NCBI GenBank assembly: GCA_964454305.1
Contig: CAYVXX010000003.1
Location: 74 to 64,073, forward strand
Reading direction: 5' to 3'
DNA: 64,000 nt
Source: an uncultured Syntrophales bacterium
GTDB taxonomy: Bacteria > Desulfobacterota > Syntrophia > Syntrophales > JADFWA01
A program made the position numbers and the translations under genes. Positions 1 through 64,000 of this stretch are shown here, piece by piece. How positions within the stretch are numbered: position 1 is the first letter of the stretch; every line of letters starts with the position of its first letter. The notes under the pieces were generated by a model, which was not told the DNA's origin, made no database searches, and saw nothing but the letters and a program-made list of their open reading frames with translations.

Positions 1-28
1 ATGCAACATCTCTTTCTGATTCGAACAA

Positions 29-883
29 CTAATCAGTCACTTTTTCAAATATCTGTTTTATTCCTTCCGCACTGCCTAAGGGTATCCCTATATGTTGGGG
101 AGGAACCGAGTAATCTCGAGGGTTTATTCGAATCAGAGTGCCGCCGTTCGACTGGACTACGTGTTCGGATTTCATCCTGACGGTTGGGACGGATTCCCCT
201 GCGCCCATTTCAACCACCACTAAGTTCATTTTTTCATCGTATACTCTTTTCAACCATTTTCTCATTCGCCGGCTTTGTTCATCGGTTCTGTGGGGGAGCC
301 AATCCCAGTCGCCAAACATCAGGATATTGGGTCTGGCAACCATGCCGCAGTCTGCACATTTGGGCAATGGTTCTTCTGCCTTGAACGTATCTTCGTTTAC
401 TTCAACCTCTGTCCGGTTTGCATCCCATATTTTATGACTGCAAACGTTGCTGCATTGAAGATGATGGATTGAACCATGGCACTCTTCTATAAGGTCTTTT
501 TTATAACCGGCTTTCTGGAATTGTCCATCGACATTAGATGTGAAGACAAAATAACCCCCTATTTTCTGTTCAGCTATTTCCAGAAGCCGGGTAAAACCTT
601 TATGCGGTTCTGTTTTTCTGTAAAGATTTAACCGGTGCCCATAGAATGCCCAGGCTAATTGGGGGTCGTTGTGAAACCACCTTGGACTTGCCATCTCGAC
701 AAAAGATAGCCCAAGTTTGGCAATAGGCGGGTAAGCTTTCCAAAACCCTTTGTTTCCCCTGAAATCGGGCAGCCCTGAATCAACGCCTATGCCTGCTCCT
801 GCAGTGATCAGAACCGCATCTGCATGTTTAAGCGCCAATGCGGCTTTTTTTATATCTTCTTTTATTTTCATTGGAGTGAACAC
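29..883 (-). CDS. Sir2-family NAD-dependent protein deacylase
   Basis: 284-aa ORF. Sirtuin NAD-binding motif GAGIGVDSGLPDFRG, TSNVDG, catalytic-His region ECHGSIHHLQC, then Cys pairs (CSNVC ... CADC) of the Zn module. Confidence 0.85.
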   Translation of the reverse strand: MFTPMKIKEDIKKAALALKHADAVLITAGAGIGVDSGLPDFRGNKGFWKAYPPIAKLGLSFVEMASPRWFHNDPQLAWAFYGHRLNLYRKTEPHKGFTRLLEIAEQKIGGYFVFTSNVDGQFQKAGYKKDLIEECHGSIHHLQCSNVCSHKIWDANRTEVEVNEDTFKAEEPLPKCADCGMVARPNILMFGDWDWLPHRTDEQSRRMRKWLKRVYDEKMNLVVVEMGAGESVPTVRMKSEHVVQSNGGTLIRINPRDYSVPPQHIGIPLGSAEGIKQIFEKVTD

Positions 884-914
884 ACCCGTCCGTACAATCA
901 GGGCAGTTATATGC

Positions 915-1370
915 TTACTTCATTTTGTGTTTGTCAATCGTCTCTTTAAGATGAGCCACGTATCGTTCTGCTCCTCCTCTTCGGTAACCTGTTGTCCCTA
1001 CAAAATCTCCATCGGGGCTCAGTATGATGATGGTAGGAAAACCGCGAACTTTAAATTTTTCCATTAACTTTCCATTTTCTTCCTTGCGCTTTTTGCTCTG
1101 GTATTTTTTACTCGGGAAGTCAATCAACACATAAACCAGTTTTTCTTTTGCAAATGTTTTGAATGCCTCATTGCTCAATACTTCTTTCTCCAGTTTTATG
1201 CACCACGGACACCAATCTGATCCGCTGAAGTTGAGTAGAAGATACTTGCCTGAAGTTTTCGCTTCCGATGAAGCTTTTTCAAAATCTTCATTCCGGTTTT
1301 CGGCTTGTGCTGCGACGCCAAAGGATAAAATAATTGTAATCAGAAAACCTGTGATAAAAGCTTTTTTCAT
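915..1370 (-). CDS. secreted thioredoxin-fold protein (CxxC)
   Basis: N-terminal signal peptide (MKKAFITGFLITIILSFGVAAQA) and redox motif DWCPWC in a thioredoxin-like context. ATG at 1370 follows AAGGAG by 8 nt and is preferred over the GTG at 1379. Confidence 0.8.
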   Translation of the reverse strand: MKKAFITGFLITIILSFGVAAQAENRNEDFEKASSEAKTSGKYLLLNFSGSDWCPWCIKLEKEVLSNEAFKTFAKEKLVYVLIDFPSKKYQSKKRKEENGKLMEKFKVRGFPTIIILSPDGDFVGTTGYRRGGAERYVAHLKETIDKHKMK

Positions 1371-1421
1371 TGCGCACACTCCTTTAGTAATTTTACAGAT
1401 TGATATTATAATGCCATTTTT

Positions 1422-3053
1422 CTATTGTTCAGTTAAATCTTCAATTTCTTCCGGGCTGTAACCAAGGGATTTAAAATCCAGTCGCCCGCCTGCTTTTATA
1501 TGGCAATCTTTGCATGTTAAAGCGTCTTTAGCCGGGGCGATACTATGGAACTGCTGGAAGTACATGGGAGACTTTCTTATTATGGCAGAACCATAACGTC
1601 CGTTTTGCCATTGATGCAACTGTTTTAGCGTGGTGTCCTTTTTTCCTTTACCGCCGGCGCGTGCCACGAATGCTTTTGGGACAGGGTGGCCATTCAAATA
1701 TCCATGAGGATCATCCAGGACTTCAGTGGTGGTCCCGTCATCAAAAAGTATCGTTTCAACTACTGAAAATGGTGTAATACGGCTGTTGTTATCTTCACGA
1801 CTTCCTGTCGGGTGTGGAATCTCGGTACACAGGACATCAGGATTATACCAGGCATATACGGGCTTAAAACCGGCTTTTTTCATGATCTTGTAGCAGTCCA
1901 CCATATCGTTTATCTGCTGGTTCATCTTTTCAGGTGTCGCCATTCCAAAAAGCTTGGCAATCGGCATCATCCATTGATATTGCTTCATCATTTTTTCCAT
2001 ATCCATTCCCGGGAGCCAGTTGATCTGTTTTGCACCAGGGTATGTTTTCGGGATATGACAGACCTCGCACGTAATTCTATGCAAGTGTTCATTCAAAGCA
2101 TCTTTGTTTGTACCTTCATGTGGTTCATCGCCATGACATTCCATACAGGTTTTCATGGTTCCGCGTAATTCAGGTGTGCCTATTGCGTCGAGTATTTTAC
2201 CTTTTCCAATCTGATGATTTTTTGTAATGTGACATTCCTGACACCTTATTCCGGCGGCATAATGAACGTCAGTAGGACTACCCTTGAAAAGGCCGTATCG
2301 AGTACCCCGTTTGCCGTTTGTACGCCAATGGCAGAAATTACAATTGTCCGGAGTCGGCTTTCCGACACGAAGTTCCACCCCTTCCATAGCTTTTACTGCG
2401 ATATCGGACAGATCAAGCTTTTTCATGTTTCCACCCACTTTTGCCCCGGCCATCATTAAGGAGGAAAGACGCGCGCCGTTGCTCAATACCATTTTGCCAT
2501 GCTTATCTATACCCGCGGGTGACCTGCCCAAGCCCTGTCCGCCCTTGTAACCGCTCTTTTGGTGGCATATAAGGCAGTCAACGTCCATCCCGTACGGCTT
2601 TAATACTCCGCCTCCGGGATGGCACTGAGCGCAGAAAATAGCTTCCATCTGCCGCCAGTGTTTCTCAGGTTCAGCCGTCCGGTCAAGATTGGAGAGCGGG
2701 TACCATCGAGTATACATACCTGTATCTACAGCTTTTGAAGGATCGTAAGCAATTTTACCGTCTTTTGTGATTCGTCCCTGATGCACATGGTAACTGTTGC
2801 TTATTTCCCTGTATTCTTTCTGATGACAGGCGTAACAAGCCTCAGATCCCTTGTAACTACCGAGCTGTCTGAAAACGCGGCTGTGCATCTCTTCAATGCG
2901 AAGCTCTTCTTCGTTTGATTGAAAGGTGACGGGAGCGAGTCCCGGTATAGCAATCTGTTTTTTGGAAACACAAGTGACAATCAGGAAGAAGGAGAAAATA
3001 CAGAAAAACAGAAAAAAACTTGTTTTAGTTTGTTTCTTCATAGTCGTCCTCAT
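1422..3053 (-). CDS. octahaem c-type cytochrome, membrane-anchored or secreted
   Basis: Eight CxxCH motifs counted: CYACH, CAQCH, CLICH, CNFCH, CQECH, CMECH, CEVCH, CKDCH. Hydrophobic N-terminus. Start overlaps the upstream stop as ATGA. Confidence 0.85.
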   Translation of the reverse strand: MRTTMKKQTKTSFFLFFCIFSFFLIVTCVSKKQIAIPGLAPVTFQSNEEELRIEEMHSRVFRQLGSYKGSEACYACHQKEYREISNSYHVHQGRITKDGKIAYDPSKAVDTGMYTRWYPLSNLDRTAEPEKHWRQMEAIFCAQCHPGGGVLKPYGMDVDCLICHQKSGYKGGQGLGRSPAGIDKHGKMVLSNGARLSSLMMAGAKVGGNMKKLDLSDIAVKAMEGVELRVGKPTPDNCNFCHWRTNGKRGTRYGLFKGSPTDVHYAAGIRCQECHITKNHQIGKGKILDAIGTPELRGTMKTCMECHGDEPHEGTNKDALNEHLHRITCEVCHIPKTYPGAKQINWLPGMDMEKMMKQYQWMMPIAKLFGMATPEKMNQQINDMVDCYKIMKKAGFKPVYAWYNPDVLCTEIPHPTGSREDNNSRITPFSVVETILFDDGTTTEVLDDPHGYLNGHPVPKAFVARAGGKGKKDTTLKQLHQWQNGRYGSAIIRKSPMYFQQFHSIAPAKDALTCKDCHIKAGGRLDFKSLGYSPEEIEDLTEQ

Positions 3054-4198
3054 TTAGAAATGTTCGATGTTTCTCTCCGGGGATTCCATGATACATCTGC
3101 TTTAAGATTTAACGCCCCGGCAATCGATTCCCATGGTGTCACCAGGACGGGGCAACGGTTGCTGCCTTTCTGATCAGTGTGACAAACAAATAAACCTTTG
3201 GGAAACCTGCTGATACCGAGACAAACATTAGTCACATCGATTCCATCTGTATGTATCGCACCATCAATATGGAAGGTTCCAAGGAACGTATCTTCTTTTC
3301 CAAGTTGATAGACTTTAACGGAGTTTCGTGACTGATTTGAAACCATCAAATAACCTTCTTTAGCATGTGATTTATAAATAGCAAGACCTTCTACATCAGA
3401 CATCAAACCGTTCTTCCATGTTTTTATTATAAGTTCTCCCGGCGTTGGCTCACCCGGTTCAGCACCGACTTTCCAGACACCTGTATCTTCCTGGGCAATG
3501 TAAAGGGCACATGATTCATCGTCAGCAACGGCACCTTCACAGCCGGACAGATCCCACTGGCGAATTTTCCTTCCGGTTATCTTACCTTTGCCATCGTCGA
3601 ACAACTCAAACTGTTCAATCCCGTCTTTGCCTTTGGTCTCCGCGGTCTTGATAAAATAAAATTTATCTGTTTTCTGGCTGTGATACAACGTACCGCCGAC
3701 TCCTTTGCCCGTAAGAATCGAGTTGTCATCGACCCTTCTTAATAGGCGAGTTTTCGGTTCTACGGCAAAAACGATGATCCTATGTCCGTTTTTTCGCTGC
3801 AGATATGCCACTATATCTACTTTTCCACCTCCAAGCGGAAAACCGTACCTGACATCAATGTTTCCGGGTTTCGGCATTGATAATACCTGAAGAACTCTGC
3901 CCTCAAGATCATACACAAAAACCTTTTCCGCTTCCTTGTCCGCGGTGATGATGACACTTTTCGAAGGTTCTGCGGGATGAATCCAGACACACATATCATC
4001 CTGGTCGATGGAACCCTCGGCAAGCAGCTTCATCGTAGGCTTTACTGTGTTGATAGTTTCCGGGTGAAAGAGATACCATGTAAATGAGAGATGGGTGAGT
4101 GCAATAAAAAACAGGACAACCAGGAGACGTTTAACGTTTCTGGAACTGAAGAATTTTTTATAAATTACGTGATAACTGCCCATAACCTGTTCACTCAT
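3050..4198 (-). CDS. membrane-anchored beta-propeller protein (BPP / 3-phytase-like domain)
   Basis: N-terminal TM helix (LLVVLFFIALTHLSFTWYLF). The rest resembles beta-propeller phytase domains (DDMCVWIHP..., VFVYDLEGR..., NIDVRYGF). Enzymatic function not established. Confidence 0.55.
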   Translation of the reverse strand: MSEQVMGSYHVIYKKFFSSRNVKRLLVVLFFIALTHLSFTWYLFHPETINTVKPTMKLLAEGSIDQDDMCVWIHPAEPSKSVIITADKEAEKVFVYDLEGRVLQVLSMPKPGNIDVRYGFPLGGGKVDIVAYLQRKNGHRIIVFAVEPKTRLLRRVDDNSILTGKGVGGTLYHSQKTDKFYFIKTAETKGKDGIEQFELFDDGKGKITGRKIRQWDLSGCEGAVADDESCALYIAQEDTGVWKVGAEPGEPTPGELIIKTWKNGLMSDVEGLAIYKSHAKEGYLMVSNQSRNSVKVYQLGKEDTFLGTFHIDGAIHTDGIDVTNVCLGISRFPKGLFVCHTDQKGSNRCPVLVTPWESIAGALNLKADVSWNPRRETSNISK

Positions 4199-4700
4199 TC
4201 CGGGATAACTAAAACATTACCCGCAGCGACTCAGCAAAGCTGTACCGCTATCCACCGGAGTGAAAGTTGGATGAGAGGCAAGCAGTGTCAATGCCTCAAG
4301 ATATATCTGGTCATTATCATAACTCCCTCTTGTGCCTCAATAATATGCTCACAAACTCTTTAAAAATCTCTCATGCAAAACGTAATAAGTGTTGCGAGCC
4401 GTTTATCGCCACGAACAGTCTTTCGGGAAAAGCCGCGGTTTTTTTCGGAGGAGTTGTTGACCTGTTATTTGGCACATATGTTTTTAATATTGCATTTACA
4501 GGTAAAAATCTCAAACTATTCTTTAAAAACAAGGATTATGTCCCCACCATTTTCCAACAGAAAAATATTCGCGGTTTTTTACCGTTTCTGTTGATTTCTG
4601 AATGATCACGTAATTTAATTTTCATTGAAATTACGCTGATCTGCTGATAGACAATAATTTATTTAAAACATTTTTCTGATATTCCATATGGAGATATTTT

Positions 4701-5840
4701 ATGACGGGCAACATGAAGAAGATCGAAGTTGTTCCGATTCCGAACAGGAAAAAAGATATCAAGCAATTTGTCCTGTTTTCATGGAAAATATACAAAGATA
4801 ATTCATATTGGGTTCCGCCCATCATATCTGACCAGATGAAGTTCATCACCCAAGGCAGCTATCACGATACCGGTGTAATACAAGCTTTTATGGCCTATCG
4901 AAATGGAGACCCTGTAGGTCGCATTATCGCACATTATGACACACGATATAATGCATTATTTCAAAAAGCCCGGGGATGTATTGGTTTCTTCGAATGTGTC
5001 GATGACAAAGAGGTGTCAAGGGCGCTATTCGACACATCCCGAAAATGGCTGGTCGAAAAGGGAATGAATGAAATGTACGGGCCGCTGAATTTCACGAATT
5101 ATGACGCATCCGGGCTGTTAATGGACGACTATGAAAACGACACAGCCCTGGAATTGAATTATAACCTCCCCTATTATACCGAACTCTTTGAAGACTATGG
5201 TTTTCATAAGGTGATTGACTGGTATGCTTATAGATTTACTCGCGATCAGGATCTGCCGGATATAGCGTATAGATTAAAAGAAAGAATAATTAACAACAGA
5301 TCGGGAATCCGTTTTCGAAACGCAGATTTTAAAAATTATTGGGAAGAAGCCCGCAGTATGCTTGGAGTGTTTAACAAGGCATGGGAAGAAAACTGGGGGC
5401 ACCTGCCGCTGACGGAACGTCAATGGCACCATTATGCAAAGGAAGTAAAAACGGTGGCAAAACCCGAATTTGTCATGTTGGCTGAAAAAGAAGGTCAGGT
5501 CATAGGGTACATATTGGCCGTTCCCGATGTTAATCAGGTTCTAAAGCGCATAAACGGTCGACTATTTCCGTTTGGACTATTCAAAATAATATTGGGATTG
5601 AGGAAGATAAACAGGATTAAAATATATCATATGGGGGTCTTGCCAAAATTTCGAAAACAGGGTATTGAAACTTTGTTCATTCTCGAAATCTACGAACGGG
5701 CGAAAAAAAAGGGGTATAAAGAAGCCGATATATCACTCGTTGTAGAAAACAATACGAGCCTTATCCGACTTCTTGATAGATTCGGAGCGGAACGTTATAA
5801 AACTTACCGTCACTTCACCAAGTCTATTGCCGTGAGATAA
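4701..5840 (+). CDS. GNAT-fold N-acyltransferase-like protein
   Basis: 379 aa. C-terminal acyl-CoA N-acyltransferase core (GVLPKFRKQGIETLFILEIYERAKKKGY). GGAG RBS 7 nt before the ATG. Lies 140 nt upstream of the PKS on the same strand. Confidence 0.6.
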   Translation: MTGNMKKIEVVPIPNRKKDIKQFVLFSWKIYKDNSYWVPPIISDQMKFITQGSYHDTGVIQAFMAYRNGDPVGRIIAHYDTRYNALFQKARGCIGFFECVDDKEVSRALFDTSRKWLVEKGMNEMYGPLNFTNYDASGLLMDDYENDTALELNYNLPYYTELFEDYGFHKVIDWYAYRFTRDQDLPDIAYRLKERIINNRSGIRFRNADFKNYWEEARSMLGVFNKAWEENWGHLPLTERQWHHYAKEVKTVAKPEFVMLAEKEGQVIGYILAVPDVNQVLKRINGRLFPFGLFKIILGLRKINRIKIYHMGVLPKFRKQGIETLFILEIYERAKKKGYKEADISLVVENNTSLIRLLDRFGAERYKTYRHFTKSIAVR

Positions 5841-5980
5841 AAGAGCTTTATCGACAGACCGGAGAGTTTGTCTGATGAGATCCTTTTTATCGGGAAGGTA
5901 TTCCCTATATTTTTTGATTGAGCTTCGATCTTTTTCCTGACTCGTTTTTCCACTGCCCTTATTATGGGGAGAATTAAGAT

Positions 5981-8900
5981 ATGATATCTCATGAAGAAGT
6001 CACGCTAAAAGATACAACAGGGCACATCGCCATTGTCGGCATAGGGTGCCGTTTCCCCGGCGGGATTTCTTCACCGGCGTCTTTCTGGGACTTTCTGTGC
6101 AGCGGTGGAGACGGTATTTCCCATGTGCCCGCCGATCGTTGGGACATAAAAACTTTCTATCATCCTGACAGAGAGAAGAAGGGAAAGGTCTACACTCAAA
6201 AAGGCGGCTTCTTAAGCGAGATAGACCGGTTTGACCCTCAATTCTTCGGCATCTCGCCACGAGAGGCTTCCCATATGGATCCGCAGCAGCGGCTACTCCT
6301 GGAAGTTACATGGGAGGCTCTTGAAGACGGTGGAATGGTTCCTGAGAAACTGGCGGGGACAAACGTTGGCGTGTTTGTCGGACTTTTCATGCACGATTAC
6401 GAGAATATCCATACCGCCGCCACCGAACATGCACTGTATGATCCCCATTCGGTAACGGGAATGTCTACCACGATTGCCGCCAACCGTCTTTCCTATGTCT
6501 TCGACTTCAGAGGACCGAGCATGGTGATTGATACAGCCTGCTCTTCATCATTAGTTGCCGTTCATCTGGCATGCCGGAGCCTGCGGGAAAAGGAAACATC
6601 GCTTGCCGTGGCCGGCGGCGTAAACGTATTGATCAAACCGGAGATTGTCATGACCCTCTGTCAGGCTTCCATGCTCTCGCCGGACGGATACTGTAAAAGT
6701 TTTGACGCCCGGGCAAATGGATATGCCCGATCAGAGGGCGCAGGCGTCGTCGTTATGAAACGACTGACCGATGCACTGGCCGACGGTGACCCCATATATG
6801 CCGTTATTCGAGGGAGCGCGGTTAACCAGGACGGGCGCAGTGAAGGGATCACCGTGCCGAGTGGTGATGCACAGAAGGCAGTTGTTCAAGAGGCGCTCCG
6901 GACAGCCGGCGTTGCACCCCACACTGTAAGTTACGTCGAGGCCCACGGGACGGGCACCCCGGTGGGCGATCTTATCGAAGCGGAGGCCCTCGGTACGATC
7001 CTTTCGAAAGGACGATCCAACGAAAACCGCTGCATTGTCGGTTCCGTGAAGAGCAACATCGGTCATACCGAGTCCGCCGCGGGCGTCGCAAGTCTGATCA
7101 AGGTTGCCCTGATGCTGCGACATCACCGGATACCGCCGAACCTCCACTTTGAAACACCTAATCCCGAAATACAATTCGACCGGTTGAAACTGAGAGTGCC
7201 TACGTCACTGGAGACGTGGACAATTGAAGGTAACGCTCCACGGATTGCCGGTATCAACTCCTTCGGTTTCGGCGGGACAAATGCCCATGTCGTTCTCCAG
7301 GAGTTTGATGGTCCCGTAACTCCTGATACCGCAAAGTCGGACAGCTCTAAAAATGCCATATGCCTGGTGCCTCTCTCGGCAAACAGCCAAGAAGCCCTGC
7401 GTGAACTTGCACGCCGGCATTATGAAATGCTCGTGTCTGATACGTCCGGCAGTATGACCCTTTATGACCTCGGATTTACCGCATCACTGTGCAGGGGACA
7501 CCATTCGAAACGTATGACAATCGCGGCCCGTTCTCTGGAGGATTATCGGGAACATCTCGAAGCCTTTTTAAGAGGCGAGAGACGTCCCGGTTTATCTCTC
7601 GGTAGCGCGCGGCACGGTACGAAGCCGAAGATTGCCTTTGTGTTTTCGGGTATGGGGCAGCAGTGGTGGGCAATGGGTCGGCGGTTACTGGAAGAGGAGC
7701 CGGTATTCAGAAACATTATTGATGAGTGCGATGCCCTGTTCGGGCGACACACCGGGGAATGGTCGTTGATTGGTATCCTGACTGCCGACGAGGATCAATC
7801 GAATATTGATGAAACCATGTTTGCCCAGCCGTCTATCTTTTCCATTCAGGTAGCGCTCGCCGGTTTGTTACGTTCCCGGGGCATCGTGCCTGATGCGATC
7901 GTTGGGCACAGCGTGGGAGAGATCGCCGCGGCTTATACAGCGGGTGCGCTCACCCTTGAAGATGCCGTAAAAGTCTGTTATCACCGCAGTCGTCTGCAGC
8001 ATACACTTGCAGGGCGCGGCGCCATGCTCGCAGTAGGCCTTTCGGCGGAGGATGTCGAAAAGCGTTTCGATGTTTTGCTTCAGGATGTCTCCATGGCGGC
8101 GTTCAACAGCCCGAACTCTGTGACCCTTTCCGGCGATAAAAAGACTCTTGAAGAGATTGCGGCTGTACTGGAAGCCGAGAAGGTATTTGGCCGGTTTCTT
8201 AAGGTGGATGTGCCGTATCATAGTCCCTCAATGGATCCTGTCCTTCAGGATCTGGAGGATTCCCTCAGAACGATCACGCCCCATCCTGTTTCCGCGATTC
8301 TTGTCTCGACTGTTACGGGTAAGACCATTGATGGACAAGATATGAACGGTGGGTACTGGTGCCTTAACGCGAGGGAACCGATCCTGTTTCAAGAAGCGAT
8401 GGATGAACTGGTACGTCATGGATGTGATCTTTTTGTAGAGATCGGCGCCCACCCGGTTCTATCTGCCTCCATTATGGAATGTCTTGACAGTGCAGGGATC
8501 AAAGGAATTGTGGTTCCTACTCTTCGACGCGCGCATGATGAGGAGATTTCCATAGCAAGAGTTGCGGGAGAGCTCTACTGCAGCGGTTACCATCTCGACT
8601 GGAGAGAAAGATACGCCGGCGAAGGGAGATTCATAAAGCTTCCCACCTATCCATGGCAGAAAGAGCATTACTGGACGGAATCGGAGGAGTCGCGACAGGC
8701 ACGTACCGGGGAAGGGATGCTATCCGTCAGGATGGGGGTGGGGCCTAAAGCCCACCCGCTTCTCGGTGGCAGGCTGGCGGCGGCTCTGCCGACATGGAGT
8801 GCCTCCATCGATCTCGAAGACCTGAATTATCTAAGAGATCACATGATCCAGGGTTCTATGGTGTTCCCCGGTGCGGGATATGTGGAGATGGCCCTCGCAG

Positions 8901-11900
8901 GGGCCCGGCAAATCAACGGTTATGGTTCGTATGTCCTGGAATCCGTCTCATTTACAGCCCCCCTTATTTTACGGGGCGAGGCGTCACCCATTGTTCAGTT
9001 CGTCATGGAGGGTGATGAAACCTTCTCCGTTTACAGCAAGTCTGCCGATGACAAACAAAGCTGGGTTAAACATGCCGGCGGAAAACTGCGACCGAACGGA
9101 AGAGAAGAAACGCTTCAAACAATTTCCGTATCGGGGATCAGGAAACGATGCAGTGAAGAAATACCGGTTGAGACTTTCTATAATCGTTTTCGAAGCCTCG
9201 GTCTCGACTACGGGCCTGCATTTCGGAACATCAAAACCATATATACGGGTGAAAGGGAGTCTCTCGGTATGATCGAGACAAACACCGACACTGACGGAGA
9301 TGAAAAAACCTATTATCTCCATCCGGCTACCCTTGATGCCTGTTTCCAGCTCCTCGGAGTGCTCTCCCCCGGCGGGACCTTTCTTCCCGTGGGGATCGAC
9401 AGGATAAGCACCTGGTCACGTCCAAACGGACAGATATGGGGGCATGCCCGCCTCGTTGAACAGAGCGGACGCAGGATCAGGGGCGATATCTCCCTTCTTG
9501 ATGATTCGGGGAATATCCTTGTAGAAATTAAGGGGCTTCGCTGTCGCAATATAGAAGAGACGTCGGCGGAATTCCTCGACGACCTCCTGTATCAGTATGA
9601 ATGGCGTTTGACACCTCTGGGTGGTGGTGAGTCGTCATACCGTGACGCCCGCTATTTGCCGGCTCCGGGTCGAATAAAGGCGGGGCTTGAACCTGTCCTG
9701 AAGGAAATCCTCGAGATGTATTCCCGGAAGGAATACTACAGCGTCATCGAACCGAAGCTGAACGCTCTTTGCACGGCATATATTGTGGAAGGCATGCGAA
9801 CCCTCGGCTTTCAATTCGGCGGTCAGGAACCCTTCACCACTGAAGAGTTTTGCAGCCGTTTCGGCATTGCATTGCAACATGGAAAGCTGTGTGAACGATT
9901 ACTGTCCATGCTGGCGAAAGAGGGGTGGCTCAGCGGCAACGGCCGAGAATGGAAAGTTGGAAAGAAACGAAAAGCGACGTCGCCGCAGAAACTCTGGAAC
10001 GCTCTGATGACGGAACACCCCGAATGCCAGGCGGAGTTGATACTGATCGACCGGTGCGGATCGAAACTTGTCGAGGTCCTCCGCGGTGATGAAGATCCTC
10101 TGGGACTGATTTTTGAACCGGGATCGACCGTGGCGGAACACCTGTATTATCATTCACCGACAATGAGAATATACAACCGGCTGTTGCGGGAGCTGATGTT
10201 GACCGTACTTGATCATCTCCCGGAGGGACAGACAATCCGAATCCTGGAAGTTGGTGCAGGTACCGGTGCGGTAACCTCCTTTCTACTTCCCATCCTTCAT
10301 GGGCGACAGGCAGAATACGTGTTTACCGATATATCGAAAACACTCATCAACGCCGCCCAGGAAGCATTCAGGGAATACCCTTTCGTTGAGTTTCGGCAGC
10401 TCGATATCGAAAAGGACCCTGTTGAGCAGGGGTTCGACCCGCACTCGTTCGACCTTGTCATAGCATCCGATGTGGTTCATGCAACGGAGAACCTGCACAG
10501 GACGCTGGACAACATCAAGCCCCTTCTGGCATCGGACGGCCTCGTAATGATGCTGGAGCTCACCAATCCGTCCTACCTGTTTGACCTGATATTCGGTATG
10601 CTCGACGGGTGGTGGCTTTTCTCCGATTACGACCTGCGTCCCGATCACGCGACAATGCCCCGGGCAGGCTGGGAAAATGTTCTCACTCGATGCGGTTTTT
10701 CCGATATTGTCATGATAGACGATCACATTGATGATCACGCACCGACACAATCGATAATTGTTACAAGAGGACCATCGATTGAGCCGCCCCTCACGGAGGG
10801 AGAGATCGGGATTTCGAAAGAAACATCTTCTCAAACGAAGCGACCCTGGTTGATTCTTGCTGACGAGTCAGGTATTTATCAGCAGCTAACCGTAATACTT
10901 GAAGAAAAAGGCATTTTACCTTCAATTATTAAAAGGGGAGATTCGTTTAAAGAAGTCGCACCCCGGTGTTTTACAATTCGTCCCAATGAGCCGGATGACG
11001 TCGAGCAGGCCATAGGCGCTCTGTGTCCTGACGGGGAATCATCGCCCGTAATTATCAATCTATGGAACGCAGAACCAGGCGATACGGTAATGACCGGGCA
11101 ATTATTGGAAGATACAGTTACAAACGCCTGCATGGAGGTTGCCGGGTTCGTTCAGGCACTCAGCAAAAGACCATGGGAAACCGTTCCTGATTTCTGGCTT
11201 GTGACCGGAGGGACACACCCGATAGGAAGTAACAGCGATATCGCATTGAATCAGACACCTCTCTGGGGATTCGGCCGCGTGATCATCACCGAACATCCGA
11301 ATATACGCCTCCGTCTTGTCGATCTGAGCCGGGTTCCGTCTGAAAGAGAACTGGTGAATTTCTGCGAGGAACTCCTTTCCGATAATAGTGAGGACGAGAT
11401 TGCTCTTCGCGGGAGCGATAGATATGTGCACCGCCTTGTGCAGACAACCGGCTGCAGCCGTCCCGATCCTGATGACGACTCTTTTACTCTTCACAAGACC
11501 CGGGCCAAATCTTCAAAGGATTTTTTGGTTATCGAGGCACAGCGGCACGTGCCCGGACCCGGGGAGGTCGAGCTTAAGGTATATGCCACGGGGCTCAATT
11601 TTAAAGATGTGGCCAAGGTATCAGGGCTCCTTGATGATCTTGACGACGATACTCTCTTTTCGCTCGGGATGGAAGCCTCCGGTGTTATTCTCCGTGTCGG
11701 GGAAGGAGTAAAGAATATAAAAGCGGGCGACAGTGTAATGGGGCTTGTTCAAACAGGTTTTTCAAATTATATCGTCACCGACGCGTATGGTCTTGTTCCG
11801 AAACCCGATCATCTTACCTTTGAACAGGCGGCAGGGATTCCCCTTACTTTCATGACGGCATTTCATGCTCTGCATTCTCTGGCGCGGATTCGCGAAGGAG

Positions 11901-14900
11901 AACGTATACTTGTTCATACGGGTTCCGGAGGCCTTGGTCTCGCGATGATACAGGTCGCCCGTGCAGCAGGCGCAGAAGTATATGCGACGGCAGGCACACC
12001 GGAGAAACGTTCCTTTCTCAGGACAATGGGAATTCCTTACGTCGGCGACTCACGAGGCCTCGACTTTGCGAGAGAATTGCCGGAGATGACGAACAACGAA
12101 GGTGTCGATATCGTCGTAAACACGCTCCCCGCAACTGCCCTTGAAGCAAATATCTCCGTCCTGAAACCGGTCAGCGGACGCCTGATCGATCTTGCCGCCA
12201 TTCAATCCCCGGCTTCCCTGGAAATGAGGCTCTTGGGAAAAGGCATATCGATTGCAGCCTTCGATCTTGAAGCGATGAAAAGAAACACCCCCGAATACCT
12301 GGGGTCGTTGCTCCATCAGGTCGCTGATCGCTTCTGTGATAAAACCTTACACCCATTACCGCATCGGGTTTTCCCGGTTACCGATGTTGCGAGGGCCTTC
12401 AGGAATATGAGAAAGGCCAGCCATATCGGGAAACAAATTCTTTCAATGAGAGAAATAAATGTCATTCCTGTTCCCACACAGTCAACACTGTCCCTGAACC
12501 CGGATGCAACCTATCTCATTGCCGGCGGGTTGGGTGGGTTCGGTATGGCGGTTGCCCGCTGGATGGTATTGTTCGGCGCCCGTTACCTCGTACTCGTCGG
12601 ACGGCACAGCGACTCCTCACCCAAGGTGCATGAGGACTTAAAAATCCTTAAAAAATCCGGAGCGACGGTACGGGTCATCCAGGCAGACATTACAAGCGAA
12701 GAGCATCTTAAATCGGTCTTTGAAGAGATAGACCTGACAATGCCACCCTTGAGGGGTGTCGTACAGTCGGCTATGGTACTCGACGACGGTCCTGTAATGG
12801 AAATGACGTCTGACCGGATAAAACGCGTTGTAGCTCCAAAAGTGCAAGGAGCCTGGAATCTGCATATCCTCACGCTGAAAAAAGACCTTGATTTTTTCAT
12901 TTGTTTTTCATCCTTCGCATCTCTTATAGGAAACGCAAACCAGGCGAGCTATTCCGCGGGAAACGCGTTTCTGGATGCGCTGGCCGATTACCGGAAGGCA
13001 CGGGGACTGCCGGCGCTCACTATCTCCTGGGGCGCACTGGGGGAGACCGGGTATGTTGCGGAACATGAAGAAATCAAGGATGCGTTTCGCCGTCAGGGTG
13101 TGACCGGTTTGACACTGGATAAGGCATGGCAGGTTATAAGACATGGATTGAAGCGGGACGTGACACATATCGGCGCTATGTCGGCACACTGGCCGACTTT
13201 GAGCAGGTTTTCATATGCCGTTGCAAATTCTCCGAGATTTTCCGAACTTATCCAAAGAGAGTACGGGAAGGCTGTTGGTGGCGTTTCTGAAACTGAGGAT
13301 CGGATACGAACGACACTTCCCGCTTCCGGTGAAGAGCGCCATAAACTGTTGGAAGAAGTGCTAATACAAGTTGTCTCCCGTGTGCTTGGGTTGTCTCCGT
13401 CCGGAATGGATATCCACCAGCCGTTGAGTTCGATGGGCTTCGATTCTCTAATGGCTGTGGAACTGAGCCTTGCCGTCGAAAATGCCGTCGGGGTTGTCCT
13501 GCCGAAGGTTGAATATCTCAGACGGGATCTGACTGTTGCCGTGCTCGTGAAAGTCATTGAAAAGGGATTGCCGGAAAGCGGGTTCATTGTATACCATGGT
13601 GGCATACAGTCCCGGGTGAAAGATCAGACGGAGGATACGAACGGAGGGGCTGAATCGACCCGATTTATGACGCTGGGTCAAGATAGCTCTCTTTCCGGCG
13701 GCGGCGATCAGCGTCTCCGGGCGGAAGCCGGGAAAAGAGAGGATATTCTATCAAAAGGGAAGGGCAATGTATACGGCTTTGATGGTCAGTCGTTGCCTCG
13801 AGCTGAAGGATTCATATACCCGCCCGAATATCTCGCATTGAAAGAAAACTCTGAACAGCTGGAAACCGGCGGATACAAAAACTTCTATTTCAATATTTCC
13901 GACGGCATTAACAGCAACATTACGAGCATTGAAGGCAGGAAGCTCATCAATTATTCGAGTTACAACTACCTGGGCATGTCGGGAGACCCGGTAGTTGTGA
14001 AGGCGGCCAAGGACGCCATCGATCGCTATGGGACCTCGGTGTCCGCATCCCGTATCGCCTCGGGAGAAAGAATCTTCCACAGGGAACTTGAAAACGAACT
14101 CTCCGGTTTGATAGGCGCCGAGGATTGTATTGCCTTTGTCAGCGGATTCGGGACAAATGAAAACGTGATTGGACACGTATGTCGTCATGATGACCTCGTG
14201 CTCCACGATTCGCTTATCCACGCCAGTGTGCAGCAGGGTGCCACGCTTTCCGGCGCGCGGGTTCTGCCTTTTCCGCATAATAATTATGAGGCGCTGGACC
14301 GGATATTAAATGATCGTAGAGAAAATTATCGGCAGGTCCTCATTGTCATTGAGGGTGTGTATAGTATGGATGGAGATATACCCGATCTGCCGTGCTTCAT
14401 CGAGATCAAAAAGCACCACAAAGCCTTGCTGATGGTCGACGAAGCTCATTCCATAGGGGTGCTGGGAGAACATGGCAGGGGTATTGGTGAATATTACAGT
14501 GTCGATCCCGGTGAAGTGGACCTTTGGATGGGGACATTGAGCAAGGCATTCGCCAGTTGCGGCGGATACATTGCCGGCAGTAGGGATATGGTGGAATTTC
14601 TTAAGTACACCGCCCCCGGTTTTGTCTACAGCGTGGGAATGACACCACCAGACGCTGCGGCAGCTCTGGCGGCGTTGCGTTTACTGAAGAAGGAACCGGA
14701 ACGGGTCACCCGGCTGCAACAAAACATCTCTCTGTTTCGCGAGATGGCTAAAGAGCGCGGTTTCAATACGGGAAAGAGCAAGGATTCCGCCGTGATTCCG
14801 CTTATTCTCGGACAATCGCTGAAATCTATCAGGATGTACAAGCACCTCAAGGAACAGGACATATTCGCGCTGCCTATTGTCTATCCGGCGGTGCCGGAAA

Positions 14901-15007
14901 ATGCGGCGCGCATTCGCTTCTTTCTGAGCAGTCTACACACCGATGAGCAGATTGTAACGACAATCTCGGCAATCTCCGCTGCCCTTTCTGCCGATCCGGC
15001 GTCGTAG
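5981..15007 (+). CDS. type I polyketide synthase fused to an alpha-oxoamine synthase: KS-AT-DH-cMT-(psiKR)-ER-KR-ACP-AOS
   Basis: Uninterrupted 3008-aa ORF with all domain signatures present (see domain features). No loading domain and no thioesterase. GGGGAG RBS upstream of the ATG. Confidence 0.95.
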   Translation: MISHEEVTLKDTTGHIAIVGIGCRFPGGISSPASFWDFLCSGGDGISHVPADRWDIKTFYHPDREKKGKVYTQKGGFLSEIDRFDPQFFGISPREASHMDPQQRLLLEVTWEALEDGGMVPEKLAGTNVGVFVGLFMHDYENIHTAATEHALYDPHSVTGMSTTIAANRLSYVFDFRGPSMVIDTACSSSLVAVHLACRSLREKETSLAVAGGVNVLIKPEIVMTLCQASMLSPDGYCKSFDARANGYARSEGAGVVVMKRLTDALADGDPIYAVIRGSAVNQDGRSEGITVPSGDAQKAVVQEALRTAGVAPHTVSYVEAHGTGTPVGDLIEAEALGTILSKGRSNENRCIVGSVKSNIGHTESAAGVASLIKVALMLRHHRIPPNLHFETPNPEIQFDRLKLRVPTSLETWTIEGNAPRIAGINSFGFGGTNAHVVLQEFDGPVTPDTAKSDSSKNAICLVPLSANSQEALRELARRHYEMLVSDTSGSMTLYDLGFTASLCRGHHSKRMTIAARSLEDYREHLEAFLRGERRPGLSLGSARHGTKPKIAFVFSGMGQQWWAMGRRLLEEEPVFRNIIDECDALFGRHTGEWSLIGILTADEDQSNIDETMFAQPSIFSIQVALAGLLRSRGIVPDAIVGHSVGEIAAAYTAGALTLEDAVKVCYHRSRLQHTLAGRGAMLAVGLSAEDVEKRFDVLLQDVSMAAFNSPNSVTLSGDKKTLEEIAAVLEAEKVFGRFLKVDVPYHSPSMDPVLQDLEDSLRTITPHPVSAILVSTVTGKTIDGQDMNGGYWCLNAREPILFQEAMDELVRHGCDLFVEIGAHPVLSASIMECLDSAGIKGIVVPTLRRAHDEEISIARVAGELYCSGYHLDWRERYAGEGRFIKLPTYPWQKEHYWTESEESRQARTGEGMLSVRMGVGPKAHPLLGGRLAAALPTWSASIDLEDLNYLRDHMIQGSMVFPGAGYVEMALAGARQINGYGSYVLESVSFTAPLILRGEASPIVQFVMEGDETFSVYSKSADDKQSWVKHAGGKLRPNGREETLQTISVSGIRKRCSEEIPVETFYNRFRSLGLDYGPAFRNIKTIYTGERESLGMIETNTDTDGDEKTYYLHPATLDACFQLLGVLSPGGTFLPVGIDRISTWSRPNGQIWGHARLVEQSGRRIRGDISLLDDSGNILVEIKGLRCRNIEETSAEFLDDLLYQYEWRLTPLGGGESSYRDARYLPAPGRIKAGLEPVLKEILEMYSRKEYYSVIEPKLNALCTAYIVEGMRTLGFQFGGQEPFTTEEFCSRFGIALQHGKLCERLLSMLAKEGWLSGNGREWKVGKKRKATSPQKLWNALMTEHPECQAELILIDRCGSKLVEVLRGDEDPLGLIFEPGSTVAEHLYYHSPTMRIYNRLLRELMLTVLDHLPEGQTIRILEVGAGTGAVTSFLLPILHGRQAEYVFTDISKTLINAAQEAFREYPFVEFRQLDIEKDPVEQGFDPHSFDLVIASDVVHATENLHRTLDNIKPLLASDGLVMMLELTNPSYLFDLIFGMLDGWWLFSDYDLRPDHATMPRAGWENVLTRCGFSDIVMIDDHIDDHAPTQSIIVTRGPSIEPPLTEGEIGISKETSSQTKRPWLILADESGIYQQLTVILEEKGILPSIIKRGDSFKEVAPRCFTIRPNEPDDVEQAIGALCPDGESSPVIINLWNAEPGDTVMTGQLLEDTVTNACMEVAGFVQALSKRPWETVPDFWLVTGGTHPIGSNSDIALNQTPLWGFGRVIITEHPNIRLRLVDLSRVPSERELVNFCEELLSDNSEDEIALRGSDRYVHRLVQTTGCSRPDPDDDSFTLHKTRAKSSKDFLVIEAQRHVPGPGEVELKVYATGLNFKDVAKVSGLLDDLDDDTLFSLGMEASGVILRVGEGVKNIKAGDSVMGLVQTGFSNYIVTDAYGLVPKPDHLTFEQAAGIPLTFMTAFHALHSLARIREGERILVHTGSGGLGLAMIQVARAAGAEVYATAGTPEKRSFLRTMGIPYVGDSRGLDFARELPEMTNNEGVDIVVNTLPATALEANISVLKPVSGRLIDLAAIQSPASLEMRLLGKGISIAAFDLEAMKRNTPEYLGSLLHQVADRFCDKTLHPLPHRVFPVTDVARAFRNMRKASHIGKQILSMREINVIPVPTQSTLSLNPDATYLIAGGLGGFGMAVARWMVLFGARYLVLVGRHSDSSPKVHEDLKILKKSGATVRVIQADITSEEHLKSVFEEIDLTMPPLRGVVQSAMVLDDGPVMEMTSDRIKRVVAPKVQGAWNLHILTLKKDLDFFICFSSFASLIGNANQASYSAGNAFLDALADYRKARGLPALTISWGALGETGYVAEHEEIKDAFRRQGVTGLTLDKAWQVIRHGLKRDVTHIGAMSAHWPTLSRFSYAVANSPRFSELIQREYGKAVGGVSETEDRIRTTLPASGEERHKLLEEVLIQVVSRVLGLSPSGMDIHQPLSSMGFDSLMAVELSLAVENAVGVVLPKVEYLRRDLTVAVLVKVIEKGLPESGFIVYHGGIQSRVKDQTEDTNGGAESTRFMTLGQDSSLSGGGDQRLRAEAGKREDILSKGKGNVYGFDGQSLPRAEGFIYPPEYLALKENSEQLETGGYKNFYFNISDGINSNITSIEGRKLINYSSYNYLGMSGDPVVVKAAKDAIDRYGTSVSASRIASGERIFHRELENELSGLIGAEDCIAFVSGFGTNENVIGHVCRHDDLVLHDSLIHASVQQGATLSGARVLPFPHNNYEALDRILNDRRENYRQVLIVIEGVYSMDGDIPDLPCFIEIKKHHKALLMVDEAHSIGVLGEHGRGIGEYYSVDPGEVDLWMGTLSKAFASCGGYIAGSRDMVEFLKYTAPGFVYSVGMTPPDAAAALAALRLLKKEPERVTRLQQNISLFREMAKERGFNTGKSKDSAVIPLILGQSLKSIRMYKHLKEQDIFALPIVYPAVPENAARIRFFLSSLHTDEQIVTTISAISAALSADPAS
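6020..7306 (+). other. PKS domain: ketosynthase (approximate bounds)
   Basis: IAIVGIGCRFPGG, active-site Cys in DTACSSS, EAHGTGTPVGD, KSNIGHTESAAG, GGTNAHVVLQEF. Confidence 0.95.
7627..8560 (+). other. PKS domain: acyltransferase (approximate bounds)
   Basis: FVFSGMGQQW, active-site GHSVGEIAAAY, VDVPYHSPSM. Extender specificity not assignable by eye. Confidence 0.9.
8750..9560 (+). other. PKS domain: dehydratase (approximate bounds)
   Basis: HPLLGG ... HxxxGxxxxP motif as HMIQGSMVFPGAGYVEMAL; later LHPATLDACFQ. Confidence 0.85.
9990..10760 (+). other. PKS domain: SAM-dependent C-methyltransferase (approximate bounds)
   Basis: Motif I ILEVGAGTGAVTSFLL, then DLVIASDVVHAT and GLVMMLEL. Sits between DH and ER as in cMT-containing reducing PKSs. 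Confidence 0.8.
11523..12450 (+). other. PKS domain: enoylreductase (approximate bounds)
   Basis: MDR-type ER: GEVELKVYATGLNFKDV, NADPH site LVHTGSGGLGLAMIQVARAAGAEVYATAG. Confidence 0.85.
12500..13090 (+). other. PKS domain: ketoreductase (approximate bounds)
   Basis: TYLIAGGLGGFGMAVARWM Rossmann motif; catalytic region NQASYSAGNAFLDAL. Confidence 0.85.
13330..13560 (+). other. PKS domain: acyl carrier protein (approximate bounds)
   Basis: Phosphopantetheine attachment motif LSSMGFDSLMAVELS. Confidence 0.85.
13830..14990 (+). other. PKS C-terminal domain: alpha-oxoamine synthase (class II aminotransferase; SPT/BioF/KBL family) (approximate bounds)
   Basis: SSYNYLGMSGDP, GFGTNENV, VYSMDGDIPDL, VDEAHSIG, PLP-lysine motif MGTLSKAFASCGGYIAG. 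Confidence 0.9.
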
Positions 15008-15055
15008 GGTAAGATAGGCATTATTGCAGTACATAACAATTCGGAGAATGAACGT

Positions 15056-15838
15056 ATGTCTAAGGTAGCTGTTATAACCGGAGGTTCCCAGGGCCTGGGG
15101 TTTGCACTGGCCCGTTGTCTTGCACGGGACGGCTATATTCCCGTCCTTCTTGCCCGAACAACTTATATTCTGGAGAACGCGGTTAAAAGTCTTGAAGCGA
15201 TGGGCTATCAGGCTGATTCATATGTCGTGGACATCGCAGACGAGAATGCCATGAGTACGGTGGCCGGTTCGATACGTGACAGATTCGGGACCATTGACGT
15301 TCTCGTCAACAATGCCGGGATCGTTCATACGGAGACCCTCGAAGAGATGAATATCTGTGATATCCGCTACGACCTTGAAGTGAATCTTTTCGGGACGATA
15401 CTTTGCACAAGACAGTTTCTCCCCATGTTGGCAGAGGACGGGAAGATCCTTTTTGTTTCGTCGGGATTCGGTCTTATGGGGCCGGCCGGATATTCGGTGT
15501 ACGCGGCGGCCAAAGCGGGCGTGATCAACTTTGCCGAATCAATAAAAAGAGAGCTTCACAGGCGCAACATTGGTGTGTACGTTGCCGTTCCCTCGGATAT
15601 CGATACACCTGGCTTCCGTAAGGAGCTGGAAGGATTGCCCGAGTGGATGGCCGTTTCCAAGGCCAGGGGAAAGATCCAGTCCCCCAACGCCGTAGCCCGA
15701 GCTATCCTGAAGAAATGCCGGGGAGGCCGGTTCCTTATCTTTACCGACGCTGGTGTGCGGATGCTTCACATCCTCAACAGGGTTTTACCCCGCCGATGCA
15801 GAGACCTCATCCTCGACACCATGTTTCCCAGACCGTGA
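15056..15838 (+). CDS. short-chain dehydrogenase, 3-ketodihydrosphingosine reductase (KDSR/Tsc10)-like
   Basis: VITGGSQGLGFALA, catalytic YAAAKAG. VPSDIDTPGF matches the PPDTDTPGF signature I recall for KDSR-family enzymes. GGAGAA RBS. Lies 48 nt after the PKS stop. Confidence 0.75.
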   Translation: MSKVAVITGGSQGLGFALARCLARDGYIPVLLARTTYILENAVKSLEAMGYQADSYVVDIADENAMSTVAGSIRDRFGTIDVLVNNAGIVHTETLEEMNICDIRYDLEVNLFGTILCTRQFLPMLAEDGKILFVSSGFGLMGPAGYSVYAAAKAGVINFAESIKRELHRRNIGVYVAVPSDIDTPGFRKELEGLPEWMAVSKARGKIQSPNAVARAILKKCRGGRFLIFTDAGVRMLHILNRVLPRRCRDLILDTMFPRP

Positions 15839-15915
15839 CCTAAACGAAGACGTTTTTAAAATGACGTGGCGGAAAATGTCGGAGAGGCGATTCAGACCAT
15901 TTCATCTCATGATGC

Positions 15916-17631
15916 TCATTCACAGGGCACAGAGTACACGTGCTCGGGTGAAATAAATCTATGGCGGTATTTTAGAGATTCCAAAAGGTCAATCACCATT
16001 TTTGTGTTATATCCGAACTGCCTGATATCGGTTTCCCTTACCTGGAGCAGGAGATTCGGACGAAACCGTTTCAACGTTGCCGTTCCGCCCGTCAATATAT
16101 CGTATCCGGCTCCCCCGGCATGGATTTTTAAGAAATCCAGTTTTTGAATGTTCTGCTCGTTGACGAAATGATCAAGCGTATCAACAAACGTAGGTACTGA
16201 ACAAAAACTGCCGAACTTTGGTTCCTGTCCGTAAGTACTTAAAAAATATTGACCGCTTTCCGGCACGTTCAAAACCCGTTCACCCGACTCATTCAAAATG
16301 CCCGTATTGAATACCCTGACCCGGTTTTCAACATTGTTCAGTTTCAGATTTGATTTCAGGACATCGAAGAGCAGTTCGTGAGGTTCGAAAGCGTAGAAGG
16401 CAGACCCTTCCACGAATTTTGCAACCAGAGAAAAACAGCCCGTGCTTGCCCCGACATCGAAGACAACCGGTCGATCAAATTTTTTCAGCTCATCGTAAAA
16501 AAATCGGATAATTTCTTTGCCCCGCACATCCACTGCCTGAAAAGATGTCCATTCTTTCCCCTTTTTATCGTAGACCATCTCCTTTTCGAAGGCACCGATT
16601 CCGTTATCCCGGAAATCTATAATCACCCGTCTGTCATCCACGAGGGTATATTCCTGTCTCAGGCCCAGACCGGAAACTTCGACGAAGGGAACATTGCCCA
16701 TTACTGCCGCTTCGTAGGAAAAGGTGCTCTGTCTGGTGCCGATCAACTTCTGTGTGTTTGCCAGGAGATACATATCGATTAGTGCATCCTTGTGATCCTG
16801 GAGAGTGAAGCGATTCACCATGCCGTCTGTCGTTTCTTTGGGGTATGTAATTATCCTGTCTTTATATCTTTCAATAAATGTTCGGCACTCTGTGATATTA
16901 TCGGCGGCCAGGAATATCTTTACATCCGGGTTTTTTGTTATCTCCTCGTCTATCAGGGAGGAAAACAGGTCAAATCTCGTTTGTCCGATGGGGCCGTCGG
17001 GACTGCTGTCCCGCTCTTTTGTAAGCCGTTTATAGGTTTTTCGTGTCCTTATGTGCACACCGATGGTGTCATCATGAAAATGGCGGTCAATAAACCGTTC
17101 GTATTGCTCCCGGATATCCCGTGCAGGTACAAACCGCTGATAGATTCGGTGCCGTTTGTTATGAAAATCGATTCCATTTATGGGTTTCCCATGGAAAGAG
17201 TAATAGGATCTGATGACGATCAGGGGAAAGAAAAAGTTTACGTTCTTCGCGATCATGTCGCACAGTATGGTGTTGAATTGATGGTGTGGTGTCAATTCAT
17301 GTCTGATCCAATCGGTGAAACGGAGGATCCTGCGGCCTTCATAAAAGCAGAAAAAGCGCTGAATTCTGTTTAATGCGTCGCGATTCACCGGTGAGGAGGG
17401 CAATTCAGGCATTTCGAAAAGGTCCGAAAAATCACGAATTCCCGGAAGATCTATTAGGTCCCCCCAGTGAAGATAGAAGTCGCGGCTCTCCTCCTCCGCC
17501 ATGAGTATCGCCGAGATCAGACCGCGCAGTTGATTGGCCAATCCGCTGTATAAAGGGGCCTCAAACACGATTGCGTTGTCCAAACCGTCGACTGAAAAGA
17601 ATTTTTTTATAAATTTTCGATTAAACATCAA
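15916..17631 (-). CDS. two-domain protein: fucosyltransferase-superfamily-like glycosyltransferase (N) + FkbM-family methyltransferase (C)
   Basis: N-terminal half: YSGLANQLRGL, IGVHIRTRK, FLAADN, LIDMYLLANTQKLIGTRQSTFS (GT11/23/65-like motif pattern). C-terminal ~190 aa (about 15916-16480): FDVGASTGCFSLVA ... AFEPHELLFDVLKSNLKLN, FkbM type. Confidence 0.55.
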   Translation of the reverse strand: MMFNRKFIKKFFSVDGLDNAIVFEAPLYSGLANQLRGLISAILMAEEESRDFYLHWGDLIDLPGIRDFSDLFEMPELPSSPVNRDALNRIQRFFCFYEGRRILRFTDWIRHELTPHHQFNTILCDMIAKNVNFFFPLIVIRSYYSFHGKPINGIDFHNKRHRIYQRFVPARDIREQYERFIDRHFHDDTIGVHIRTRKTYKRLTKERDSSPDGPIGQTRFDLFSSLIDEEITKNPDVKIFLAADNITECRTFIERYKDRIITYPKETTDGMVNRFTLQDHKDALIDMYLLANTQKLIGTRQSTFSYEAAVMGNVPFVEVSGLGLRQEYTLVDDRRVIIDFRDNGIGAFEKEMVYDKKGKEWTSFQAVDVRGKEIIRFFYDELKKFDRPVVFDVGASTGCFSLVAKFVEGSAFYAFEPHELLFDVLKSNLKLNNVENRVRVFNTGILNESGERVLNVPESGQYFLSTYGQEPKFGSFCSVPTFVDTLDHFVNEQNIQKLDFLKIHAGGAGYDILTGGTATLKRFRPNLLLQVRETDIRQFGYNTKMVIDLLESLKYRHRFISPEHVYSVPCE

Positions 17632-17645
17632 ACCTGTCGTCCGGT

Positions 17646-19274
17646 TCAGGTGCTAACGATTTTTCCGTCATCGAGCCTGATCACTCGATCCGCAACGGAG
17701 AAATATCGGTCGTCATGCGTGATGACAAGTACCACCTTGTTTTTTCTTTTTAAGTCAATGAGAATTTTTTCGTAAAACTCTTTTTTGAATACGGGGTCCT
17801 GGCCGGCCGCCCATTCGTCGAATATGTAGACGGGCCGGTCTTCCAAGCATGAGGCCAAAAGAGCGAGGCGTTTCTGCTGACCGTAGGAAAGATCGACCGT
17901 TGAAAAGCCTCCGTTTCGAATATGCACCTTTTCATGTAAATTAAGCGTTTTCAGGTAATTTTCCGCGTGATTCTCAATTTCTTCCGGATCAATACCTATC
18001 AGGTATTTAAAAAGGTGATAATCCGAAAAAACGACAGAGAAATTTTGCAAGAATGTTTCTCTGTTGAAATTGTCGACAGGTTCATTATTCCATAAAATTC
18101 GACCTTCTTCCGGAAGATATAAGCCGCAGATGACCTTTGCCAGGGTGGTCTTTCCCGTACCGTTTCCCCCAACAATGAAGGTAAGTTCGCCGCTTTGCAC
18201 TTGAAAGTTTATGGGACCTACGACGAACCTGTCTCCATTCAGCTCATCTTTATACTCAAATTTAATATCTTCCAGCTTCAACTTATAAGAACCCCTTTGT
18301 GGACTTTCCTTTAACGGGGCGTTTTCGCTCCGTTCGGAGTCCGTATTAAACAAATCAAAGCCGTACGTCTGGATTTTTTCCAGAGCGACATTCACATTCA
18401 TCCACTGAGGGATAAAGGACAGAAGGGTTGCCAGAGGTGATAGCGAAAATAATGCGGCAAGGATAAACCCGGTCAGCAGGTGTGGTTTCACCTCAAAAAA
18501 TATTGGTACAAGGAATAATAAACATCCGATATTCGCCAGTATAAGAAGGTCTCCGAATCGCTGGGATATGACGTAAATGGATTTGGCACTGATATTCTGG
18601 TTCATAAGCGCTCGATCGGTAGCGTGAAGGTGGAGAGTTAAAAAATCCTGCCGCTTCCGGTGGTGAAGGAACAACTCTTTGAGACCCTCGGCTAAACTCC
18701 GGTATTGTTTTATCATGTCGTCCGTTATTTCCCTTGATTTCGCCAGGAATCTTTTTGCTAAATTGGAAGGTATTTTAAAAAGCAGGATCGCGACCATCAG
18801 AAAACAGATATTGAACAGGAAAAGGGGCGGCGATAACCATAACATGTATCCGTAACAACCAAAAACGATGGCTATATTGATAAAAGCATTCGGCAGTCTT
18901 CCGACAAAACTCGTTATGGACGTAATATCTTCTACGAGAATTGCGAAGAGGCGATGAGTCCCTATCTTTTCCAGTTCCCTGAGTTCTTTTGTAAAAATCT
19001 GATGGCTGAGGGCCAGTTTTAATTGAAAGGCAATTTTCTCGGAAAGACGTATCAGCAGGAATTCCGAAAGGATACAAAGGCCGCCATAAATGAGCCACAA
19101 CAAGACAAAGGCAAGGAGAAGCTTATAATAGTTGACGGTATCCGCATTCCCGTCAAGGGTCCTGTGAATTACCGCCATCATTCCGGACAACCCGAATCCC
19201 GAAACCAGGCCCACAATAACAGAATAAATGAGGGTCTTCTTTCCGTATTTAAGGATGAATTTGAAAAAGGACAT
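17646..19274 (-). CDS. fused permease/ATPase ABC exporter (cyclic-peptide/SyrD-PvdE-like family)
   Basis: Six predicted TM helices, then Walker A GGNGTGKTT, signature LSYGQQKRL and Walker B VYIFDEWAAGQD. Start placed at MSFFKF (19274); the ORF track extends to 19337. Confidence 0.8.
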   Translation of the reverse strand: MSFFKFILKYGKKTLIYSVIVGLVSGFGLSGMMAVIHRTLDGNADTVNYYKLLLAFVLLWLIYGGLCILSEFLLIRLSEKIAFQLKLALSHQIFTKELRELEKIGTHRLFAILVEDITSITSFVGRLPNAFINIAIVFGCYGYMLWLSPPLFLFNICFLMVAILLFKIPSNLAKRFLAKSREITDDMIKQYRSLAEGLKELFLHHRKRQDFLTLHLHATDRALMNQNISAKSIYVISQRFGDLLILANIGCLLFLVPIFFEVKPHLLTGFILAALFSLSPLATLLSFIPQWMNVNVALEKIQTYGFDLFNTDSERSENAPLKESPQRGSYKLKLEDIKFEYKDELNGDRFVVGPINFQVQSGELTFIVGGNGTGKTTLAKVICGLYLPEEGRILWNNEPVDNFNRETFLQNFSVVFSDYHLFKYLIGIDPEEIENHAENYLKTLNLHEKVHIRNGGFSTVDLSYGQQKRLALLASCLEDRPVYIFDEWAAGQDPVFKKEFYEKILIDLKRKNKVVLVITHDDRYFSVADRVIRLDDGKIVST

Positions 19275-19506
19275 ATCCGGTACCGCCTTGGTAGCTCCGT
19301 AAGTGAAAATCCTTAAACACCCGGACTTCCACGCCACGGTATTTTACTCGAAGTCATTAAAAATGTGCAAGAGATAATCGGAAGCATATGACGGCTTCAA
19401 AGCTATCCGTTCATATTTCCTCCCAGTTTAAGATAATGGGCTTGACCTGATTGCTATAGAGGGTTAAAAGAAAAAGTTAAATTATGGGACAACTTTTTCA
19501 TGTGAA

Positions 19507-20460
19507 ATGATGAAACTCTTTAACCCCGAAATGCCGGTCGATATCGTTTACACCTGGGTGGATGGCAACAGTGAGTCATACCGGTCACTTTATAAGCGAT
19601 ATGCCAAAAAAAACGAAGATCTGAATCCTGAACGCTATCGTGATGTCTACACCATGTTGAGGTATAGCCTGAGGTCTATTGAAAAATATATCCCATGGTA
19701 TCGGAATATCTATATAATAACTCAGCGTCCCCAAGTGCCGGATTGGCTGAAACTCCCTCATCCTCAAGTCAAGGTCATTCACCATGATGAGATTTTCGAT
19801 TCAGAATACCTGCCGACGTTCAATTCAAATGTCATTGAAAGCTACATTCACCGGATTCCCGATTTATCCGATTATTTCCTCTATCTCAATGACGATTTCC
19901 TCTTCGGCAGAGAGACCTTTAAGGGTGATTTTATTACGAATGAAGGGAAAATCAATATCTTTGGGACTCTTTTCGGGGAACGTTTGAAATTCAGGGTTTA
20001 CGATACCAGGTGGAATATCTTTTCTTACGGGTTTGTCGAGCATACACCGTTGTTCATCTGTAAAAAGGCCTGGGAATTGATGTTATCTGAGCAAAAAGAA
20101 GAAGTACATAAAACCCGGCTCAACAGGTTCCGTACAGATTATGATCTCGCCATGGATAAACTTTACCGGTATTATATGCTTTCAAAAATGAGAAATTACT
20201 CCCGGGCGGTTCCTGCACTCGAAGTTTTGAAATATCATCGCTTTCATAAGATTACAAACGGTGTGACCGGACAGAAAAAAGGGATTGACAGGCTGAAAAA
20301 GATGAGGCCCAAATTCTATTGTCTCAATGATGATCAGCGTCAAAATCCTAATGAAACCGTCGTCAGGCTTGTTAAAAATTTCTTGGACGAAAACTATCCT
20401 GAGCCGTCCTCATTTGAACTGAACAGCGAGCGCATTCCCCGCTGCTTGCGGCGGGGTTAG
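19507..20460 (+). CDS. Stealth-family hexose-1-phosphoryltransferase
   Basis: Stealth conserved regions: CR1 VDIVYTWVDGNSESY, CR2 LRYSLRSIEKYIPWYRNIYIITQ, CR3 YLNDDFLFG. The last ~16 codons lie inside a repeat element. Confidence 0.85.
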   Translation: MMKLFNPEMPVDIVYTWVDGNSESYRSLYKRYAKKNEDLNPERYRDVYTMLRYSLRSIEKYIPWYRNIYIITQRPQVPDWLKLPHPQVKVIHHDEIFDSEYLPTFNSNVIESYIHRIPDLSDYFLYLNDDFLFGRETFKGDFITNEGKINIFGTLFGERLKFRVYDTRWNIFSYGFVEHTPLFICKKAWELMLSEQKEEVHKTRLNRFRTDYDLAMDKLYRYYMLSKMRNYSRAVPALEVLKYHRFHKITNGVTGQKKGIDRLKKMRPKFYCLNDDQRQNPNETVVRLVKNFLDENYPEPSSFELNSERIPRCLRRG

Positions 20461-20530
20461 CGAGCGAATAAAAACAACAATCTTCCTTACCAGTCGGAGA
20501 TTTCCCGCAACTTGTTGCGGGGAGCTTCAA
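20413..20530 (+). repeat. composite copy of an intergenic repeat family (two hairpins with CTTG loops)
   Basis: TTTGAACTGAACAGCGAGCGCATTCCCCGCTGCTTGCGGCGGGG, then TAGCGAGCGAATAAAAAC...CCTTACCAGTCGGAGATTTCCCGCAACTTGTTGCGGGGAGCTTCAA. Related copies at 41072, 44918 and 45243. Confidence 0.8.
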
Positions 20531-20568
20531 AAGTAGGCGGCCTGTTGTTCCGGGTACTCATACTACGA

Positions 20569-21270
20569 TCATTCAACTTTTTTTGATTTTTTGGGGTGCC
20601 AGTATCCTGTTTCCTTGTCCTGCCAGGCATTTTCTCCTATATACCCGAACATGTGGACGAGATATGTCTCTAACTGGTTCGGCACGAACGTGCTTTCTCC
20701 CATAAAAGTTGTCTCTGTAAGAGGGTAGACGTAATCTTTGGGAAAGGGCTTCAAATCCCCCTGAACGGTGCTCGTGATGTAACACCGCAGTCGGGAAGAC
20801 AGGTCTTCGTAAAAATAGATATCAGCTTCCCATCCTTTGTAAGACACATAGAGTTTCGGGCCGGGATGTTTGTAACTGGTATCGTACATTGAAAATCCCC
20901 GGGGCAGCCTCCGCCGGTTCTCCCAGATTTTTTTATATTCCCTTTCATGTGCCCCGAAGTCGATATCGTAATCATGGCGCATTATTTGGCCCTCTCTGTA
21001 ATACCCCAGCAGTGTTCCGAATACCAGCCAGTATTCGACGTCGAGCTCCCGTAAAAAACGGTTGGTCACCTTGAAGAGTTCTTCCAATGCTTTTAGCTTG
21101 CCGGAGTTTTTAGCGTTCCAGGGACGGGAAAAACGGGCATGACGAATTAAAAGTCGAAAATTTCTCCGTATTGCGTCAAAGGCATGCATTGTGTTATATA
21201 CTTTATTCTGACTGAGCATCAAATATCCATTATCATTTATAGTGATGAAACCGGGCAAAGTGTAGCACAA
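20569..21270 (-). CDS. LicD-family phospho(no)-headgroup transferase
   Basis: LicD nucleotidyltransferase-fold core YWLVFGTLLGYYREGQIMRHDYDIDF. Start uncertain (internal Met codons at about 21219 and 21189). Confidence 0.75.
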   Translation of the reverse strand: MCYTLPGFITINDNGYLMLSQNKVYNTMHAFDAIRRNFRLLIRHARFSRPWNAKNSGKLKALEELFKVTNRFLRELDVEYWLVFGTLLGYYREGQIMRHDYDIDFGAHEREYKKIWENRRRLPRGFSMYDTSYKHPGPKLYVSYKGWEADIYFYEDLSSRLRCYITSTVQGDLKPFPKDYVYPLTETTFMGESTFVPNQLETYLVHMFGYIGENAWQDKETGYWHPKKSKKVE

Positions 21271-21317
21271 ATAGCCGGTTAAGCAAACTCTTCATGACAA
21301 TTTTGTGGAGTATGTAA

Positions 21318-22064
21318 ATGAAGGCCATTGTCCTGGCGGCGGGTTCCGGAAATCGATTAAGCAGCGCTTTTGATGATCCCAAATGTCTTATTCCAATCGG
21401 CGGTATCCCCCTTCTCAAAAGATATCTTGAAGGCTTTTACGCAGCAGGGATAGATCAAGTCGTACTCGTCGCGGGGTACCGCATGGAAAAGATCGTCGAG
21501 TATATTAAAAACCTTTCCGTCGAGTTTCCTATGCACATCCTTATGAACAAGGATTATGAGAAAGGGAGCATCGTGTCCCTATGGACCGCGGAGGAATGGC
21601 TCTCCGGCGATATACTCTTGATGGACGGTGATCTCTATTTCGAACGGGATTTTCTGTCGAGGGCTATGACGTCCATGAAACAGAATTTCTTTCTAATTGA
21701 TTCCACTGCTCGAAACGATGGCGAGGCCGTTATGGTAGGTTTCAGGGAGGGAAGAGCTGTAAATCTTGCACGGGGGCTCTACGGTGAATTCGATCTTGTA
21801 GGAGAATGGGCCGGGGGGATAAAACTCTCCCCCGAAGGGACATCGCTTCTCAGAGACGTTGTATGCCGTCAGATAGAAGAGGGAAATACCGAAAAAGGGT
21901 ACGAATTTATCGTTCCCCAACTGTTTGATATGATAGATCTTTCATATGAGCTGATCGACGGCTGCAACTGGATTGAAATCGATTTTCCCGGTGATATGGA
22001 ACAGGCTGAAAAAATGGATCAAGGTATCAGAAAGAAGGAAAAATCTCATGACAAAAGCGCGTAA
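21318..22064 (+). CDS. LicC/PntC-like nucleotidyl(cytidylyl)transferase
   Basis: N-terminal MKAIVLAAGSGNRL ... PKCLIPIGG NTP-transferase signature. 248 aa. Overlaps the next gene by 17 nt. Confidence 0.8.
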   Translation: MKAIVLAAGSGNRLSSAFDDPKCLIPIGGIPLLKRYLEGFYAAGIDQVVLVAGYRMEKIVEYIKNLSVEFPMHILMNKDYEKGSIVSLWTAEEWLSGDILLMDGDLYFERDFLSRAMTSMKQNFFLIDSTARNDGEAVMVGFREGRAVNLARGLYGEFDLVGEWAGGIKLSPEGTSLLRDVVCRQIEEGNTEKGYEFIVPQLFDMIDLSYELIDGCNWIEIDFPGDMEQAEKMDQGIRKKEKSHDKSA

Positions 22065-23709
22065 GTTACGAGAACTGATCGGAAGCCCTCACATTACCCG
22101 TGTCGCCGGGGCGCATAATCCTCTCGGCGCAAAACTAATAGAATCGGCCGGTTTCCCGGCCATCTGGTCCAGCGGGTTGGAAATTTCGGCGGCCCAGGCC
22201 CTCCCTGATGCGAATATTCTAACGATGACGGAATTCCTGGAAGCCGCCTCATCTATGAGCGATGCCGTGGATATTCCGGTTATAGCCGATTGCGATACAG
22301 GATTCGGGAATTCAAACAATGTCATCCATATGGTTAAGAGGTACGAAAAGGCCGGAATTGCCGCTGTCTGCATTGAGGATAAGCGTTTCCCCAAGATGAA
22401 CAGCTTTATTCCGGGCCGGCAGGAACTGGCAACCATAGCGGAGTTTGTCGGAAGGATCATGGCGGCCAAAAATGCCCAGTCCGATCCCGATTTCATGGTA
22501 ATCGCCCGGATTGAGGCCTTTATCGCGGGGCAGGGAATCGAAGAGGCTTTAAAAAGAGGCCACGCGTACGCCGATGCGGGCGCAGACGCGATTCTTATTC
22601 ATTCCAAATCACAAAACCCCGATGAAATATACGAATTTGCAGCGAGATGGGACAGGGAGCTTCCGCTGGTGGCAATTCCCACGACGTACTATAACGTTAC
22701 AACCGAGGAGTTGGAGAAAGCGGGATTTGCGGTTGTTATCTATGCCAACCAGGGAATGAGGGCAGCCCTTCGTGCCATGAGGGAGACCTTTGAAGAAATA
22801 TACCGGGCGGGTACCTCACGAACCGTGGAAACGGAGATAGCCTCTCTTCAGGAGATTTTTGAAATCCAGGATATACAGGGCATGAAGGATGCCGAGAAAC
22901 TCTATATGCACACTGGAAATCAGGAGGTTGTTGCCGTTATTCCTGCTGCGGGTGACCACCTGGAAGAATATTCCATGAAGGAAATTTCTTCGGATATTCC
23001 CATAGCTGCCCTCGATATCAACGGGAAAACGCTCCTTCAAAGACAGGTTGAAACGCTTAACAAGTCCGGGATACAGGAGATTCATGTGATCGGGGGATAC
23101 AAAAAGGATCGGATAGATGCAAAGAACGTTCATCTCCTCGAAAACATTGAATATGAAAATACGGGAATGCTTCATTCCATTATGTGTGCCCGTGACTTCA
23201 TTCAGGGAAAGGTTTTCGTAGTATATGGTGATATCCTTTTCGATCGGGTTCTCCTCGAAGAACTTCTCCAGGTGGAGGAGGATATCGTGATTCTGGTTGA
23301 TCCTAATTATGACGCAAAGAAGTATGGTTCGGAAAAGAAGATTGATCTTGTTATTTCTGAAGGGAGGCCGATAAAGACAAAACGGAGATTGAGAGAGACT
23401 CCCCTAAGTAAGGTTTTAAAAATCGGACTTGACGTCAATCCTTCGGAGGCCCATTATGAATTTCCCGGCTTGATGGCACTCTCGCCGAGGGGCAGTGAAA
23501 TCGTAAAGGAAGTTTACGAATCGGCCTCAAAGCGTTATGGGGGAAAGCCGTTTCACAGCGCCCCCAATTTTGAAAGAGCCGTGTTGGCCGACCTGCTACA
23601 GGAGATTGTCAACGCCGGGCATCCTGTCGTATGTATGGAAAGTGATTCCGGATGGCTGGAGGTTCATTCAATGGATGACTACAAACTGGCCTGTTCCATG
23701 ACCAGATAA
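22048..23709 (+). CDS. pepM: phosphoenolpyruvate mutase fused to a C-terminal nucleotidyltransferase domain
   Basis: N-terminal isocitrate-lyase/PEP-mutase fold: GAHNPLGAKLIE, ADCDTGFGN, CIEDKRFPKMNSF. From about 22926: VVAVIPAAGDH ... INGKTLLQRQV ... VIGGYKKD NTP-transferase fold. Start at MTKARKL (22048) preferred over 21973. Confidence 0.9.
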   Translation: MTKARKLRELIGSPHITRVAGAHNPLGAKLIESAGFPAIWSSGLEISAAQALPDANILTMTEFLEAASSMSDAVDIPVIADCDTGFGNSNNVIHMVKRYEKAGIAAVCIEDKRFPKMNSFIPGRQELATIAEFVGRIMAAKNAQSDPDFMVIARIEAFIAGQGIEEALKRGHAYADAGADAILIHSKSQNPDEIYEFAARWDRELPLVAIPTTYYNVTTEELEKAGFAVVIYANQGMRAALRAMRETFEEIYRAGTSRTVETEIASLQEIFEIQDIQGMKDAEKLYMHTGNQEVVAVIPAAGDHLEEYSMKEISSDIPIAALDINGKTLLQRQVETLNKSGIQEIHVIGGYKKDRIDAKNVHLLENIEYENTGMLHSIMCARDFIQGKVFVVYGDILFDRVLLEELLQVEEDIVILVDPNYDAKKYGSEKKIDLVISEGRPIKTKRRLRETPLSKVLKIGLDVNPSEAHYEFPGLMALSPRGSEIVKEVYESASKRYGGKPFHSAPNFERAVLADLLQEIVNAGHPVVCMESDSGWLEVHSMDDYKLACSMTR

Positions 23710-23712
23710 GGT

Positions 23713-24210
23713 TTGACCGCTATGATTTCCCCAGATTCGTTTTGGAGCTATTTAAAAAGTAAGAATTTTACGTTTTTCTCCGGGGTTCCCTGTTCCATCC
23801 TGAAAGGCATTCTCAATGCGGCCCTCTCGGACCCGGAAATCACCTATATTCCGGCAGTACGGGAAAACGCCGCTCTCGGTGTTGCGAGCGGGGCCTATCT
23901 TGCGGGACGGAAAAGCGGCATATTGATTCAAAATTCCGGACTGGGCAACAGTATAAACGGCCTGACCTCATTCAACCTGATCTACAGGATTCCGGTTCTC
24001 ATGTTCATAACCTGGCGCGGGTATGAGGGTAAGGATGCTCCGGAACACATCATAATGGGAGAGAAGACCACAGGGCTCCTCGAGATGTTAAACATTCCGC
24101 ATGTCGTGATGAGTGAACATTTTGAGGGGGAGATCGATTGGGCCGTCCGTGAGATGGAAGAGCGATCCTTACCCGTTGCCATCATTCTGAAGAAGGGACT
24201 CATCGAATGA
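23713..24210 (+). CDS. phosphonopyruvate decarboxylase, alpha (N-terminal ThDP) subunit
   Basis: 165 aa, ThDP-enzyme PYR domain (FFSGVPCSILKG, ENAALGVASGAYLAG). TTG start at 23713, or ATG at 23722. 4-nt overlap with the beta subunit gene. Confidence 0.8.
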   Translation: MTAMISPDSFWSYLKSKNFTFFSGVPCSILKGILNAALSDPEITYIPAVRENAALGVASGAYLAGRKSGILIQNSGLGNSINGLTSFNLIYRIPVLMFITWRGYEGKDAPEHIIMGEKTTGLLEMLNIPHVVMSEHFEGEIDWAVREMEERSLPVAIILKKGLIE

Positions 24211-24764
24211 CGCGATCCGAAGCCATCAAGACAATTCTGAATGTATTGAGAGACGAGGATATTGCCCTTTTCACCACCGGCATGATCAGCCGGGAAGCCT
24301 TCGATTATAACGACAGAACGTCCAATTTTTATATGATCGGATCCATGGGACTCGTCTCATCGGTAGGTCTCGGTATCGCCTTGAATACGGATAGAAGCGT
24401 CTTCATCTTCGACGGGGACGGCAGCGCCTTAATGGATCTCGGCACCATGGCGCTCATTGCCGCCGAGCGCCCTGCCAACCTATTTCATATCGTACTGGAC
24501 AACGAGTGTTACCAATCGACGGGAAACCAGCCCACTATCGCAGAAAAGGTCGATCTCGCCGCGGTGGCGGTGGCCGCGGGGTATGCAAGCGTCTCCACGG
24601 TTTCGGATACCGGTGGATTGAAGAATGAGTTTGAAAAGGTCGACGGGATTTCGGGCCCGTATTTTTTACTTGTCAAGGTGGAAAATGGACGTCCTGAAGA
24701 TGTATCCAGAGTGGAACATACACCCGACTATTTGACCCAACGGCTGAAGGAGGTATTGGAATGA
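24207..24764 (+). CDS. phosphonopyruvate decarboxylase, beta (C-terminal ThDP) subunit
   Basis: ThDP-binding motif GSMGLVSSVGLGIAL ... DGDGSALMDLG ... NECYQSTGNQ. 4-nt overlaps on both sides. Confidence 0.8.
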   Translation: MTRSEAIKTILNVLRDEDIALFTTGMISREAFDYNDRTSNFYMIGSMGLVSSVGLGIALNTDRSVFIFDGDGSALMDLGTMALIAAERPANLFHIVLDNECYQSTGNQPTIAEKVDLAAVAVAAGYASVSTVSDTGGLKNEFEKVDGISGPYFLLVKVENGRPEDVSRVEHTPDYLTQRLKEVLE

Positions 24765-25831
24765 TCATTTTGTCACCGGGACCTGCAAATATATCGGAGC
24801 GAGTGAGGAACGCAATGCTCCTTCCCGACATATGTCACCGCGATTCCGAGTTCAGGGAACTGCTCAAGGAAATAAGAAAAAACATACTGAAAGTATGCAA
24901 CGTAGGAGATGGCTTCAAGAATGCCGTCTTCAGCGGATCGGGGACTCTGGCCGTCGAGAGTGCCCTTTCCGCATTGACCGGATGGGACAAAAAGGTTTTG
25001 ATTATATCGAACGGGGCTTACGGAGAAAGGGCCTCGGCTATCTGCAGATTGCATGGGGTACCGAACGAAGAGATGCGGCTGCCCTGGGGTGAACTTCCCG
25101 ATCTCAATAAGGTAGAGGCCGAGCTGAAAAAAGATCATTTCGGGGCTGTCTACATTGTCCATCACGAAACCACAACGGGACTGCTCAATCCTCTTCCTGA
25201 CGTTGCTGAAATTGCGCGCCGAAAGGGAAAACTGATGCTGGTCGACGGCATCAGCAGCATCGCCGGTGAAGCGCTGGACCTTGAAGGCTGGGGTATCGAT
25301 ATGATCACGGGATCGGCCAACAAATGTATCCGGGGAGTTCCCGGCGCTTCTTTTGCGGTAGTCAGCGACAGGTTCATAAAGGAGATCGAAGTGTGCCGGA
25401 ACCCTATCTTTTATGGAGATCTCTTAAAATACATCGATGCTGAGGGTAACGGCGAGACCCCCTTCACGCCCGCCGTTCAGGTCTTCTATGCCTTCAGGGA
25501 AGCCCTCAGGGAGACCCTGGAAGAGGGGATCGATAACAGGATCAAGCGGTACCGTGTCGTAGCGAAACGGCTCAGAGACGGCCTCGTATCAATCGGTCTT
25601 GAATTTTATATTCCTGAAGCGGCAATGTCCAACACGATGACAGCCGTGTACCTGCCCGACGGGTTTGATTACAAGACACTCCATGATCGCTGTAAGCAGA
25701 GGGGATATGTGATTTATCCATCCCAGGGGGATCTGGCGAGGACGACATTTCGTTTGGGAACCGTGGGGATTATTGCGGAAAGAGATATCGATAATTTCCT
25801 GGACGTTTTCCGATCGATCATTCTGCCCTGA
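24761..25831 (+). CDS. phnW: 2-aminoethylphosphonate:pyruvate aminotransferase (class V)
   Basis: Class V aminotransferase with PLP-lysine motif GSANKCIRGVPG. Position directly after Ppm/Ppd matches the canonical AEP pathway order. Confidence 0.8.
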   Translation: MIILSPGPANISERVRNAMLLPDICHRDSEFRELLKEIRKNILKVCNVGDGFKNAVFSGSGTLAVESALSALTGWDKKVLIISNGAYGERASAICRLHGVPNEEMRLPWGELPDLNKVEAELKKDHFGAVYIVHHETTTGLLNPLPDVAEIARRKGKLMLVDGISSIAGEALDLEGWGIDMITGSANKCIRGVPGASFAVVSDRFIKEIEVCRNPIFYGDLLKYIDAEGNGETPFTPAVQVFYAFREALRETLEEGIDNRIKRYRVVAKRLRDGLVSIGLEFYIPEAAMSNTMTAVYLPDGFDYKTLHDRCKQRGYVIYPSQGDLARTTFRLGTVGIIAERDIDNFLDVFRSIILP

Positions 25832-26050
25832 TATACAAGTGGCAAGAATGAAGGCTTAAAAATACTTTTTTGGAAGGTCAAAGAAACACATTACACTTAC
25901 AACTGAAGGATTTTATAAAAGTCTCGAGTTTGAGTATTACGAAAAGAAAGAGAGCGAGCGGGTGTTTGCCGGTAAATGCCTAATTATCGACCACCCATGC
26001 AGTATCAACTATCACCCGTCAGGCGAAATGCCGCATGGCTGATTCAGCAT

Positions 26051-27214
26051 TCAAGCTTGCCCATCGAAGAAGCGGATTGTATTGCGCCCGCCTTCCTTCG
26101 CTTGATACATCGCTATATCGGCCCCCTTGATGATCTCTTCCTGGCTGGCTACATGATTGATAAACAGCACCACGCCGATACTCGATGTGCAATGATGTTC
26201 CACCGTGGTTTCTGCATCCCCTTCATGTTTGCACGTTAATAAATAAGGTTCCGCCAGAACGGTGCGGATTTTTTCGGCGACAACGCCTGCATGCGCAATA
26301 GATAGTTCTTTATTCTCGTCCAACTCGCTGAGCATCACCACGAACTCATCGCCACCAAAACGTGCGACGGTGTCCATTTCACGCACACAACGGGTGATGC
26401 GATGTGCCACTTCGATTAGCAGCAAATCACCCACATCATGTCCGTGCGTATCATTGAGCGGTTTGAAGTTATCCAAATCCAGAAATATCACCGTGCCATA
26501 ACGTCCGCTGCGTTTGCTGGCGGCCATCGCCTGCCCCAGGCGGTCGTTTAGCAGGCGGCGATTGGGAAGTCGTGTCAAGGTGTCATAGAAAGCAAGGTTG
26601 CGAACCTGTTCCTCGGCTTTCTTGCGCTCGGTGATGTCCTCCGTAATGCCAATCAGTTTTTCAACGCTGTCATTACTGTTCATGATGGGAACAAAGCAGG
26701 ATTTCCAAATCTGTCCCCGCGGTCCGCTGGCTATAAATTCGAAGTGGCTGGTTTCCCCGGCATACGCTTTGGCAAGCAATTTCCCTATGCGCTCCCGGTC
26801 GGCAGCGCTGACTCCGTCCAGATATAAAGAGCCTTGTATCTCGCCTTCCCCTTTGAATCCATGCATGAGAATACCTGCCCGGCTCATGGAGATTATCCTG
26901 CCATCCATGTCTATCTCGTGAATGCTCACGGGAGAGTTTTCGAGGAGCAGGCGGTGATTATTTTCTCTTTCACGCAAGGCACGGGTGATCTTCTCGGTTT
27001 CCAGACGAGCCTCCTCCAGTTCCACGGTTCGTTGACGCACCTGATCTTCAAGAGTAACTGCGGTCTGGAACAGGTTGAAGTCCGACCCCAGAATACTTGC
27101 GTTGCGTTCGGCGCGATTCATCAATGACTGAATGATCTTGTTAAGACGTGCGATCTCGGCCTGCAAGGCCTGTTCGTTCGCGCCGGATACCGGCGGCCCC
27201 ACTTGGTCAGGCAT
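26051..27214 (-). CDS. PAS-domain diguanylate cyclase (GGDEF)
   Basis: Coiled-coil, then PAS (NSPVSIHEIDMDGRIISMS), then GGDEF with intact RFGGDEFVV. Start placed at MPDQVG (ATG 27214), which overlaps the upstream stop (GATGCCTGA). Confidence 0.85.
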   Translation of the reverse strand: MPDQVGPPVSGANEQALQAEIARLNKIIQSLMNRAERNASILGSDFNLFQTAVTLEDQVRQRTVELEEARLETEKITRALRERENNHRLLLENSPVSIHEIDMDGRIISMSRAGILMHGFKGEGEIQGSLYLDGVSAADRERIGKLLAKAYAGETSHFEFIASGPRGQIWKSCFVPIMNSNDSVEKLIGITEDITERKKAEEQVRNLAFYDTLTRLPNRRLLNDRLGQAMAASKRSGRYGTVIFLDLDNFKPLNDTHGHDVGDLLLIEVAHRITRCVREMDTVARFGGDEFVVMLSELDENKELSIAHAGVVAEKIRTVLAEPYLLTCKHEGDAETTVEHHCTSSIGVVLFINHVASQEEIIKGADIAMYQAKEGGRNTIRFFDGQA

Positions 27215-28365
27215 CGCGCGGTTCCCTCGTTGATTCTGGGGCAGAGCCGATGGCAATCCCGGTGAGAGTCTGGTTGACATGTACACCGTGGAACTGTTCG
27301 CCGTAGGTGCTAAAACCTACGGTGTTGTTGCGACTAAAAATCTCCCCGACGCGATCTTTCAAACCATTCTGGGAAACTTCCAGATTCCGCAGGATGCAGT
27401 CGCAGCCAATAACGAGTTGGGGCGGCCCGATTTCCTCCCGGATTTTGTCGAAAGTCTGCTCCAGGTTCTCCATCAGATCCACGCCATGCGCCACCCTGAA
27501 CACCACCCCCTCCTCGATGGCGCAAAAGAAAGTCAGGCTGCCATCGGCATTCGCTTTCTGGATAGAACGCACATAGTCCGTGCCATCTATCATCACCACG
27601 ACGGGCGAAGTGGCGAAACGCTGGGGACTGAGCTCATGCATGCCAACACCCACCAGCCGGGCATACTCTCCGGCAGCGGGCAGTCCATTGATCTCCTTGA
27701 CGATGCGTCTGGTGGGATCGGCTTCCGTAACCACCAGACGTTTATCGGTGGGAACAAAATGCTGGGTCTTGAATATCCTGAAAGGCAAGGACGTGCTAAT
27801 CAGAATCAGTACGGCACTATCGGAACGAAAGCGGCCATCGCTATAAACACAGGTTTTGGCAAATTTCAGGTCGTCACCCGCCGAACCGCGGTATCTTGCC
27901 CAACGCATGCTGCAACGCATGCGCCACCGGCTCTTCACGAATGGACAAACCATCAATCAGCAGCAGTGCGAAGCTCTTATCCGGGCTTGCATCCGGGGCT
28001 TTGCTTTCAAGTCGCTGTAACAGGGCTTGGGCAAAATCATTCCCTCTGGCGATTTCGAATTGGCTCAAACGATCCAGCAGTCCACTGACGGCCACGCAAC
28101 TGCCCTTAGGGAAGCTCACTCCGGACAGGCTATGCTGATAATAACCGGCTGGCCCGATTTCCCCGGCCGTGGTGCATCCCACCACTTGAATCCCGGCAAA
28201 CAGGCGGTTAATTTCCGCAGCCAGCGCATCGAGGTCGTATTCGCTGGAGCAAAAGAAGATCACCAGTTCCATGTTCGGCTGCGCCACCGCTGCATGAAAT
28301 TCCTCTGCCACCTGGCGAGCCTCCGTTGCACACGATTGCGCCATGCGAATATTCAGAATGCTCAT
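27207..28365 (-). pseudogene. FIST-domain sensor protein, interrupted by a 1-nt frameshift
   Basis: ORF 27874-28365 (FIST_N-like) ends ...ALGKIPRFGG*. ORF 27207-27956 continues in another frame with ...GSAGDDLKFAKTCVY... (FIST core) and FIST_C. The frames join if one nt in CCGCGG (27886-27891) is removed. Confidence 0.6.
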
Positions 28366-28757
28366 ATTGGTCGCCTCCGGTTGAATACCGATACGCTACT
28401 CAATCAATTTGGAACTTATCGACGCGTTTTGGTAAAAATACCCCTTTATATAAAAAGAAATATATCAAAATCATTATCGTATGTCAATCAAGTCTTTGCC
28501 GCAAAATGTGGGGTGTGGTGCCGATGTTTGTCGGGTGTAAATTGTGTTTATTACGAATTGAAAGGTTGTATACTCAACAAGGATAACGATTTGTTTGTTT
28601 CAGGAAGCTATAAACGAACGGGGAAACAGGATAAAGTCGGCCTCTAAATTGAGTACAGGGAATTAATATCATAACTTCGTCCGAGATGAATGGTATGTTT
28701 TCCGTCTTTCCGGGAGATAGAATGAAGAGGGCGGTTGGGAAAAACTCGAAGCCGCCT

Positions 28758-29741
28758 TTATAAGATGGGGGCGCTGGAATAAATAGGATCGTCTTCTCCG
28801 AGAATCATGCTCCATTCCAGGGAGGGATTGAAGGCAAGTGAAATGTCCGAGAGACTCGACCTGTTTTTGATGAGGTAGTTACAGGACGATAAAAGGAGGC
28901 AATCGATGACGGCGGTTTCCCCCTTCAGGTACGGGGAAAATTCACGGCTCTTGTGAGCCCCGCCCCGGGTGGCAACCCGGTCCGCGGCCGAAAGACGGGG
29001 AGACTCATCATAGAATATTACATTGTCGGGATATCGATTTTTCGCCCATTCGAGAAATTCAATCTCGTCGGTCGCAATAAAGACCTTGAATCTATCCTGT
29101 TTGTAACGTTTGGAAACGAGACCTATCTGTTCTTCAAAAAGAGCGTATGACGGGCTTTTATACGGATAGAGCAGTTTCTTGTCCGTTCCCCGGTAATGGA
29201 TGCCGATTATAAACTCGCCTGCCATATTAAGTAATCTAAACGTCTCGACTTTCTCCCGTATCGGTTCCTTTACCCTGATATATTTTAAAACAAGCTCCCC
29301 GATGTTTTTCATTTCTCCAGCCGCATTGATGGGGTAGGGGCGGGTTTTCGGATAATCGGGAAGAATGACACTACTCCATGATCTGTTCCACGCCCAGGGA
29401 CCATAACGGTATATCCAACTGTTGAAATGAATTTCCGGAGGCCGTGGAATGTCGTCTCTTAGCGTCATCTTCGGTTCGAAGTAGTATGCCCACCAGTTCT
29501 CTCCCCGTTCGGGGTCTACGTAGATGTCCGTCTGGAAATTTACATACACTCCCGCTGCGCGGTGTTGTTCCGCATAACGGAGCGCGCCGATCACGGCAAA
29601 AAAATCAGCAAAGAGCCCCTGTTTCATGCTGAGCAATCCCCACAGTGTATCCCGCCTGTTGTAAATGACCATGAGCTTTCCCTGTACGCCCGGCTCCGGT
29701 AAGGGGTTGCGGAAAACAGATTTTTTTTTCGGTGATGTCAT
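28758..29741 (-). CDS. putative glycosyltransferase (fucosyltransferase-superfamily-like)
   Basis: 327 aa. HxRxxD-type motif GIHYRGTDK, then FIATDE and VIDCLLLSSCNYLIKNRSSLS, as in GT11/GT23/O-FucT motifs I-III. Same motif pattern as the N-terminal half of 15916-17631. Confidence 0.4.
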   Translation of the reverse strand: MTSPKKKSVFRNPLPEPGVQGKLMVIYNRRDTLWGLLSMKQGLFADFFAVIGALRYAEQHRAAGVYVNFQTDIYVDPERGENWWAYYFEPKMTLRDDIPRPPEIHFNSWIYRYGPWAWNRSWSSVILPDYPKTRPYPINAAGEMKNIGELVLKYIRVKEPIREKVETFRLLNMAGEFIIGIHYRGTDKKLLYPYKSPSYALFEEQIGLVSKRYKQDRFKVFIATDEIEFLEWAKNRYPDNVIFYDESPRLSAADRVATRGGAHKSREFSPYLKGETAVIDCLLLSSCNYLIKNRSSLSDISLAFNPSLEWSMILGEDDPIYSSAPIL

Positions 29742-29794
29742 GTGAAATTCCCTTGAGTGATCGTCATTTCAGTGAATGCATTTGTTTACATTAG

Positions 29795-31606
29795 CTATAA
29801 TTTCTCGGAGGCAAGTTCCTCAAGGACACTTATGAGCTTTTCGTTGTCCAGACCGCTTCGAGATGCGATACGCACATAGTTCTTTCCGGAGAGGCCGGTC
29901 TTATTGCTGCAGTCTTTTATCAGGATAGCGTGGTCCATAAAAAGCCGGTCTCTGAGACTTCTGCCGGTGAATGGTTCTGAAACTTTTGCAAAGACATAGT
30001 TTGCCGAAGGCCGGTATGGTTTCAAAAAAGAAATCTTTTCTAATTTCTTGTACAGTTCGTCCCGGTCACGCCTTATGAGGTCACACGACTCCCGATAATC
30101 CTTCTCGAACTTTGGCATTGCTTCAAGAAATTGTTCCGCCAGGGAATTGATGTTCCATATGGGAACCGTGTCCCGAAGCCGTCTGATGATTTGTGGATTT
30201 GAGCAGAGCGCGTATCCGAGCCGTAGGCCGGGAACCCCGAACTCCTTACTAATGCTTCGAACCAGGATGACATTCGGATAACGATCTATTGCCTGGTGTG
30301 CCGAATACTTTTTCTCGGGAGCGACAAAGTCCATGAATGATTCATCGATGATAAGGCAGGCCTTATCCTTCAGTTTTTCGAGGATGAACTCCATCTCTTT
30401 CTCCTCGACAGAGAGGGACGTCGGATTGTTGGGGTTGATTATAAGGGCCGCGTCGGAGCCCGATTGTATCACGGCGTTTACATACCTTTCGGGATCGAGA
30501 CGAAAACCGTCCCTTTCCGTGTCGAAATAATTGATCTGTTCCGGCCTGAGCGTGTTCTCGTACTCGTTGAATGTCGGAATGGGGATTGTTATTTTTTTTA
30601 CAAAATGATTGTTCAGGGCTCTTATAATTTCCGAGGCGCCGTTACCGGCAACCAGCTGGTCGGCCTTGAGCGTAAGCGCCCGGGCAATGAGCTGGGTGAT
30701 TTTAGTCATACCGCTGGGATAGTTCCGGATCAGGAGCGGGAAGGCCGATGTGAGCATGTTCATCAGGGCAGGGGAGGGATAATAGGGGTTGTAGAGATAG
30801 CAAAAATCGAGAAAATCGTACCGCCAGAATCCGCCGTGGAGTTGATCTATCTGTTCCAGTTTCTTCTCTTTTGATGAAAGGTGGTAACTTGCGCGGGCAA
30901 GGTCGGACTCGTCATCGATTTCAAACCACTTGATCCCGTCGACGACGGTACCGTAAATTTCAGGCTTCCCGTAATAGATCAGTGCGCCGAGAATAATCTC
31001 ATAGTATTCGGTGATTGATTGGGTTTTCACGTAGAGATCGAGGTGGGGCACAAAATATCTTTGCAGGAATTCTTTCGAGAAATAGTAAACATTTACGGTC
31101 TTGTATTTATCGGAGAAGTCGAAACCGGGGTGTTGATCGCGCGACGGGATCAGCCGTCGAATGATATTATCCGGCGACATTTCGACGACCGTTCCATCCA
31201 TGTGAGGTTGAAACCTGTCGAGGAGTACCGTGCACGACTCTCTTTCACTCAAAAGCTTATCGATCAGGGTTCCCTCGAAGTAGACATCGCTTTCGAGGAG
31301 GATCGTATCACGGTTCAAATGGTCTTTTGCAAACCAGAGCGAATAGACGTTATTAGTGGTATTGTATTCGAGATTTTCCACATACGATATCCTCATCTTT
31401 CCGAAACGATCGCCGACCGTTTCGTATACCTTTTCCCTCAGGTATCCGACAATCAGAATCGTCTCTTCAATACCGTAACTTTCGAGGATTTCCAGGGTAT
31501 TGACAAGAATTGGCTTGCCGTTTACCTCGACCAGGCACTTTGGAACAAAGTCGGTGAGCGGACGGAGCCGCTTCCCGATTCCGGCGGCAAGGATCACAGC
31601 TTGCAT
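29795..31606 (-). CDS. fusion protein: nucleotidyltransferase (N) + class I/II PLP enzyme of HisC/CobD type (C)
   Basis: N-terminus MQAVILAAGIGKRLRPLTDFVPKCLVEVNGKPIL. C-terminal ~330 aa has PLP-lysine motif VRSISKEFGVPGLRLGYA and NPNNPT. ATG at 31606 preferred over the TTG at 31642. Confidence 0.75.
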   Translation of the reverse strand: MQAVILAAGIGKRLRPLTDFVPKCLVEVNGKPILVNTLEILESYGIEETILIVGYLREKVYETVGDRFGKMRISYVENLEYNTTNNVYSLWFAKDHLNRDTILLESDVYFEGTLIDKLLSERESCTVLLDRFQPHMDGTVVEMSPDNIIRRLIPSRDQHPGFDFSDKYKTVNVYYFSKEFLQRYFVPHLDLYVKTQSITEYYEIILGALIYYGKPEIYGTVVDGIKWFEIDDESDLARASYHLSSKEKKLEQIDQLHGGFWRYDFLDFCYLYNPYYPSPALMNMLTSAFPLLIRNYPSGMTKITQLIARALTLKADQLVAGNGASEIIRALNNHFVKKITIPIPTFNEYENTLRPEQINYFDTERDGFRLDPERYVNAVIQSGSDAALIINPNNPTSLSVEEKEMEFILEKLKDKACLIIDESFMDFVAPEKKYSAHQAIDRYPNVILVRSISKEFGVPGLRLGYALCSNPQIIRRLRDTVPIWNINSLAEQFLEAMPKFEKDYRESCDLIRRDRDELYKKLEKISFLKPYRPSANYVFAKVSEPFTGRSLRDRLFMDHAILIKDCSNKTGLSGKNYVRIASRSGLDNEKLISVLEELASEKL

Positions 31607-31813
31607 GAGAGTTTGCCCTTTCTTTTTAAGATATGTCGTCAATATCCCGCTCAGATGGCTTTGTTTCGCCGGGTGATGCCGGGATATTTTTCGAACTCTT
31701 TCCGGTGCTGAAAGTTTTTACCCGTTATGTAGTTCTTGATATGCCTGGTGATGTATAGTAATCTCCAACATCGAATACCGAATTAAATTTTAACATATCA
31801 TATCTGCTGCCCT

Positions 31814-32875
31814 ATGAAAAGATTAGCGTTTATAGATCATTCCGTTCACCGCAAAACATTATCCTCCCAATTTTTTATCGATTTGTTAGAAAAGACGTTT
31901 GTCGTTGACGTCTTCTGGTGCGATTCATGGAAAACAGGAAAATTCGATCAGTTGGAAAAATTCGATCCCGCCGGATATGATGTGATCGTTTTCTTCCAGG
32001 TGATGTATCCTCTTGATAAGATAAAGGGGTTGAAGGACAAGTGTATTTTTGTGCCCATGTTTGACGGTGCACGCAATGACAGCGACCTTTTCTGGTTCAA
32101 ATACAGGGAGTTCAGGTTTATCAGTTTTTCAGAAACCCTGCATCGCCGGCTGAGAAGGCTGCGGATAAATTCACTCCATGTACGGTACTATCCCGCTTTT
32201 GAGCCGATGGATAGTGATGATTCTGATAGCAATCCTGAAGGTCTCACCGCTTTTTTTTTAGAAAGAACCCCGGAAATATCCTGGAATGTAGTAAAAAGAC
32301 TGGTTGAAGGAAGCGGGATTTCAACCATGTATTATCACAATCCCTTTGCTCGGGAAGAAGGAATGAATATCCCCGATAGAGAAAGTATTTCCCGTTATGG
32401 TATCACCTTTAGCGACTGGTTTGAGTCGAGGGAGGACTATCTTATGCTGGTAAAGTCTGCTCGCATCTATTTCGCGCCGAGGTTGTACGAAGGAATCGGC
32501 ATGACCTTTCTTGAGGCCATGGCGCTGGGCAGGTGTGTTGTTGCGCCGAACCACCCGACGATGAACGAGTATATAACCGATGGCATAAACGGTATTCTAT
32601 ATAATCCCAGATTCCCCAAGCCGATAAATTTTGATAATGTGGGGAAGATTTGCGAAGCGGCAGCCCGGTCTTCGAGAGAAGGTCTGGCCGAATGGCGAGA
32701 TAAGGAAAATGAAATTATCGGATTCATTAACGATGACAAACCGTACACCGATACCGGCACTGCTTATCTTTTTATAAGGAGTCTCCTGACCACGGCCGTC
32801 GTCAGGCCCTGGAGGTCCATGGGCAAACTGTTCGATCGATTCTGGTTTTATCTTATAAGGAAGGGTATCATTTGA
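31814..32875 (+). CDS. glycosyltransferase (GT-B, GT4-like C-terminal domain)
   Basis: C-terminal Glycos_transf_1-type motif EGIGMTFLEAMALGRCVVAPNHPTMNEYITDGINGILY. Confidence 0.7.
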   Translation: MKRLAFIDHSVHRKTLSSQFFIDLLEKTFVVDVFWCDSWKTGKFDQLEKFDPAGYDVIVFFQVMYPLDKIKGLKDKCIFVPMFDGARNDSDLFWFKYREFRFISFSETLHRRLRRLRINSLHVRYYPAFEPMDSDDSDSNPEGLTAFFLERTPEISWNVVKRLVEGSGISTMYYHNPFAREEGMNIPDRESISRYGITFSDWFESREDYLMLVKSARIYFAPRLYEGIGMTFLEAMALGRCVVAPNHPTMNEYITDGINGILYNPRFPKPINFDNVGKICEAAARSSREGLAEWRDKENEIIGFINDDKPYTDTGTAYLFIRSLLTTAVVRPWRSMGKLFDRFWFYLIRKGII

Positions 32876-33984
32876 GAAAAATCCTTTTGACCACACCATA
32901 TGACCTCGCCGTTGAGGGCGGAGTGAACAATCAGTTATGGGGACTGTACCGCTCGCTGAAAAAGGTAGCCGGATACGAGGTACGGGTGATCGGCCCCAGC
33001 TCGGATACTGCCAGCCACGACTGCCCCGACCTGATTGTGATGGGTGCGGTCTTTTCCATGCCCCTGAACAGGGCCATGTCCAACATAACCCCTGATATTC
33101 GAATCCTGTCCCGGGTTAAGGCCCTTCTGAAGGAATTCCGGCCCGATATTGTTCACCTTCAGGAGCCGCTCCTGCCGATATTGAATACCCTCGTTCTTTA
33201 TTACTCTCGTGGTGTTAATGTCGGTACATACCATACCTATTCCGAGACCAGCAGGGGTTATGACTATTGGAGGCCCGTATTGAAATGGCATCATAAGAGG
33301 GTTCACGTGAAGATCGCGGTCTCCGACGCCGCCGGCCGGTTCGTGGCACGGACGTTCCCCGATACCTATCACATCATTCCTAATGCGGTGGAGATGCCCG
33401 CCGCGCTGCCGTCAGATCTAAAACCCGTCCCGTTTGGAAAACGAAAAAAGACAATCCTTTTTGTAGGTCGGATGAATGAACCCCGTAAAGGCTTTTATCA
33501 CCTCCTTGATGCCCACCGATTGCTCGATATGGTTTTCCCGGGAGAATATCGCCTTGTTGTAGCGGGTCCGGGACGGGAAAGCCTGGAGATGGAGGACACA
33601 AAGGGGGAAATAAACTGGCTTGGCAGAATCTCGGAGGAAGAGCTTCGTCAAGCCTATGCCTCCTGCGACATTGTCTGTACCCCTTCACTGGGGGGCGAGA
33701 GCTTCGGTATAACCCTTCTGGAAGCGTTTGCCCACGGTAAACCGGTGGTTGCATCGGATATCGTAGGCTACCGTGAATTTGCCGGAGATTCCGGGGCTGC
33801 ATTGCTCGTTCAGCCGGGCAGTAGCCGGTCTCTGGCGAACGGCATTGTTCAGGTCCTGGGTAATGAAGGGAAATATCTTAAAATGTCGGCTGCTGCCCGG
33901 GCGCTGGCGCAAAGACACGAGTGGTCAACCGTGACAGCGCGTATCATTGCGCTCTACGATTCGGCACTCGCTGAAAGAAAGTGA
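32872..33984 (+). CDS. GT4 glycosyltransferase (PimA-like)
   Basis: GGVNNQLWGL near the N-terminus. GGESFGITLLEAFAHGKPVVASDIVGYREF E-x7-E region. TTG start overlaps the upstream stop (TTGA). Confidence 0.8.
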   Translation: MRKILLTTPYDLAVEGGVNNQLWGLYRSLKKVAGYEVRVIGPSSDTASHDCPDLIVMGAVFSMPLNRAMSNITPDIRILSRVKALLKEFRPDIVHLQEPLLPILNTLVLYYSRGVNVGTYHTYSETSRGYDYWRPVLKWHHKRVHVKIAVSDAAGRFVARTFPDTYHIIPNAVEMPAALPSDLKPVPFGKRKKTILFVGRMNEPRKGFYHLLDAHRLLDMVFPGEYRLVVAGPGRESLEMEDTKGEINWLGRISEEELRQAYASCDIVCTPSLGGESFGITLLEAFAHGKPVVASDIVGYREFAGDSGAALLVQPGSSRSLANGIVQVLGNEGKYLKMSAAARALAQRHEWSTVTARIIALYDSALAERK

Positions 33985-34027
33985 AACTTCCCTCACTTTT
34001 AACTATTATTGAGATGTGTGAGGTTTT

Positions 34028-34918
34028 GTGAAGACATTGATCCATTGCTGGAGAGAGCTTAAGCCCGTTGACCGTGCGCTGATTTCTTTTTTTCTCGTTC
34101 TTAACGGGTTGATCGTAATTTTTCACGGCAATCTGCCCCGCTGGCCCTGGCACCTAACAAAACACTTTCTTATCTGTTTTCTTATTCTGGTTTTGGTTCC
34201 ACTCATCCAGTCGCGAAAGACCCGATGTGCCCATTTTACCCGCCAGTGGTATCCCGTCGTTTCGATCCCGTTTATCTACTGGAATATGGCGTATTTTATA
34301 CACCTGGTCTTCCCCGGCGAATTCGATCCGCTGATAATTTCAGCGGAAACAGCCATTTTCGGCGTGCTGCCGAATATCCCTGTGCAGAAACTGGTCACGC
34401 CGGTTCTTACGGAAGTTATGCAGGTGTTCTATGCCACATACTGGTTTATGATACCGTCCGGTGCGGCGCTTCTCTATTTCGGCAATCGCGAGGATACATA
34501 TGATTCGTATCTCTATTACATGACGTTGACTTTTTTTGCTTCGTGCCTTGTATTTATTCTGTTTCCCGTTGCCGGCCCCCGATTTTTCATTGTTGACCAG
34601 ATTTTAGCGGAATACCGTGGACTCTTCATAACCGGATTCCTTCGCCGGTTCGTGGAGGATGCAGGCCTGCGGGGATGTGCATTTCCAAGCGCACACGTTG
34701 CCGTTGCCGTGGTAGTCATGAGCTTTGTCCGGATTGAGTACCCCCGGCTTGCCGGACGGGTCTTCCTGCCCCTTGTCGTGGGGCTTTCACTTGCAACGAT
34801 CTACGGGCAATACCATTATCTGACCGATGTAGCGGCGGGACTTGCTTTGGGTGTTGTCGTCAGCATGATCGGGGTAAGGAATGTACGGAAGATGTTACAA
34901 AGAGATGAAAAAGGGTGA
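34028..34918 (+). CDS. PAP2-superfamily polytopic membrane protein, sphingomyelin/IPC-synthase-like
   Basis: Multiple TM helices. PAP2 C2 motif FPSAHVAV and C3 motif YGQYHYLTDVAAGLALG (H-Y-x-x-D-V as in SMS/AUR1-type phosphosphingolipid synthases). GTG start. Confidence 0.6.
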   Translation: MKTLIHCWRELKPVDRALISFFLVLNGLIVIFHGNLPRWPWHLTKHFLICFLILVLVPLIQSRKTRCAHFTRQWYPVVSIPFIYWNMAYFIHLVFPGEFDPLIISAETAIFGVLPNIPVQKLVTPVLTEVMQVFYATYWFMIPSGAALLYFGNREDTYDSYLYYMTLTFFASCLVFILFPVAGPRFFIVDQILAEYRGLFITGFLRRFVEDAGLRGCAFPSAHVAVAVVVMSFVRIEYPRLAGRVFLPLVVGLSLATIYGQYHYLTDVAAGLALGVVVSMIGVRNVRKMLQRDEKG

Positions 34919-34929
34919 TTGATGTAGAT

Positions 34930-36069
34930 TCAGAAGAGCTCGGCAGGATCCGCTTTCATGACCTTTCTTACGGCCAGACCGCCGGCAAAGCCGCACATCA
35001 ATACGGTCAGAATACATATAAGGGCGATTCGTCCTGCCGTTAGAAACATATTGATCCTGGTGAAATGTTCTATAGTTGTATACAGAATCCATCCTCCTAA
35101 TAAGCCGGGGAAAAACCCGAGCAGAGAGAGCACGAGAGCAATTTTCATAACGATACTTATCACATAGAGGTTTGGAAACCCGATAGCTTTCAGGGTGGCG
35201 TATTGCGGCAAGTTGTCGGTTACTTCGTTAAAGAGGATTTGATAACAGATCATTACCCCGATGACGAATCCGATGACAAGGCCTGTTCCGAAGATAATTC
35301 CGAAAGGAGTTGCTTTGGTGAAGAAACGGACGTCGCGTTCTCTCAGTTCTCCCGGAGTCATGGCAATTATTTCTTCCGGATTCAGGGAGACTATTCGGGC
35401 CTTTAAATCTTTCAGATCAACGCCGGGTTTCACACGAATCAAGCCGAAAGAAATCTGATCGGATCTTGATGATGTATGAGTCAACCAGTTCGTATCACTC
35501 ATGATGATATAGCCGTTTCTGGCAAAGTTAGGCCCTAATTTGATAACTCCGCCTACCTTGTAAATACTGTCGGAGAGCTCAATGTCCATACCTTCCCTGA
35601 TATTTCCGTAAACCGATCGTGATCGGGAGTCATAGAGGACGGCATTTTTCTTCTTCAATATATCCTGATATAGCTTAAGCTCCGGTATGGTGAAGGGAGG
35701 GGTGCCGATGGGGAAGGCAATTATTGCGATTCGATGGACCATATCTGTTTCAGGGTTTCGGAGACGCAGATTACCTTCGTAAACAGGGATAACCTCCGTC
35801 ACCCCGTCAAAGGGAGCGACCTGGTAGAGATATGCCCGATTTATTCTATTGGATTTCATCATATTGACTTTGCTCTTGTGCATCATGACGAGATCCGCGT
35901 TATACAGGGGCGGCAAGTTGGCCTGACTGTCATTGAACCCGTTAAAAAACCCCAGTTCCAGAAACATGGTAATCACCGAAAAGGCAATCCCGGCTAACGA
36001 AAGTGCGAGTCGCCGCCTGTCGTGAGTCAGTATCTTCCATTCAATATGTATTTTTTTTACCTTTTCCAT
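34930..36069 (-). CDS. devC: DevC-family ABC exporter permease (FtsX/MacB-type), paralogue 2
   Basis: N-terminus ...RRLALSLAGIAFSVITMFLELGFFNGF, large periplasmic domain, C-terminal FtsX 4-TM region ending KADPAELF. Confidence 0.85.
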   Translation of the reverse strand: MEKVKKIHIEWKILTHDRRRLALSLAGIAFSVITMFLELGFFNGFNDSQANLPPLYNADLVMMHKSKVNMMKSNRINRAYLYQVAPFDGVTEVIPVYEGNLRLRNPETDMVHRIAIIAFPIGTPPFTIPELKLYQDILKKKNAVLYDSRSRSVYGNIREGMDIELSDSIYKVGGVIKLGPNFARNGYIIMSDTNWLTHTSSRSDQISFGLIRVKPGVDLKDLKARIVSLNPEEIIAMTPGELRERDVRFFTKATPFGIIFGTGLVIGFVIGVMICYQILFNEVTDNLPQYATLKAIGFPNLYVISIVMKIALVLSLLGFFPGLLGGWILYTTIEHFTRINMFLTAGRIALICILTVLMCGFAGGLAVRKVMKADPAELF

Positions 36070-36073
36070 ACGC

Positions 36074-37201
36074 TTAAAATAGCTCGGCAGGATCCGCCTT
36101 CCTTACTTTTTGGAGTGCCAGAAAACCCGGGATAATACACATCAGAAGGGTTATGAAGAAAACGAAACCCGCCAATCCGAGGGTAAACTCTGCCGGGAGT
36201 TTTGCCTTTATACGAAGAAAATGAAAAAGGCCGATAGTAATCGCCAATGCCGGCATGTATCCCATAAAGGCAAACAGAAAGGCCTGCGTGAATCCTATAT
36301 TATATATATTTTTGGTGGTAAAACCCATGGCCTTCAACGTCGCATACTCGTTCAGTTTGTTGGTAATTTCTGTGACCAGTACCTGAAACAGAATGACGGA
36401 ACCGATGATGAAAGCGATAATCACGCCCACCTGAAACATTATGCCGACCGGGAGGACGTAGATGAAATAATCCTGCTCATTGGTGATCAGTTTCTGTCGA
36501 TCAAAGATCAGCACGTCATCCGGAAGATTTTCCTTCAAATTCCTTTTAATCGTGGTAATGTCTGCCCCCGGCGCCACCCTGATCAAGCCGAAATTTACCA
36601 TTCTTGCGTCGCGACGGACAAGGCTTTGGAAAGTTTGATTGTTCACAAATACAGCGCCGTCATTATAGAAACGCATTCCCATGGTGAACAGAGATGTGAC
36701 GGTAATATCCACATCGTTGATTCTGGCCTCGCTATTTTTTTTCAGCGGACCGTATTCCTCGGTCGAGAGGGTATCAAGCATGACAGTCCTTGTTTTGGTG
36801 ATGGTATCGAGATTCGACTTTACCCCCGTATTGCGAATGAATGATGGGTTCGGGTCAATTCCTATGAGTATTACTCCCGAGGTAATCTCAGTTTCCGGAT
36901 TTTTCCATTCTCCTTCCCCGATATTTAGGGGCATGACGTCTTTTACGCCGGGGACGACCATGGCCTGAATTAAGCGGGCCTTGTCAAAGCTTCCGCTTGA
37001 TGTGAGAAATTCATATCTGTCAGAGGTCATGATCAGATCAAAGTCGAGATATTGATAGAGGAGTGTTGAGCCCCGTTTGCCTGTTTCAAGAAATCCCACT
37101 TGCATGAAAATCAGAAGGACGGAGAACGCAATCCCGGCTACGGCGGAAAAGGTTCGTTTCTTATTGTGGAAGGTATTGTTCCAGGCGTAAGGTACCCGCA
37201 T
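36074..37201 (-). CDS. devC: DevC-family ABC exporter permease (FtsX/MacB-type), paralogue 1
   Basis: N-terminus MRVPYAWNNTFHNKKRTFSAVAGIAFSVLLIFMQVGFLETG. Same architecture; also ends KADPAELF. 4-nt gap to paralogue 2. Confidence 0.85.
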   Translation of the reverse strand: MRVPYAWNNTFHNKKRTFSAVAGIAFSVLLIFMQVGFLETGKRGSTLLYQYLDFDLIMTSDRYEFLTSSGSFDKARLIQAMVVPGVKDVMPLNIGEGEWKNPETEITSGVILIGIDPNPSFIRNTGVKSNLDTITKTRTVMLDTLSTEEYGPLKKNSEARINDVDITVTSLFTMGMRFYNDGAVFVNNQTFQSLVRRDARMVNFGLIRVAPGADITTIKRNLKENLPDDVLIFDRQKLITNEQDYFIYVLPVGIMFQVGVIIAFIIGSVILFQVLVTEITNKLNEYATLKAMGFTTKNIYNIGFTQAFLFAFMGYMPALAITIGLFHFLRIKAKLPAEFTLGLAGFVFFITLLMCIIPGFLALQKVRKADPAELF

Positions 37202-37248
37202 AACGTTTCGACCTGTCGTATATTTTATTTATTTTATCAAGACCGCAC

Positions 37249-38349
37249 TTATAAAATGCCATCCCCGCTTTTTATCAAAGAGGGGCGCTTTATTATGTTT
37301 TTACGGAGATCCAGAAAGATAACAATACCTCCCAGAAAAGCCGCTAAAATGGTGGTAGAAAATCGCAACAGGATCGCGAATAATATCAGAATGTCCTGTG
37401 GTATTATATGTCCCAGAAGCCATACGGAAGAAACCTCTTCGATTCCTGACGCGCCGGGTGTCGGGGCAAAATAGTTCAGAAAATAGATTATGATCTGCAA
37501 TCCGATAATTGAACCGAGAGGGACATCCGGCAGGAATACCCGGGCAATTACGTAACCTATCAGAAATTTATTACAGAAAAGGACCGGCGTGATTATAAAG
37601 GTTGCGGCGATGACCGCTTTCTTTTCCTTCCGGAGACGGGCAAAGTCTTCCGTAAATCGGTGTGTACCCTTCTGCAAGAGCCCTAAGGAGAGGTCTTTTA
37701 ATCTTTCCAGCCCGCCAAAACTAAAGGGGATCAGTCTGAAAACGAATTTAACCGAGTTCTCTGCTATCGAAGGAAACAGGAGGATAGAAAAAAGCGCGGC
37801 AGAGAGCACTCCAAAGACAATAAACCCTCCGCGAATCAACTTTTCCATCTGGCTTCCAAAGAGACCTTCAGGGAAAACGTAAAGAACAGTAATACTGGCA
37901 ATTAAAAAAAAGAACAAAGTTGCAATAAAGGTTATTACGGAAACGAGCATACTCTGGGATATTTTCACCCCGCATCTCCAGAGGATATAGAGCTGTGCCG
38001 GACCGCCTCCTGTCCTGAAGGGGGTTACCGCTCCCATAAAACAGTTTGCCCAGTTTGAACGCATGCAGTTCCAAAGCGAGACACAGGGCAATATGGTCCC
38101 GTCAAAAAACAGCCGGAAACGAATGCCGCCGAGTATATAATCGACCACGACTAAAGGTATTACCAGTCCCACAAATGCCCAGTTTAGATTGTATTCCAGG
38201 ACCCGGGAATGGTCGGGTGTTTTCCACCAGAGAGCGATTCCAACCCCGACGACGGTAAATATGATGAACCACTGCATGCCCCGGAAAAGGATTTTACGTG
38301 AAGGTAACAAATCAGTTGTAAGAGAGTTATTCTGCATAACGACGAACAT
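37249..38349 (-). CDS. UPF0104 / lysyl-PG-synthase-TM-like (flippase-like) membrane protein
   Basis: 366 aa, about 8 TM helices. Family-typical motif FLNYFAPTPGASGIEE near the C-terminus. Confidence 0.55.
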   Translation of the reverse strand: MFVVMQNNSLTTDLLPSRKILFRGMQWFIIFTVVGVGIALWWKTPDHSRVLEYNLNWAFVGLVIPLVVVDYILGGIRFRLFFDGTILPCVSLWNCMRSNWANCFMGAVTPFRTGGGPAQLYILWRCGVKISQSMLVSVITFIATLFFFLIASITVLYVFPEGLFGSQMEKLIRGGFIVFGVLSAALFSILLFPSIAENSVKFVFRLIPFSFGGLERLKDLSLGLLQKGTHRFTEDFARLRKEKKAVIAATFIITPVLFCNKFLIGYVIARVFLPDVPLGSIIGLQIIIYFLNYFAPTPGASGIEEVSSVWLLGHIIPQDILILFAILLRFSTTILAAFLGGIVIFLDLRKNIIKRPSLIKSGDGIL

Positions 38350-38400
38350 AGTGTCTTTTTCAAGAAACCGGACTGTGTAATAAAAACCACCCGATATCCG

Positions 38401-39774
38401 CTATGAGACCTTATCCCCCCATAAATCGTACATTCTGCCTATCGCCTGTTCATCCGTTGCGACTCCCATGGGAATATATATAACATGGTCCTTCCCAGCC
38501 AGCTTATTCCGGAGGATCCGCCAGCAGTCAAATACAACAACCGGAGGATCTTTTGTGGGAAAATTTTCGGATCGCAATGCCCTGAATGCAGGATCCGGTG
38601 TGGTGATGATGACCACGTGGGCCTGGTTGAGACAGGATTCTACGTCGTCGAGAACGAGGGCCTTGTCACGAAAAATCTCTCTTGCTTCCGTTTTGGCCTG
38701 AGGGTCGTAGCTTATCACTCTTACCCCGGCGCTTGCGAGAGCCTTGGCTAAATAAATTCCCTGTGACTCTTCGACCACGTGGGAATGGGGTTTATATGCA
38801 AGGCCAAGCACGGCAACCGTTATTCCCGGCCTGAGGTAAGGTTTCAGACGGTCCACGATCTTATCAACGAGTTCACGGTTCATTCTGTCCGTCGTTTCGG
38901 CAAGCTCTGCCTTCACCCCAACTGCGTCTGAAAAGACCGTAAGGGCGACATTGTCCCTCGGAAAACAGGGGCCTCCATATCCTAACGCACCCTTAAGAAA
39001 TTTCGCCCCGATACGCATGTCCGTACCGATAGCATCGGTTACGATATCCACGTCGCCTCCCGGTATCTTCTCGCACAGTTCGACCAGCATGTTGGCATAG
39101 GTGATTTTAGTGGTAATGAACGTATTAAGCGCGATCTTTGTGAGTTCGGCATTTTCGATGCTCATCCGCTTGCAGGGGGGGCTGTTTTCCATGATCCGGG
39201 AATAGCAGGATTCGAGTTGACTGCCTGCCCGTTCGTCGAACTCACCGACAAGAGTAAAATCGGGGTTCAGGAAATCTTGAATAATACTGCCAAGGGCGAT
39301 GAACTCCGGGCTGTAACAGAGACCGAAATTCGAACCACAGGATTTGCCCGACTCCTTCTCCAGGATCGGCAGCAAGCCGTAACGCGTTGAACCAGGCAGA
39401 ACCGTACTCGTCAAAACCACATTATGGTATTCGTTTTTTGAGGCCAGTGCGCGGCCGATTTCTTTAAATGCCCATGCCGCATACTGGAGCGAGAAGACTC
39501 CGTTTCGGTCACTCGGGGTGGGGACGATAACAAAGGAGAGGTCTGTGTTGAGAATGGCATCCGTAGTATCCAGGGTGGCCCTGATCCTCTCTTTGTTAGC
39601 TTCAATCGTTTTCTGAAGATCAGTTTCTTTGACCGGTGCAATCCCACTGTTCACCTTGGCCACAACCTCCGGAATGATGTCAACTCCGACGACCTGAAAA
39701 CCTCTTTTGGCAATGGCTGCAGCCATGCTGCAGCCCAGTTTACCGAGCCCTATAATGGAATATCTGGTACTCAC
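38401..39774 (-). CDS. nucleotide-sugar 6-dehydrogenase (UDP-glucose/GDP-mannose dehydrogenase family)
   Basis: N-terminal Rossmann YSIIGLGKLGCSMAAAIA and catalytic-Cys motif YGGPCFPRD. 457 aa. Substrate not assignable. Confidence 0.85.
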   Translation of the reverse strand: MSTRYSIIGLGKLGCSMAAAIAKRGFQVVGVDIIPEVVAKVNSGIAPVKETDLQKTIEANKERIRATLDTTDAILNTDLSFVIVPTPSDRNGVFSLQYAAWAFKEIGRALASKNEYHNVVLTSTVLPGSTRYGLLPILEKESGKSCGSNFGLCYSPEFIALGSIIQDFLNPDFTLVGEFDERAGSQLESCYSRIMENSPPCKRMSIENAELTKIALNTFITTKITYANMLVELCEKIPGGDVDIVTDAIGTDMRIGAKFLKGALGYGGPCFPRDNVALTVFSDAVGVKAELAETTDRMNRELVDKIVDRLKPYLRPGITVAVLGLAYKPHSHVVEESQGIYLAKALASAGVRVISYDPQAKTEAREIFRDKALVLDDVESCLNQAHVVIITTPDPAFRALRSENFPTKDPPVVVFDCWRILRNKLAGKDHVIYIPMGVATDEQAIGRMYDLWGDKVS

Positions 39775-39866
39775 ACCTGTTGCTCCATTTATGCTTCTTC
39801 TTACTTTATGAAAATATGTCAGAATACCCCATGTTTTACACGGGGATGAAAGGCATCCTTATAGTT

Positions 39867-39985
39867 CCCTCTCTCCCGGTGGGAGAAGGTTAGGAAGAGG
39901 GGGTATTTGACAAATTTTTCACCCCCACCTTACTCCTCCCCCGTCACGTGCAGCGCAGGCGCTTGCGTCGCGTGAGGGGGAGGAG
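39867..39985. repeat. G/C-tract palindromic (REP-like) element pair
   Basis: CCCTCTCTCCCGGTGGGAGAAGGTTAGGAAGAGGGGG, then CTCCTCCCCCGTCACG (39933-39948) pairing with CGTGAGGGGGAGGAG (39971-39985). That is a 15-16 bp stem with one bulge and a 22-nt loop. Lies between two minus-strand genes. Confidence 0.7.
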
Positions 39986-40050
39986 GTTGATTATGGATGT
40001 TCCGCCTACAAGACGGGGCTTGCGGGTGTGTTCCCTGTCAATGTTCGTTC

Positions 40051-41028
40051 TCATGCCGTCTGATAGTTCTTGACCTGTGAATCGATCCAGCGGTATGTTT
40101 TTTCCAATCCAGCCCTCAGCGGCTGAGATGGTTTCCAGCCCAATTTTTCCTGAATAAGCCTGTTGTCCGAATTTCTGCCTCGAACGCCTAACGGTCCCTC
40201 GATGTGTCTAACGGTCAGGTCTTTTCCCGCAATGTCCGTGACCGTTTCTACCAAATGACCAATACTTACCATTTCCTCAGAGCCTATATTCACCGGACCC
40301 GTCCAATCAGATCGCATGAGCCGTGTGATTCCCTCCAGACATTCGTCGATATAGAGGAATGATCTTGTCTGTTTGCCGTCTCCCCAGATCTCTATTTCTC
40401 CCCCATCATTCGCTTCGGCAACTTTTCGGCAAATGGCGGCCGGGGCTTTTTCTCTTCCCCCGTTCCAGACGCCCTCGGGTCCAAATATGTTATGAAAACG
40501 GGCGATGCTCACATGCATTCCGTAATTTCTATGAAATGCAAGATACAGGCGCTCGCTGAACAGCTTCTCCCATCCATACTCACTATCGGGGTGCGCCGGA
40601 TAGACGCTGTCTTCCGAACAGATTGGATTCTCCGGGTCCATCTGATTGTATTGGGGATAGATACATGCCGATGAAGAGTAGAAAATTCGCCCGGTATTTT
40701 CATTTAAACATGCTTCAAGCATATTTAAATTAATCAGGGCCGAATTGTGCATGACATCAGCGTCATTTTCGCCTGTGAAGATGTATCCGGCTCCTCCCAT
40801 GTCGGCAGCCAGCTGGTAGACTTCATCAAACTGTGTGTCAAACAGAGACCTGCAAACCCGTGGATCACGCAAATCTCCCAATAGAAAGTCATCTGCTTCT
40901 GTAGGAGAGAATTCGGGATATTTAAGATCAACACCTCTGACCCAGAATCCTTCATTTTTTAATCTTTTGATCAAATGACTTCCTATGAACCCTCCCGCTC
41001 CGCAGACAAGGGCTCTCTTCTTTGACAT
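40051..41028 (-). CDS. NAD-dependent sugar-nucleotide epimerase, GDP-mannose 3,5-epimerase-like
   Basis: VCGAGGFIGSHL. YQLAADMGGAGYIFTGENDADVMHNSALINLNMLEA closely resembles the AADMGGMGFI...N..MI.FNM.EA block I recall from GME enzymes. Confidence 0.7.
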   Translation of the reverse strand: MSKKRALVCGAGGFIGSHLIKRLKNEGFWVRGVDLKYPEFSPTEADDFLLGDLRDPRVCRSLFDTQFDEVYQLAADMGGAGYIFTGENDADVMHNSALINLNMLEACLNENTGRIFYSSSACIYPQYNQMDPENPICSEDSVYPAHPDSEYGWEKLFSERLYLAFHRNYGMHVSIARFHNIFGPEGVWNGGREKAPAAICRKVAEANDGGEIEIWGDGKQTRSFLYIDECLEGITRLMRSDWTGPVNIGSEEMVSIGHLVETVTDIAGKDLTVRHIEGPLGVRGRNSDNRLIQEKLGWKPSQPLRAGLEKTYRWIDSQVKNYQTA

Positions 41029-41071
41029 GTTATTTACTCCTTACGTATTTTTCAGCTATGCTGAAAAAAAG

Positions 41072-41091
41072 TTGAACTGAACAGCGAGCGC
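41072..41091 (+). repeat. partial copy of the TTGAACTGAACAGCGAGCG repeat family
   Basis: TTGAACTGAACAGCGAGCGC is identical to the left end of the copies at 20414 and, in reverse complement, 44968. Confidence 0.7.
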
Positions 41092-41137
41092 TTTTTCATT
41101 TTCAATACCGGGGATTCTATGTAAAATAGGCATATTG

Positions 41138-42307
41138 TTATTTGCTGAAATACACCTTTTTCAACTGTTCATCCAAGGTGGGACTCGCTTCAACAATTTC
41201 AGTGAATAGTTCCCTGGAAAGGGTAAGAAGTTCCACTTCTTCTATCGCTCTGACCGTAGCGGCGCGCGGTTCCTTTCTTAAGAGAGCGAGTTCCCCGAAG
41301 AAATCGCCGGGGCCAAGTTCGATAAGAAACTCCTCCTTGCCATCCGTTTCCTTAATAACTTTCACACGACCCGTCCGTATGATGTAAAATTTCTCTCCTT
41401 CATCGCCCTGCCTTATAATGACGGTTCCCGCAGGGTGGGTTTCCTGGAGCAGCTTGTTTGCAATATCGGCAAGCAGAGTCGGGTTGGAATCTTTAAAGAT
41501 AGGACACTTTATGAGAAATGTTGCTATTGTCAGAGATTCGGCGACGTCAATATCGGAGTCCACATATCCATCTACCATCCTGACGATACGGTCTGCCACA
41601 TCGAGAATTCGATTGTCATGAGTAACGATAAGGACCGTGCAGTCCTCTGACTTTGCCATTTTTTTGAGGATATTTACAACGAGCCTTCCCGTATTCTTGT
41701 CGAGAGCTGCCGTTGGTTCGTCGGCAAGAATCAGTTTGGGACGGTTTACGAGGGCCCTCCCGATGGCTACCCTCTGTCGCTGTCCGCCCGAAAGTTTTTG
41801 CGGTTTTTTAGAGAGGTGTTCCCCAAGCTCCAGCTCCTTCAAAATCTCTTCAGAGAAGTTTTGGGCATCTTCATTTGTATAGTCAGAAAGCTCAGTGGCA
41901 AGTTTTACATTCTGATATGTGGTCAATGCCTCGAAAAGGTTGTGGGCTTGAAATATAAAGCCTATGTTACGGCGGATCTTAGCTTGTTCCAGAGAACTCA
42001 GCCCATAGAGTTCATTTCCGAAGATTTTCAGACTGCCCTCTTGAACTGCCCGCAAAGCACCGATAAGCGTCAACAGAGTCGTCTTCCCCGAACCGGATGG
42101 ACCTGTCATTATGACAATTTCTCCGGGATACATGGTCAGGTTGTTGTCGAAAAGAACCTGGATTTTATTTTCACCATCGCCGTATGAATAGTTGATATTT
42201 TTTATTTCTATCGAGGGTGCTGCCTTTTTTTTGGTGGAAAAGGTGTGACCGGCCTCTATAGTTTCACGGATTTTTTCTGTGATAGGGTTAAATTCCTGCT
42301 CGGTCAT
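41138..42307 (-). CDS. devA: DevA-family ABC exporter ATPase fused to a C-terminal cyclic-nucleotide-binding domain
   Basis: Walker A GPSGSGKTT, GFIFQAHNL, signature LSGGQRQR, Walker B LILADEPT. The C-terminal ~125 aa (about 41138-41515) carry the CAP/cNMP motif FFGELALLRKEPRAATVRA. Confidence 0.85.
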   Translation of the reverse strand: MTEQEFNPITEKIRETIEAGHTFSTKKKAAPSIEIKNINYSYGDGENKIQVLFDNNLTMYPGEIVIMTGPSGSGKTTLLTLIGALRAVQEGSLKIFGNELYGLSSLEQAKIRRNIGFIFQAHNLFEALTTYQNVKLATELSDYTNEDAQNFSEEILKELELGEHLSKKPQKLSGGQRQRVAIGRALVNRPKLILADEPTAALDKNTGRLVVNILKKMAKSEDCTVLIVTHDNRILDVADRIVRMVDGYVDSDIDVAESLTIATFLIKCPIFKDSNPTLLADIANKLLQETHPAGTVIIRQGDEGEKFYIIRTGRVKVIKETDGKEEFLIELGPGDFFGELALLRKEPRAATVRAIEEVELLTLSRELFTEIVEASPTLDEQLKKVYFSK

Positions 42308-42403
42308 AGTGTACTGTTCTCCGGCTGAAAGCGAAACCTGCCTGTTATTGATGCCTTGTGGGGACAGACTGAAAGGCTTTTTTCAAACATATTTTCATGG
42401 AAG

Positions 42404-43285
42404 TTATAAATTGATGGAGACATTAACTTCCATATTAATCAATTTGTCTGCTACTTCGGAGTGATTAAGGCGAATCTTGACTTTGGCAACTTTCGATTTT
42501 TCGGAAATTACTCTGCCGATGGATTCGATCTGTCCTGTTAATGCTTTGGGCAGAGAATTGCTGGTAATCGTAACACTCTGACCGAGCGACAGTTTCAGGA
42601 GGTCACTCTCGAAAATATCTGCAATTACATATATCTGCCTGAGATCCGCCATCGTTATGATTGTTCCGCTTCCGGTACTTTCCCCAACGTTCTGAAGGAT
42701 CTCGATTATGGTTCCATCACATGGTGCTTTGATGACCGCATTTTGCAATTTTTCTCTGGCTACGTGTAGTTGGTCAATTGCTCTCTTTACCTTGATATCG
42801 CGATCCAATACGAGGCGCTGCAGTTCCTGACCTGCCAGGTCAAGATTGAGTTGAGCAGTCTTTACATGGCTTTCACGGAGCTGTGTCTCCTGTTTGGAAA
42901 CCGAGTCACCACCAATTCTTTCAAATCTGCTGAGTCTTTTTGAGGCTAATTCGTGATCCTCTTTTGCAACCTTCACCTTCAGTTTTTGAATCGCAATGGC
43001 CTTCTTGCCCAGCTTATCTGCCTCCTCTACTGCCAGTTCGGCCAATGCGACTTCAAGCGACTGAGTGGCTTTGCTGCGTAAAATGACGAGCTGTGTCCCT
43101 TTTTCAACAAAATCGCCCTCTTTAACCATAATGTCAGCGATGATATCTCCGGATTGTCCTACCAGATTAACGATACCGCCGGCCGGCTTAATGCGGCCTA
43201 ACGCGCCTACTTTTTCTCCGGCCATGAGTTCCGAATTAACTGCAAACATAGCCAGAACAAGAATGACAACTAATTTCTTTTTCAT
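42404..43285 (-). CDS. devB: DevB-family membrane fusion (HlyD-like) protein
   Basis: Signal/anchor, then GALGRIKPAGGIVNL ... VKEGDFVEKGTQLVIL, a coiled-coil hairpin and a beta-barrel domain. Confidence 0.85.
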   Translation of the reverse strand: MKKKLVVILVLAMFAVNSELMAGEKVGALGRIKPAGGIVNLVGQSGDIIADIMVKEGDFVEKGTQLVILRSKATQSLEVALAELAVEEADKLGKKAIAIQKLKVKVAKEDHELASKRLSRFERIGGDSVSKQETQLRESHVKTAQLNLDLAGQELQRLVLDRDIKVKRAIDQLHVAREKLQNAVIKAPCDGTIIEILQNVGESTGSGTIITMADLRQIYVIADIFESDLLKLSLGQSVTITSNSLPKALTGQIESIGRVISEKSKVAKVKIRLNHSEVADKLINMEVNVSINL

Positions 43286-43321
43286 TTATCACGTCCCAGA
43301 TACATGTTTTTTAAGGTTATT

Positions 43322-44896
43322 TTAAAAGGGCAGCTCCATCAGGCTTTTCAGCCTGAAACGAACTTTCTCGTCTTTTCCGTCTTCTTCAAAAACAGTGCCG
43401 GTAACATAACGGAGTTCGGCCAAAGCTACGATATATTTGCTCATCGCATTATTTTCTGCGACCCTGGCTTCGGAGTAACGGTCCTCTATATCAATGACCG
43501 AGGTCAAAGTGGTTTCATTTTCTTTGAGCTTGGCGTTTTCATGGATTACCGCTTTACGATAATCTTCCGTTGACTTTCGGGAGAGATTGTATTCATGAAT
43601 GGTACGCCGCAGTGTTTCCATGGCAACAAGTACCTGTGAAGCAATATTGTTAGATAATTCAGCCGCAGTAAACGCCTTCTCTTTCACAAGAGCTTTCCTG
43701 CGAAGCATTTCGCCTCGAGCTGCGTTGTTTTCGATTGGTAGTTCGAGGTTGAGCGCCCCGAAGACATTGCCCCCCGTCAGGTTGTTGGAAAACCCTTCGT
43801 AATAGCGGTGTGCATTCGAGCTTTCATCCAGCCCGGCATATCCGACTCTGAAACTGAAATCGAGACGAGGCTTTATATCATTTTCTGCCTTGTGTAAGAG
43901 AATTTCTTCTGTATTAATGTCGACTTTGGATGAGAGATAATCGGCCCTGTGCCTCAACGCTTCGTTGATGTACTTATCACGAGCAAGGGTTTCAAAAACA
44001 TCCGGATTAATCACTTCAGGATATGTTCCCTCTACACGCGGAGCTGTGGATAATTCCTGCGGGGTGAGGCCAATGGCAACGGCAAGGGCCTGTTTGCTTT
44101 TATAAAGCTCAAGCCGGGCATCTGAAAGGCTGCTTTGCCTAATGAGAAGCTTGGCTCTTGCCTGATTCAAAAGAAACGGCTCAATTTCTCCTCCTTGTAC
44201 GAGAAGCTCAACGAGTTTGAATATCTCAAAAGAACGTTTTTCCGAATCTTCAAGGATTTCCACGTTCTTTCCGGCAGCGAGACACTTCCAGTAAGCCGAT
44301 GCTGTGGAGAAAACACTTTTGGAAATATTGTGCTTTGATAATAATTCTGAGGTATTAAGGTTGGAACGTGCAGCCAATTCATTGGCGCCGGTGTTTTTTA
44401 CGCCAAGTCCTCTTAACAGGGGAATGACGATTTCAACGTTGACATCGGAACGATTTACTGATTTGTACTGAGAAGAATTGTCATATGAATCCAACGCCGA
44501 TACAGTTGGCGAAACCGTTATTCCTGTGCGCGACTTTTTTGAAACCCCGATGGATAAAGCTGTATCTTCTCCCTTGAGTTTGTCCGTAACGGAACCGCCA
44601 CTTGAAGCGGCGGCGGCTTCTGCCGCTCGTTTCTGTAATTCCGTCAGGGGCAGCTTTTGAAGCTCTCTGGAAATGGTGCCGGTTCCTGTCCAATCGAATG
44701 TTCCTGAAGCTTTTTGCAGCGCACCTTCACTTTGACGAACTTTTTCTTTCTGTATTTTAACTCCGAGATTAGATTCAAGGGTCTTTAAAATTGCATCCTC
44801 TAAGGAAATGGTACGCTCTGCAGCTTCGAGTTGCTGGAAGGGGATGGAGATGCAAACCAAAAAAAGGAAGATACTGTGTATGAACGTTTTCTTCAT
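43322..44896 (-). CDS. TolC-like outer-membrane efflux channel
   Basis: Signal peptide. Two OEP repeats with long coiled-coil heptads. Position directly upstream of devB. Confidence 0.8.
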   Translation of the reverse strand: MKKTFIHSIFLFLVCISIPFQQLEAAERTISLEDAILKTLESNLGVKIQKEKVRQSEGALQKASGTFDWTGTGTISRELQKLPLTELQKRAAEAAAASSGGSVTDKLKGEDTALSIGVSKKSRTGITVSPTVSALDSYDNSSQYKSVNRSDVNVEIVIPLLRGLGVKNTGANELAARSNLNTSELLSKHNISKSVFSTASAYWKCLAAGKNVEILEDSEKRSFEIFKLVELLVQGGEIEPFLLNQARAKLLIRQSSLSDARLELYKSKQALAVAIGLTPQELSTAPRVEGTYPEVINPDVFETLARDKYINEALRHRADYLSSKVDINTEEILLHKAENDIKPRLDFSFRVGYAGLDESSNAHRYYEGFSNNLTGGNVFGALNLELPIENNAARGEMLRRKALVKEKAFTAAELSNNIASQVLVAMETLRRTIHEYNLSRKSTEDYRKAVIHENAKLKENETTLTSVIDIEDRYSEARVAENNAMSKYIVALAELRYVTGTVFEEDGKDEKVRFRLKSLMELPF

Positions 44897-44917
44897 TGGC
44901 TTTTTCTGTTTTTAACA

Positions 44918-44968
44918 TTGAAGCTCCCCGCTGCAAGCAACGGGGAATGCGCTCGCTGTTCAGTTCAA
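44918..44968 (-). repeat. compact 51-nt copy of the repeat family (single CTTG-loop hairpin)
   Basis: Reverse complement reads TTGAACTGAACAGCGAGCGCATTCCCCGTTGCTTGCAGCGGGGAGCTTCAA. Terminal TTGAA/TTCAA inverted ends. 22 nt upstream of the tolC-like start. Confidence 0.8.
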
Positions 44969-45242
44969 AAGATACTTTGCCAGATTACATTGTTCAGTTA
45001 GTCTTCGATCTGTTTTTGCAGGATCGCATATATAATCCTGAAACCGGCTTTCTTTTACTTTAAGAACCTGTACGTCATATATGCATACATTTGAAAAAAA
45101 ATGCTACACTACTTGTCACGTCACTGTCAAAGAAAAATTAATTTTCACCTGATTTTTACGAATGAGTCAAGTATCAAGTTTGTATTGAAGTTGTTTTACT
45201 ATTATGAAAAATAATGCCGTGGGTTCGTGGTGGAGAAATCTT

Positions 45243-45329
45243 CGGGGAATCTCAGACTGTTAAGGAAAATTACTGACGTTATTTTTCTTCGAAGAATTAT
45301 TGGTTTTATTCGCTCGCTGTTCAGTTCAA
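45243..45329 (-). repeat. long variant copy of the repeat family
   Basis: Reverse complement reads TTGAACTGAACAGCGAGCGAATAAAACCAATAATTCTTCG...CCTTAACAGTCTGAGATTCCCCG. It parallels the second half of the 20413-20530 copy (AGCGAGCGAATAAAAACAACAATCTTCCTTACCAGTCGGAGATTTCCCG). Confidence 0.7.
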
Positions 45330-45379
45330 GGTGTAAAACTTTTCGAACAGTTACTGTGACGAACCCAATTAATTTCTTG

Positions 45380-45408
45380 TTGCATTTTCTATTGTTACGA
45401 TTTATATT
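45380..45408 (+). promoter_or_regulatory. putative sigma70-type promoter for the ACP-FAAL operon
   Basis: TTGCAT (45380-45385), 17-nt spacer, TATATT (45403-45408), about 65 nt upstream of the ACP start. Sequence-pattern call only. Confidence 0.3.
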
Positions 45409-45473
45409 GAGCGGCAGATTTAGACCCTTTAATCATGGCAGGTGTTCACACGGATAAGGCAATTTAAAAAAGA

Positions 45474-45731
45474 ATGAAAGAGGCGGCAAAAGAAGACATT
45501 CTAACAGATTTGAAGCTTATAGCCGTGAAAGAATTAGAACTTGCTCCGGAAGAGCTTTCCCGGCTTCAGCCTGATTCTCCCATAATAGAAACTCTCAACC
45601 TCGATTCCCTTGCCCAGACGGCGTTTATATTCGCGATTGAAGATCATTATGGAATTGCATTTGAGCTGGAAGATACGGCAAAAATAGAAACCTTACAGGA
45701 TATAATTAATCTAATCAAAAAAAAGATATAG
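45474..45731 (+). CDS. stand-alone acyl carrier protein
   Basis: 85 aa, four-helix ACP pattern with attachment motif LNLDSLAQTAFIFAIE. Confidence 0.8.
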   Translation: MKEAAKEDILTDLKLIAVKELELAPEELSRLQPDSPIIETLNLDSLAQTAFIFAIEDHYGIAFELEDTAKIETLQDIINLIKKKI

Positions 45732-45760
45732 CACCGGTTTACCGGGTAGAGGCTTTTATA

Positions 45761-47548
45761 ATGGTCCAGCACAAAGTGCCATTTTTAACTATCGTGGAAG
45801 CGCTCTCTACGAGAGAAGAATGTACGTCATTTGGTGTGCGGTTCATCTCTCGCTCCGGTGAAGCTACCTTTTACCCATACTGCGATATCCTGAAAAGGGC
45901 AAAGTCAGTGGCTGGCACACTTCAGTCCACGGGCCTTGTGCCGGGAGATCGTGTGGGCGTGATCCTTCCTACCTCGATTCACTTCTTTGACGTGTTTCTC
46001 GGTGTTATACTCGCCGGGGGAATTCCTTGCGCGCTATATCCGCCATTTCGGCTTGGCCGGTTGCCCGAATACTACGATCGAACCCGGAGGATGTTGTCAA
46101 AAATCGGAACGAGGTTTCTCGTTGTGGATGGGCGAATAGGAAAGATCTTAGGCCCGGTCGTGGAAGGCGTGGATACTGTCGAAACCGTTTTCAATCCCAA
46201 GAGTCTTCTCGGTTCTGCCGTATGGACCCCGGTTTACCCCGATCCGGACAGTCCCGCCTTTCTGCAATTTTCATCCGGTACTACCGTTGATCCGAAGGCA
46301 GTTATAGTGTCGCACGTAAATCTTATCAGCAATCTGGAGATGATGGGCAAGATATTCCGGATGTATTCTCCGGAAGAGCTGTCCCTGGAGACTGTGTGCT
46401 GGCTTCCCCTTTATCACGACATGGGTTTGGTCGGATGTATGTTCAATGGGCTTTATTATCCCGCAACAATGAATTATATCGAGCCCGACGTTTTTGTCGC
46501 AAAGCCTGCTATCTGGTTACAGACAATCTCCCGCTACAGAGCGGGAATTTCTCCGGCCCCTCACTTTGCATACAATTTCTGCACAGAAAAAATCAGAGAT
46601 GATGAAATGGCCGGGGTGGACCTCTCATGCTGGAAAGTTGCGATGAACGGGTCGGAACAGATCGATGTGCCTGGGATAAAAAAATTTGTACAGCGTTTCG
46701 CGAAGTGGGGTTTCAGTGACGCCGCGATGACCCCCGTCTATGGGCTCGCGGAAACGGTATTAGCCGTCACATTTTCTGATTTTATGGAGCCGCCGGTGGT
46801 AAAGGAGTTTGATCGTGCGAGTATCTCCGAACAGGGGAGGGCCGATCCGGGAGACGGACATGAGGTTGTCTCCGTCGGCCGGCCTCTTTGCGGAATCGAT
46901 GTTCGGATTTGCGATGAGCGGGATACACCGATGAAAGATAATCGCGTTGGCAAGATCATGGTAAAGGGACCCTCTGTGTCGCCCGGCTACTATGGCGATC
47001 CGGAAACGACCTCAACGACGATCCGCAACGGCTGGCTCGATACCGGAGATTTGGGATTCATCTGCGATAAAGAGCTATACATTACCGGAAGGACAAAGGA
47101 CATTATAATAATTCGCGGCCAAAACATTGCCCCTCAGGCAATCGAAACACTGGTGTGCGATGTAAAGGATGTTCGTGCCGGATGTGTTGCTGCGGTCAGT
47201 ACATTTGTGAAAGGGAAGGGCGAGCAGCTCATCATTCTTGCCGAGAGGGACAGGCGCGCCACACGATCGGAAGAAGTATTAGTCGGAATGATAAGGGAAT
47301 GTGTTATTGCAGGCACAGGGTTGAGTCCGCACCTCGTGCAAATACTTGAACCCGGTACCCTCCCGCGTACCTCATCGGGAAAGATACGACGCCTCGATGC
47401 GCTGAGAATGTTTCTTGCCGGAGAACTTGTACCGCCTGAAAAAATGGGCGCCCTGAAGATAATCATAGGGCTTGCGAAGTCTTGTCTTGCCTGGGGTCGA
47501 TTCCGGCTTAAACGGTACAGACAGTATGGAAAAGTTGAAAATTTGTAG
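45761..47548 (+). CDS. fatty acyl-AMP ligase (FAAL-type adenylating enzyme)
   Basis: AMP-binding motifs LQFSSGTTVDPKAV, YHDMGL, TGDLGF, SSGKIRR. The overall N-terminal pattern (FLT..EAL...) is typical of FAALs that load ACPs rather than CoA. Confidence 0.8.
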   Translation: MVQHKVPFLTIVEALSTREECTSFGVRFISRSGEATFYPYCDILKRAKSVAGTLQSTGLVPGDRVGVILPTSIHFFDVFLGVILAGGIPCALYPPFRLGRLPEYYDRTRRMLSKIGTRFLVVDGRIGKILGPVVEGVDTVETVFNPKSLLGSAVWTPVYPDPDSPAFLQFSSGTTVDPKAVIVSHVNLISNLEMMGKIFRMYSPEELSLETVCWLPLYHDMGLVGCMFNGLYYPATMNYIEPDVFVAKPAIWLQTISRYRAGISPAPHFAYNFCTEKIRDDEMAGVDLSCWKVAMNGSEQIDVPGIKKFVQRFAKWGFSDAAMTPVYGLAETVLAVTFSDFMEPPVVKEFDRASISEQGRADPGDGHEVVSVGRPLCGIDVRICDERDTPMKDNRVGKIMVKGPSVSPGYYGDPETTSTTIRNGWLDTGDLGFICDKELYITGRTKDIIIIRGQNIAPQAIETLVCDVKDVRAGCVAAVSTFVKGKGEQLIILAERDRRATRSEEVLVGMIRECVIAGTGLSPHLVQILEPGTLPRTSSGKIRRLDALRMFLAGELVPPEKMGALKIIIGLAKSCLAWGRFRLKRYRQYGKVENL

Positions 47549-47610
47549 ATTTCTCAAGTTCAATGGATACCAGGCGGAATGCCCCCAATTTTAGATGAAA
47601 AGAGGTAATC

Positions 47611-49035
47611 ATGCATTGTAGATTTAGTTTGTACTTTGGAATTATTCTATTTTTCATTTTTTCTTCTCTTTTCTTTCCGTCAGATTCAATCAGGGCCGCA
47701 GATCCTTCAGACAGTCCGGTATCGGAATCCAGCGATAAGGCAAACAAGAAGGCTGTTGAAAAGCTCCGCACGATGACCCCGGAGGAGATTAAAGCCCTGG
47801 ATGAAAAACTCGCCGAGGCGATGACCCTCTATTACGACAGAAAGTTTGGGCAAGCCCTGACCATCTTCAAGGAGATAGCCGGCGATGTGGAGACGATGGA
47901 CGTCATGTGGTGGCTCGGCACAAGCGCCATGAATGCCGGAGAGATCCAGCTTGCCATCGAAAAGTTTAAGAGGATGCTGGAGATAGATCCCCAACTGCAC
48001 AGGGTCAGGCTGGAACTTGCGATGAGCTATTTCAAGCTGGGAAAATACGATGAAGCGCGCCGGGAGATCGAAATAGTCCGGGCGGCAAAACCACCTGAAG
48101 CCGTTCAGAAAAATATGGATAAGCTCCTTGCCGCTATAGAACAGGAGACGAAGAAGCTATTCTGGAATGTCAGGTTTTCCCAGGGCATCATGTATGACAC
48201 CAATGTCAGCGCGGGCCCGAATGAGCGGGAACTGAAGGTATCAGGAGGAACCCTGACAATCGATACTGATTCCAAAAAGATTCGAGACGAGGCACTGGTA
48301 ACCAGTCTACAGGGCAATGTTCTCTATGATTTTGGCCGGAAACAGAATTTCATGTGGAATACGGAAGTTATATTTTACAACAGCGCTTATCAAACTTACT
48401 CCAAGTACAACTTTATGATGGTTGATATAAATACGGGTCCCTGGTGGGTTGGCAGACGCGATATCATCAAGGCGCCTGTCGGATACCGTGAGCAGTATTA
48501 CGGAAGTGAGCGCCTGTCTAATATTATTCATATTGATCCCAGTTATGAGCATTACTTCTCCCAGTATTTCAGTCTGCGCGCATTATACTCCTACAACAAA
48601 GAATTCTTCTATAATGAGGACAATTCATCCCTTGAAAATAACACCCAGGTTTATGAACTCAGTCCGAGTATTTATCTGGGGAATCGTCGTCATATTATTT
48701 CGGGGGCTTTAGGGCACGAGAATCGTGATGCCGATGCACGCAGATTCTGTTACAGTGCATGGTACTATGCGCTATCGTATTTTACACGGTTTTCCACCAA
48801 CACGGAGATTTTCTTCAGGTACAAATGGATTGAGAAGAATTACAGGGATAAGCCCCTTCTGTATACACAGGATCGTGAAGACAGACGTCATACCATCACG
48901 GCAGTTGTAAACCAGGAGTTTTACAAGGATTTTTTCGCATCGCTTGCATTTTACTATACAGACAATCATTCAAATGCTTCACTTTACGAGTTTGACAAAG
49001 CCACCTACACGATTAATGTGGGGTTTAAGTTTTAA
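47611..49035 (+). CDS. TPR + C-terminal beta-barrel outer-membrane protein, Slam (DUF560)-like
   Basis: Signal peptide (...SIRA/AD). N-terminal TPR-like helices. Alternating-hydrophobic beta strands to a terminal ...YTINVGFKF. Size and layout match the surface-lipoprotein assembly modulator family. Assignment by architecture and neighbour. Confidence 0.55.
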   Translation: MHCRFSLYFGIILFFIFSSLFFPSDSIRAADPSDSPVSESSDKANKKAVEKLRTMTPEEIKALDEKLAEAMTLYYDRKFGQALTIFKEIAGDVETMDVMWWLGTSAMNAGEIQLAIEKFKRMLEIDPQLHRVRLELAMSYFKLGKYDEARREIEIVRAAKPPEAVQKNMDKLLAAIEQETKKLFWNVRFSQGIMYDTNVSAGPNERELKVSGGTLTIDTDSKKIRDEALVTSLQGNVLYDFGRKQNFMWNTEVIFYNSAYQTYSKYNFMMVDINTGPWWVGRRDIIKAPVGYREQYYGSERLSNIIHIDPSYEHYFSQYFSLRALYSYNKEFFYNEDNSSLENNTQVYELSPSIYLGNRRHIISGALGHENRDADARRFCYSAWYYALSYFTRFSTNTEIFFRYKWIEKNYRDKPLLYTQDREDRRHTITAVVNQEFYKDFFASLAFYYTDNHSNASLYEFDKATYTINVGFKF

Positions 49036-49069
49036 CTGTCAAGGTACAGCTTAAACAGGGGGAATAACC

Positions 49070-51631
49070 ATGAAACGGCATATTTTTATAATGTTAATTG
49101 TCGCGGCCTTTCTGTTAGGGTGGTCGCAGATTTTGTTGTGCCAGGAGGGCAGGGGAAATGCGGTGCCGGCAGACATGCTCCAGGAGGAGCTGCGGGGCCT
49201 TGATATAAAAGATTATTTTATCAGCTCCGACGCTGAAGAAGTGGGGTTTGTGAGGACTTTAGCCGGTCATATGGTTGTAAGACACGGGGATTCGGGTGAG
49301 GCCTACTTTGCGGTGCCCGGTGACAAGCTTTTTAAAAAGGACATCATTTTTACGCTGGAAAAATCCCGCTGTCGCCTGAAGTTCCTTGACGATAATGTGG
49401 TCACACTGGGTGAAAAGACCATGCTTGCCATAAAGGAATTTGCAGCCGACCTCAAACTGAAGGAAAAGAAATCGGTTTATAAAGTGACCAGGGGCAAGGC
49501 GATGTTCTATGCCCTGAAATTACTTCGGTACAGAAAGGCGTCGATGTCGGTTGAGACCCCGACCGCCGTAGCGGGGGTGAGGGGGACCAAGTTCGGTGTG
49601 GAAGTCAAGGAGACGAAGGAAAAATCGACTGCCCTGCGCCCTGTATACCTTGCCGATGCCTCGGAGACGGGATGGATCAGGCTTGCTCAGAGTGGTCCCG
49701 AGGGCTACATAACCGCTACGATAGTTTACAATTTTGATGGAACAGTGACTGTCACTTCAACGGTAACCGGGCAGAGCGTGACATTGCTTCCCGGACAGAT
49801 GATCAATATGTTCGTTACGGGTCCCGGCAATGTGGTCTTTATTCCGCCCAATGTATGGCAGCAGTTTCTGGATGATACATCAGCGCCGGGTGGAGGCGGT
49901 GGAACAGGCGGTGGAACAGGTGGTGGAACAGGCGGCGGAACAGGTGGTGGCGGGACTAATGGCTCAACTACGTCTACCGATCTTACACAGACGCTGACAG
50001 GTAAAGGATCAGAAGAGGGAGTATCCGATACTGTTACCGATCCTGAGACGAATGCAACGGGAACTCAAGTGGGGTACTTCGCGGGGATGCTTACAAATCA
50101 ATCCGGTTCCAGTCTGGAGGAAGTGTTTGCCAGCAAGACTCGTCAGAATTTCAATGGTGACAATATTTGGGCGAGGGGCAGCAAGAACACATCATCCGAT
50201 TATCTAAGAGCTGGCCCTGGATATACCCTGGATAATCCTTATGCGAAGTGGGCGATGTTCGATTCCGGATCGAAAAACTCGGGAGATCTTGGAGACAACC
50301 ATGCGATAAATCATAGCGAACTGGGTCATATCAGTGGCGAAGCTAGTGATTACCTGCTCGAATGGGGTTACTGGATCATACCTACGAAATTTACCGTAGA
50401 TAGCGTGGATTATCTCGTGGATAACAGGGGATATTACATCTTCGGTGATGACACATCATCGATGCCCGGTACGGGATCGGCTTCCTATAGCGGAGATGCA
50501 TACGGCACTTACTGGTCATCGGGTAGTGGTACCGATATGGATGGGTCTTTCAGCTGCAGTGTTAATTTTAGTACTGCCGCGATAAGCGATTTTGACTTGA
50601 GTGTTTTGTCCAGCGACGAGTCAACGTCGGCCTCAATCACAGACGCCACAGGGTCTTTTTCGGGTAGCAGTTACTTCCAGATCACAGGGGGCACATGGAA
50701 TCTCAATGGTGTGACCCCTGATGACAAGATGTGTTACGGGTCGTTTTACGGGAGTGCTGCGGATTACATCGGTGGCGCCTGGGGGATGTATAATACAAGT
50801 TCCAACACGGGGGCCGTCGGTATATTCAAGGGTGATAAAGGAAGTATCGCTCCGTCGACCCATTACGGCTATATGACAGGGATGCTTGAACATTCGTCTG
50901 GAACGAGGACGTACGCCACAACTTACATAAGCCAGACGCTGACAAATTTTGATGCCGGCAGTGTCAAGGTTGCAGAAGCAGGAAAAGATGTTGCTACGTA
51001 TTATATCAAGCTGAACGGGAGTGTAAGTCCGAGAACACTTGATGAGTGGACCCGCTTTTATGAGTATCCTGTTACCTGGTCCGGCTCCGAAGGGATCAGC
51101 CGAACGGAGACCGGTCACAGCGAATATATGGAGTGGGGGCACTGGACACAAACGACCGCAATGCCAAGCGATGGACACGATTATTATTTTGCGAACCGCG
51201 GTTATTACGTCTGGGGTGATTATACACAGGATATGCCGACGGGCACGGCGACATACAGCGGTGACGCCTATGGGACATTCTGGAAGAGTGACGCTGTGGG
51301 CGATAATATGACGGGAACATTCGATTCCACTGTGAATTTCGCTACAGCCGAAATCAGTGACTTTAATATGACTGTTACCGGAACCAGCCATTCGGCTATC
51401 ATAGAAAATGCTTCAGGTTCAATAAGTGACAGTAAGTTCAGTCTGAGCGAAGGTACGTGGAAACTGGGCACAACGGGTACTGAAATAAGTGCTACCTCGT
51501 ACTCGGGACACGGTTCTTTTTACGGCACCAATGCCGCGGCGATAGGCGGTGTATGGCAGATGGATCATAGCTGTTGTGACTATCACGCTGTCGGGTCATT
51601 TGCCGGCACTAAACAGGCTGTAGAGGATTAG
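49070..51631 (+). CDS. secreted FecR-domain protein with Gly/Thr linker and two TbpB/Slam-substrate-like handle-barrel repeats
   Basis: Signal peptide. FecR-like region (TPTAVAGVRGTKFGVEV). (GGGT)n linker. Two ~256-aa repeats, each with EWG[YH]W, then [AT]SYSGDAYGT[YF]W ... VNF[SA]TA[AE]ISDF ... GSFYG..A..IGG.W, the pattern of TbpB/fHbp-type 8-strand barrels. Confidence 0.6.
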   Translation: MKRHIFIMLIVAAFLLGWSQILLCQEGRGNAVPADMLQEELRGLDIKDYFISSDAEEVGFVRTLAGHMVVRHGDSGEAYFAVPGDKLFKKDIIFTLEKSRCRLKFLDDNVVTLGEKTMLAIKEFAADLKLKEKKSVYKVTRGKAMFYALKLLRYRKASMSVETPTAVAGVRGTKFGVEVKETKEKSTALRPVYLADASETGWIRLAQSGPEGYITATIVYNFDGTVTVTSTVTGQSVTLLPGQMINMFVTGPGNVVFIPPNVWQQFLDDTSAPGGGGGTGGGTGGGTGGGTGGGGTNGSTTSTDLTQTLTGKGSEEGVSDTVTDPETNATGTQVGYFAGMLTNQSGSSLEEVFASKTRQNFNGDNIWARGSKNTSSDYLRAGPGYTLDNPYAKWAMFDSGSKNSGDLGDNHAINHSELGHISGEASDYLLEWGYWIIPTKFTVDSVDYLVDNRGYYIFGDDTSSMPGTGSASYSGDAYGTYWSSGSGTDMDGSFSCSVNFSTAAISDFDLSVLSSDESTSASITDATGSFSGSSYFQITGGTWNLNGVTPDDKMCYGSFYGSAADYIGGAWGMYNTSSNTGAVGIFKGDKGSIAPSTHYGYMTGMLEHSSGTRTYATTYISQTLTNFDAGSVKVAEAGKDVATYYIKLNGSVSPRTLDEWTRFYEYPVTWSGSEGISRTETGHSEYMEWGHWTQTTAMPSDGHDYYFANRGYYVWGDYTQDMPTGTATYSGDAYGTFWKSDAVGDNMTGTFDSTVNFATAEISDFNMTVTGTSHSAIIENASGSISDSKFSLSEGTWKLGTTGTEISATSYSGHGSFYGTNAAAIGGVWQMDHSCCDYHAVGSFAGTKQAVED
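49889..49954 (+). repeat. 12-nt in-frame tandem repeat (GGTGGAACAGGC x about 4, with flanking GGN runs)
   Basis: ggtggaggc ggtggaacaggc ggtggaacaggt ggtggaacaggc ggcggaacaggt ggtggcggg, encoding GGGGGTGGGTGGGTGGGTGGGG. Confidence 0.9.
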
Positions 51632-51669
51632 AGTAAGTGATTTTAAAAAGATCGTCAATATATATTAAG

Positions 51670-51702
51670 GGGCCTTGTCTTTTTGAGGCAAGGCCCTCTT
51701 TT
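51670..51702 (+). terminator. rho-independent terminator
   Basis: GGGCCTTG (51670-51677), 11-nt loop, CAAGGCCC (51689-51696), then TCTTTT. Lies 39 nt after the stop of 49070-51631. Confidence 0.7.
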
Positions 51703-51728
51703 AACAGTCCGGATCATGCCGGGGGAGA

Positions 51729-53621
51729 ATGGCACCTATTCGGAACAGCAGAGTAGCAGTAACATTATCGCTTCTTTTTATTGCCCTTTTTACCTTCCTT
51801 GTCTTTTCCAACACCCTCGACAATGAATTCGTCAACTACGACGATGATAAATTAGTCTATAATAACAACACCATAAAAACCATATCGTGGAAAAATGCGA
51901 AAAAGATTTTTACCTCTTTTCCAACGGCAATGTATCTTCCCCTGGTACAATGCTCATATAGTGTTGAATACGCAATTGCCGGTTTAAACCCCGCAACGTA
52001 TCATTTTACAAACCTTGTTTTGCATATTTCCAATACCCTTCTTGTCTTCTGTCTCATCTATCTTTTAAGCGGGAGTTTATCCGCGTCTATTGTGGGTGCG
52101 CTCCTCTTCGGCGTACATCCCCTCCATGCAGAGTCGGTCGCCTGGATATCGGAAAGAAAGGACCAGTTGTCAACCATTTTCTTTTTGGGGGCTCTTATTG
52201 CTTATTGTTTTTATCTGGTAAGATCGAAGGGGAAATATTACTTTGTCACCCTTTTTGCCTTTGTTCTTTCTCTCTTATCCAAACCAATGGGGGTTACTCT
52301 TCCCTTAGTTTTGCTGCTTTTTGATTACCGATATCGCAGGCAGTTTGAAAGAAAGATGTTAATTGAAAAAATCCCTTTTTTTATTATCAGCATTATCTTC
52401 GGTCTGTTGGCAATTTTAGGCCGGGATCTGAAAAGCGGAGCGGGTGCAAAGGAACTTATTCCTGTTTTTGAAAGGCTTCTTCTGGCCGGAAAATCAATCA
52501 TTTTCTATCTCGGCAAGATTGTATGGCCCACCGGCCTTTCTCTAATATACCCTTACCCGGAAAAGATTCATCTGCTCACGCCATCTGTTTTTCTTTCCTT
52601 CTTCCTTCTTGTGGTCATTATGACCGGCATCTTTTATTCAAGAAAATATACACGGGAAATAATCTTTGGGACTCTTTTCCTTTTTATAACTTTGCTTCCC
52701 GTTCTCGATATCATACCAAGGGCGGGAATAGACTTCGCCGCGGACAGGTATATGTATATTCCTTCCTTCGGGTTGTTCTATCTGATCGGTCTGGGCTGGG
52801 ATAAAGTCTACAGGTGGCACGTACCCCGGGAAAAGGCAAAAAAAGTGATCCTGGTTTTCCTTTTAATTGTATCGATTGGATCCTGTTCTTATTTAGCATA
52901 TAAGAGAAATAATGTCTGGCAGAACAGCGGAACCCTCTGGCTGGACGTCATAGACAAGTATCCGGGGATTGCCAGAGCCCATAATAATCTCGGGGCTTAT
53001 TATCAGGCGACGGGAAAAACCGGCGCGGCTTTACGGGAATTCGAAAAAGCCGTGGAATTGGATCCCCGCTATCCGGATGCATATAATAATCTGGGACTCT
53101 GGCATGGTCAAAAGGGAGAATATGAAAAGGCAATTGTTGAGTTGAAGAAGGCAATCGCATTACGTCCCGATTATAGTGAGGCACGCAACAATCTTGGCAT
53201 GTGCTATAATGGATCAGGGATGTTTCAAGAGGCTATTAACCAGTACAGAGAGGCTTTGAACGTGGAACCCGATGCCGAGATTCATTATAATCTTGGAAAT
53301 TCATACTTTACTGTCGGAAAGACAGATAAAGCAGTGAATGAATACGGGAGGGCCTTAGCAATAGATCCGGGATTTACAAAAGCCCACGAAAATCTTGGCA
53401 TCCTCTATGGTAAAATGAAAATGTTTGAAAAGGCCATTGCCGAGCATACGATTGCGTTATCATTAGAACCGGACAACGCAAGAGTGTACTACCTTATAGC
53501 TGTTGAGTACTATTTAGACGAACAGTATGATCAGGCAAAACAGCACCTTGATAAAGCCGTTAAACTTGGTTATAAAAATATTGATCCCGCTTTTATGGAA
53601 CTACTCGGGTCTCACAGATGA
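51729..53621 (+). CDS. polytopic membrane protein with C-terminal TPR array (TMTC / PMT_2-like glycosyltransferase-C fold candidate)
   Basis: N-terminus ...NTLDNEFVNYDDDKLV, followed by about 10 TM helices. The C-terminal ~230 aa are canonical TPRs (AHNNLGAYY..., AYNNLGLWH..., ARNNLGMCY...). Confidence 0.65.
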   Translation: MAPIRNSRVAVTLSLLFIALFTFLVFSNTLDNEFVNYDDDKLVYNNNTIKTISWKNAKKIFTSFPTAMYLPLVQCSYSVEYAIAGLNPATYHFTNLVLHISNTLLVFCLIYLLSGSLSASIVGALLFGVHPLHAESVAWISERKDQLSTIFFLGALIAYCFYLVRSKGKYYFVTLFAFVLSLLSKPMGVTLPLVLLLFDYRYRRQFERKMLIEKIPFFIISIIFGLLAILGRDLKSGAGAKELIPVFERLLLAGKSIIFYLGKIVWPTGLSLIYPYPEKIHLLTPSVFLSFFLLVVIMTGIFYSRKYTREIIFGTLFLFITLLPVLDIIPRAGIDFAADRYMYIPSFGLFYLIGLGWDKVYRWHVPREKAKKVILVFLLIVSIGSCSYLAYKRNNVWQNSGTLWLDVIDKYPGIARAHNNLGAYYQATGKTGAALREFEKAVELDPRYPDAYNNLGLWHGQKGEYEKAIVELKKAIALRPDYSEARNNLGMCYNGSGMFQEAINQYREALNVEPDAEIHYNLGNSYFTVGKTDKAVNEYGRALAIDPGFTKAHENLGILYGKMKMFEKAIAEHTIALSLEPDNARVYYLIAVEYYLDEQYDQAKQHLDKAVKLGYKNIDPAFMELLGSHR

Positions 53622-53661
53622 AACTTTCCGTTATTATCTCTGCCTTCAATAAAATCCGGGG

Positions 53662-54774
53662 TTAATCTTCTCGTTTCCCATTGATAAAGTCTTCCGTCAA
53701 CTGATGCGCCTCATTATCAGAAAATTGTCTGGGCGGATGCTTCATAAAATATGCGGACGGCGAATAGAGGACTCCGCCTTTCCCCCTGTCCAAAGCCAGC
53801 TTGCAACACCTAATAGCGTCTATCACTACCCCTCCTGAGTTTGGAGAATCCTCAACAGAGAGCCTCATTTCGAGGTCTATCGGCACATCGCCGAAAATTT
53901 TGCCCTCCATTCTGAGGAAACAGATTTTGTTGTCTTTCTGCCATGCTACCCAGTCACTGGGGCCAATGTATATGTTATCGTCCTCCAGCCGTTTTTTGAT
54001 TTGACTCTGTACGGCCTCTGTTTTGGATTCCCGTTTGGAGATAAGGCGGGTTCTGTCAAGCATATTGAGGAAATCCGTATTTCCCCCCGTGTTTATCTGA
54101 TACGTGCGTTCAAGTTTGACACCCCTTTTTTCGAAAAGATTTGTTAACATTCTGTGCACAACCGTGGCGCCAAGCTGGGATTTTATGTCATCACCGATAA
54201 TCGGTATACCCGCTTTTTTGAATCTTTCACTCCATTCGGGATTGCTGGCAATGAAGACAGGCATGTTGTTGATTAATCCAACACCGGCTTCCAGGGCACA
54301 CTCCGCATAAAATCGGGCAGCCTCTTCAGAACCGACGGGAAGGTAATTTAACAGAATTTCAGCGCCCGATTCTTTCAGTTCTCTGATCACGTTTTCTTTG
54401 TTTGTTTCTTGTAGATCGGATAAAAGGATGGTGTGTTTATCATTGTAATTGCGCATATGGTCAGCATAACTATCCAGAACTCTTCCCATTCGAACGATGG
54501 TTCCCGTCTTCGGAATATCTTTGCAGAAAATCGTAGTACAGTTTGGAAGCTCAAAAATGGCTTCGGATACGTCCTTCCCGACTTTTCTTTGATCGATGTC
54601 GAAAGCGGCTACAACTTCTAAATCGAATGGCCTGTAACCGCCGATGTCCCAGTGCATCAGACCGATAGCATCCTCACTGTTTTTGTTTCTGTAGTATTCG
54701 ACACCCTGAAGCAATGAGCTTGCACAATTACCTATTCCTATAATACCTGTTTTGATCTTGCCCATAAGTGACAA
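53662..54774 (-). CDS. ino1: myo-inositol-1-phosphate synthase
   Basis: 370 aa. N-terminal Rossmann GIIGIGNCASSLLQG, NTGGNTDFLN, and overall similarity to the bacterial/archaeal MIPS family. Confidence 0.85.
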   Translation of the reverse strand: MSLMGKIKTGIIGIGNCASSLLQGVEYYRNKNSEDAIGLMHWDIGGYRPFDLEVVAAFDIDQRKVGKDVSEAIFELPNCTTIFCKDIPKTGTIVRMGRVLDSYADHMRNYNDKHTILLSDLQETNKENVIRELKESGAEILLNYLPVGSEEAARFYAECALEAGVGLINNMPVFIASNPEWSERFKKAGIPIIGDDIKSQLGATVVHRMLTNLFEKRGVKLERTYQINTGGNTDFLNMLDRTRLISKRESKTEAVQSQIKKRLEDDNIYIGPSDWVAWQKDNKICFLRMEGKIFGDVPIDLEMRLSVEDSPNSGGVVIDAIRCCKLALDRGKGGVLYSPSAYFMKHPPRQFSDNEAHQLTEDFINGKRED

Positions 54775-55048
54775 ATTCCCTGCTTCTGTACCTATGTTTT
54801 GAAAGCTTTGAAAACATAAATTTTCAGCTTTTCAAAGGTCTAGTTTTATAGGCACAATAAATACAATTAGAGGATATTATTTCTTGTTAATCTCAATATA
54901 CACCATATCGGAAAGTGTCAATAGAAATGAGATGCTTTATTGTATCACATAATCGCCTTTATTAGGTGATGGTCTATTAATCCAGGCTGTTTTTAGCAAT
55001 GCCTTCGGTTTAAGTGTTTTCCCTTTGAACAGTAATTCTGAATAGGGG

Positions 55049-55675
55049 TTACTCGGGATGAACGAGGTCTTTTTTCCCCGCAAGAAGTCGATGAAGAACA
55101 GTTATATTTGTTAAAAAAACGAGTAATATCAATGTTCCAATAAAGATACATTCCGGATATTCTGGGAAATATCGCCCTATTGGGCCGTTTAAGAGTGAGC
55201 CGGAGGCCAGCAGAAAAAATCGTTCGGGTCTCTGCATAAGACCGACAACCCTTGTCCGCCCTAATGACTCGGCACGGGCCTTTACATAACTGACCATTAT
55301 CGATCCCATCAGGGCAAGCATGACCACATAGAAAATAAATCGATCATGGTAATATACCATTAGGCCGAAATATATGAAAAATTCAGCGTAACGATCCAGT
55401 GTTGAATCGAGTAAGGCGCCAAATTTGGTCGATTGTCCTGTAAGACGCGCGATAGCACCGTCAAGCGTATCTGTGAATCCAGATAATAAAAGAAAAATTC
55501 CTCCCGCAAAAAACAATCCAAAAGCGTAAAAACACCCCGAAAAAAATGATAGACCCAATGATATTATAGAGATTGTATTGGGCGAAACGCCTTTGTCCGC
55601 CAGCGGTCTTACACATCTTTGGAGGAGATCGTAATATTTTGTAATCAGCCGGCTGCGCGCTTCAGTGAAGTTCAT
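55049..55675 (-). CDS. CDP-alcohol phosphatidyltransferase (phosphatidylinositol-phosphate-synthase-like)
   Basis: Complete signature D-x2-D-G-x2-A-R-x8-G-x3-D-x3-D in DTLDGAIARLTGQSTKFGALLDSTLDRYAE. 208 aa, about 6 TM helices. Neighbour of MIPS. Confidence 0.85.
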   Translation of the reverse strand: MNFTEARSRLITKYYDLLQRCVRPLADKGVSPNTISIISLGLSFFSGCFYAFGLFFAGGIFLLLSGFTDTLDGAIARLTGQSTKFGALLDSTLDRYAEFFIYFGLMVYYHDRFIFYVVMLALMGSIMVSYVKARAESLGRTRVVGLMQRPERFFLLASGSLLNGPIGRYFPEYPECIFIGTLILLVFLTNITVLHRLLAGKKDLVHPE

Positions 55676-55813
55676 GGGTCAATTTATCTATGTTTTTAAT
55701 AGTGGTTATTATTTGTGTCGATATACAGATTTTATGACACTTCAATATCGAATATTATCCATCTTATGTCAAATCATTGTTGATCTATGTTTCAAGATTG
55801 CACAATGCTTTGA

Positions 55814-56041
55814 TTACTTTTCAAGATCTTTTGCCTTTTCCTCGAATTCTGTTTTATCTATTTCTCCTTTAGCGTAGCGGCGTTTGAGAATATCCATAGG
55901 GTCGTCTCTTTTTTCAACCCGTTCACTTGATTGAGATACAAGCCATTTCACTAAAACAACGACTAATACGATAAGAATTATCCAGAAAAAGAACATTCCG
56001 ATGCCTCCTCCCCATCCCATCATGTCAGGATACCAATGCAT
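55814..56041 (-). CDS. small membrane protein with SHOCT domain
   Basis: One TM helix (FFWIILIVLVVVLVKWL), then ILKRRYAKGEIDKTEFEEK, a SHOCT motif. Confidence 0.6.
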   Translation of the reverse strand: MHWYPDMMGWGGGIGMFFFWIILIVLVVVLVKWLVSQSSERVEKRDDPMDILKRRYAKGEIDKTEFEEKAKDLEK

Positions 56042-56111
56042 TATCTCTATCCTCCTTTGTCTATTTTTAAATATAGGGCCAGTCTTTATGCCGTTGCCGG
56101 AGCGTTTTTCC

Positions 56112-56264
56112 TCACGCTGATAGCTTCTTTGCTATTCTGGCAACATGTTCGCCCTGGAAACGCGCCCCGGCAAGTTCGTTATCACTGGGCGACCGGCTGC
56201 CATCTGCACCGGCAATGGTCGAGGCGCCATATGGCGAACAGCCGCTGATCTCTTCCGTTATCAT
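56112..56264 (-). CDS. hypothetical 50-aa protein
   Basis: GAGGAG RBS 6 nt before the ATG at 56264, which lies 9 nt after the stop of the upstream membrane-protein gene. No recognisable family. Confidence 0.25.
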
Positions 56265-56275
56265 AGCATTCTCCT

Positions 56276-56686
56276 CTATAGCCTGAACAGGTGCCTGAAC
56301 AGAGGGAAGCCTGTACCGTTTGGATCGGAGCCTTGAATGGCCTCCATCTGGAGGAACCACGCCGTTGCGCACGCTATTATGATGTACGAATACGTGGAGA
56401 TGTAGAAAACCGGCTTGTTCGTTATCTGCGTTGTACCCTCAAACGTGGCCTTAGCCATTACATCAAGTGAGTATTTATTGAGCGCAAGCCAGAGGAAGAA
56501 AAGTACGTATGGTACGTAGTGAAGCCACGCCATGAAGACTCCGGCCAGGAGACCGACGATGATCATAATTGGTAGTTTCAGCCAGCTGTTACGGGTTGCG
56601 GCATTGATAATCGGGGGAAGGGCGAAGTGGAAGATCGCAAGTATTGAAAGACTTTTCAGCAACCACAGACCCAGGTTCAGCAACAT
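56276..56686 (-). CDS. hypothetical integral membrane protein
   Basis: 136 aa with about 4 hydrophobic helices. No recognisable motif. Confidence 0.4.
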
Positions 56687-56764
56687 AGGTCCTCCATTCT
56701 TATTAAAACGAAGCGCTGCCGGTCATCTGTGGCAAAAGTTGTGAAGCTCCCCGCTTTTACCTAT

Positions 56765-57115
56765 TTATAATTCCGGAATGCCCGATGGAATAAGACAGAC
56801 AAAGACCAGCAAATCTTTCCCTGAATTTCTTATCTGATGTTCTTCACCTTCAGGCATAAAGATAACTGTGCCGCTTTGTATAGCTTTCCATTGGTCATTG
56901 ATAAGTATTTCGCCTTTCCCGGAGTGAACAAATATTTCATGCTCCCATTCGTGGGAATGTGCCGGCGTATGTCCTCCGGGAGCGATCTCAAAAATACGCA
57001 TACAGAAATTTTTCGCGCCATCATTTTTTCCGATGGCGACGCGTCCAGTGACACCTTTCATTTTATCGTTGTCAAAATAGGTTGATTCAACTTCGGTATA
57101 TGGCATTACTTTCAT
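56765..57115 (-). CDS. cupin-domain protein
   Basis: Cupin motifs GGHTPAHSHEWEHEIFVHSGKG ... GTVIFMPEGEEHQIRN. GGAGG RBS 6 nt before the ATG at 57115, preferred over the long form from 57199. Confidence 0.8.
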   Translation of the reverse strand: MKVMPYTEVESTYFDNDKMKGVTGRVAIGKNDGAKNFCMRIFEIAPGGHTPAHSHEWEHEIFVHSGKGEILINDQWKAIQSGTVIFMPEGEEHQIRNSGKDLLVFVCLIPSGIPEL

Positions 57116-57223
57116 GGTATCCTCCAAAAATAATCTATCATCTGCTGTGAAGTTCGGTGCTGCTGACAAGCAGAAAAATAAAAATTCCATTGAGAGCACA
57201 ATTACCAGGCGATTCGAGGAGGC

Positions 57224-57736
57224 CTATTCTTCGCTGATTGTTACTTTCTTCATCTTATCGCCCTCCCGGATTGTATCCACAACATCTAAGCCCTGTATTA
57301 CTTTCCCAAAGACTGTATGATTCCCATTCAAATGTGGCTGAGGCGAATGTGTTATAAAAAATTGACTGCCATTCGTGTTCGGACCGGAATTTGCCATAGA
57401 GATAACACCCCGCTTATGGATAAGGGGATTGCCTTTTACCTCATCTTCAAAGTTATAACCCGGGCCGCCACGGCCGGTCCCTGTCGGGTCACCTCCCTGG
57501 ATAACAAAATTACTGATCACTCGATGGAAGGACACGCCATTATAAAACCCCTCCCTGGATAAAAAGACAAAATTATTGACTGTTTTGGGCGCATGCTCCG
57601 GATAGAGCTCAAGTTCGATCATCCCTTTGCCAGTCTCGATTTGTGCTTTATATTTCTTGTCTTGATCTATTTGCATCTCCGGCGGACTGCCCCATTTTAT
57701 ATAAGACATATTCGATTCCTCCATTCCATTTGTCAT
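57224..57736 (-). CDS. cyclophilin-type peptidyl-prolyl cis-trans isomerase
   Basis: [25 protein letters not shown] ... [20 protein letters not shown]. Confidence 0.9.
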
Positions 57737-57852
57737 TAGTTTTTATGACCTCAATCAGGTTAGCAAATGTTATTAGGAGTTGCAACCTAATACAACGGCT
57801 CACAAGTCGCCGGGAATCATCGATAACAGAAAGTCCGAAGCGCGCGGAGGCA

Positions 57853-58650
57853 TCATATTGTGGGTCTGTTGGTGGCCATGTGGCGGCCGCCGTCGACGTT
57901 TAGCAGTGTGCCGGTAATCCAGGAGCTCTGTTCGGATGCAAAGAAAAGGGCGGCGTCCGCGATGTCGTGGGGTTTTCCACTTCTCCCCATCGGATGCAGG
58001 GGGCGTAACGTTTTCCAGAACTCCCGAACGTTCTCTTCGCCCACGGCAGGAGCGGCCAATTCCGTATCTTCGACAAGTGCCGGAAGAATACAGTTAACCC
58101 GGATATTATCCAGCGCATTCTCCATAGCCGCTGTCTGAGATATCACCTGCAGTGCCGCCTTGGAAGCACAGTAGATGCCCGAACCCGGAAACGCCTTGAT
58201 CCCGGCGATTGAGGAGATATTGATAATAGAGCCTCCTCCGGCCTTTTTCATGTAGGGCAAGACATGGACTATAAGCCGCCACGGCCCCCACGTATTAGTT
58301 TTCATCATCAAGTCCCAATCGGACATCGTTGTTTCCCCGAGCATTCCGAACCGCATAACCCCGGCATTATTTACGAGAATATCGATCCTGCCCATTTTTT
58401 CGGCGGCAGAAGAAAGCAGGTTTCTGATATCCTCTTCAACCGTCATGTCGGCCGAAACGCTCAAAATGCGTTCGCCGTGGGGCGAGATCGCCTTAGAACT
58501 CTCAATAAGTTTTTCGTTACGTCTGCCCGTAATCATTACGAACGCACCTTCATCGTGGAAACGTTTTGCTATGGCGCGGCCGATTCCCGTGCCGCCCCCC
58601 GTGATTACCGCTGTTTTATTCTCAAGTTGTCCCATTTTTGCCATCCTCAT
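57853..58650 (-). CDS. SDR-family oxidoreductase (FabG-like)
   Basis: VITGGGTGIGRAIA, NNAG, catalytic YCASKAAL. Confidence 0.85.
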   Translation of the reverse strand: MRMAKMGQLENKTAVITGGGTGIGRAIAKRFHDEGAFVMITGRRNEKLIESSKAISPHGERILSVSADMTVEEDIRNLLSSAAEKMGRIDILVNNAGVMRFGMLGETTMSDWDLMMKTNTWGPWRLIVHVLPYMKKAGGGSIINISSIAGIKAFPGSGIYCASKAALQVISQTAAMENALDNIRVNCILPALVEDTELAAPAVGEENVREFWKTLRPLHPMGRSGKPHDIADAALFFASEQSSWITGTLLNVDGGRHMATNRPTI

Positions 58651-58935
58651 CTAAGCTCGAGTGTGGTGGACATCTCGAGCCACTTATCATATACGGTTAT
58701 GAAACTGATAAATCGGGTCCGCGTGGAGATTCGAAAGAGGCATTATTTAATTCGTCCGAAAGATGTGTATGTGAGCTGGATAGAACGCTATATGTTTTTT
58801 ATAAGAAACGACATCCGCAGTATATGGAACAAAAATAAATTTCGCAATATCTTTCTTACCTTGTTGGATTATCTATCCTTTCCTCAAATTATTCATTGAT
58901 TACATTTTAACCTTCATGTTATATCTTTAGCCGTA

Positions 58936-60015
58936 ATGGCGCAGACTACGATGATAAAGAGAAAGAAGACAAAACCCGTTTACGTTGGCAATGTCCAGGT
59001 GGGTGGTGATGCACCCGTTGTTGTTCAGTCGATGACGTGTACCGATACCAGGGATGTCAAGGCGACCGTTGACCAGATCAAGAGACTTGAGGATGCGGGC
59101 TGTGAAATAATAAGGGTGGCCGTTCCCGACAGGGAGGCGGCGGAGGCACTGGCGGATATTAGAAAAGCTATGAGTGTTCCACTGATAGCGGACATTCATT
59201 TCAATCACCTGCTTGCTCTGGAAGCGATTAAAAACGGGGTTGACGGAATCAGGATAAATCCAGGCAATATCAGCAAGGATAAAATAAAAGAAGTCATCTC
59301 AGAAGCCGGTAAGAGAGATATAGTCATCCGCATAGGCATCAATGCGGGGTCTCTTGAGAAAGAAGTACTGTCAAAATACGGCGGTCCGACTTCTGCAGCC
59401 CTGGTGGAAAGCGCCCTCAATAATATCGCTCTCTTTGAGGATATGGGCTTTACTTCCATCAAGGTATCACTGAAGTCATCGGACGTTCCCACGATGGTGG
59501 AGTCCTATCGTTTAATATCGGAAAAGACAGATTATCCTCTCCATCTTGGTGTGACCGAGGCTGGGAGCATCGTCAATTCCAGTGTCAAATCATCCATAGG
59601 TATCGGGCTCCTTTTATATGAGGGAATTGGAGATACCATCAGGGTTTCCATCACCGGCGATCCTGTCGCTGAGGTGGACGTCGCCTACAGGATTTTAAGA
59701 GCCTTGAATATCAGAAGGGTAGGGCCGGACATTATATCCTGTCCGACCTGCGGGCGTTGCGAGATTGATCTTTTCAAGCTGGTTGAAGAGGTGGAAGACA
59801 AACTGGTCGGCATGAAGGAGTATCTGAAGATCGCCATCATGGGGTGTGTGGTTAATGGGCCCGGGGAGGCGGCTGAAGCCGACATAGGTATTGCCGGGGG
59901 TCGTGGTTTCGGCATGCTTTTTAGAAAGGGCGAGGCTGTAAGGAAAATAAGAGAAGAAGAGTTAGTTGATGTATTACTCGATGAGATAAAGAGGGAAGTT
60001 TTGAAGCAGGGCTGA
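58936..60015 (+). CDS. ispG: 4-hydroxy-3-methylbut-2-enyl diphosphate synthase (MEP pathway)
   Basis: Full-length GcpE pattern: [20 protein letters not shown] and GCVVNGPGE Fe-S cysteines. Confidence 0.95.
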
Positions 60016-60055
60016 AGTCCTGTGCTACATCTATTGTTCAGTTGAAGGAGAAGCG

Positions 60056-61786
60056 ATGCGTTATTCCGAGATGTTCTTGCCGACGGAAAGGGAAACACCT
60101 TCCGATGCAGAGGTTGTCAGCCACAGGCTTATGTTAAGATCAGGAATGATAAGAAAGTTGACCAGCGGGATTTATTCTTATCTTCCTCTGGGGTACAGGG
60201 TAATTAGAAAGGTGGAGCAGATTGTACGGGAAGAGATGAACAGATTTGGTGCGCAGGAGCTGTTCCTTCCCGCCGTACAGCCGGCTGAACTCTGGCAGGA
60301 ATCCGGCCGCTGGCAGCAGTACGGCAAAGAGCTTTTACGTTTCAGGGATCGCAACGACAGAGAATTCTGTATCGGTCCGACCCATGAGGAGGTAATAACC
60401 GATCTTGTGCGCAACGAGCTGAAGACCTACCGCCAGCTTCCCAAAAATCTATATCAGATACAGACAAAATTTCGTGATGAGATAAGACCGAGGTTCGGGG
60501 TCATGCGGTGCCGGGAATTCGAGATGAAGGATGCCTACAGCTTCGATGCGGACGAAGAAGGCGCCGAGATAAGTTATAATAAAATGTTTGAAGCCTACAA
60601 CAGAATTTTCAGCCGGTGTGGCCTTAAGTTCAGGGCGGTGGAGGCGGATACCGGAAACATAGGGGGCAGTTTTTCTCATGAGTTTATGGTGATTGCCGAT
60701 TCGGGGGAGGATGGCCTGGTTTTTTGCAGTTCCTGTCCCTATGCGGCAAATATGGAGAAAGCTGAAGTCGCCATGCCGGAAAAAAAGGCAGTTGAAAAAT
60801 CAGATTTTTTACTCATTGAAGAGGTGTATACCCCTGAGGTGCGAACGATTGAGGAAGTTTCCGCTTTTCTCGATGTTGTTCCGCGGGAAATTGTAAAGAC
60901 ATTGATATTTCTGGTTGATGGATGGCCGATTGCCGTTCTTATAAGGGGAGATGAGGATGTAAACGAGGCAAAGCTTAGAAATTATCTTAAGTGTGATACT
61001 CTTGAACTGGCTACTGACGATATTATTAAAGAAGTCACCGGTTCTCCCAGGGGATTTGCCGGACCTATCAACATAAAATCGAAGATTATCGCCGACTATT
61101 CTTTTATAAATATGACTAATTGTGTCGTTGGAGCAAACAGAGAAAATTATCATATAAAGAATGCCAATATCGGCAGGGATTTTGAGGTGAAGGAATTTGC
61201 CGATTTGAGGCTTGTCAAGGAGACGGACAGATGCCCCCGCTGTGAGAGCCCGCTCAAGTTTGTGAGGGGTATCGAGGTGGGTCATGTCTTCAAATTGGGG
61301 ACAAAATACAGCGAGGCAATGAGGGCTACCTATCTCGATAAAGACGGTAAAGAGAAGTATATGATTATGGGGTGTTATGGAATAGGTATTGGAAGGACGG
61401 CTGCGGCAAGCATCGAGCAGAATTACGATGATAACGGAATTATATGGCCTGTCTCGATAGCCCCCTTTCAGGTTATTATAACGCCCGTAAATATGAAAAA
61501 TGAGGAGCTTTTAAAGACAGCCGAGAAACTATATGAAAATCTCAAGGGGAAGGGAATTGAAGTTATCCTCGATGATAGAGACGAAAGGCCGGGAGTGAAA
61601 TTCAACGATGCCGATCTGATAGGGATTCCACTCAGAATTACCATTGGTCCAAAGAGGCTCGCGGAGGGAAGGGTAGAGGTTAAGATAAGAAAGACCGGTG
61701 AGGTCAAAATATTTTTACTGGATGAAGTCGAAGCATTCGTCGTCGATTGGGTGCATTCGGAAATGGCAGGGCAGGAATCGGAATAA
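60056..61786 (+). CDS. proS: prolyl-tRNA synthetase (bacterial type with editing insertion)
   Basis: Class II motifs ([34 protein letters not shown]) and a C-terminal anticodon-binding domain. 576 aa. Confidence 0.95.
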
Positions 61787-61788
61787 AA

Positions 61789-63969
61789 ATGATGGTCCGT
61801 ATAACCGATATTACAGATAAGGCTCAAAGATATCTCTTTCCAGCTGATCTGGAGATAATAGAGAAGGCGTATATTTTTTGCGCTTCTGTTCACAAGGGAC
61901 AGGTTCGCCTCTCAGGAGAACCTTATCTGAGACACCCTCTGGAAGTGGCGGGAATACTGGTCGATCTGAACCTGGATTTGTCATCCATAGTGACCGGTTT
62001 GCTCCATGACACGGTGGAGGATACTCTGGTGACCCTTGAGCAGGTGGAGGAGGCATTTGGCAAGGAAGTTGCCTTTCTCGTGGACGGTCTGACCAAGATA
62101 AGCAAAATAACTTTTGGAAGCAGAGAGGAACAGCAGGCAGAAAATTTCAGGAAGATGATTCTGGCGATGTCTTCCGATATCAGGGTACTTCTCATTAAAT
62201 TAGCGGACAGGATTCACAATATGAGGACCCTTGAGTTTCAGACTCCGGAAAAGCAGCAGTTTATCGCCAGGGAGACTCTTGAGTTGTATGCGCCGCTGGC
62301 CAATCGCCTTGGCATTAACTGGATGAAAACGGAGATGGAGGATCTTTCATTCAGATACCTCTATCCCGAAGATTACCACGATCTGGCAAAGCTGGTCGTA
62401 AAAGGAAAAGACAAAAGGAAAAAGTATACTGAAGAGGTAAAAAACATAATACTAAAAGAGATGTCAAGTTTCGGGCTGAAATGTAAGGTCGAGGGCAGGG
62501 CAAAGCATTTTTACGGTATATTCAAAAAGATGGAGGAGCAGCATATAAGTTTTGATGAGGTCTATGATCTTACAGCCTTCAGGATAATACTTGATTCCAA
62601 TAGAGAAAAGGAATGTTATGAGGTGCTGAGTGTCGTTCATTCCCTCTGGAAACCGGTCCCGGGGCGCTTTAAGGATTATATAGCTATGCCCAAGGGGAAC
62701 AATTATCAATCTCTGCACACGACAGTCATAGGTCCATACGGCGAAAGGGTGGAGATCCAGATCAGGACGATGGCAATGCACGAGTGGGCTGAAAAGGGCA
62801 TAGCGGCTCACTGGAGATATAAGGAGGGGGTACTCCCTAAAGAGGACGAGGGAGAGCAGATCGGGAAGATACGAGAACTGCTTGAGGTTCAGCAGGAACT
62901 CAAGGATCCCCGGGAGTTTATGACGAATCTGAGACTTGCCCTTTTCCCGGATGATGTCTATGTCTTCACTCCTCGTGGTGATGTAAGGTCTTTCCCCAAA
63001 GGAGCCACCCCCATAGATTTTGCTTACAGCATTCATACAGATGTTGGTAATCAGTGTACGGGAGCCAAGGTCAACAGAAGCATTGTTCCCCTGAGATATA
63101 AACTTCAGAATGGTGATACCGTAGAGATTATAACCCAGCAGGGTCATCATCCGAGTAAGGATTGGTTGAAATATGTTGCTACATCACGAGCAATATCGAA
63201 GATAAAGGAATGGATAAAGATTGAGGAGCGTAAAAGAAGCGTCGAGATTGGTAAAGATATCCTTGAAAAAGAGCTCAAAAAACATAAGCTTAAGTTAAGC
63301 CAGGTTCTCAAATCTGATGAGCTTAAGAAAGTTTATAAGGAATATTCGATAAATTCAGCCGATGATCTGATGGCGAGCGTCGGTTACGGAAAAATATCTG
63401 CCAAACATATAGCTAACCGTTACCTGCCTGAGGAGGAAAGAAAAACTGTTGATGTCGACCAGGAAAAGATAAAGAAAAAACCGAAACAGCCCTCTGCTGC
63501 AGGAGTTTCAATTACCGGGATCGATGATGTGATGGTGAGGTTTGCCAGGTGCTGTGATCCCTTGCCCGGTGATAATATTGTGGGTTACATTTCCAGGGGG
63601 AGGGGAATTTCCGTTCACATAGTAAATTGTCCCATGGTGCAGGAGATAGATCCTGAGAGATTGATTGATGTTCAATGGAGCATCAAGGAGAAACATGCAT
63701 ACCCGGTTCATATAAAAGTCAACTGCGGTGACAAGAAGGGACTCCTGGCCGAAATCAGTTCCGTTATATCATCTAAAGATGTTAATATAAATAACGCTCA
63801 TATTGATACGACTCCGGAAAAGACTGCAACCTGCGATTTTGAAATAGAGGTGAATGATCTGAAACACTTCAAGGAATTGGTTTCAGAGCTCAAAAAACTG
63901 AAGAGTGTATTGTCTGTTGAGAGGGTGGGGGGGACGTTTATTAAGCCGGAAAAGAAAAGAATTCATTAA
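61789..63969 (+). CDS. rel: bifunctional (p)ppGpp synthetase/hydrolase (long RSH)
   Basis: HD hydrolase (RHPLEVAGIL, LHDTVEDT), synthetase (YQSLHTTV), TGS (VFTPRGDV) and C-terminal ACT domain. ATG at 61789 lies 2 nt after the proS stop and is preferred over 61747. Confidence 0.95.
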   Translation: MMVRITDITDKAQRYLFPADLEIIEKAYIFCASVHKGQVRLSGEPYLRHPLEVAGILVDLNLDLSSIVTGLLHDTVEDTLVTLEQVEEAFGKEVAFLVDGLTKISKITFGSREEQQAENFRKMILAMSSDIRVLLIKLADRIHNMRTLEFQTPEKQQFIARETLELYAPLANRLGINWMKTEMEDLSFRYLYPEDYHDLAKLVVKGKDKRKKYTEEVKNIILKEMSSFGLKCKVEGRAKHFYGIFKKMEEQHISFDEVYDLTAFRIILDSNREKECYEVLSVVHSLWKPVPGRFKDYIAMPKGNNYQSLHTTVIGPYGERVEIQIRTMAMHEWAEKGIAAHWRYKEGVLPKEDEGEQIGKIRELLEVQQELKDPREFMTNLRLALFPDDVYVFTPRGDVRSFPKGATPIDFAYSIHTDVGNQCTGAKVNRSIVPLRYKLQNGDTVEIITQQGHHPSKDWLKYVATSRAISKIKEWIKIEERKRSVEIGKDILEKELKKHKLKLSQVLKSDELKKVYKEYSINSADDLMASVGYGKISAKHIANRYLPEEERKTVDVDQEKIKKKPKQPSAAGVSITGIDDVMVRFARCCDPLPGDNIVGYISRGRGISVHIVNCPMVQEIDPERLIDVQWSIKEKHAYPVHIKVNCGDKKGLLAEISSVISSKDVNINNAHIDTTPEKTATCDFEIEVNDLKHFKELVSELKKLKSVLSVERVGGTFIKPEKKRIH

Positions 63970-64000
63970 ACCCGAATCTCTCACTACGATACCTGCCGAA

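Follow-up and report, generated by a model that had tools for sequence, protein, structure and literature searches.

An Aur1-like PAP2_3 membrane protein of an uncultured Syntrophales bacterium as a candidate phospho-head-group transferase for a PKS-derived sphingolipid

The closest known enzyme is Aur1 of Saccharomyces cerevisiae, the catalytic subunit of IPC synthase (PDB 9vj3, 9vj4 and 9ivc), whose residues H255, H294 and D298 are essential for IPC synthesis (PMC13133130). The animal sphingomyelin synthases and SMSr (PAP2_C; PDB 8ijq) are PAP2-fold transferases of phospho-head groups to ceramide that carry a C3 motif of the H-Y-x-x-D-V type, and a different catalytic strategy has been proposed for SMSr (PMC13133130). 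In bacteria, knockout of the Aur1 homologue BT_1522 of Bacteroides thetaiotaomicron (NCBIfam NF052609) has proven genetically that it is a PI-dihydroceramide synthase (PMC9246714). Besides BT_1522 and the kinase-based route of Caulobacter, no assigned polar-head-group gene for bacterial ceramides was found in the literature searched, and searches on a bacterial ceramide-phosphoethanolamine synthase, on PAP2 genes in spt operons and on PimA together with bacterial IPC returned nothing relevant.

The gene described here occupies positions 34028..34918 on the plus strand of the window, that is, the whole stretch of 64,000 nucleotides that was analysed. According to the list of open reading frames it starts with GTG and encodes a product of 296 aa; a GAGG Shine-Dalgarno-like box lies 5 nt 5' of the start, and at least six public metagenome contigs carry a called gene for exactly this protein. 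The reading frame with its motifs is real, far beyond chance. A sequence-only reading had described a polytopic PAP2 protein with FPSAH as its C2 motif, and this is borne out by the position of FPSAH at residues 219-223 (nt 34682-34696) and by the eight long helices of the AlphaFold2 model (mean pLDDT 95.7). The C3 segment GQYHYLTDVAAG (residues 260-271, nt 34805-34840) includes YHYLTDV, so that of the H-Y-[TS]-x-D-V hallmark claimed for it the H-Y-x-x-D-V frame stands and the Thr or Ser at the third position does not, Leu being found there; the equivalent motif of Aur1 itself reads H-Y-F-V-D-L. The triad of the PAP2 superfamily, a C2 histidine and a C3 H-x3-D on a multi-helix membrane core, is thus present as H223 (nt 34694-34696), H263 (34814-34816) and D267 (34826-34828). 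The gene starts 43 nt after the end of a PimA-like GT4 glycosyltransferase gene (32872..33984, +), which is preceded by a second, generic GT4 gene (31814..32875, +) that is absent in the 65-89% relatives. At its other end, 11 nt separate it from a convergent FtsX/MacB-type (DevC-like) gene (34930-36069, -), and the location after two GT4 genes and beside converging devC genes is therefore confirmed.

At the family level, the window protein matches Pfam PAP2_3 (PF14378) at 66 bits (cut-off 27) versus 43.6 bits (cut-off 27.2) for generic PAP2, no match to PAP2_C appears at E<=10, and a search of NCBIfam returned no curated family. PAP2_3, which from its Pfam/InterPro naming we take to be the Aur1/Ipt1 domain family, is matched by 38/38 sampled family members, some of which also match more weakly two further models of head-group transferases, PAP2_C/SMS (21/38) and AtPDCT1_2 (5/38). 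The family profile retrieves 1198 cluster representatives at E<=1e-30, which sets the size of the family at no fewer than 1198 clusters at 50% identity; the closest homologues in the genome collection are 47-48% identical and belong to Caldithrix/Calditrichota MAGs. A single-sequence phmmer search of the PDB with the window protein gave no match, Aur1 being reached by the family profile only. In hmmsearch this profile aligns yeast Aur1, its best solved relative, across profile positions 21-284 (E 5.8e-5), and PgpB and LpxE across the last ~70 residues only, which correspond to the C2-C3 part. In agreement with the profiles, Aur1 ranks first and second in the Foldseek search with the AlphaFold model (E 8e-6, TM 0.56-0.62), the top match being 9vj4_A (E 8.2e-6, TM 0.60/0.62, 283 columns) and the closest solved structure a ceramide-bound Aur1; phosphatases come below at E>=7e-3, and SMSr is seventh (E 0.07, TM 0.42). 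Both comparisons that had been proposed from the sequence, of PAP2_C and PAP2_3 with generic PAP2 and of the model with SMS and AUR1, consequently place the protein with PAP2_3 and Aur1. An identity as undecaprenyl-pyrophosphate or lipid A phosphatase, the placement named beforehand as contrary to a transferase, was rejected: the window protein scores 14.5 bits on these models against cut-offs of at least 177, the alignment is partial and the basic residues are missing. Judged by its sequence and modelled fold, the window protein is Aur1-like and not phosphatase-like.

This assignment extends to the active site. The six residues P220, S221, H223, H263, D267 and G271 do not vary across 88 bacterial homologues and yeast Aur1, and three of them, H223, H263 and D267, align with the essential Aur1 residues H255, H294 and D298. 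The position of the C3 Arg of the hydrolases is occupied by Thr257, which is Thr in 91% of the family and T288 in Aur1; the hydrolase hallmarks C1 K-x6-R-P and C3 S-R-x5-H are absent from the family, and no K/R column on the active-site side is conserved across the 88 bacterial homologues. Acidic residues (D100, D/E107 and E129) are conserved on that side, and the active site is predicted to face the periplasm. The loss of the Lys and Arg of C1 and the Arg of C3, which hold the phosphomonoester in PgpB and LpxE types, is a family-wide feature that speaks against a lipid phosphate hydrolase, most plausibly the missing PIP to PI phosphatase or else a phosphatase of ceramide-1-phosphate or long-chain-base phosphate. 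Such a role would agree with the mostly hydrolytic nature of the PAP2 superfamily, whose generic model the protein does match, and with R185 (GPR), which is nearly invariant within the window's own clade and could bind a phosphate. It would also fill a gap, since the genes around the window's PIP synthase include no phosphatase of the PgpA or HAD type, and the PAP2_3 gene is co-operonic with that of a PimA-like enzyme in need of PI. However, sequence and fold match a transferase over the full length, the SPT operons described below offer no PIP as substrate, and a periplasmic active site would yield PI on the side of the membrane where PimA does not work. Moreover, an Acidobacteriota member of the family is preceded by genes for a CDP-alcohol transferase and a HAD phosphatase, which indicates that the latter already serves as the phosphatase in that lineage. 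A hydrolase is for these reasons improbable, and the protein is probably a transferase of a phospho-head group that acts on the sphingolipid.

The sphingolipid part of this prediction comes from the neighbours of the gene across the family. In clade II, 32 loci have enough upstream sequence, and in 16 of them genes for SPT and/or GNAT lie upstream on the same strand as the PAP2_3 gene; both are missing in the other half. These 16 loci come from lineages other than that of the window, among them Gemmatimonadota, KSB1, Bacteroidota and Latescibacterota. An epimerase-family gene usually abuts the PAP2_3 homologue in them, and the latter closes the operon. The operon SPT matches the NCBIfam serine palmitoyltransferase at 507 bits, and the operon GNAT, which would be bCerS as the epimerase would be CerR, is homologous to the GNAT of the window (225-294 bits). 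This synteny of SPT, GNAT and epimerase genes supports a sphingolipid role for the PAP2_3 enzyme. The co-location with spt-bcerS-cerR operons is found in the family; in the window the GNAT gene, the SPT domain of the PKS fusion and the SDR gene are 19-29 kb distant from the PAP2_3 gene. There, the GNAT acyltransferase, a candidate bacterial ceramide synthase (4701..5840, +), sits ahead of a type I PKS (KS-AT-DH-cMT-ER-KR-ACP) with a C-terminal SPT-like alpha-oxoamine synthase fused to it (5981..15007, +), followed by an SDR that is a candidate 3-keto reductase (15056..15838, +). The SPT-like domain has Sphingobacterium SPT as its best PDB match (254 bits), the fusion would make a sphingoid-type base, and the GNAT-PKS-SDR order is a conserved module in relatives. 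The presence of PAP2_3 and PKS genes on one contig is known from the window organism only, since the metagenome scan added only two contigs of this clade, both short. Two further homologues (L095 and L100) are directly followed by an ACP-FAAL pair, the same pair that the window carries as a stand-alone ACP with an LDSL motif (45474-45731) and a fatty acyl-AMP ligase (45761-47548), both on the plus strand (45474..47548).

The free base is a less likely acceptor than a ceramide-like lipid that is already N-acylated. Of the earlier proposal of a head-group step on the PKS-derived base, the transfer to a sphingolipid is supported by profile, fold and synteny, and the acceptor and the list of head groups are refined. 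An acceptor other than ceramide has precedents: yeast Ipt1 acts on MIPC, and LpxT acts on lipid A. A periplasmic transfer of a phospho-head group to a glycosylated lipid or surface glycan, Ipt1-like or of another kind, would suit the naming of the PAP2_3 domain after Ipt1 as well as Aur1, and the gene in the window clade lies amid glycosyltransferases, a flippase-like gene and an exporter. In the Calditrichia sister clade the PAP2_3 homologue adjoins a GAF-SpoIIE gene and its surroundings hold no lipid genes, and no sphingolipid genes were found near the Acidobacteriota member. Nevertheless, the operons that combine SPT, GNAT, epimerase and PAP2_3 hold no glycosyltransferase, which makes ceramide itself the simplest acceptor there, and the solved structure nearest to the model has ceramide bound. 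A non-ceramide acceptor is accordingly very improbable, and ceramide-like lipids are retained as the predicted acceptors.

As for the head group, phosphoinositol, phosphoethanolamine and an AEP type had been put forward, and phosphoinositol is clearly favoured among the three because of the PimA-like partner gene, the MIPS and the PIP synthase. The product of the GT4 partner gene matches PimA over its full length (residues 4-364) at 170 bits (E 5e-49), and the second-best GT4 match is MshA at 51 bits. MshA is likewise inositol-directed. The pair formed by the PimA-like and PAP2_3 genes is kept in all contigs of the window clade. The window also encodes, 19 kb from the PAP2_3 gene, a myo-inositol-1-phosphate synthase (53662..54774, -; 433 bits to TIGR03450) and a CDP-alcohol phosphatidyltransferase of the (archaetidyl/phosphatidyl)inositol-phosphate synthase type (55049..55675, -) that scores 160.6 bits on NF040950, 117 on PIPSynth and 116 on PIPSynBT1523. 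In a 65% relative (L091) the distance between the PAP2_3 gene and the MIPS and PIP synthase genes is 8 kb. Around the other family members no MIPS turned up, and the donor may therefore differ across the family. An inositol-based head group stands at about an even chance on these genomic grounds, and the reading in which a PI-type lipid donates its (glycosyl)phospho-inositol to a ceramide-like lipid at the periplasmic face appears marginally more probable than its contrary.

The same chemistry with another head group would use PE, PG or a phosphono-glycerolipid as donor of phosphoethanolamine, phosphoglycerol or aminoethylphosphonate and give CPE-, CPG- or CAEP-type products, the PimA-like and inositol genes then serving a separate PI-mannoside branch. 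No MIPS or PIP synthase is near the clade-II operons, so other donors would be needed somewhere in the family; the acidic D100, D/E107 and E129 could suit an amine head group, and phosphoglycerol sphingolipids of PKS origin exist in Pseudomonas (PMC12134224). Within the window itself, the conserved pairing with PimA at 43 nt, together with MIPS and PIP synthase genes here and in the 65% relative, indicates inositol instead, and the only CDP-alcohol transferase is of the inositol-phosphate type. For the phosphonate case, a full AEP pathway lies inside the cluster. Its phosphonate and decoration genes (19507..25831, mixed strands; syntenic in L088) encode Stealth (19507-20460, +), LicD (20569-21270, -), a nucleotidyltransferase (21318-22064, +), a PEP mutase-nucleotidyltransferase fusion (21973-23709, +), a split phosphonopyruvate decarboxylase (23713-24764, +) and an aminotransferase (24761-25831, +). 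Beyond them lie genes for a NodZ/FUT8-like glycosyltransferase (28758-29741) and a nucleotidyltransferase/CobD-like decarboxylase fusion (29795-31642), both on the minus strand (28758..31642). A PEP mutase-nucleotidyltransferase fusion accompanied by LicD and Stealth fits nucleotide-activated glycan decoration, and from their sequences the AEP genes of the window look like a CMP-AEP/LicD route of this kind and not like a supply of donor for a PAP2 enzyme. No enzyme that makes an AEP-glycerolipid donor was found in the window, and the PAP2_3 protein as installer of AEP was rejected for both reasons, leaving the LicD route in place of this part of the earlier proposal. Another head group is, overall, rather unlikely, and phosphoinositol is kept as the preferred one.

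If the enzyme works as Aur1 does, D267 would activate H263 to attack the phosphodiester of the glycerophospholipid donor; diacylglycerol would leave and a phospho-histidine intermediate would hold the head group until H223 activates the C1 hydroxyl of the ceramide-like acceptor to receive it. The acceptor would be built by the GNAT, PKS-SPT fusion and SDR of the cluster, with priming by the ACP and acyl-AMP ligase. The donor would most likely be phosphatidylinositol made via the inositol-phosphate synthase and PIP synthase of the window, either bare or first mannosylated in the cytoplasm by the PimA-like enzyme and then flipped. The candidate flippase for a lipid with a modified head group is an LPG_synthase_TM/TIGR00374 membrane protein (37249..38349, -). 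A periplasmic active site and a cytoplasmic PimA-like enzyme make the opposite order, IPC first and then mannose, topologically awkward. Sugar donors would be provided by a nucleotide-sugar dehydrogenase (38401-39774) and an NAD-dependent epimerase (40051-41028; together 38401..41028, -). The (glycosyl)inositol-phospho-ceramide-like product would pass to a convergent DevCBA/TolC-type exporter: the two DevC-like MacB/FtsX permeases (34930-36069 and 36074-37201; 34930..37201, -), which probably form a lipid exporter, would complete a tripartite system with an ABC ATPase carrying a cNMP-binding domain (41138-42307), a HlyD-type adaptor (42404-43285) and an outer-membrane factor (43322-44896), all on the minus strand (41138..44896). 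The neighbours suggest the same reaction as that of Aur1 on a PKS-made sphingolipid decorated with sugars and phosphonate.

A bolder and unlikely version makes the enzyme an anchor swapper. Here the PimA-like and other transferases would build up a mannosylated inositol-phosphate head group with phosphonate decoration on cytoplasmic diacylglycerol. Once the neighbouring flippase-like protein has turned this lipid to the periplasmic leaflet, the PAP2_3 enzyme would move the entire head group en bloc from diacylglycerol to the PKS-made ceramide on that face, giving a GIPC-like outer-membrane lipid exported by the DevCBA/TolC pump. More broadly, this version would see in the PAP2_3 family the phosphosphingolipid synthase that has been missing, its gene standing fourth in the spt-cerS-cerR operons of several poorly studied phyla. 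Apart from that version, the finding matters in that it delimits an uncharacterised family of at least 1198 clusters whose relation to Aur1 spans the entire protein and whose genes often come last in SPT-GNAT-reductase operons; the family is thus a candidate for the missing head-group step that can be tested directly. The window lineage combines PimA-like and inositol-lipid genes, a PKS-SPT fusion, an aminoethylphosphonate pathway and a MacB-type exporter, and these modules together predict a bacterial counterpart of the glycosyl-inositol-phospho-ceramides of plants and fungi. If true, the Aur1-type reaction would be widespread beyond eukaryotes and Bacteroides, and what is known of bacterial outer-membrane chemistry would be broadened.

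In comparison with known systems, the window protein shares with Aur1 the H-H-D triad, the P-S-x-H, H-Y-x-x-D and F-P-x-A-x-P motifs, the Thr in place of the C3 Arg and, by prediction, an active site on the extracytoplasmic face. Unlike Aur1, to which it is ~19% identical, it is a bacterial protein of 296 aa without the long cytosolic tail, with Y262 for Aur1 H293 and R185 for Aur1 W204; no Kei1 partner is expected, and no Kei1-type annotation occurs among the neighbouring genes of the window. The window protein would act on a ceramide-like lipid of PKS origin, with mannosylated PI as its possible donor. The BT_1522 cluster also contains MIPS and PIP synthase genes, but these are 19 kb off in the window instead of adjacent, and the phosphatase partner is missing. 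NF052609 is the only or best NCBIfam match for 16/38 family members; relatives score 17-42 bits (22 bits for the 65% relative P0003) against the cut-off of 480, and the window protein gives no match at E<=0.1. An identity with the BT_1522 equivalog was rejected for this reason, and since yeast Aur1 scores 77 bits on the same model and the family 42 at most, the family is further from BT_1522 than yeast Aur1 is. From the sphingomyelin synthases the window protein differs in lacking the PAP2_C match that 21/38 relatives show weakly. With PgpB, LpxE, LpxT and the undecaprenyl-PP phosphatases it has in common the core of C2/C3 histidines and aspartate and, by prediction, the periplasm-facing active site, the C1 K-x6-R-P and C3 S-R of PgpB and LpxE being missing and the LpxE model giving 14.5 bits where its cut-off is 177. 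Finally, the full-length PimA homologue, MIPS and PIP synthase of the window resemble the actinobacterial PI/PIM pathway; mycobacterial PIM synthesis has no PAP2_3 enzyme, PKS-SPT or DevCBA exporter, and, unlike there, the inositol head group of the window is predicted to end on a sphingolipid.

The PAP2_3 gene occupies positions 34028-34918 of the forward strand of the window as a 296-codon ORF with a GTG start and a GAGG box 5 nt upstream, and at least six public metagenome contigs carry a called gene for the identical protein. It follows the preceding gene (32872-33984) after 43 nt, both genes upstream encode GT4 glycosyltransferases, and 11 nt beyond its end lies the end of a convergent FtsX/MacB (DevC-like) gene. 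The PAP2 motifs are present as FPSAH (residues 219-223) and, for C3, as GQYHYLTDVAAG (residues 260-271), and an AlphaFold2 model built on a 31-sequence alignment displays an eight-helix membrane protein (mean pLDDT 95.7, pTM 0.92). ORF, motifs, neighbours and model show that the sequence-only reading was correct in describing a polytopic 296-aa PAP2 protein placed after two GT4 genes and 11 nt from converging devC genes.

At the level of protein class, the proposed comparison of PAP2_C and PAP2_3 with generic PAP2 profiles came out for Pfam PAP2_3 (PF14378), at 66 bits over 43.6 bits for generic PAP2, with no match to PAP2_C. All of 38 diverse family members likewise match PAP2_3, with weaker matches to the profiles of other head-group transferases, PAP2_C (21/38) and AtPDCT1_2 (5/38). 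The sole NCBIfam offer is LpxE, at 14.5 bits against a cut-off of 177. A single-sequence PDB search gave zero matches; with a family profile (A1) built from 31 homologues, yeast Aur1 became the top PDB match (E 5.8e-5, profile positions 21-284), and the alignments to PgpB and LpxE were limited to the C-terminal ~70 residues. The same order emerged when the model was compared with SMS and AUR1 structures, as the earlier reading had advised: Foldseek placed the Aur1 structures 9vj4_A (E 8e-6) and 9ivc_A (E 9e-6) on top (TM 0.56-0.62 over 283-295 columns), followed by partially covered phosphatases (E>=7e-3) and by SMSr (E 0.07). Aur1 is the catalytic subunit of IPC synthase, and its residues H255, H294 and D298 are indispensable for IPC synthesis (PMC13133130); the HMM alignment equates them with H223, H263 and D267 of the PAP2_3 protein.

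These three residues, together with P220, S221 and G271, are invariant in 88 bacterial homologues, in which D100, D/E107 and E129 are also conserved on the active-site side and no conserved Lys/Arg column is found there. Where the canonical C3 'SR' has its arginine, 91% of homologues have Thr (T257 in the window protein), and Aur1 likewise carries a threonine, T288. The protein is a member of the PAP2 superfamily and of Pfam PAP2_3 that resembles Aur1 across its full length, and it is not a PAP2_C/SMS member. Profile, fold and active site do not place it among the undecaprenyl-pyrophosphate or lipid A phosphatases, the assignment that had been named as refuting the transferase reading. A function as PIP phosphatase, or as another lipid-phosphate phosphatase, is kept alive by the absence of a phosphatase gene beside the PIP synthase of the window and by the conservation of R185 in the window clade, but it is improbable, since the basic residues that define PAP2 hydrolases are missing, the fold is of the Aur1 type and the gene contexts of the remaining family members speak against it.

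To our knowledge, the active site is extracytoplasmic in all PAP2 enzymes characterised so far. In the PAP2_3 model, the N-terminus, the short loops 60-69, 149-157 and 235-242 and the C-terminus hold 14 Lys+Arg, and the loops bearing the catalytic residues hold seven; the positive-inside rule thus predicts cytoplasmic termini and a periplasmic active site. In Aur1, the active site faces the lumen (PMC13133130).

The family has many members: with a profile, 1198 representatives of clusters at 50% identity were recovered at E<=1e-30, and more than 570 loci of the species-representative genome set match it, none nearer than 48%. ORFs called in 82 non-redundant loci, compared with the window proteins and among themselves, revealed three recurring contexts. 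The first, seen in 16 loci of Gemmatimonadota, KSB1, Bacteroidota, Latescibacterota and unclassified MAGs, has the PAP2_3 homologue closing a same-strand run behind three genes: an SPT-like alpha-oxoamine synthase (507 bits to the NCBIfam serine palmitoyltransferase), a ~375-aa GNAT and, usually, an NAD-dependent epimerase-family protein that abuts PAP2_3. Of the 32 clade-II loci whose sequence extends 3.2 kb or more upstream, 16 show this arrangement. Spt, bCerS and CerR form the known, often clustered, bacterial ceramide pathway (PMC11334938), and we infer that the GNAT is bCerS and the epimerase CerR. In 29 Acidobacteriota loci, a CDP-alcohol phosphatidyltransferase, an HAD-IB phosphatase and PAP2_3 follow one another on the same strand (for instance L036:8300-10876 and L028:1028-3415; also L018-L021, L033-L036 and others), with no SPT nearby; PgsA and inositol-phosphate synthase scores of the CDP-alcohol enzyme are equally weak, leaving its type ambiguous. 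In seven Calditrichia/KSB1 loci (L001, L003, L008-L012, at about 8000-10000), a clade sister to that of the window in a neighbour-joining tree, a GAF-SpoIIE (PP2C-type phosphatase) gene lies directly upstream and no lipid genes were found nearby. One Bacteroidota MAG operon (L032:5032-10858) reads GNAT, PAP2_3, epimerase, PAP2_3; its two paralogues reach 42 and 27 bits with the model for PI-dihydroceramide synthase and may provide two different head groups from a single locus.

The window contains putative counterparts of these sphingolipid genes. Its GNAT (4701-5840) is homologous to that of the SPT operons (225-294 bits) and is directly followed by a 3008-aa PKS (KS-AT-DH-cMT-ER-KR-ACP) with a C-terminal alpha-oxoamine synthase domain, whose top solved relative is Sphingobacterium SPT (254 bits), and then by an SDR gene. 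This order is kept in relatives with GNATs 62-67% identical, and PKS and PAP2_3 were seen together on one contig in the window organism alone. PKS-derived sphingolipids have a recent precedent in Pseudomonas (PMC12134224). In addition, a stand-alone ACP with an LDSL motif (45474-45731) and a fatty acyl-AMP ligase (FAAL; 45761-47548) lie 10.5 kb downstream of PAP2_3, and in two metagenome contigs (L095:190-3670 and L100) a 43-45% PAP2_3 homologue directly precedes the same pair, with FAALs 62-67% identical to that of the window. Three independent gene arrangements thus tie the family to the synthesis of sphingolipid-type lipids. Transfer to an acceptor other than ceramide, in the manner of Ipt1 or LpxT, is very unlikely. 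The proposal of head-group transfer to a PKS-derived lipid gains support from the Aur1 match, the SPT/GNAT operons and the GNAT-PKS-SDR module.

Regarding the head group, gene 32872-33984 encodes a full-length homologue (170 bits, E 5e-49, residues 4-364) of PimA, the mycobacterial GDP-mannose:phosphatidylinositol mannosyltransferase; the runner-up solved GT4, MshA (51 bits), is likewise inositol-directed. The PimA-like/PAP2_3 pair is kept in every window-clade contig (L088-L092, 65-89% identity), as are the convergent DevC-DevC-flippase-like genes. Further downstream, the window encodes a myo-inositol-1-phosphate synthase (MIPS; 53662-54774, 433 bits) and a CDP-alcohol transferase (55049-55675) that scores 160.6 bits as archaetidylinositol-phosphate synthase, 117 as PIP synthase and 116 with the BT_1523 model; in L091 both genes directly follow the exporter module, 8 kb from PAP2_3. 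The neighbourhoods of family members outside the window clade yielded no MIPS, so donors probably differ between clades. Among the head groups offered by the sequence-only reading, phosphoinositol is favoured by the PimA-like partner, MIPS and PIP synthase, and AEP is disfavoured, as the analysis turned up no enzyme that would make an AEP-glycerolipid. The AEP genes of the window (PEP mutase-nucleotidyltransferase fusion, split decarboxylase, aminotransferase, LicD and Stealth) presumably suit nucleotide-activated glycan decoration better than a PAP2 donor. Transfer of PE, PG or AEP head groups to the same acceptor seems rather unlikely, and the supported interpretation is narrowed towards an inositol-type head group.

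Other genes of the window touch on these subjects. The PEP mutase fusion (21973-23709, +) lies beside the LicD and Stealth genes (19507-21270), a set syntenic in L088, where decarboxylase and AEP aminotransferase are not visible. A sugar-phosphate-type nucleotidyltransferase fused to a CobD-like threonine-phosphate decarboxylase (29795-31642, -; TIGR01140, 189 bits), whose halves are separate genes next to PEP mutase in L088, may serve to make a CDP-activated amino-alcohol phosphate. A short distance upstream of the GNAT-PKS module, a beta-propeller phytase (1422-4198, -; 239 bits) adjoins a multihaem cytochrome, and several contigs of this organism keep the arrangement. The phytase is an inositol-phosphate hydrolase, and its position beside an inositol-lipid cluster may or may not be coincidental.

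By analogy with Aur1 (PMC13133130), H263, activated by D267, would attack the donor phosphodiester, releasing diacylglycerol, and H223 would then activate the acceptor hydroxyl. The acceptor would most likely be the ceramide-like lipid of the GNAT/PKS-SPT/SDR module and the donor most likely PI. A simple order of IPC synthesis followed by mannosylation is awkward, since the PAP2_3 active site would be periplasmic and PimA-type enzymes are cytoplasmic. Two schemes fit better and are indistinguishable from each other here: the PimA-like enzyme may mannosylate PI, the neighbouring flippase-like protein (37249-38349, TIGR00374) flip it and PAP2_3 transfer glycosyl-inositol-phosphate to ceramide, or both enzymes may make parallel PI-derived lipids. 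The product would be exported by the DevC/DevC/ABC-ATPase/HlyD/OEP system. The exporter ATPase (41138-42307, -) carries a C-terminal cyclic-nucleotide-binding domain, kept in L089 and L091, and the cluster includes a GGDEF-PAS protein (26051-27286) and FIST-domain ORFs (27207-28365), which suggests second-messenger control of lipid export. Between exporter and inositol genes lies a pair (47611-51631, +) resembling Slam plus its surface-lipoprotein substrate: first an outer-membrane protein similar to Slam (surface lipoprotein assembly modulator), then a protein of 853 aa that combines a FecR domain with a C-terminal beta-barrel lobe of the TbpB type.

A literature search found no description of the family or of the PimA/Aur1-like pairing, which is no proof of novelty; the PAP2_3 enzyme is set in an unusual, probably new lipid pathway. 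The window protein was rejected as an equivalog of BT_1522, the Bacteroides PI-dihydroceramide synthase of proven function: the model NF052609, with a cut-off of 480 bits, does not match it, gives 22 bits for a 65% relative and reaches at most 42 bits among family members. Yeast Aur1 scores 77 bits with this model. The Acidobacteriota trio follows the same logic as Bacteroides BT_1523/BT_1525/BT_1522 (PMC9246714), although with a phosphatase of another family.
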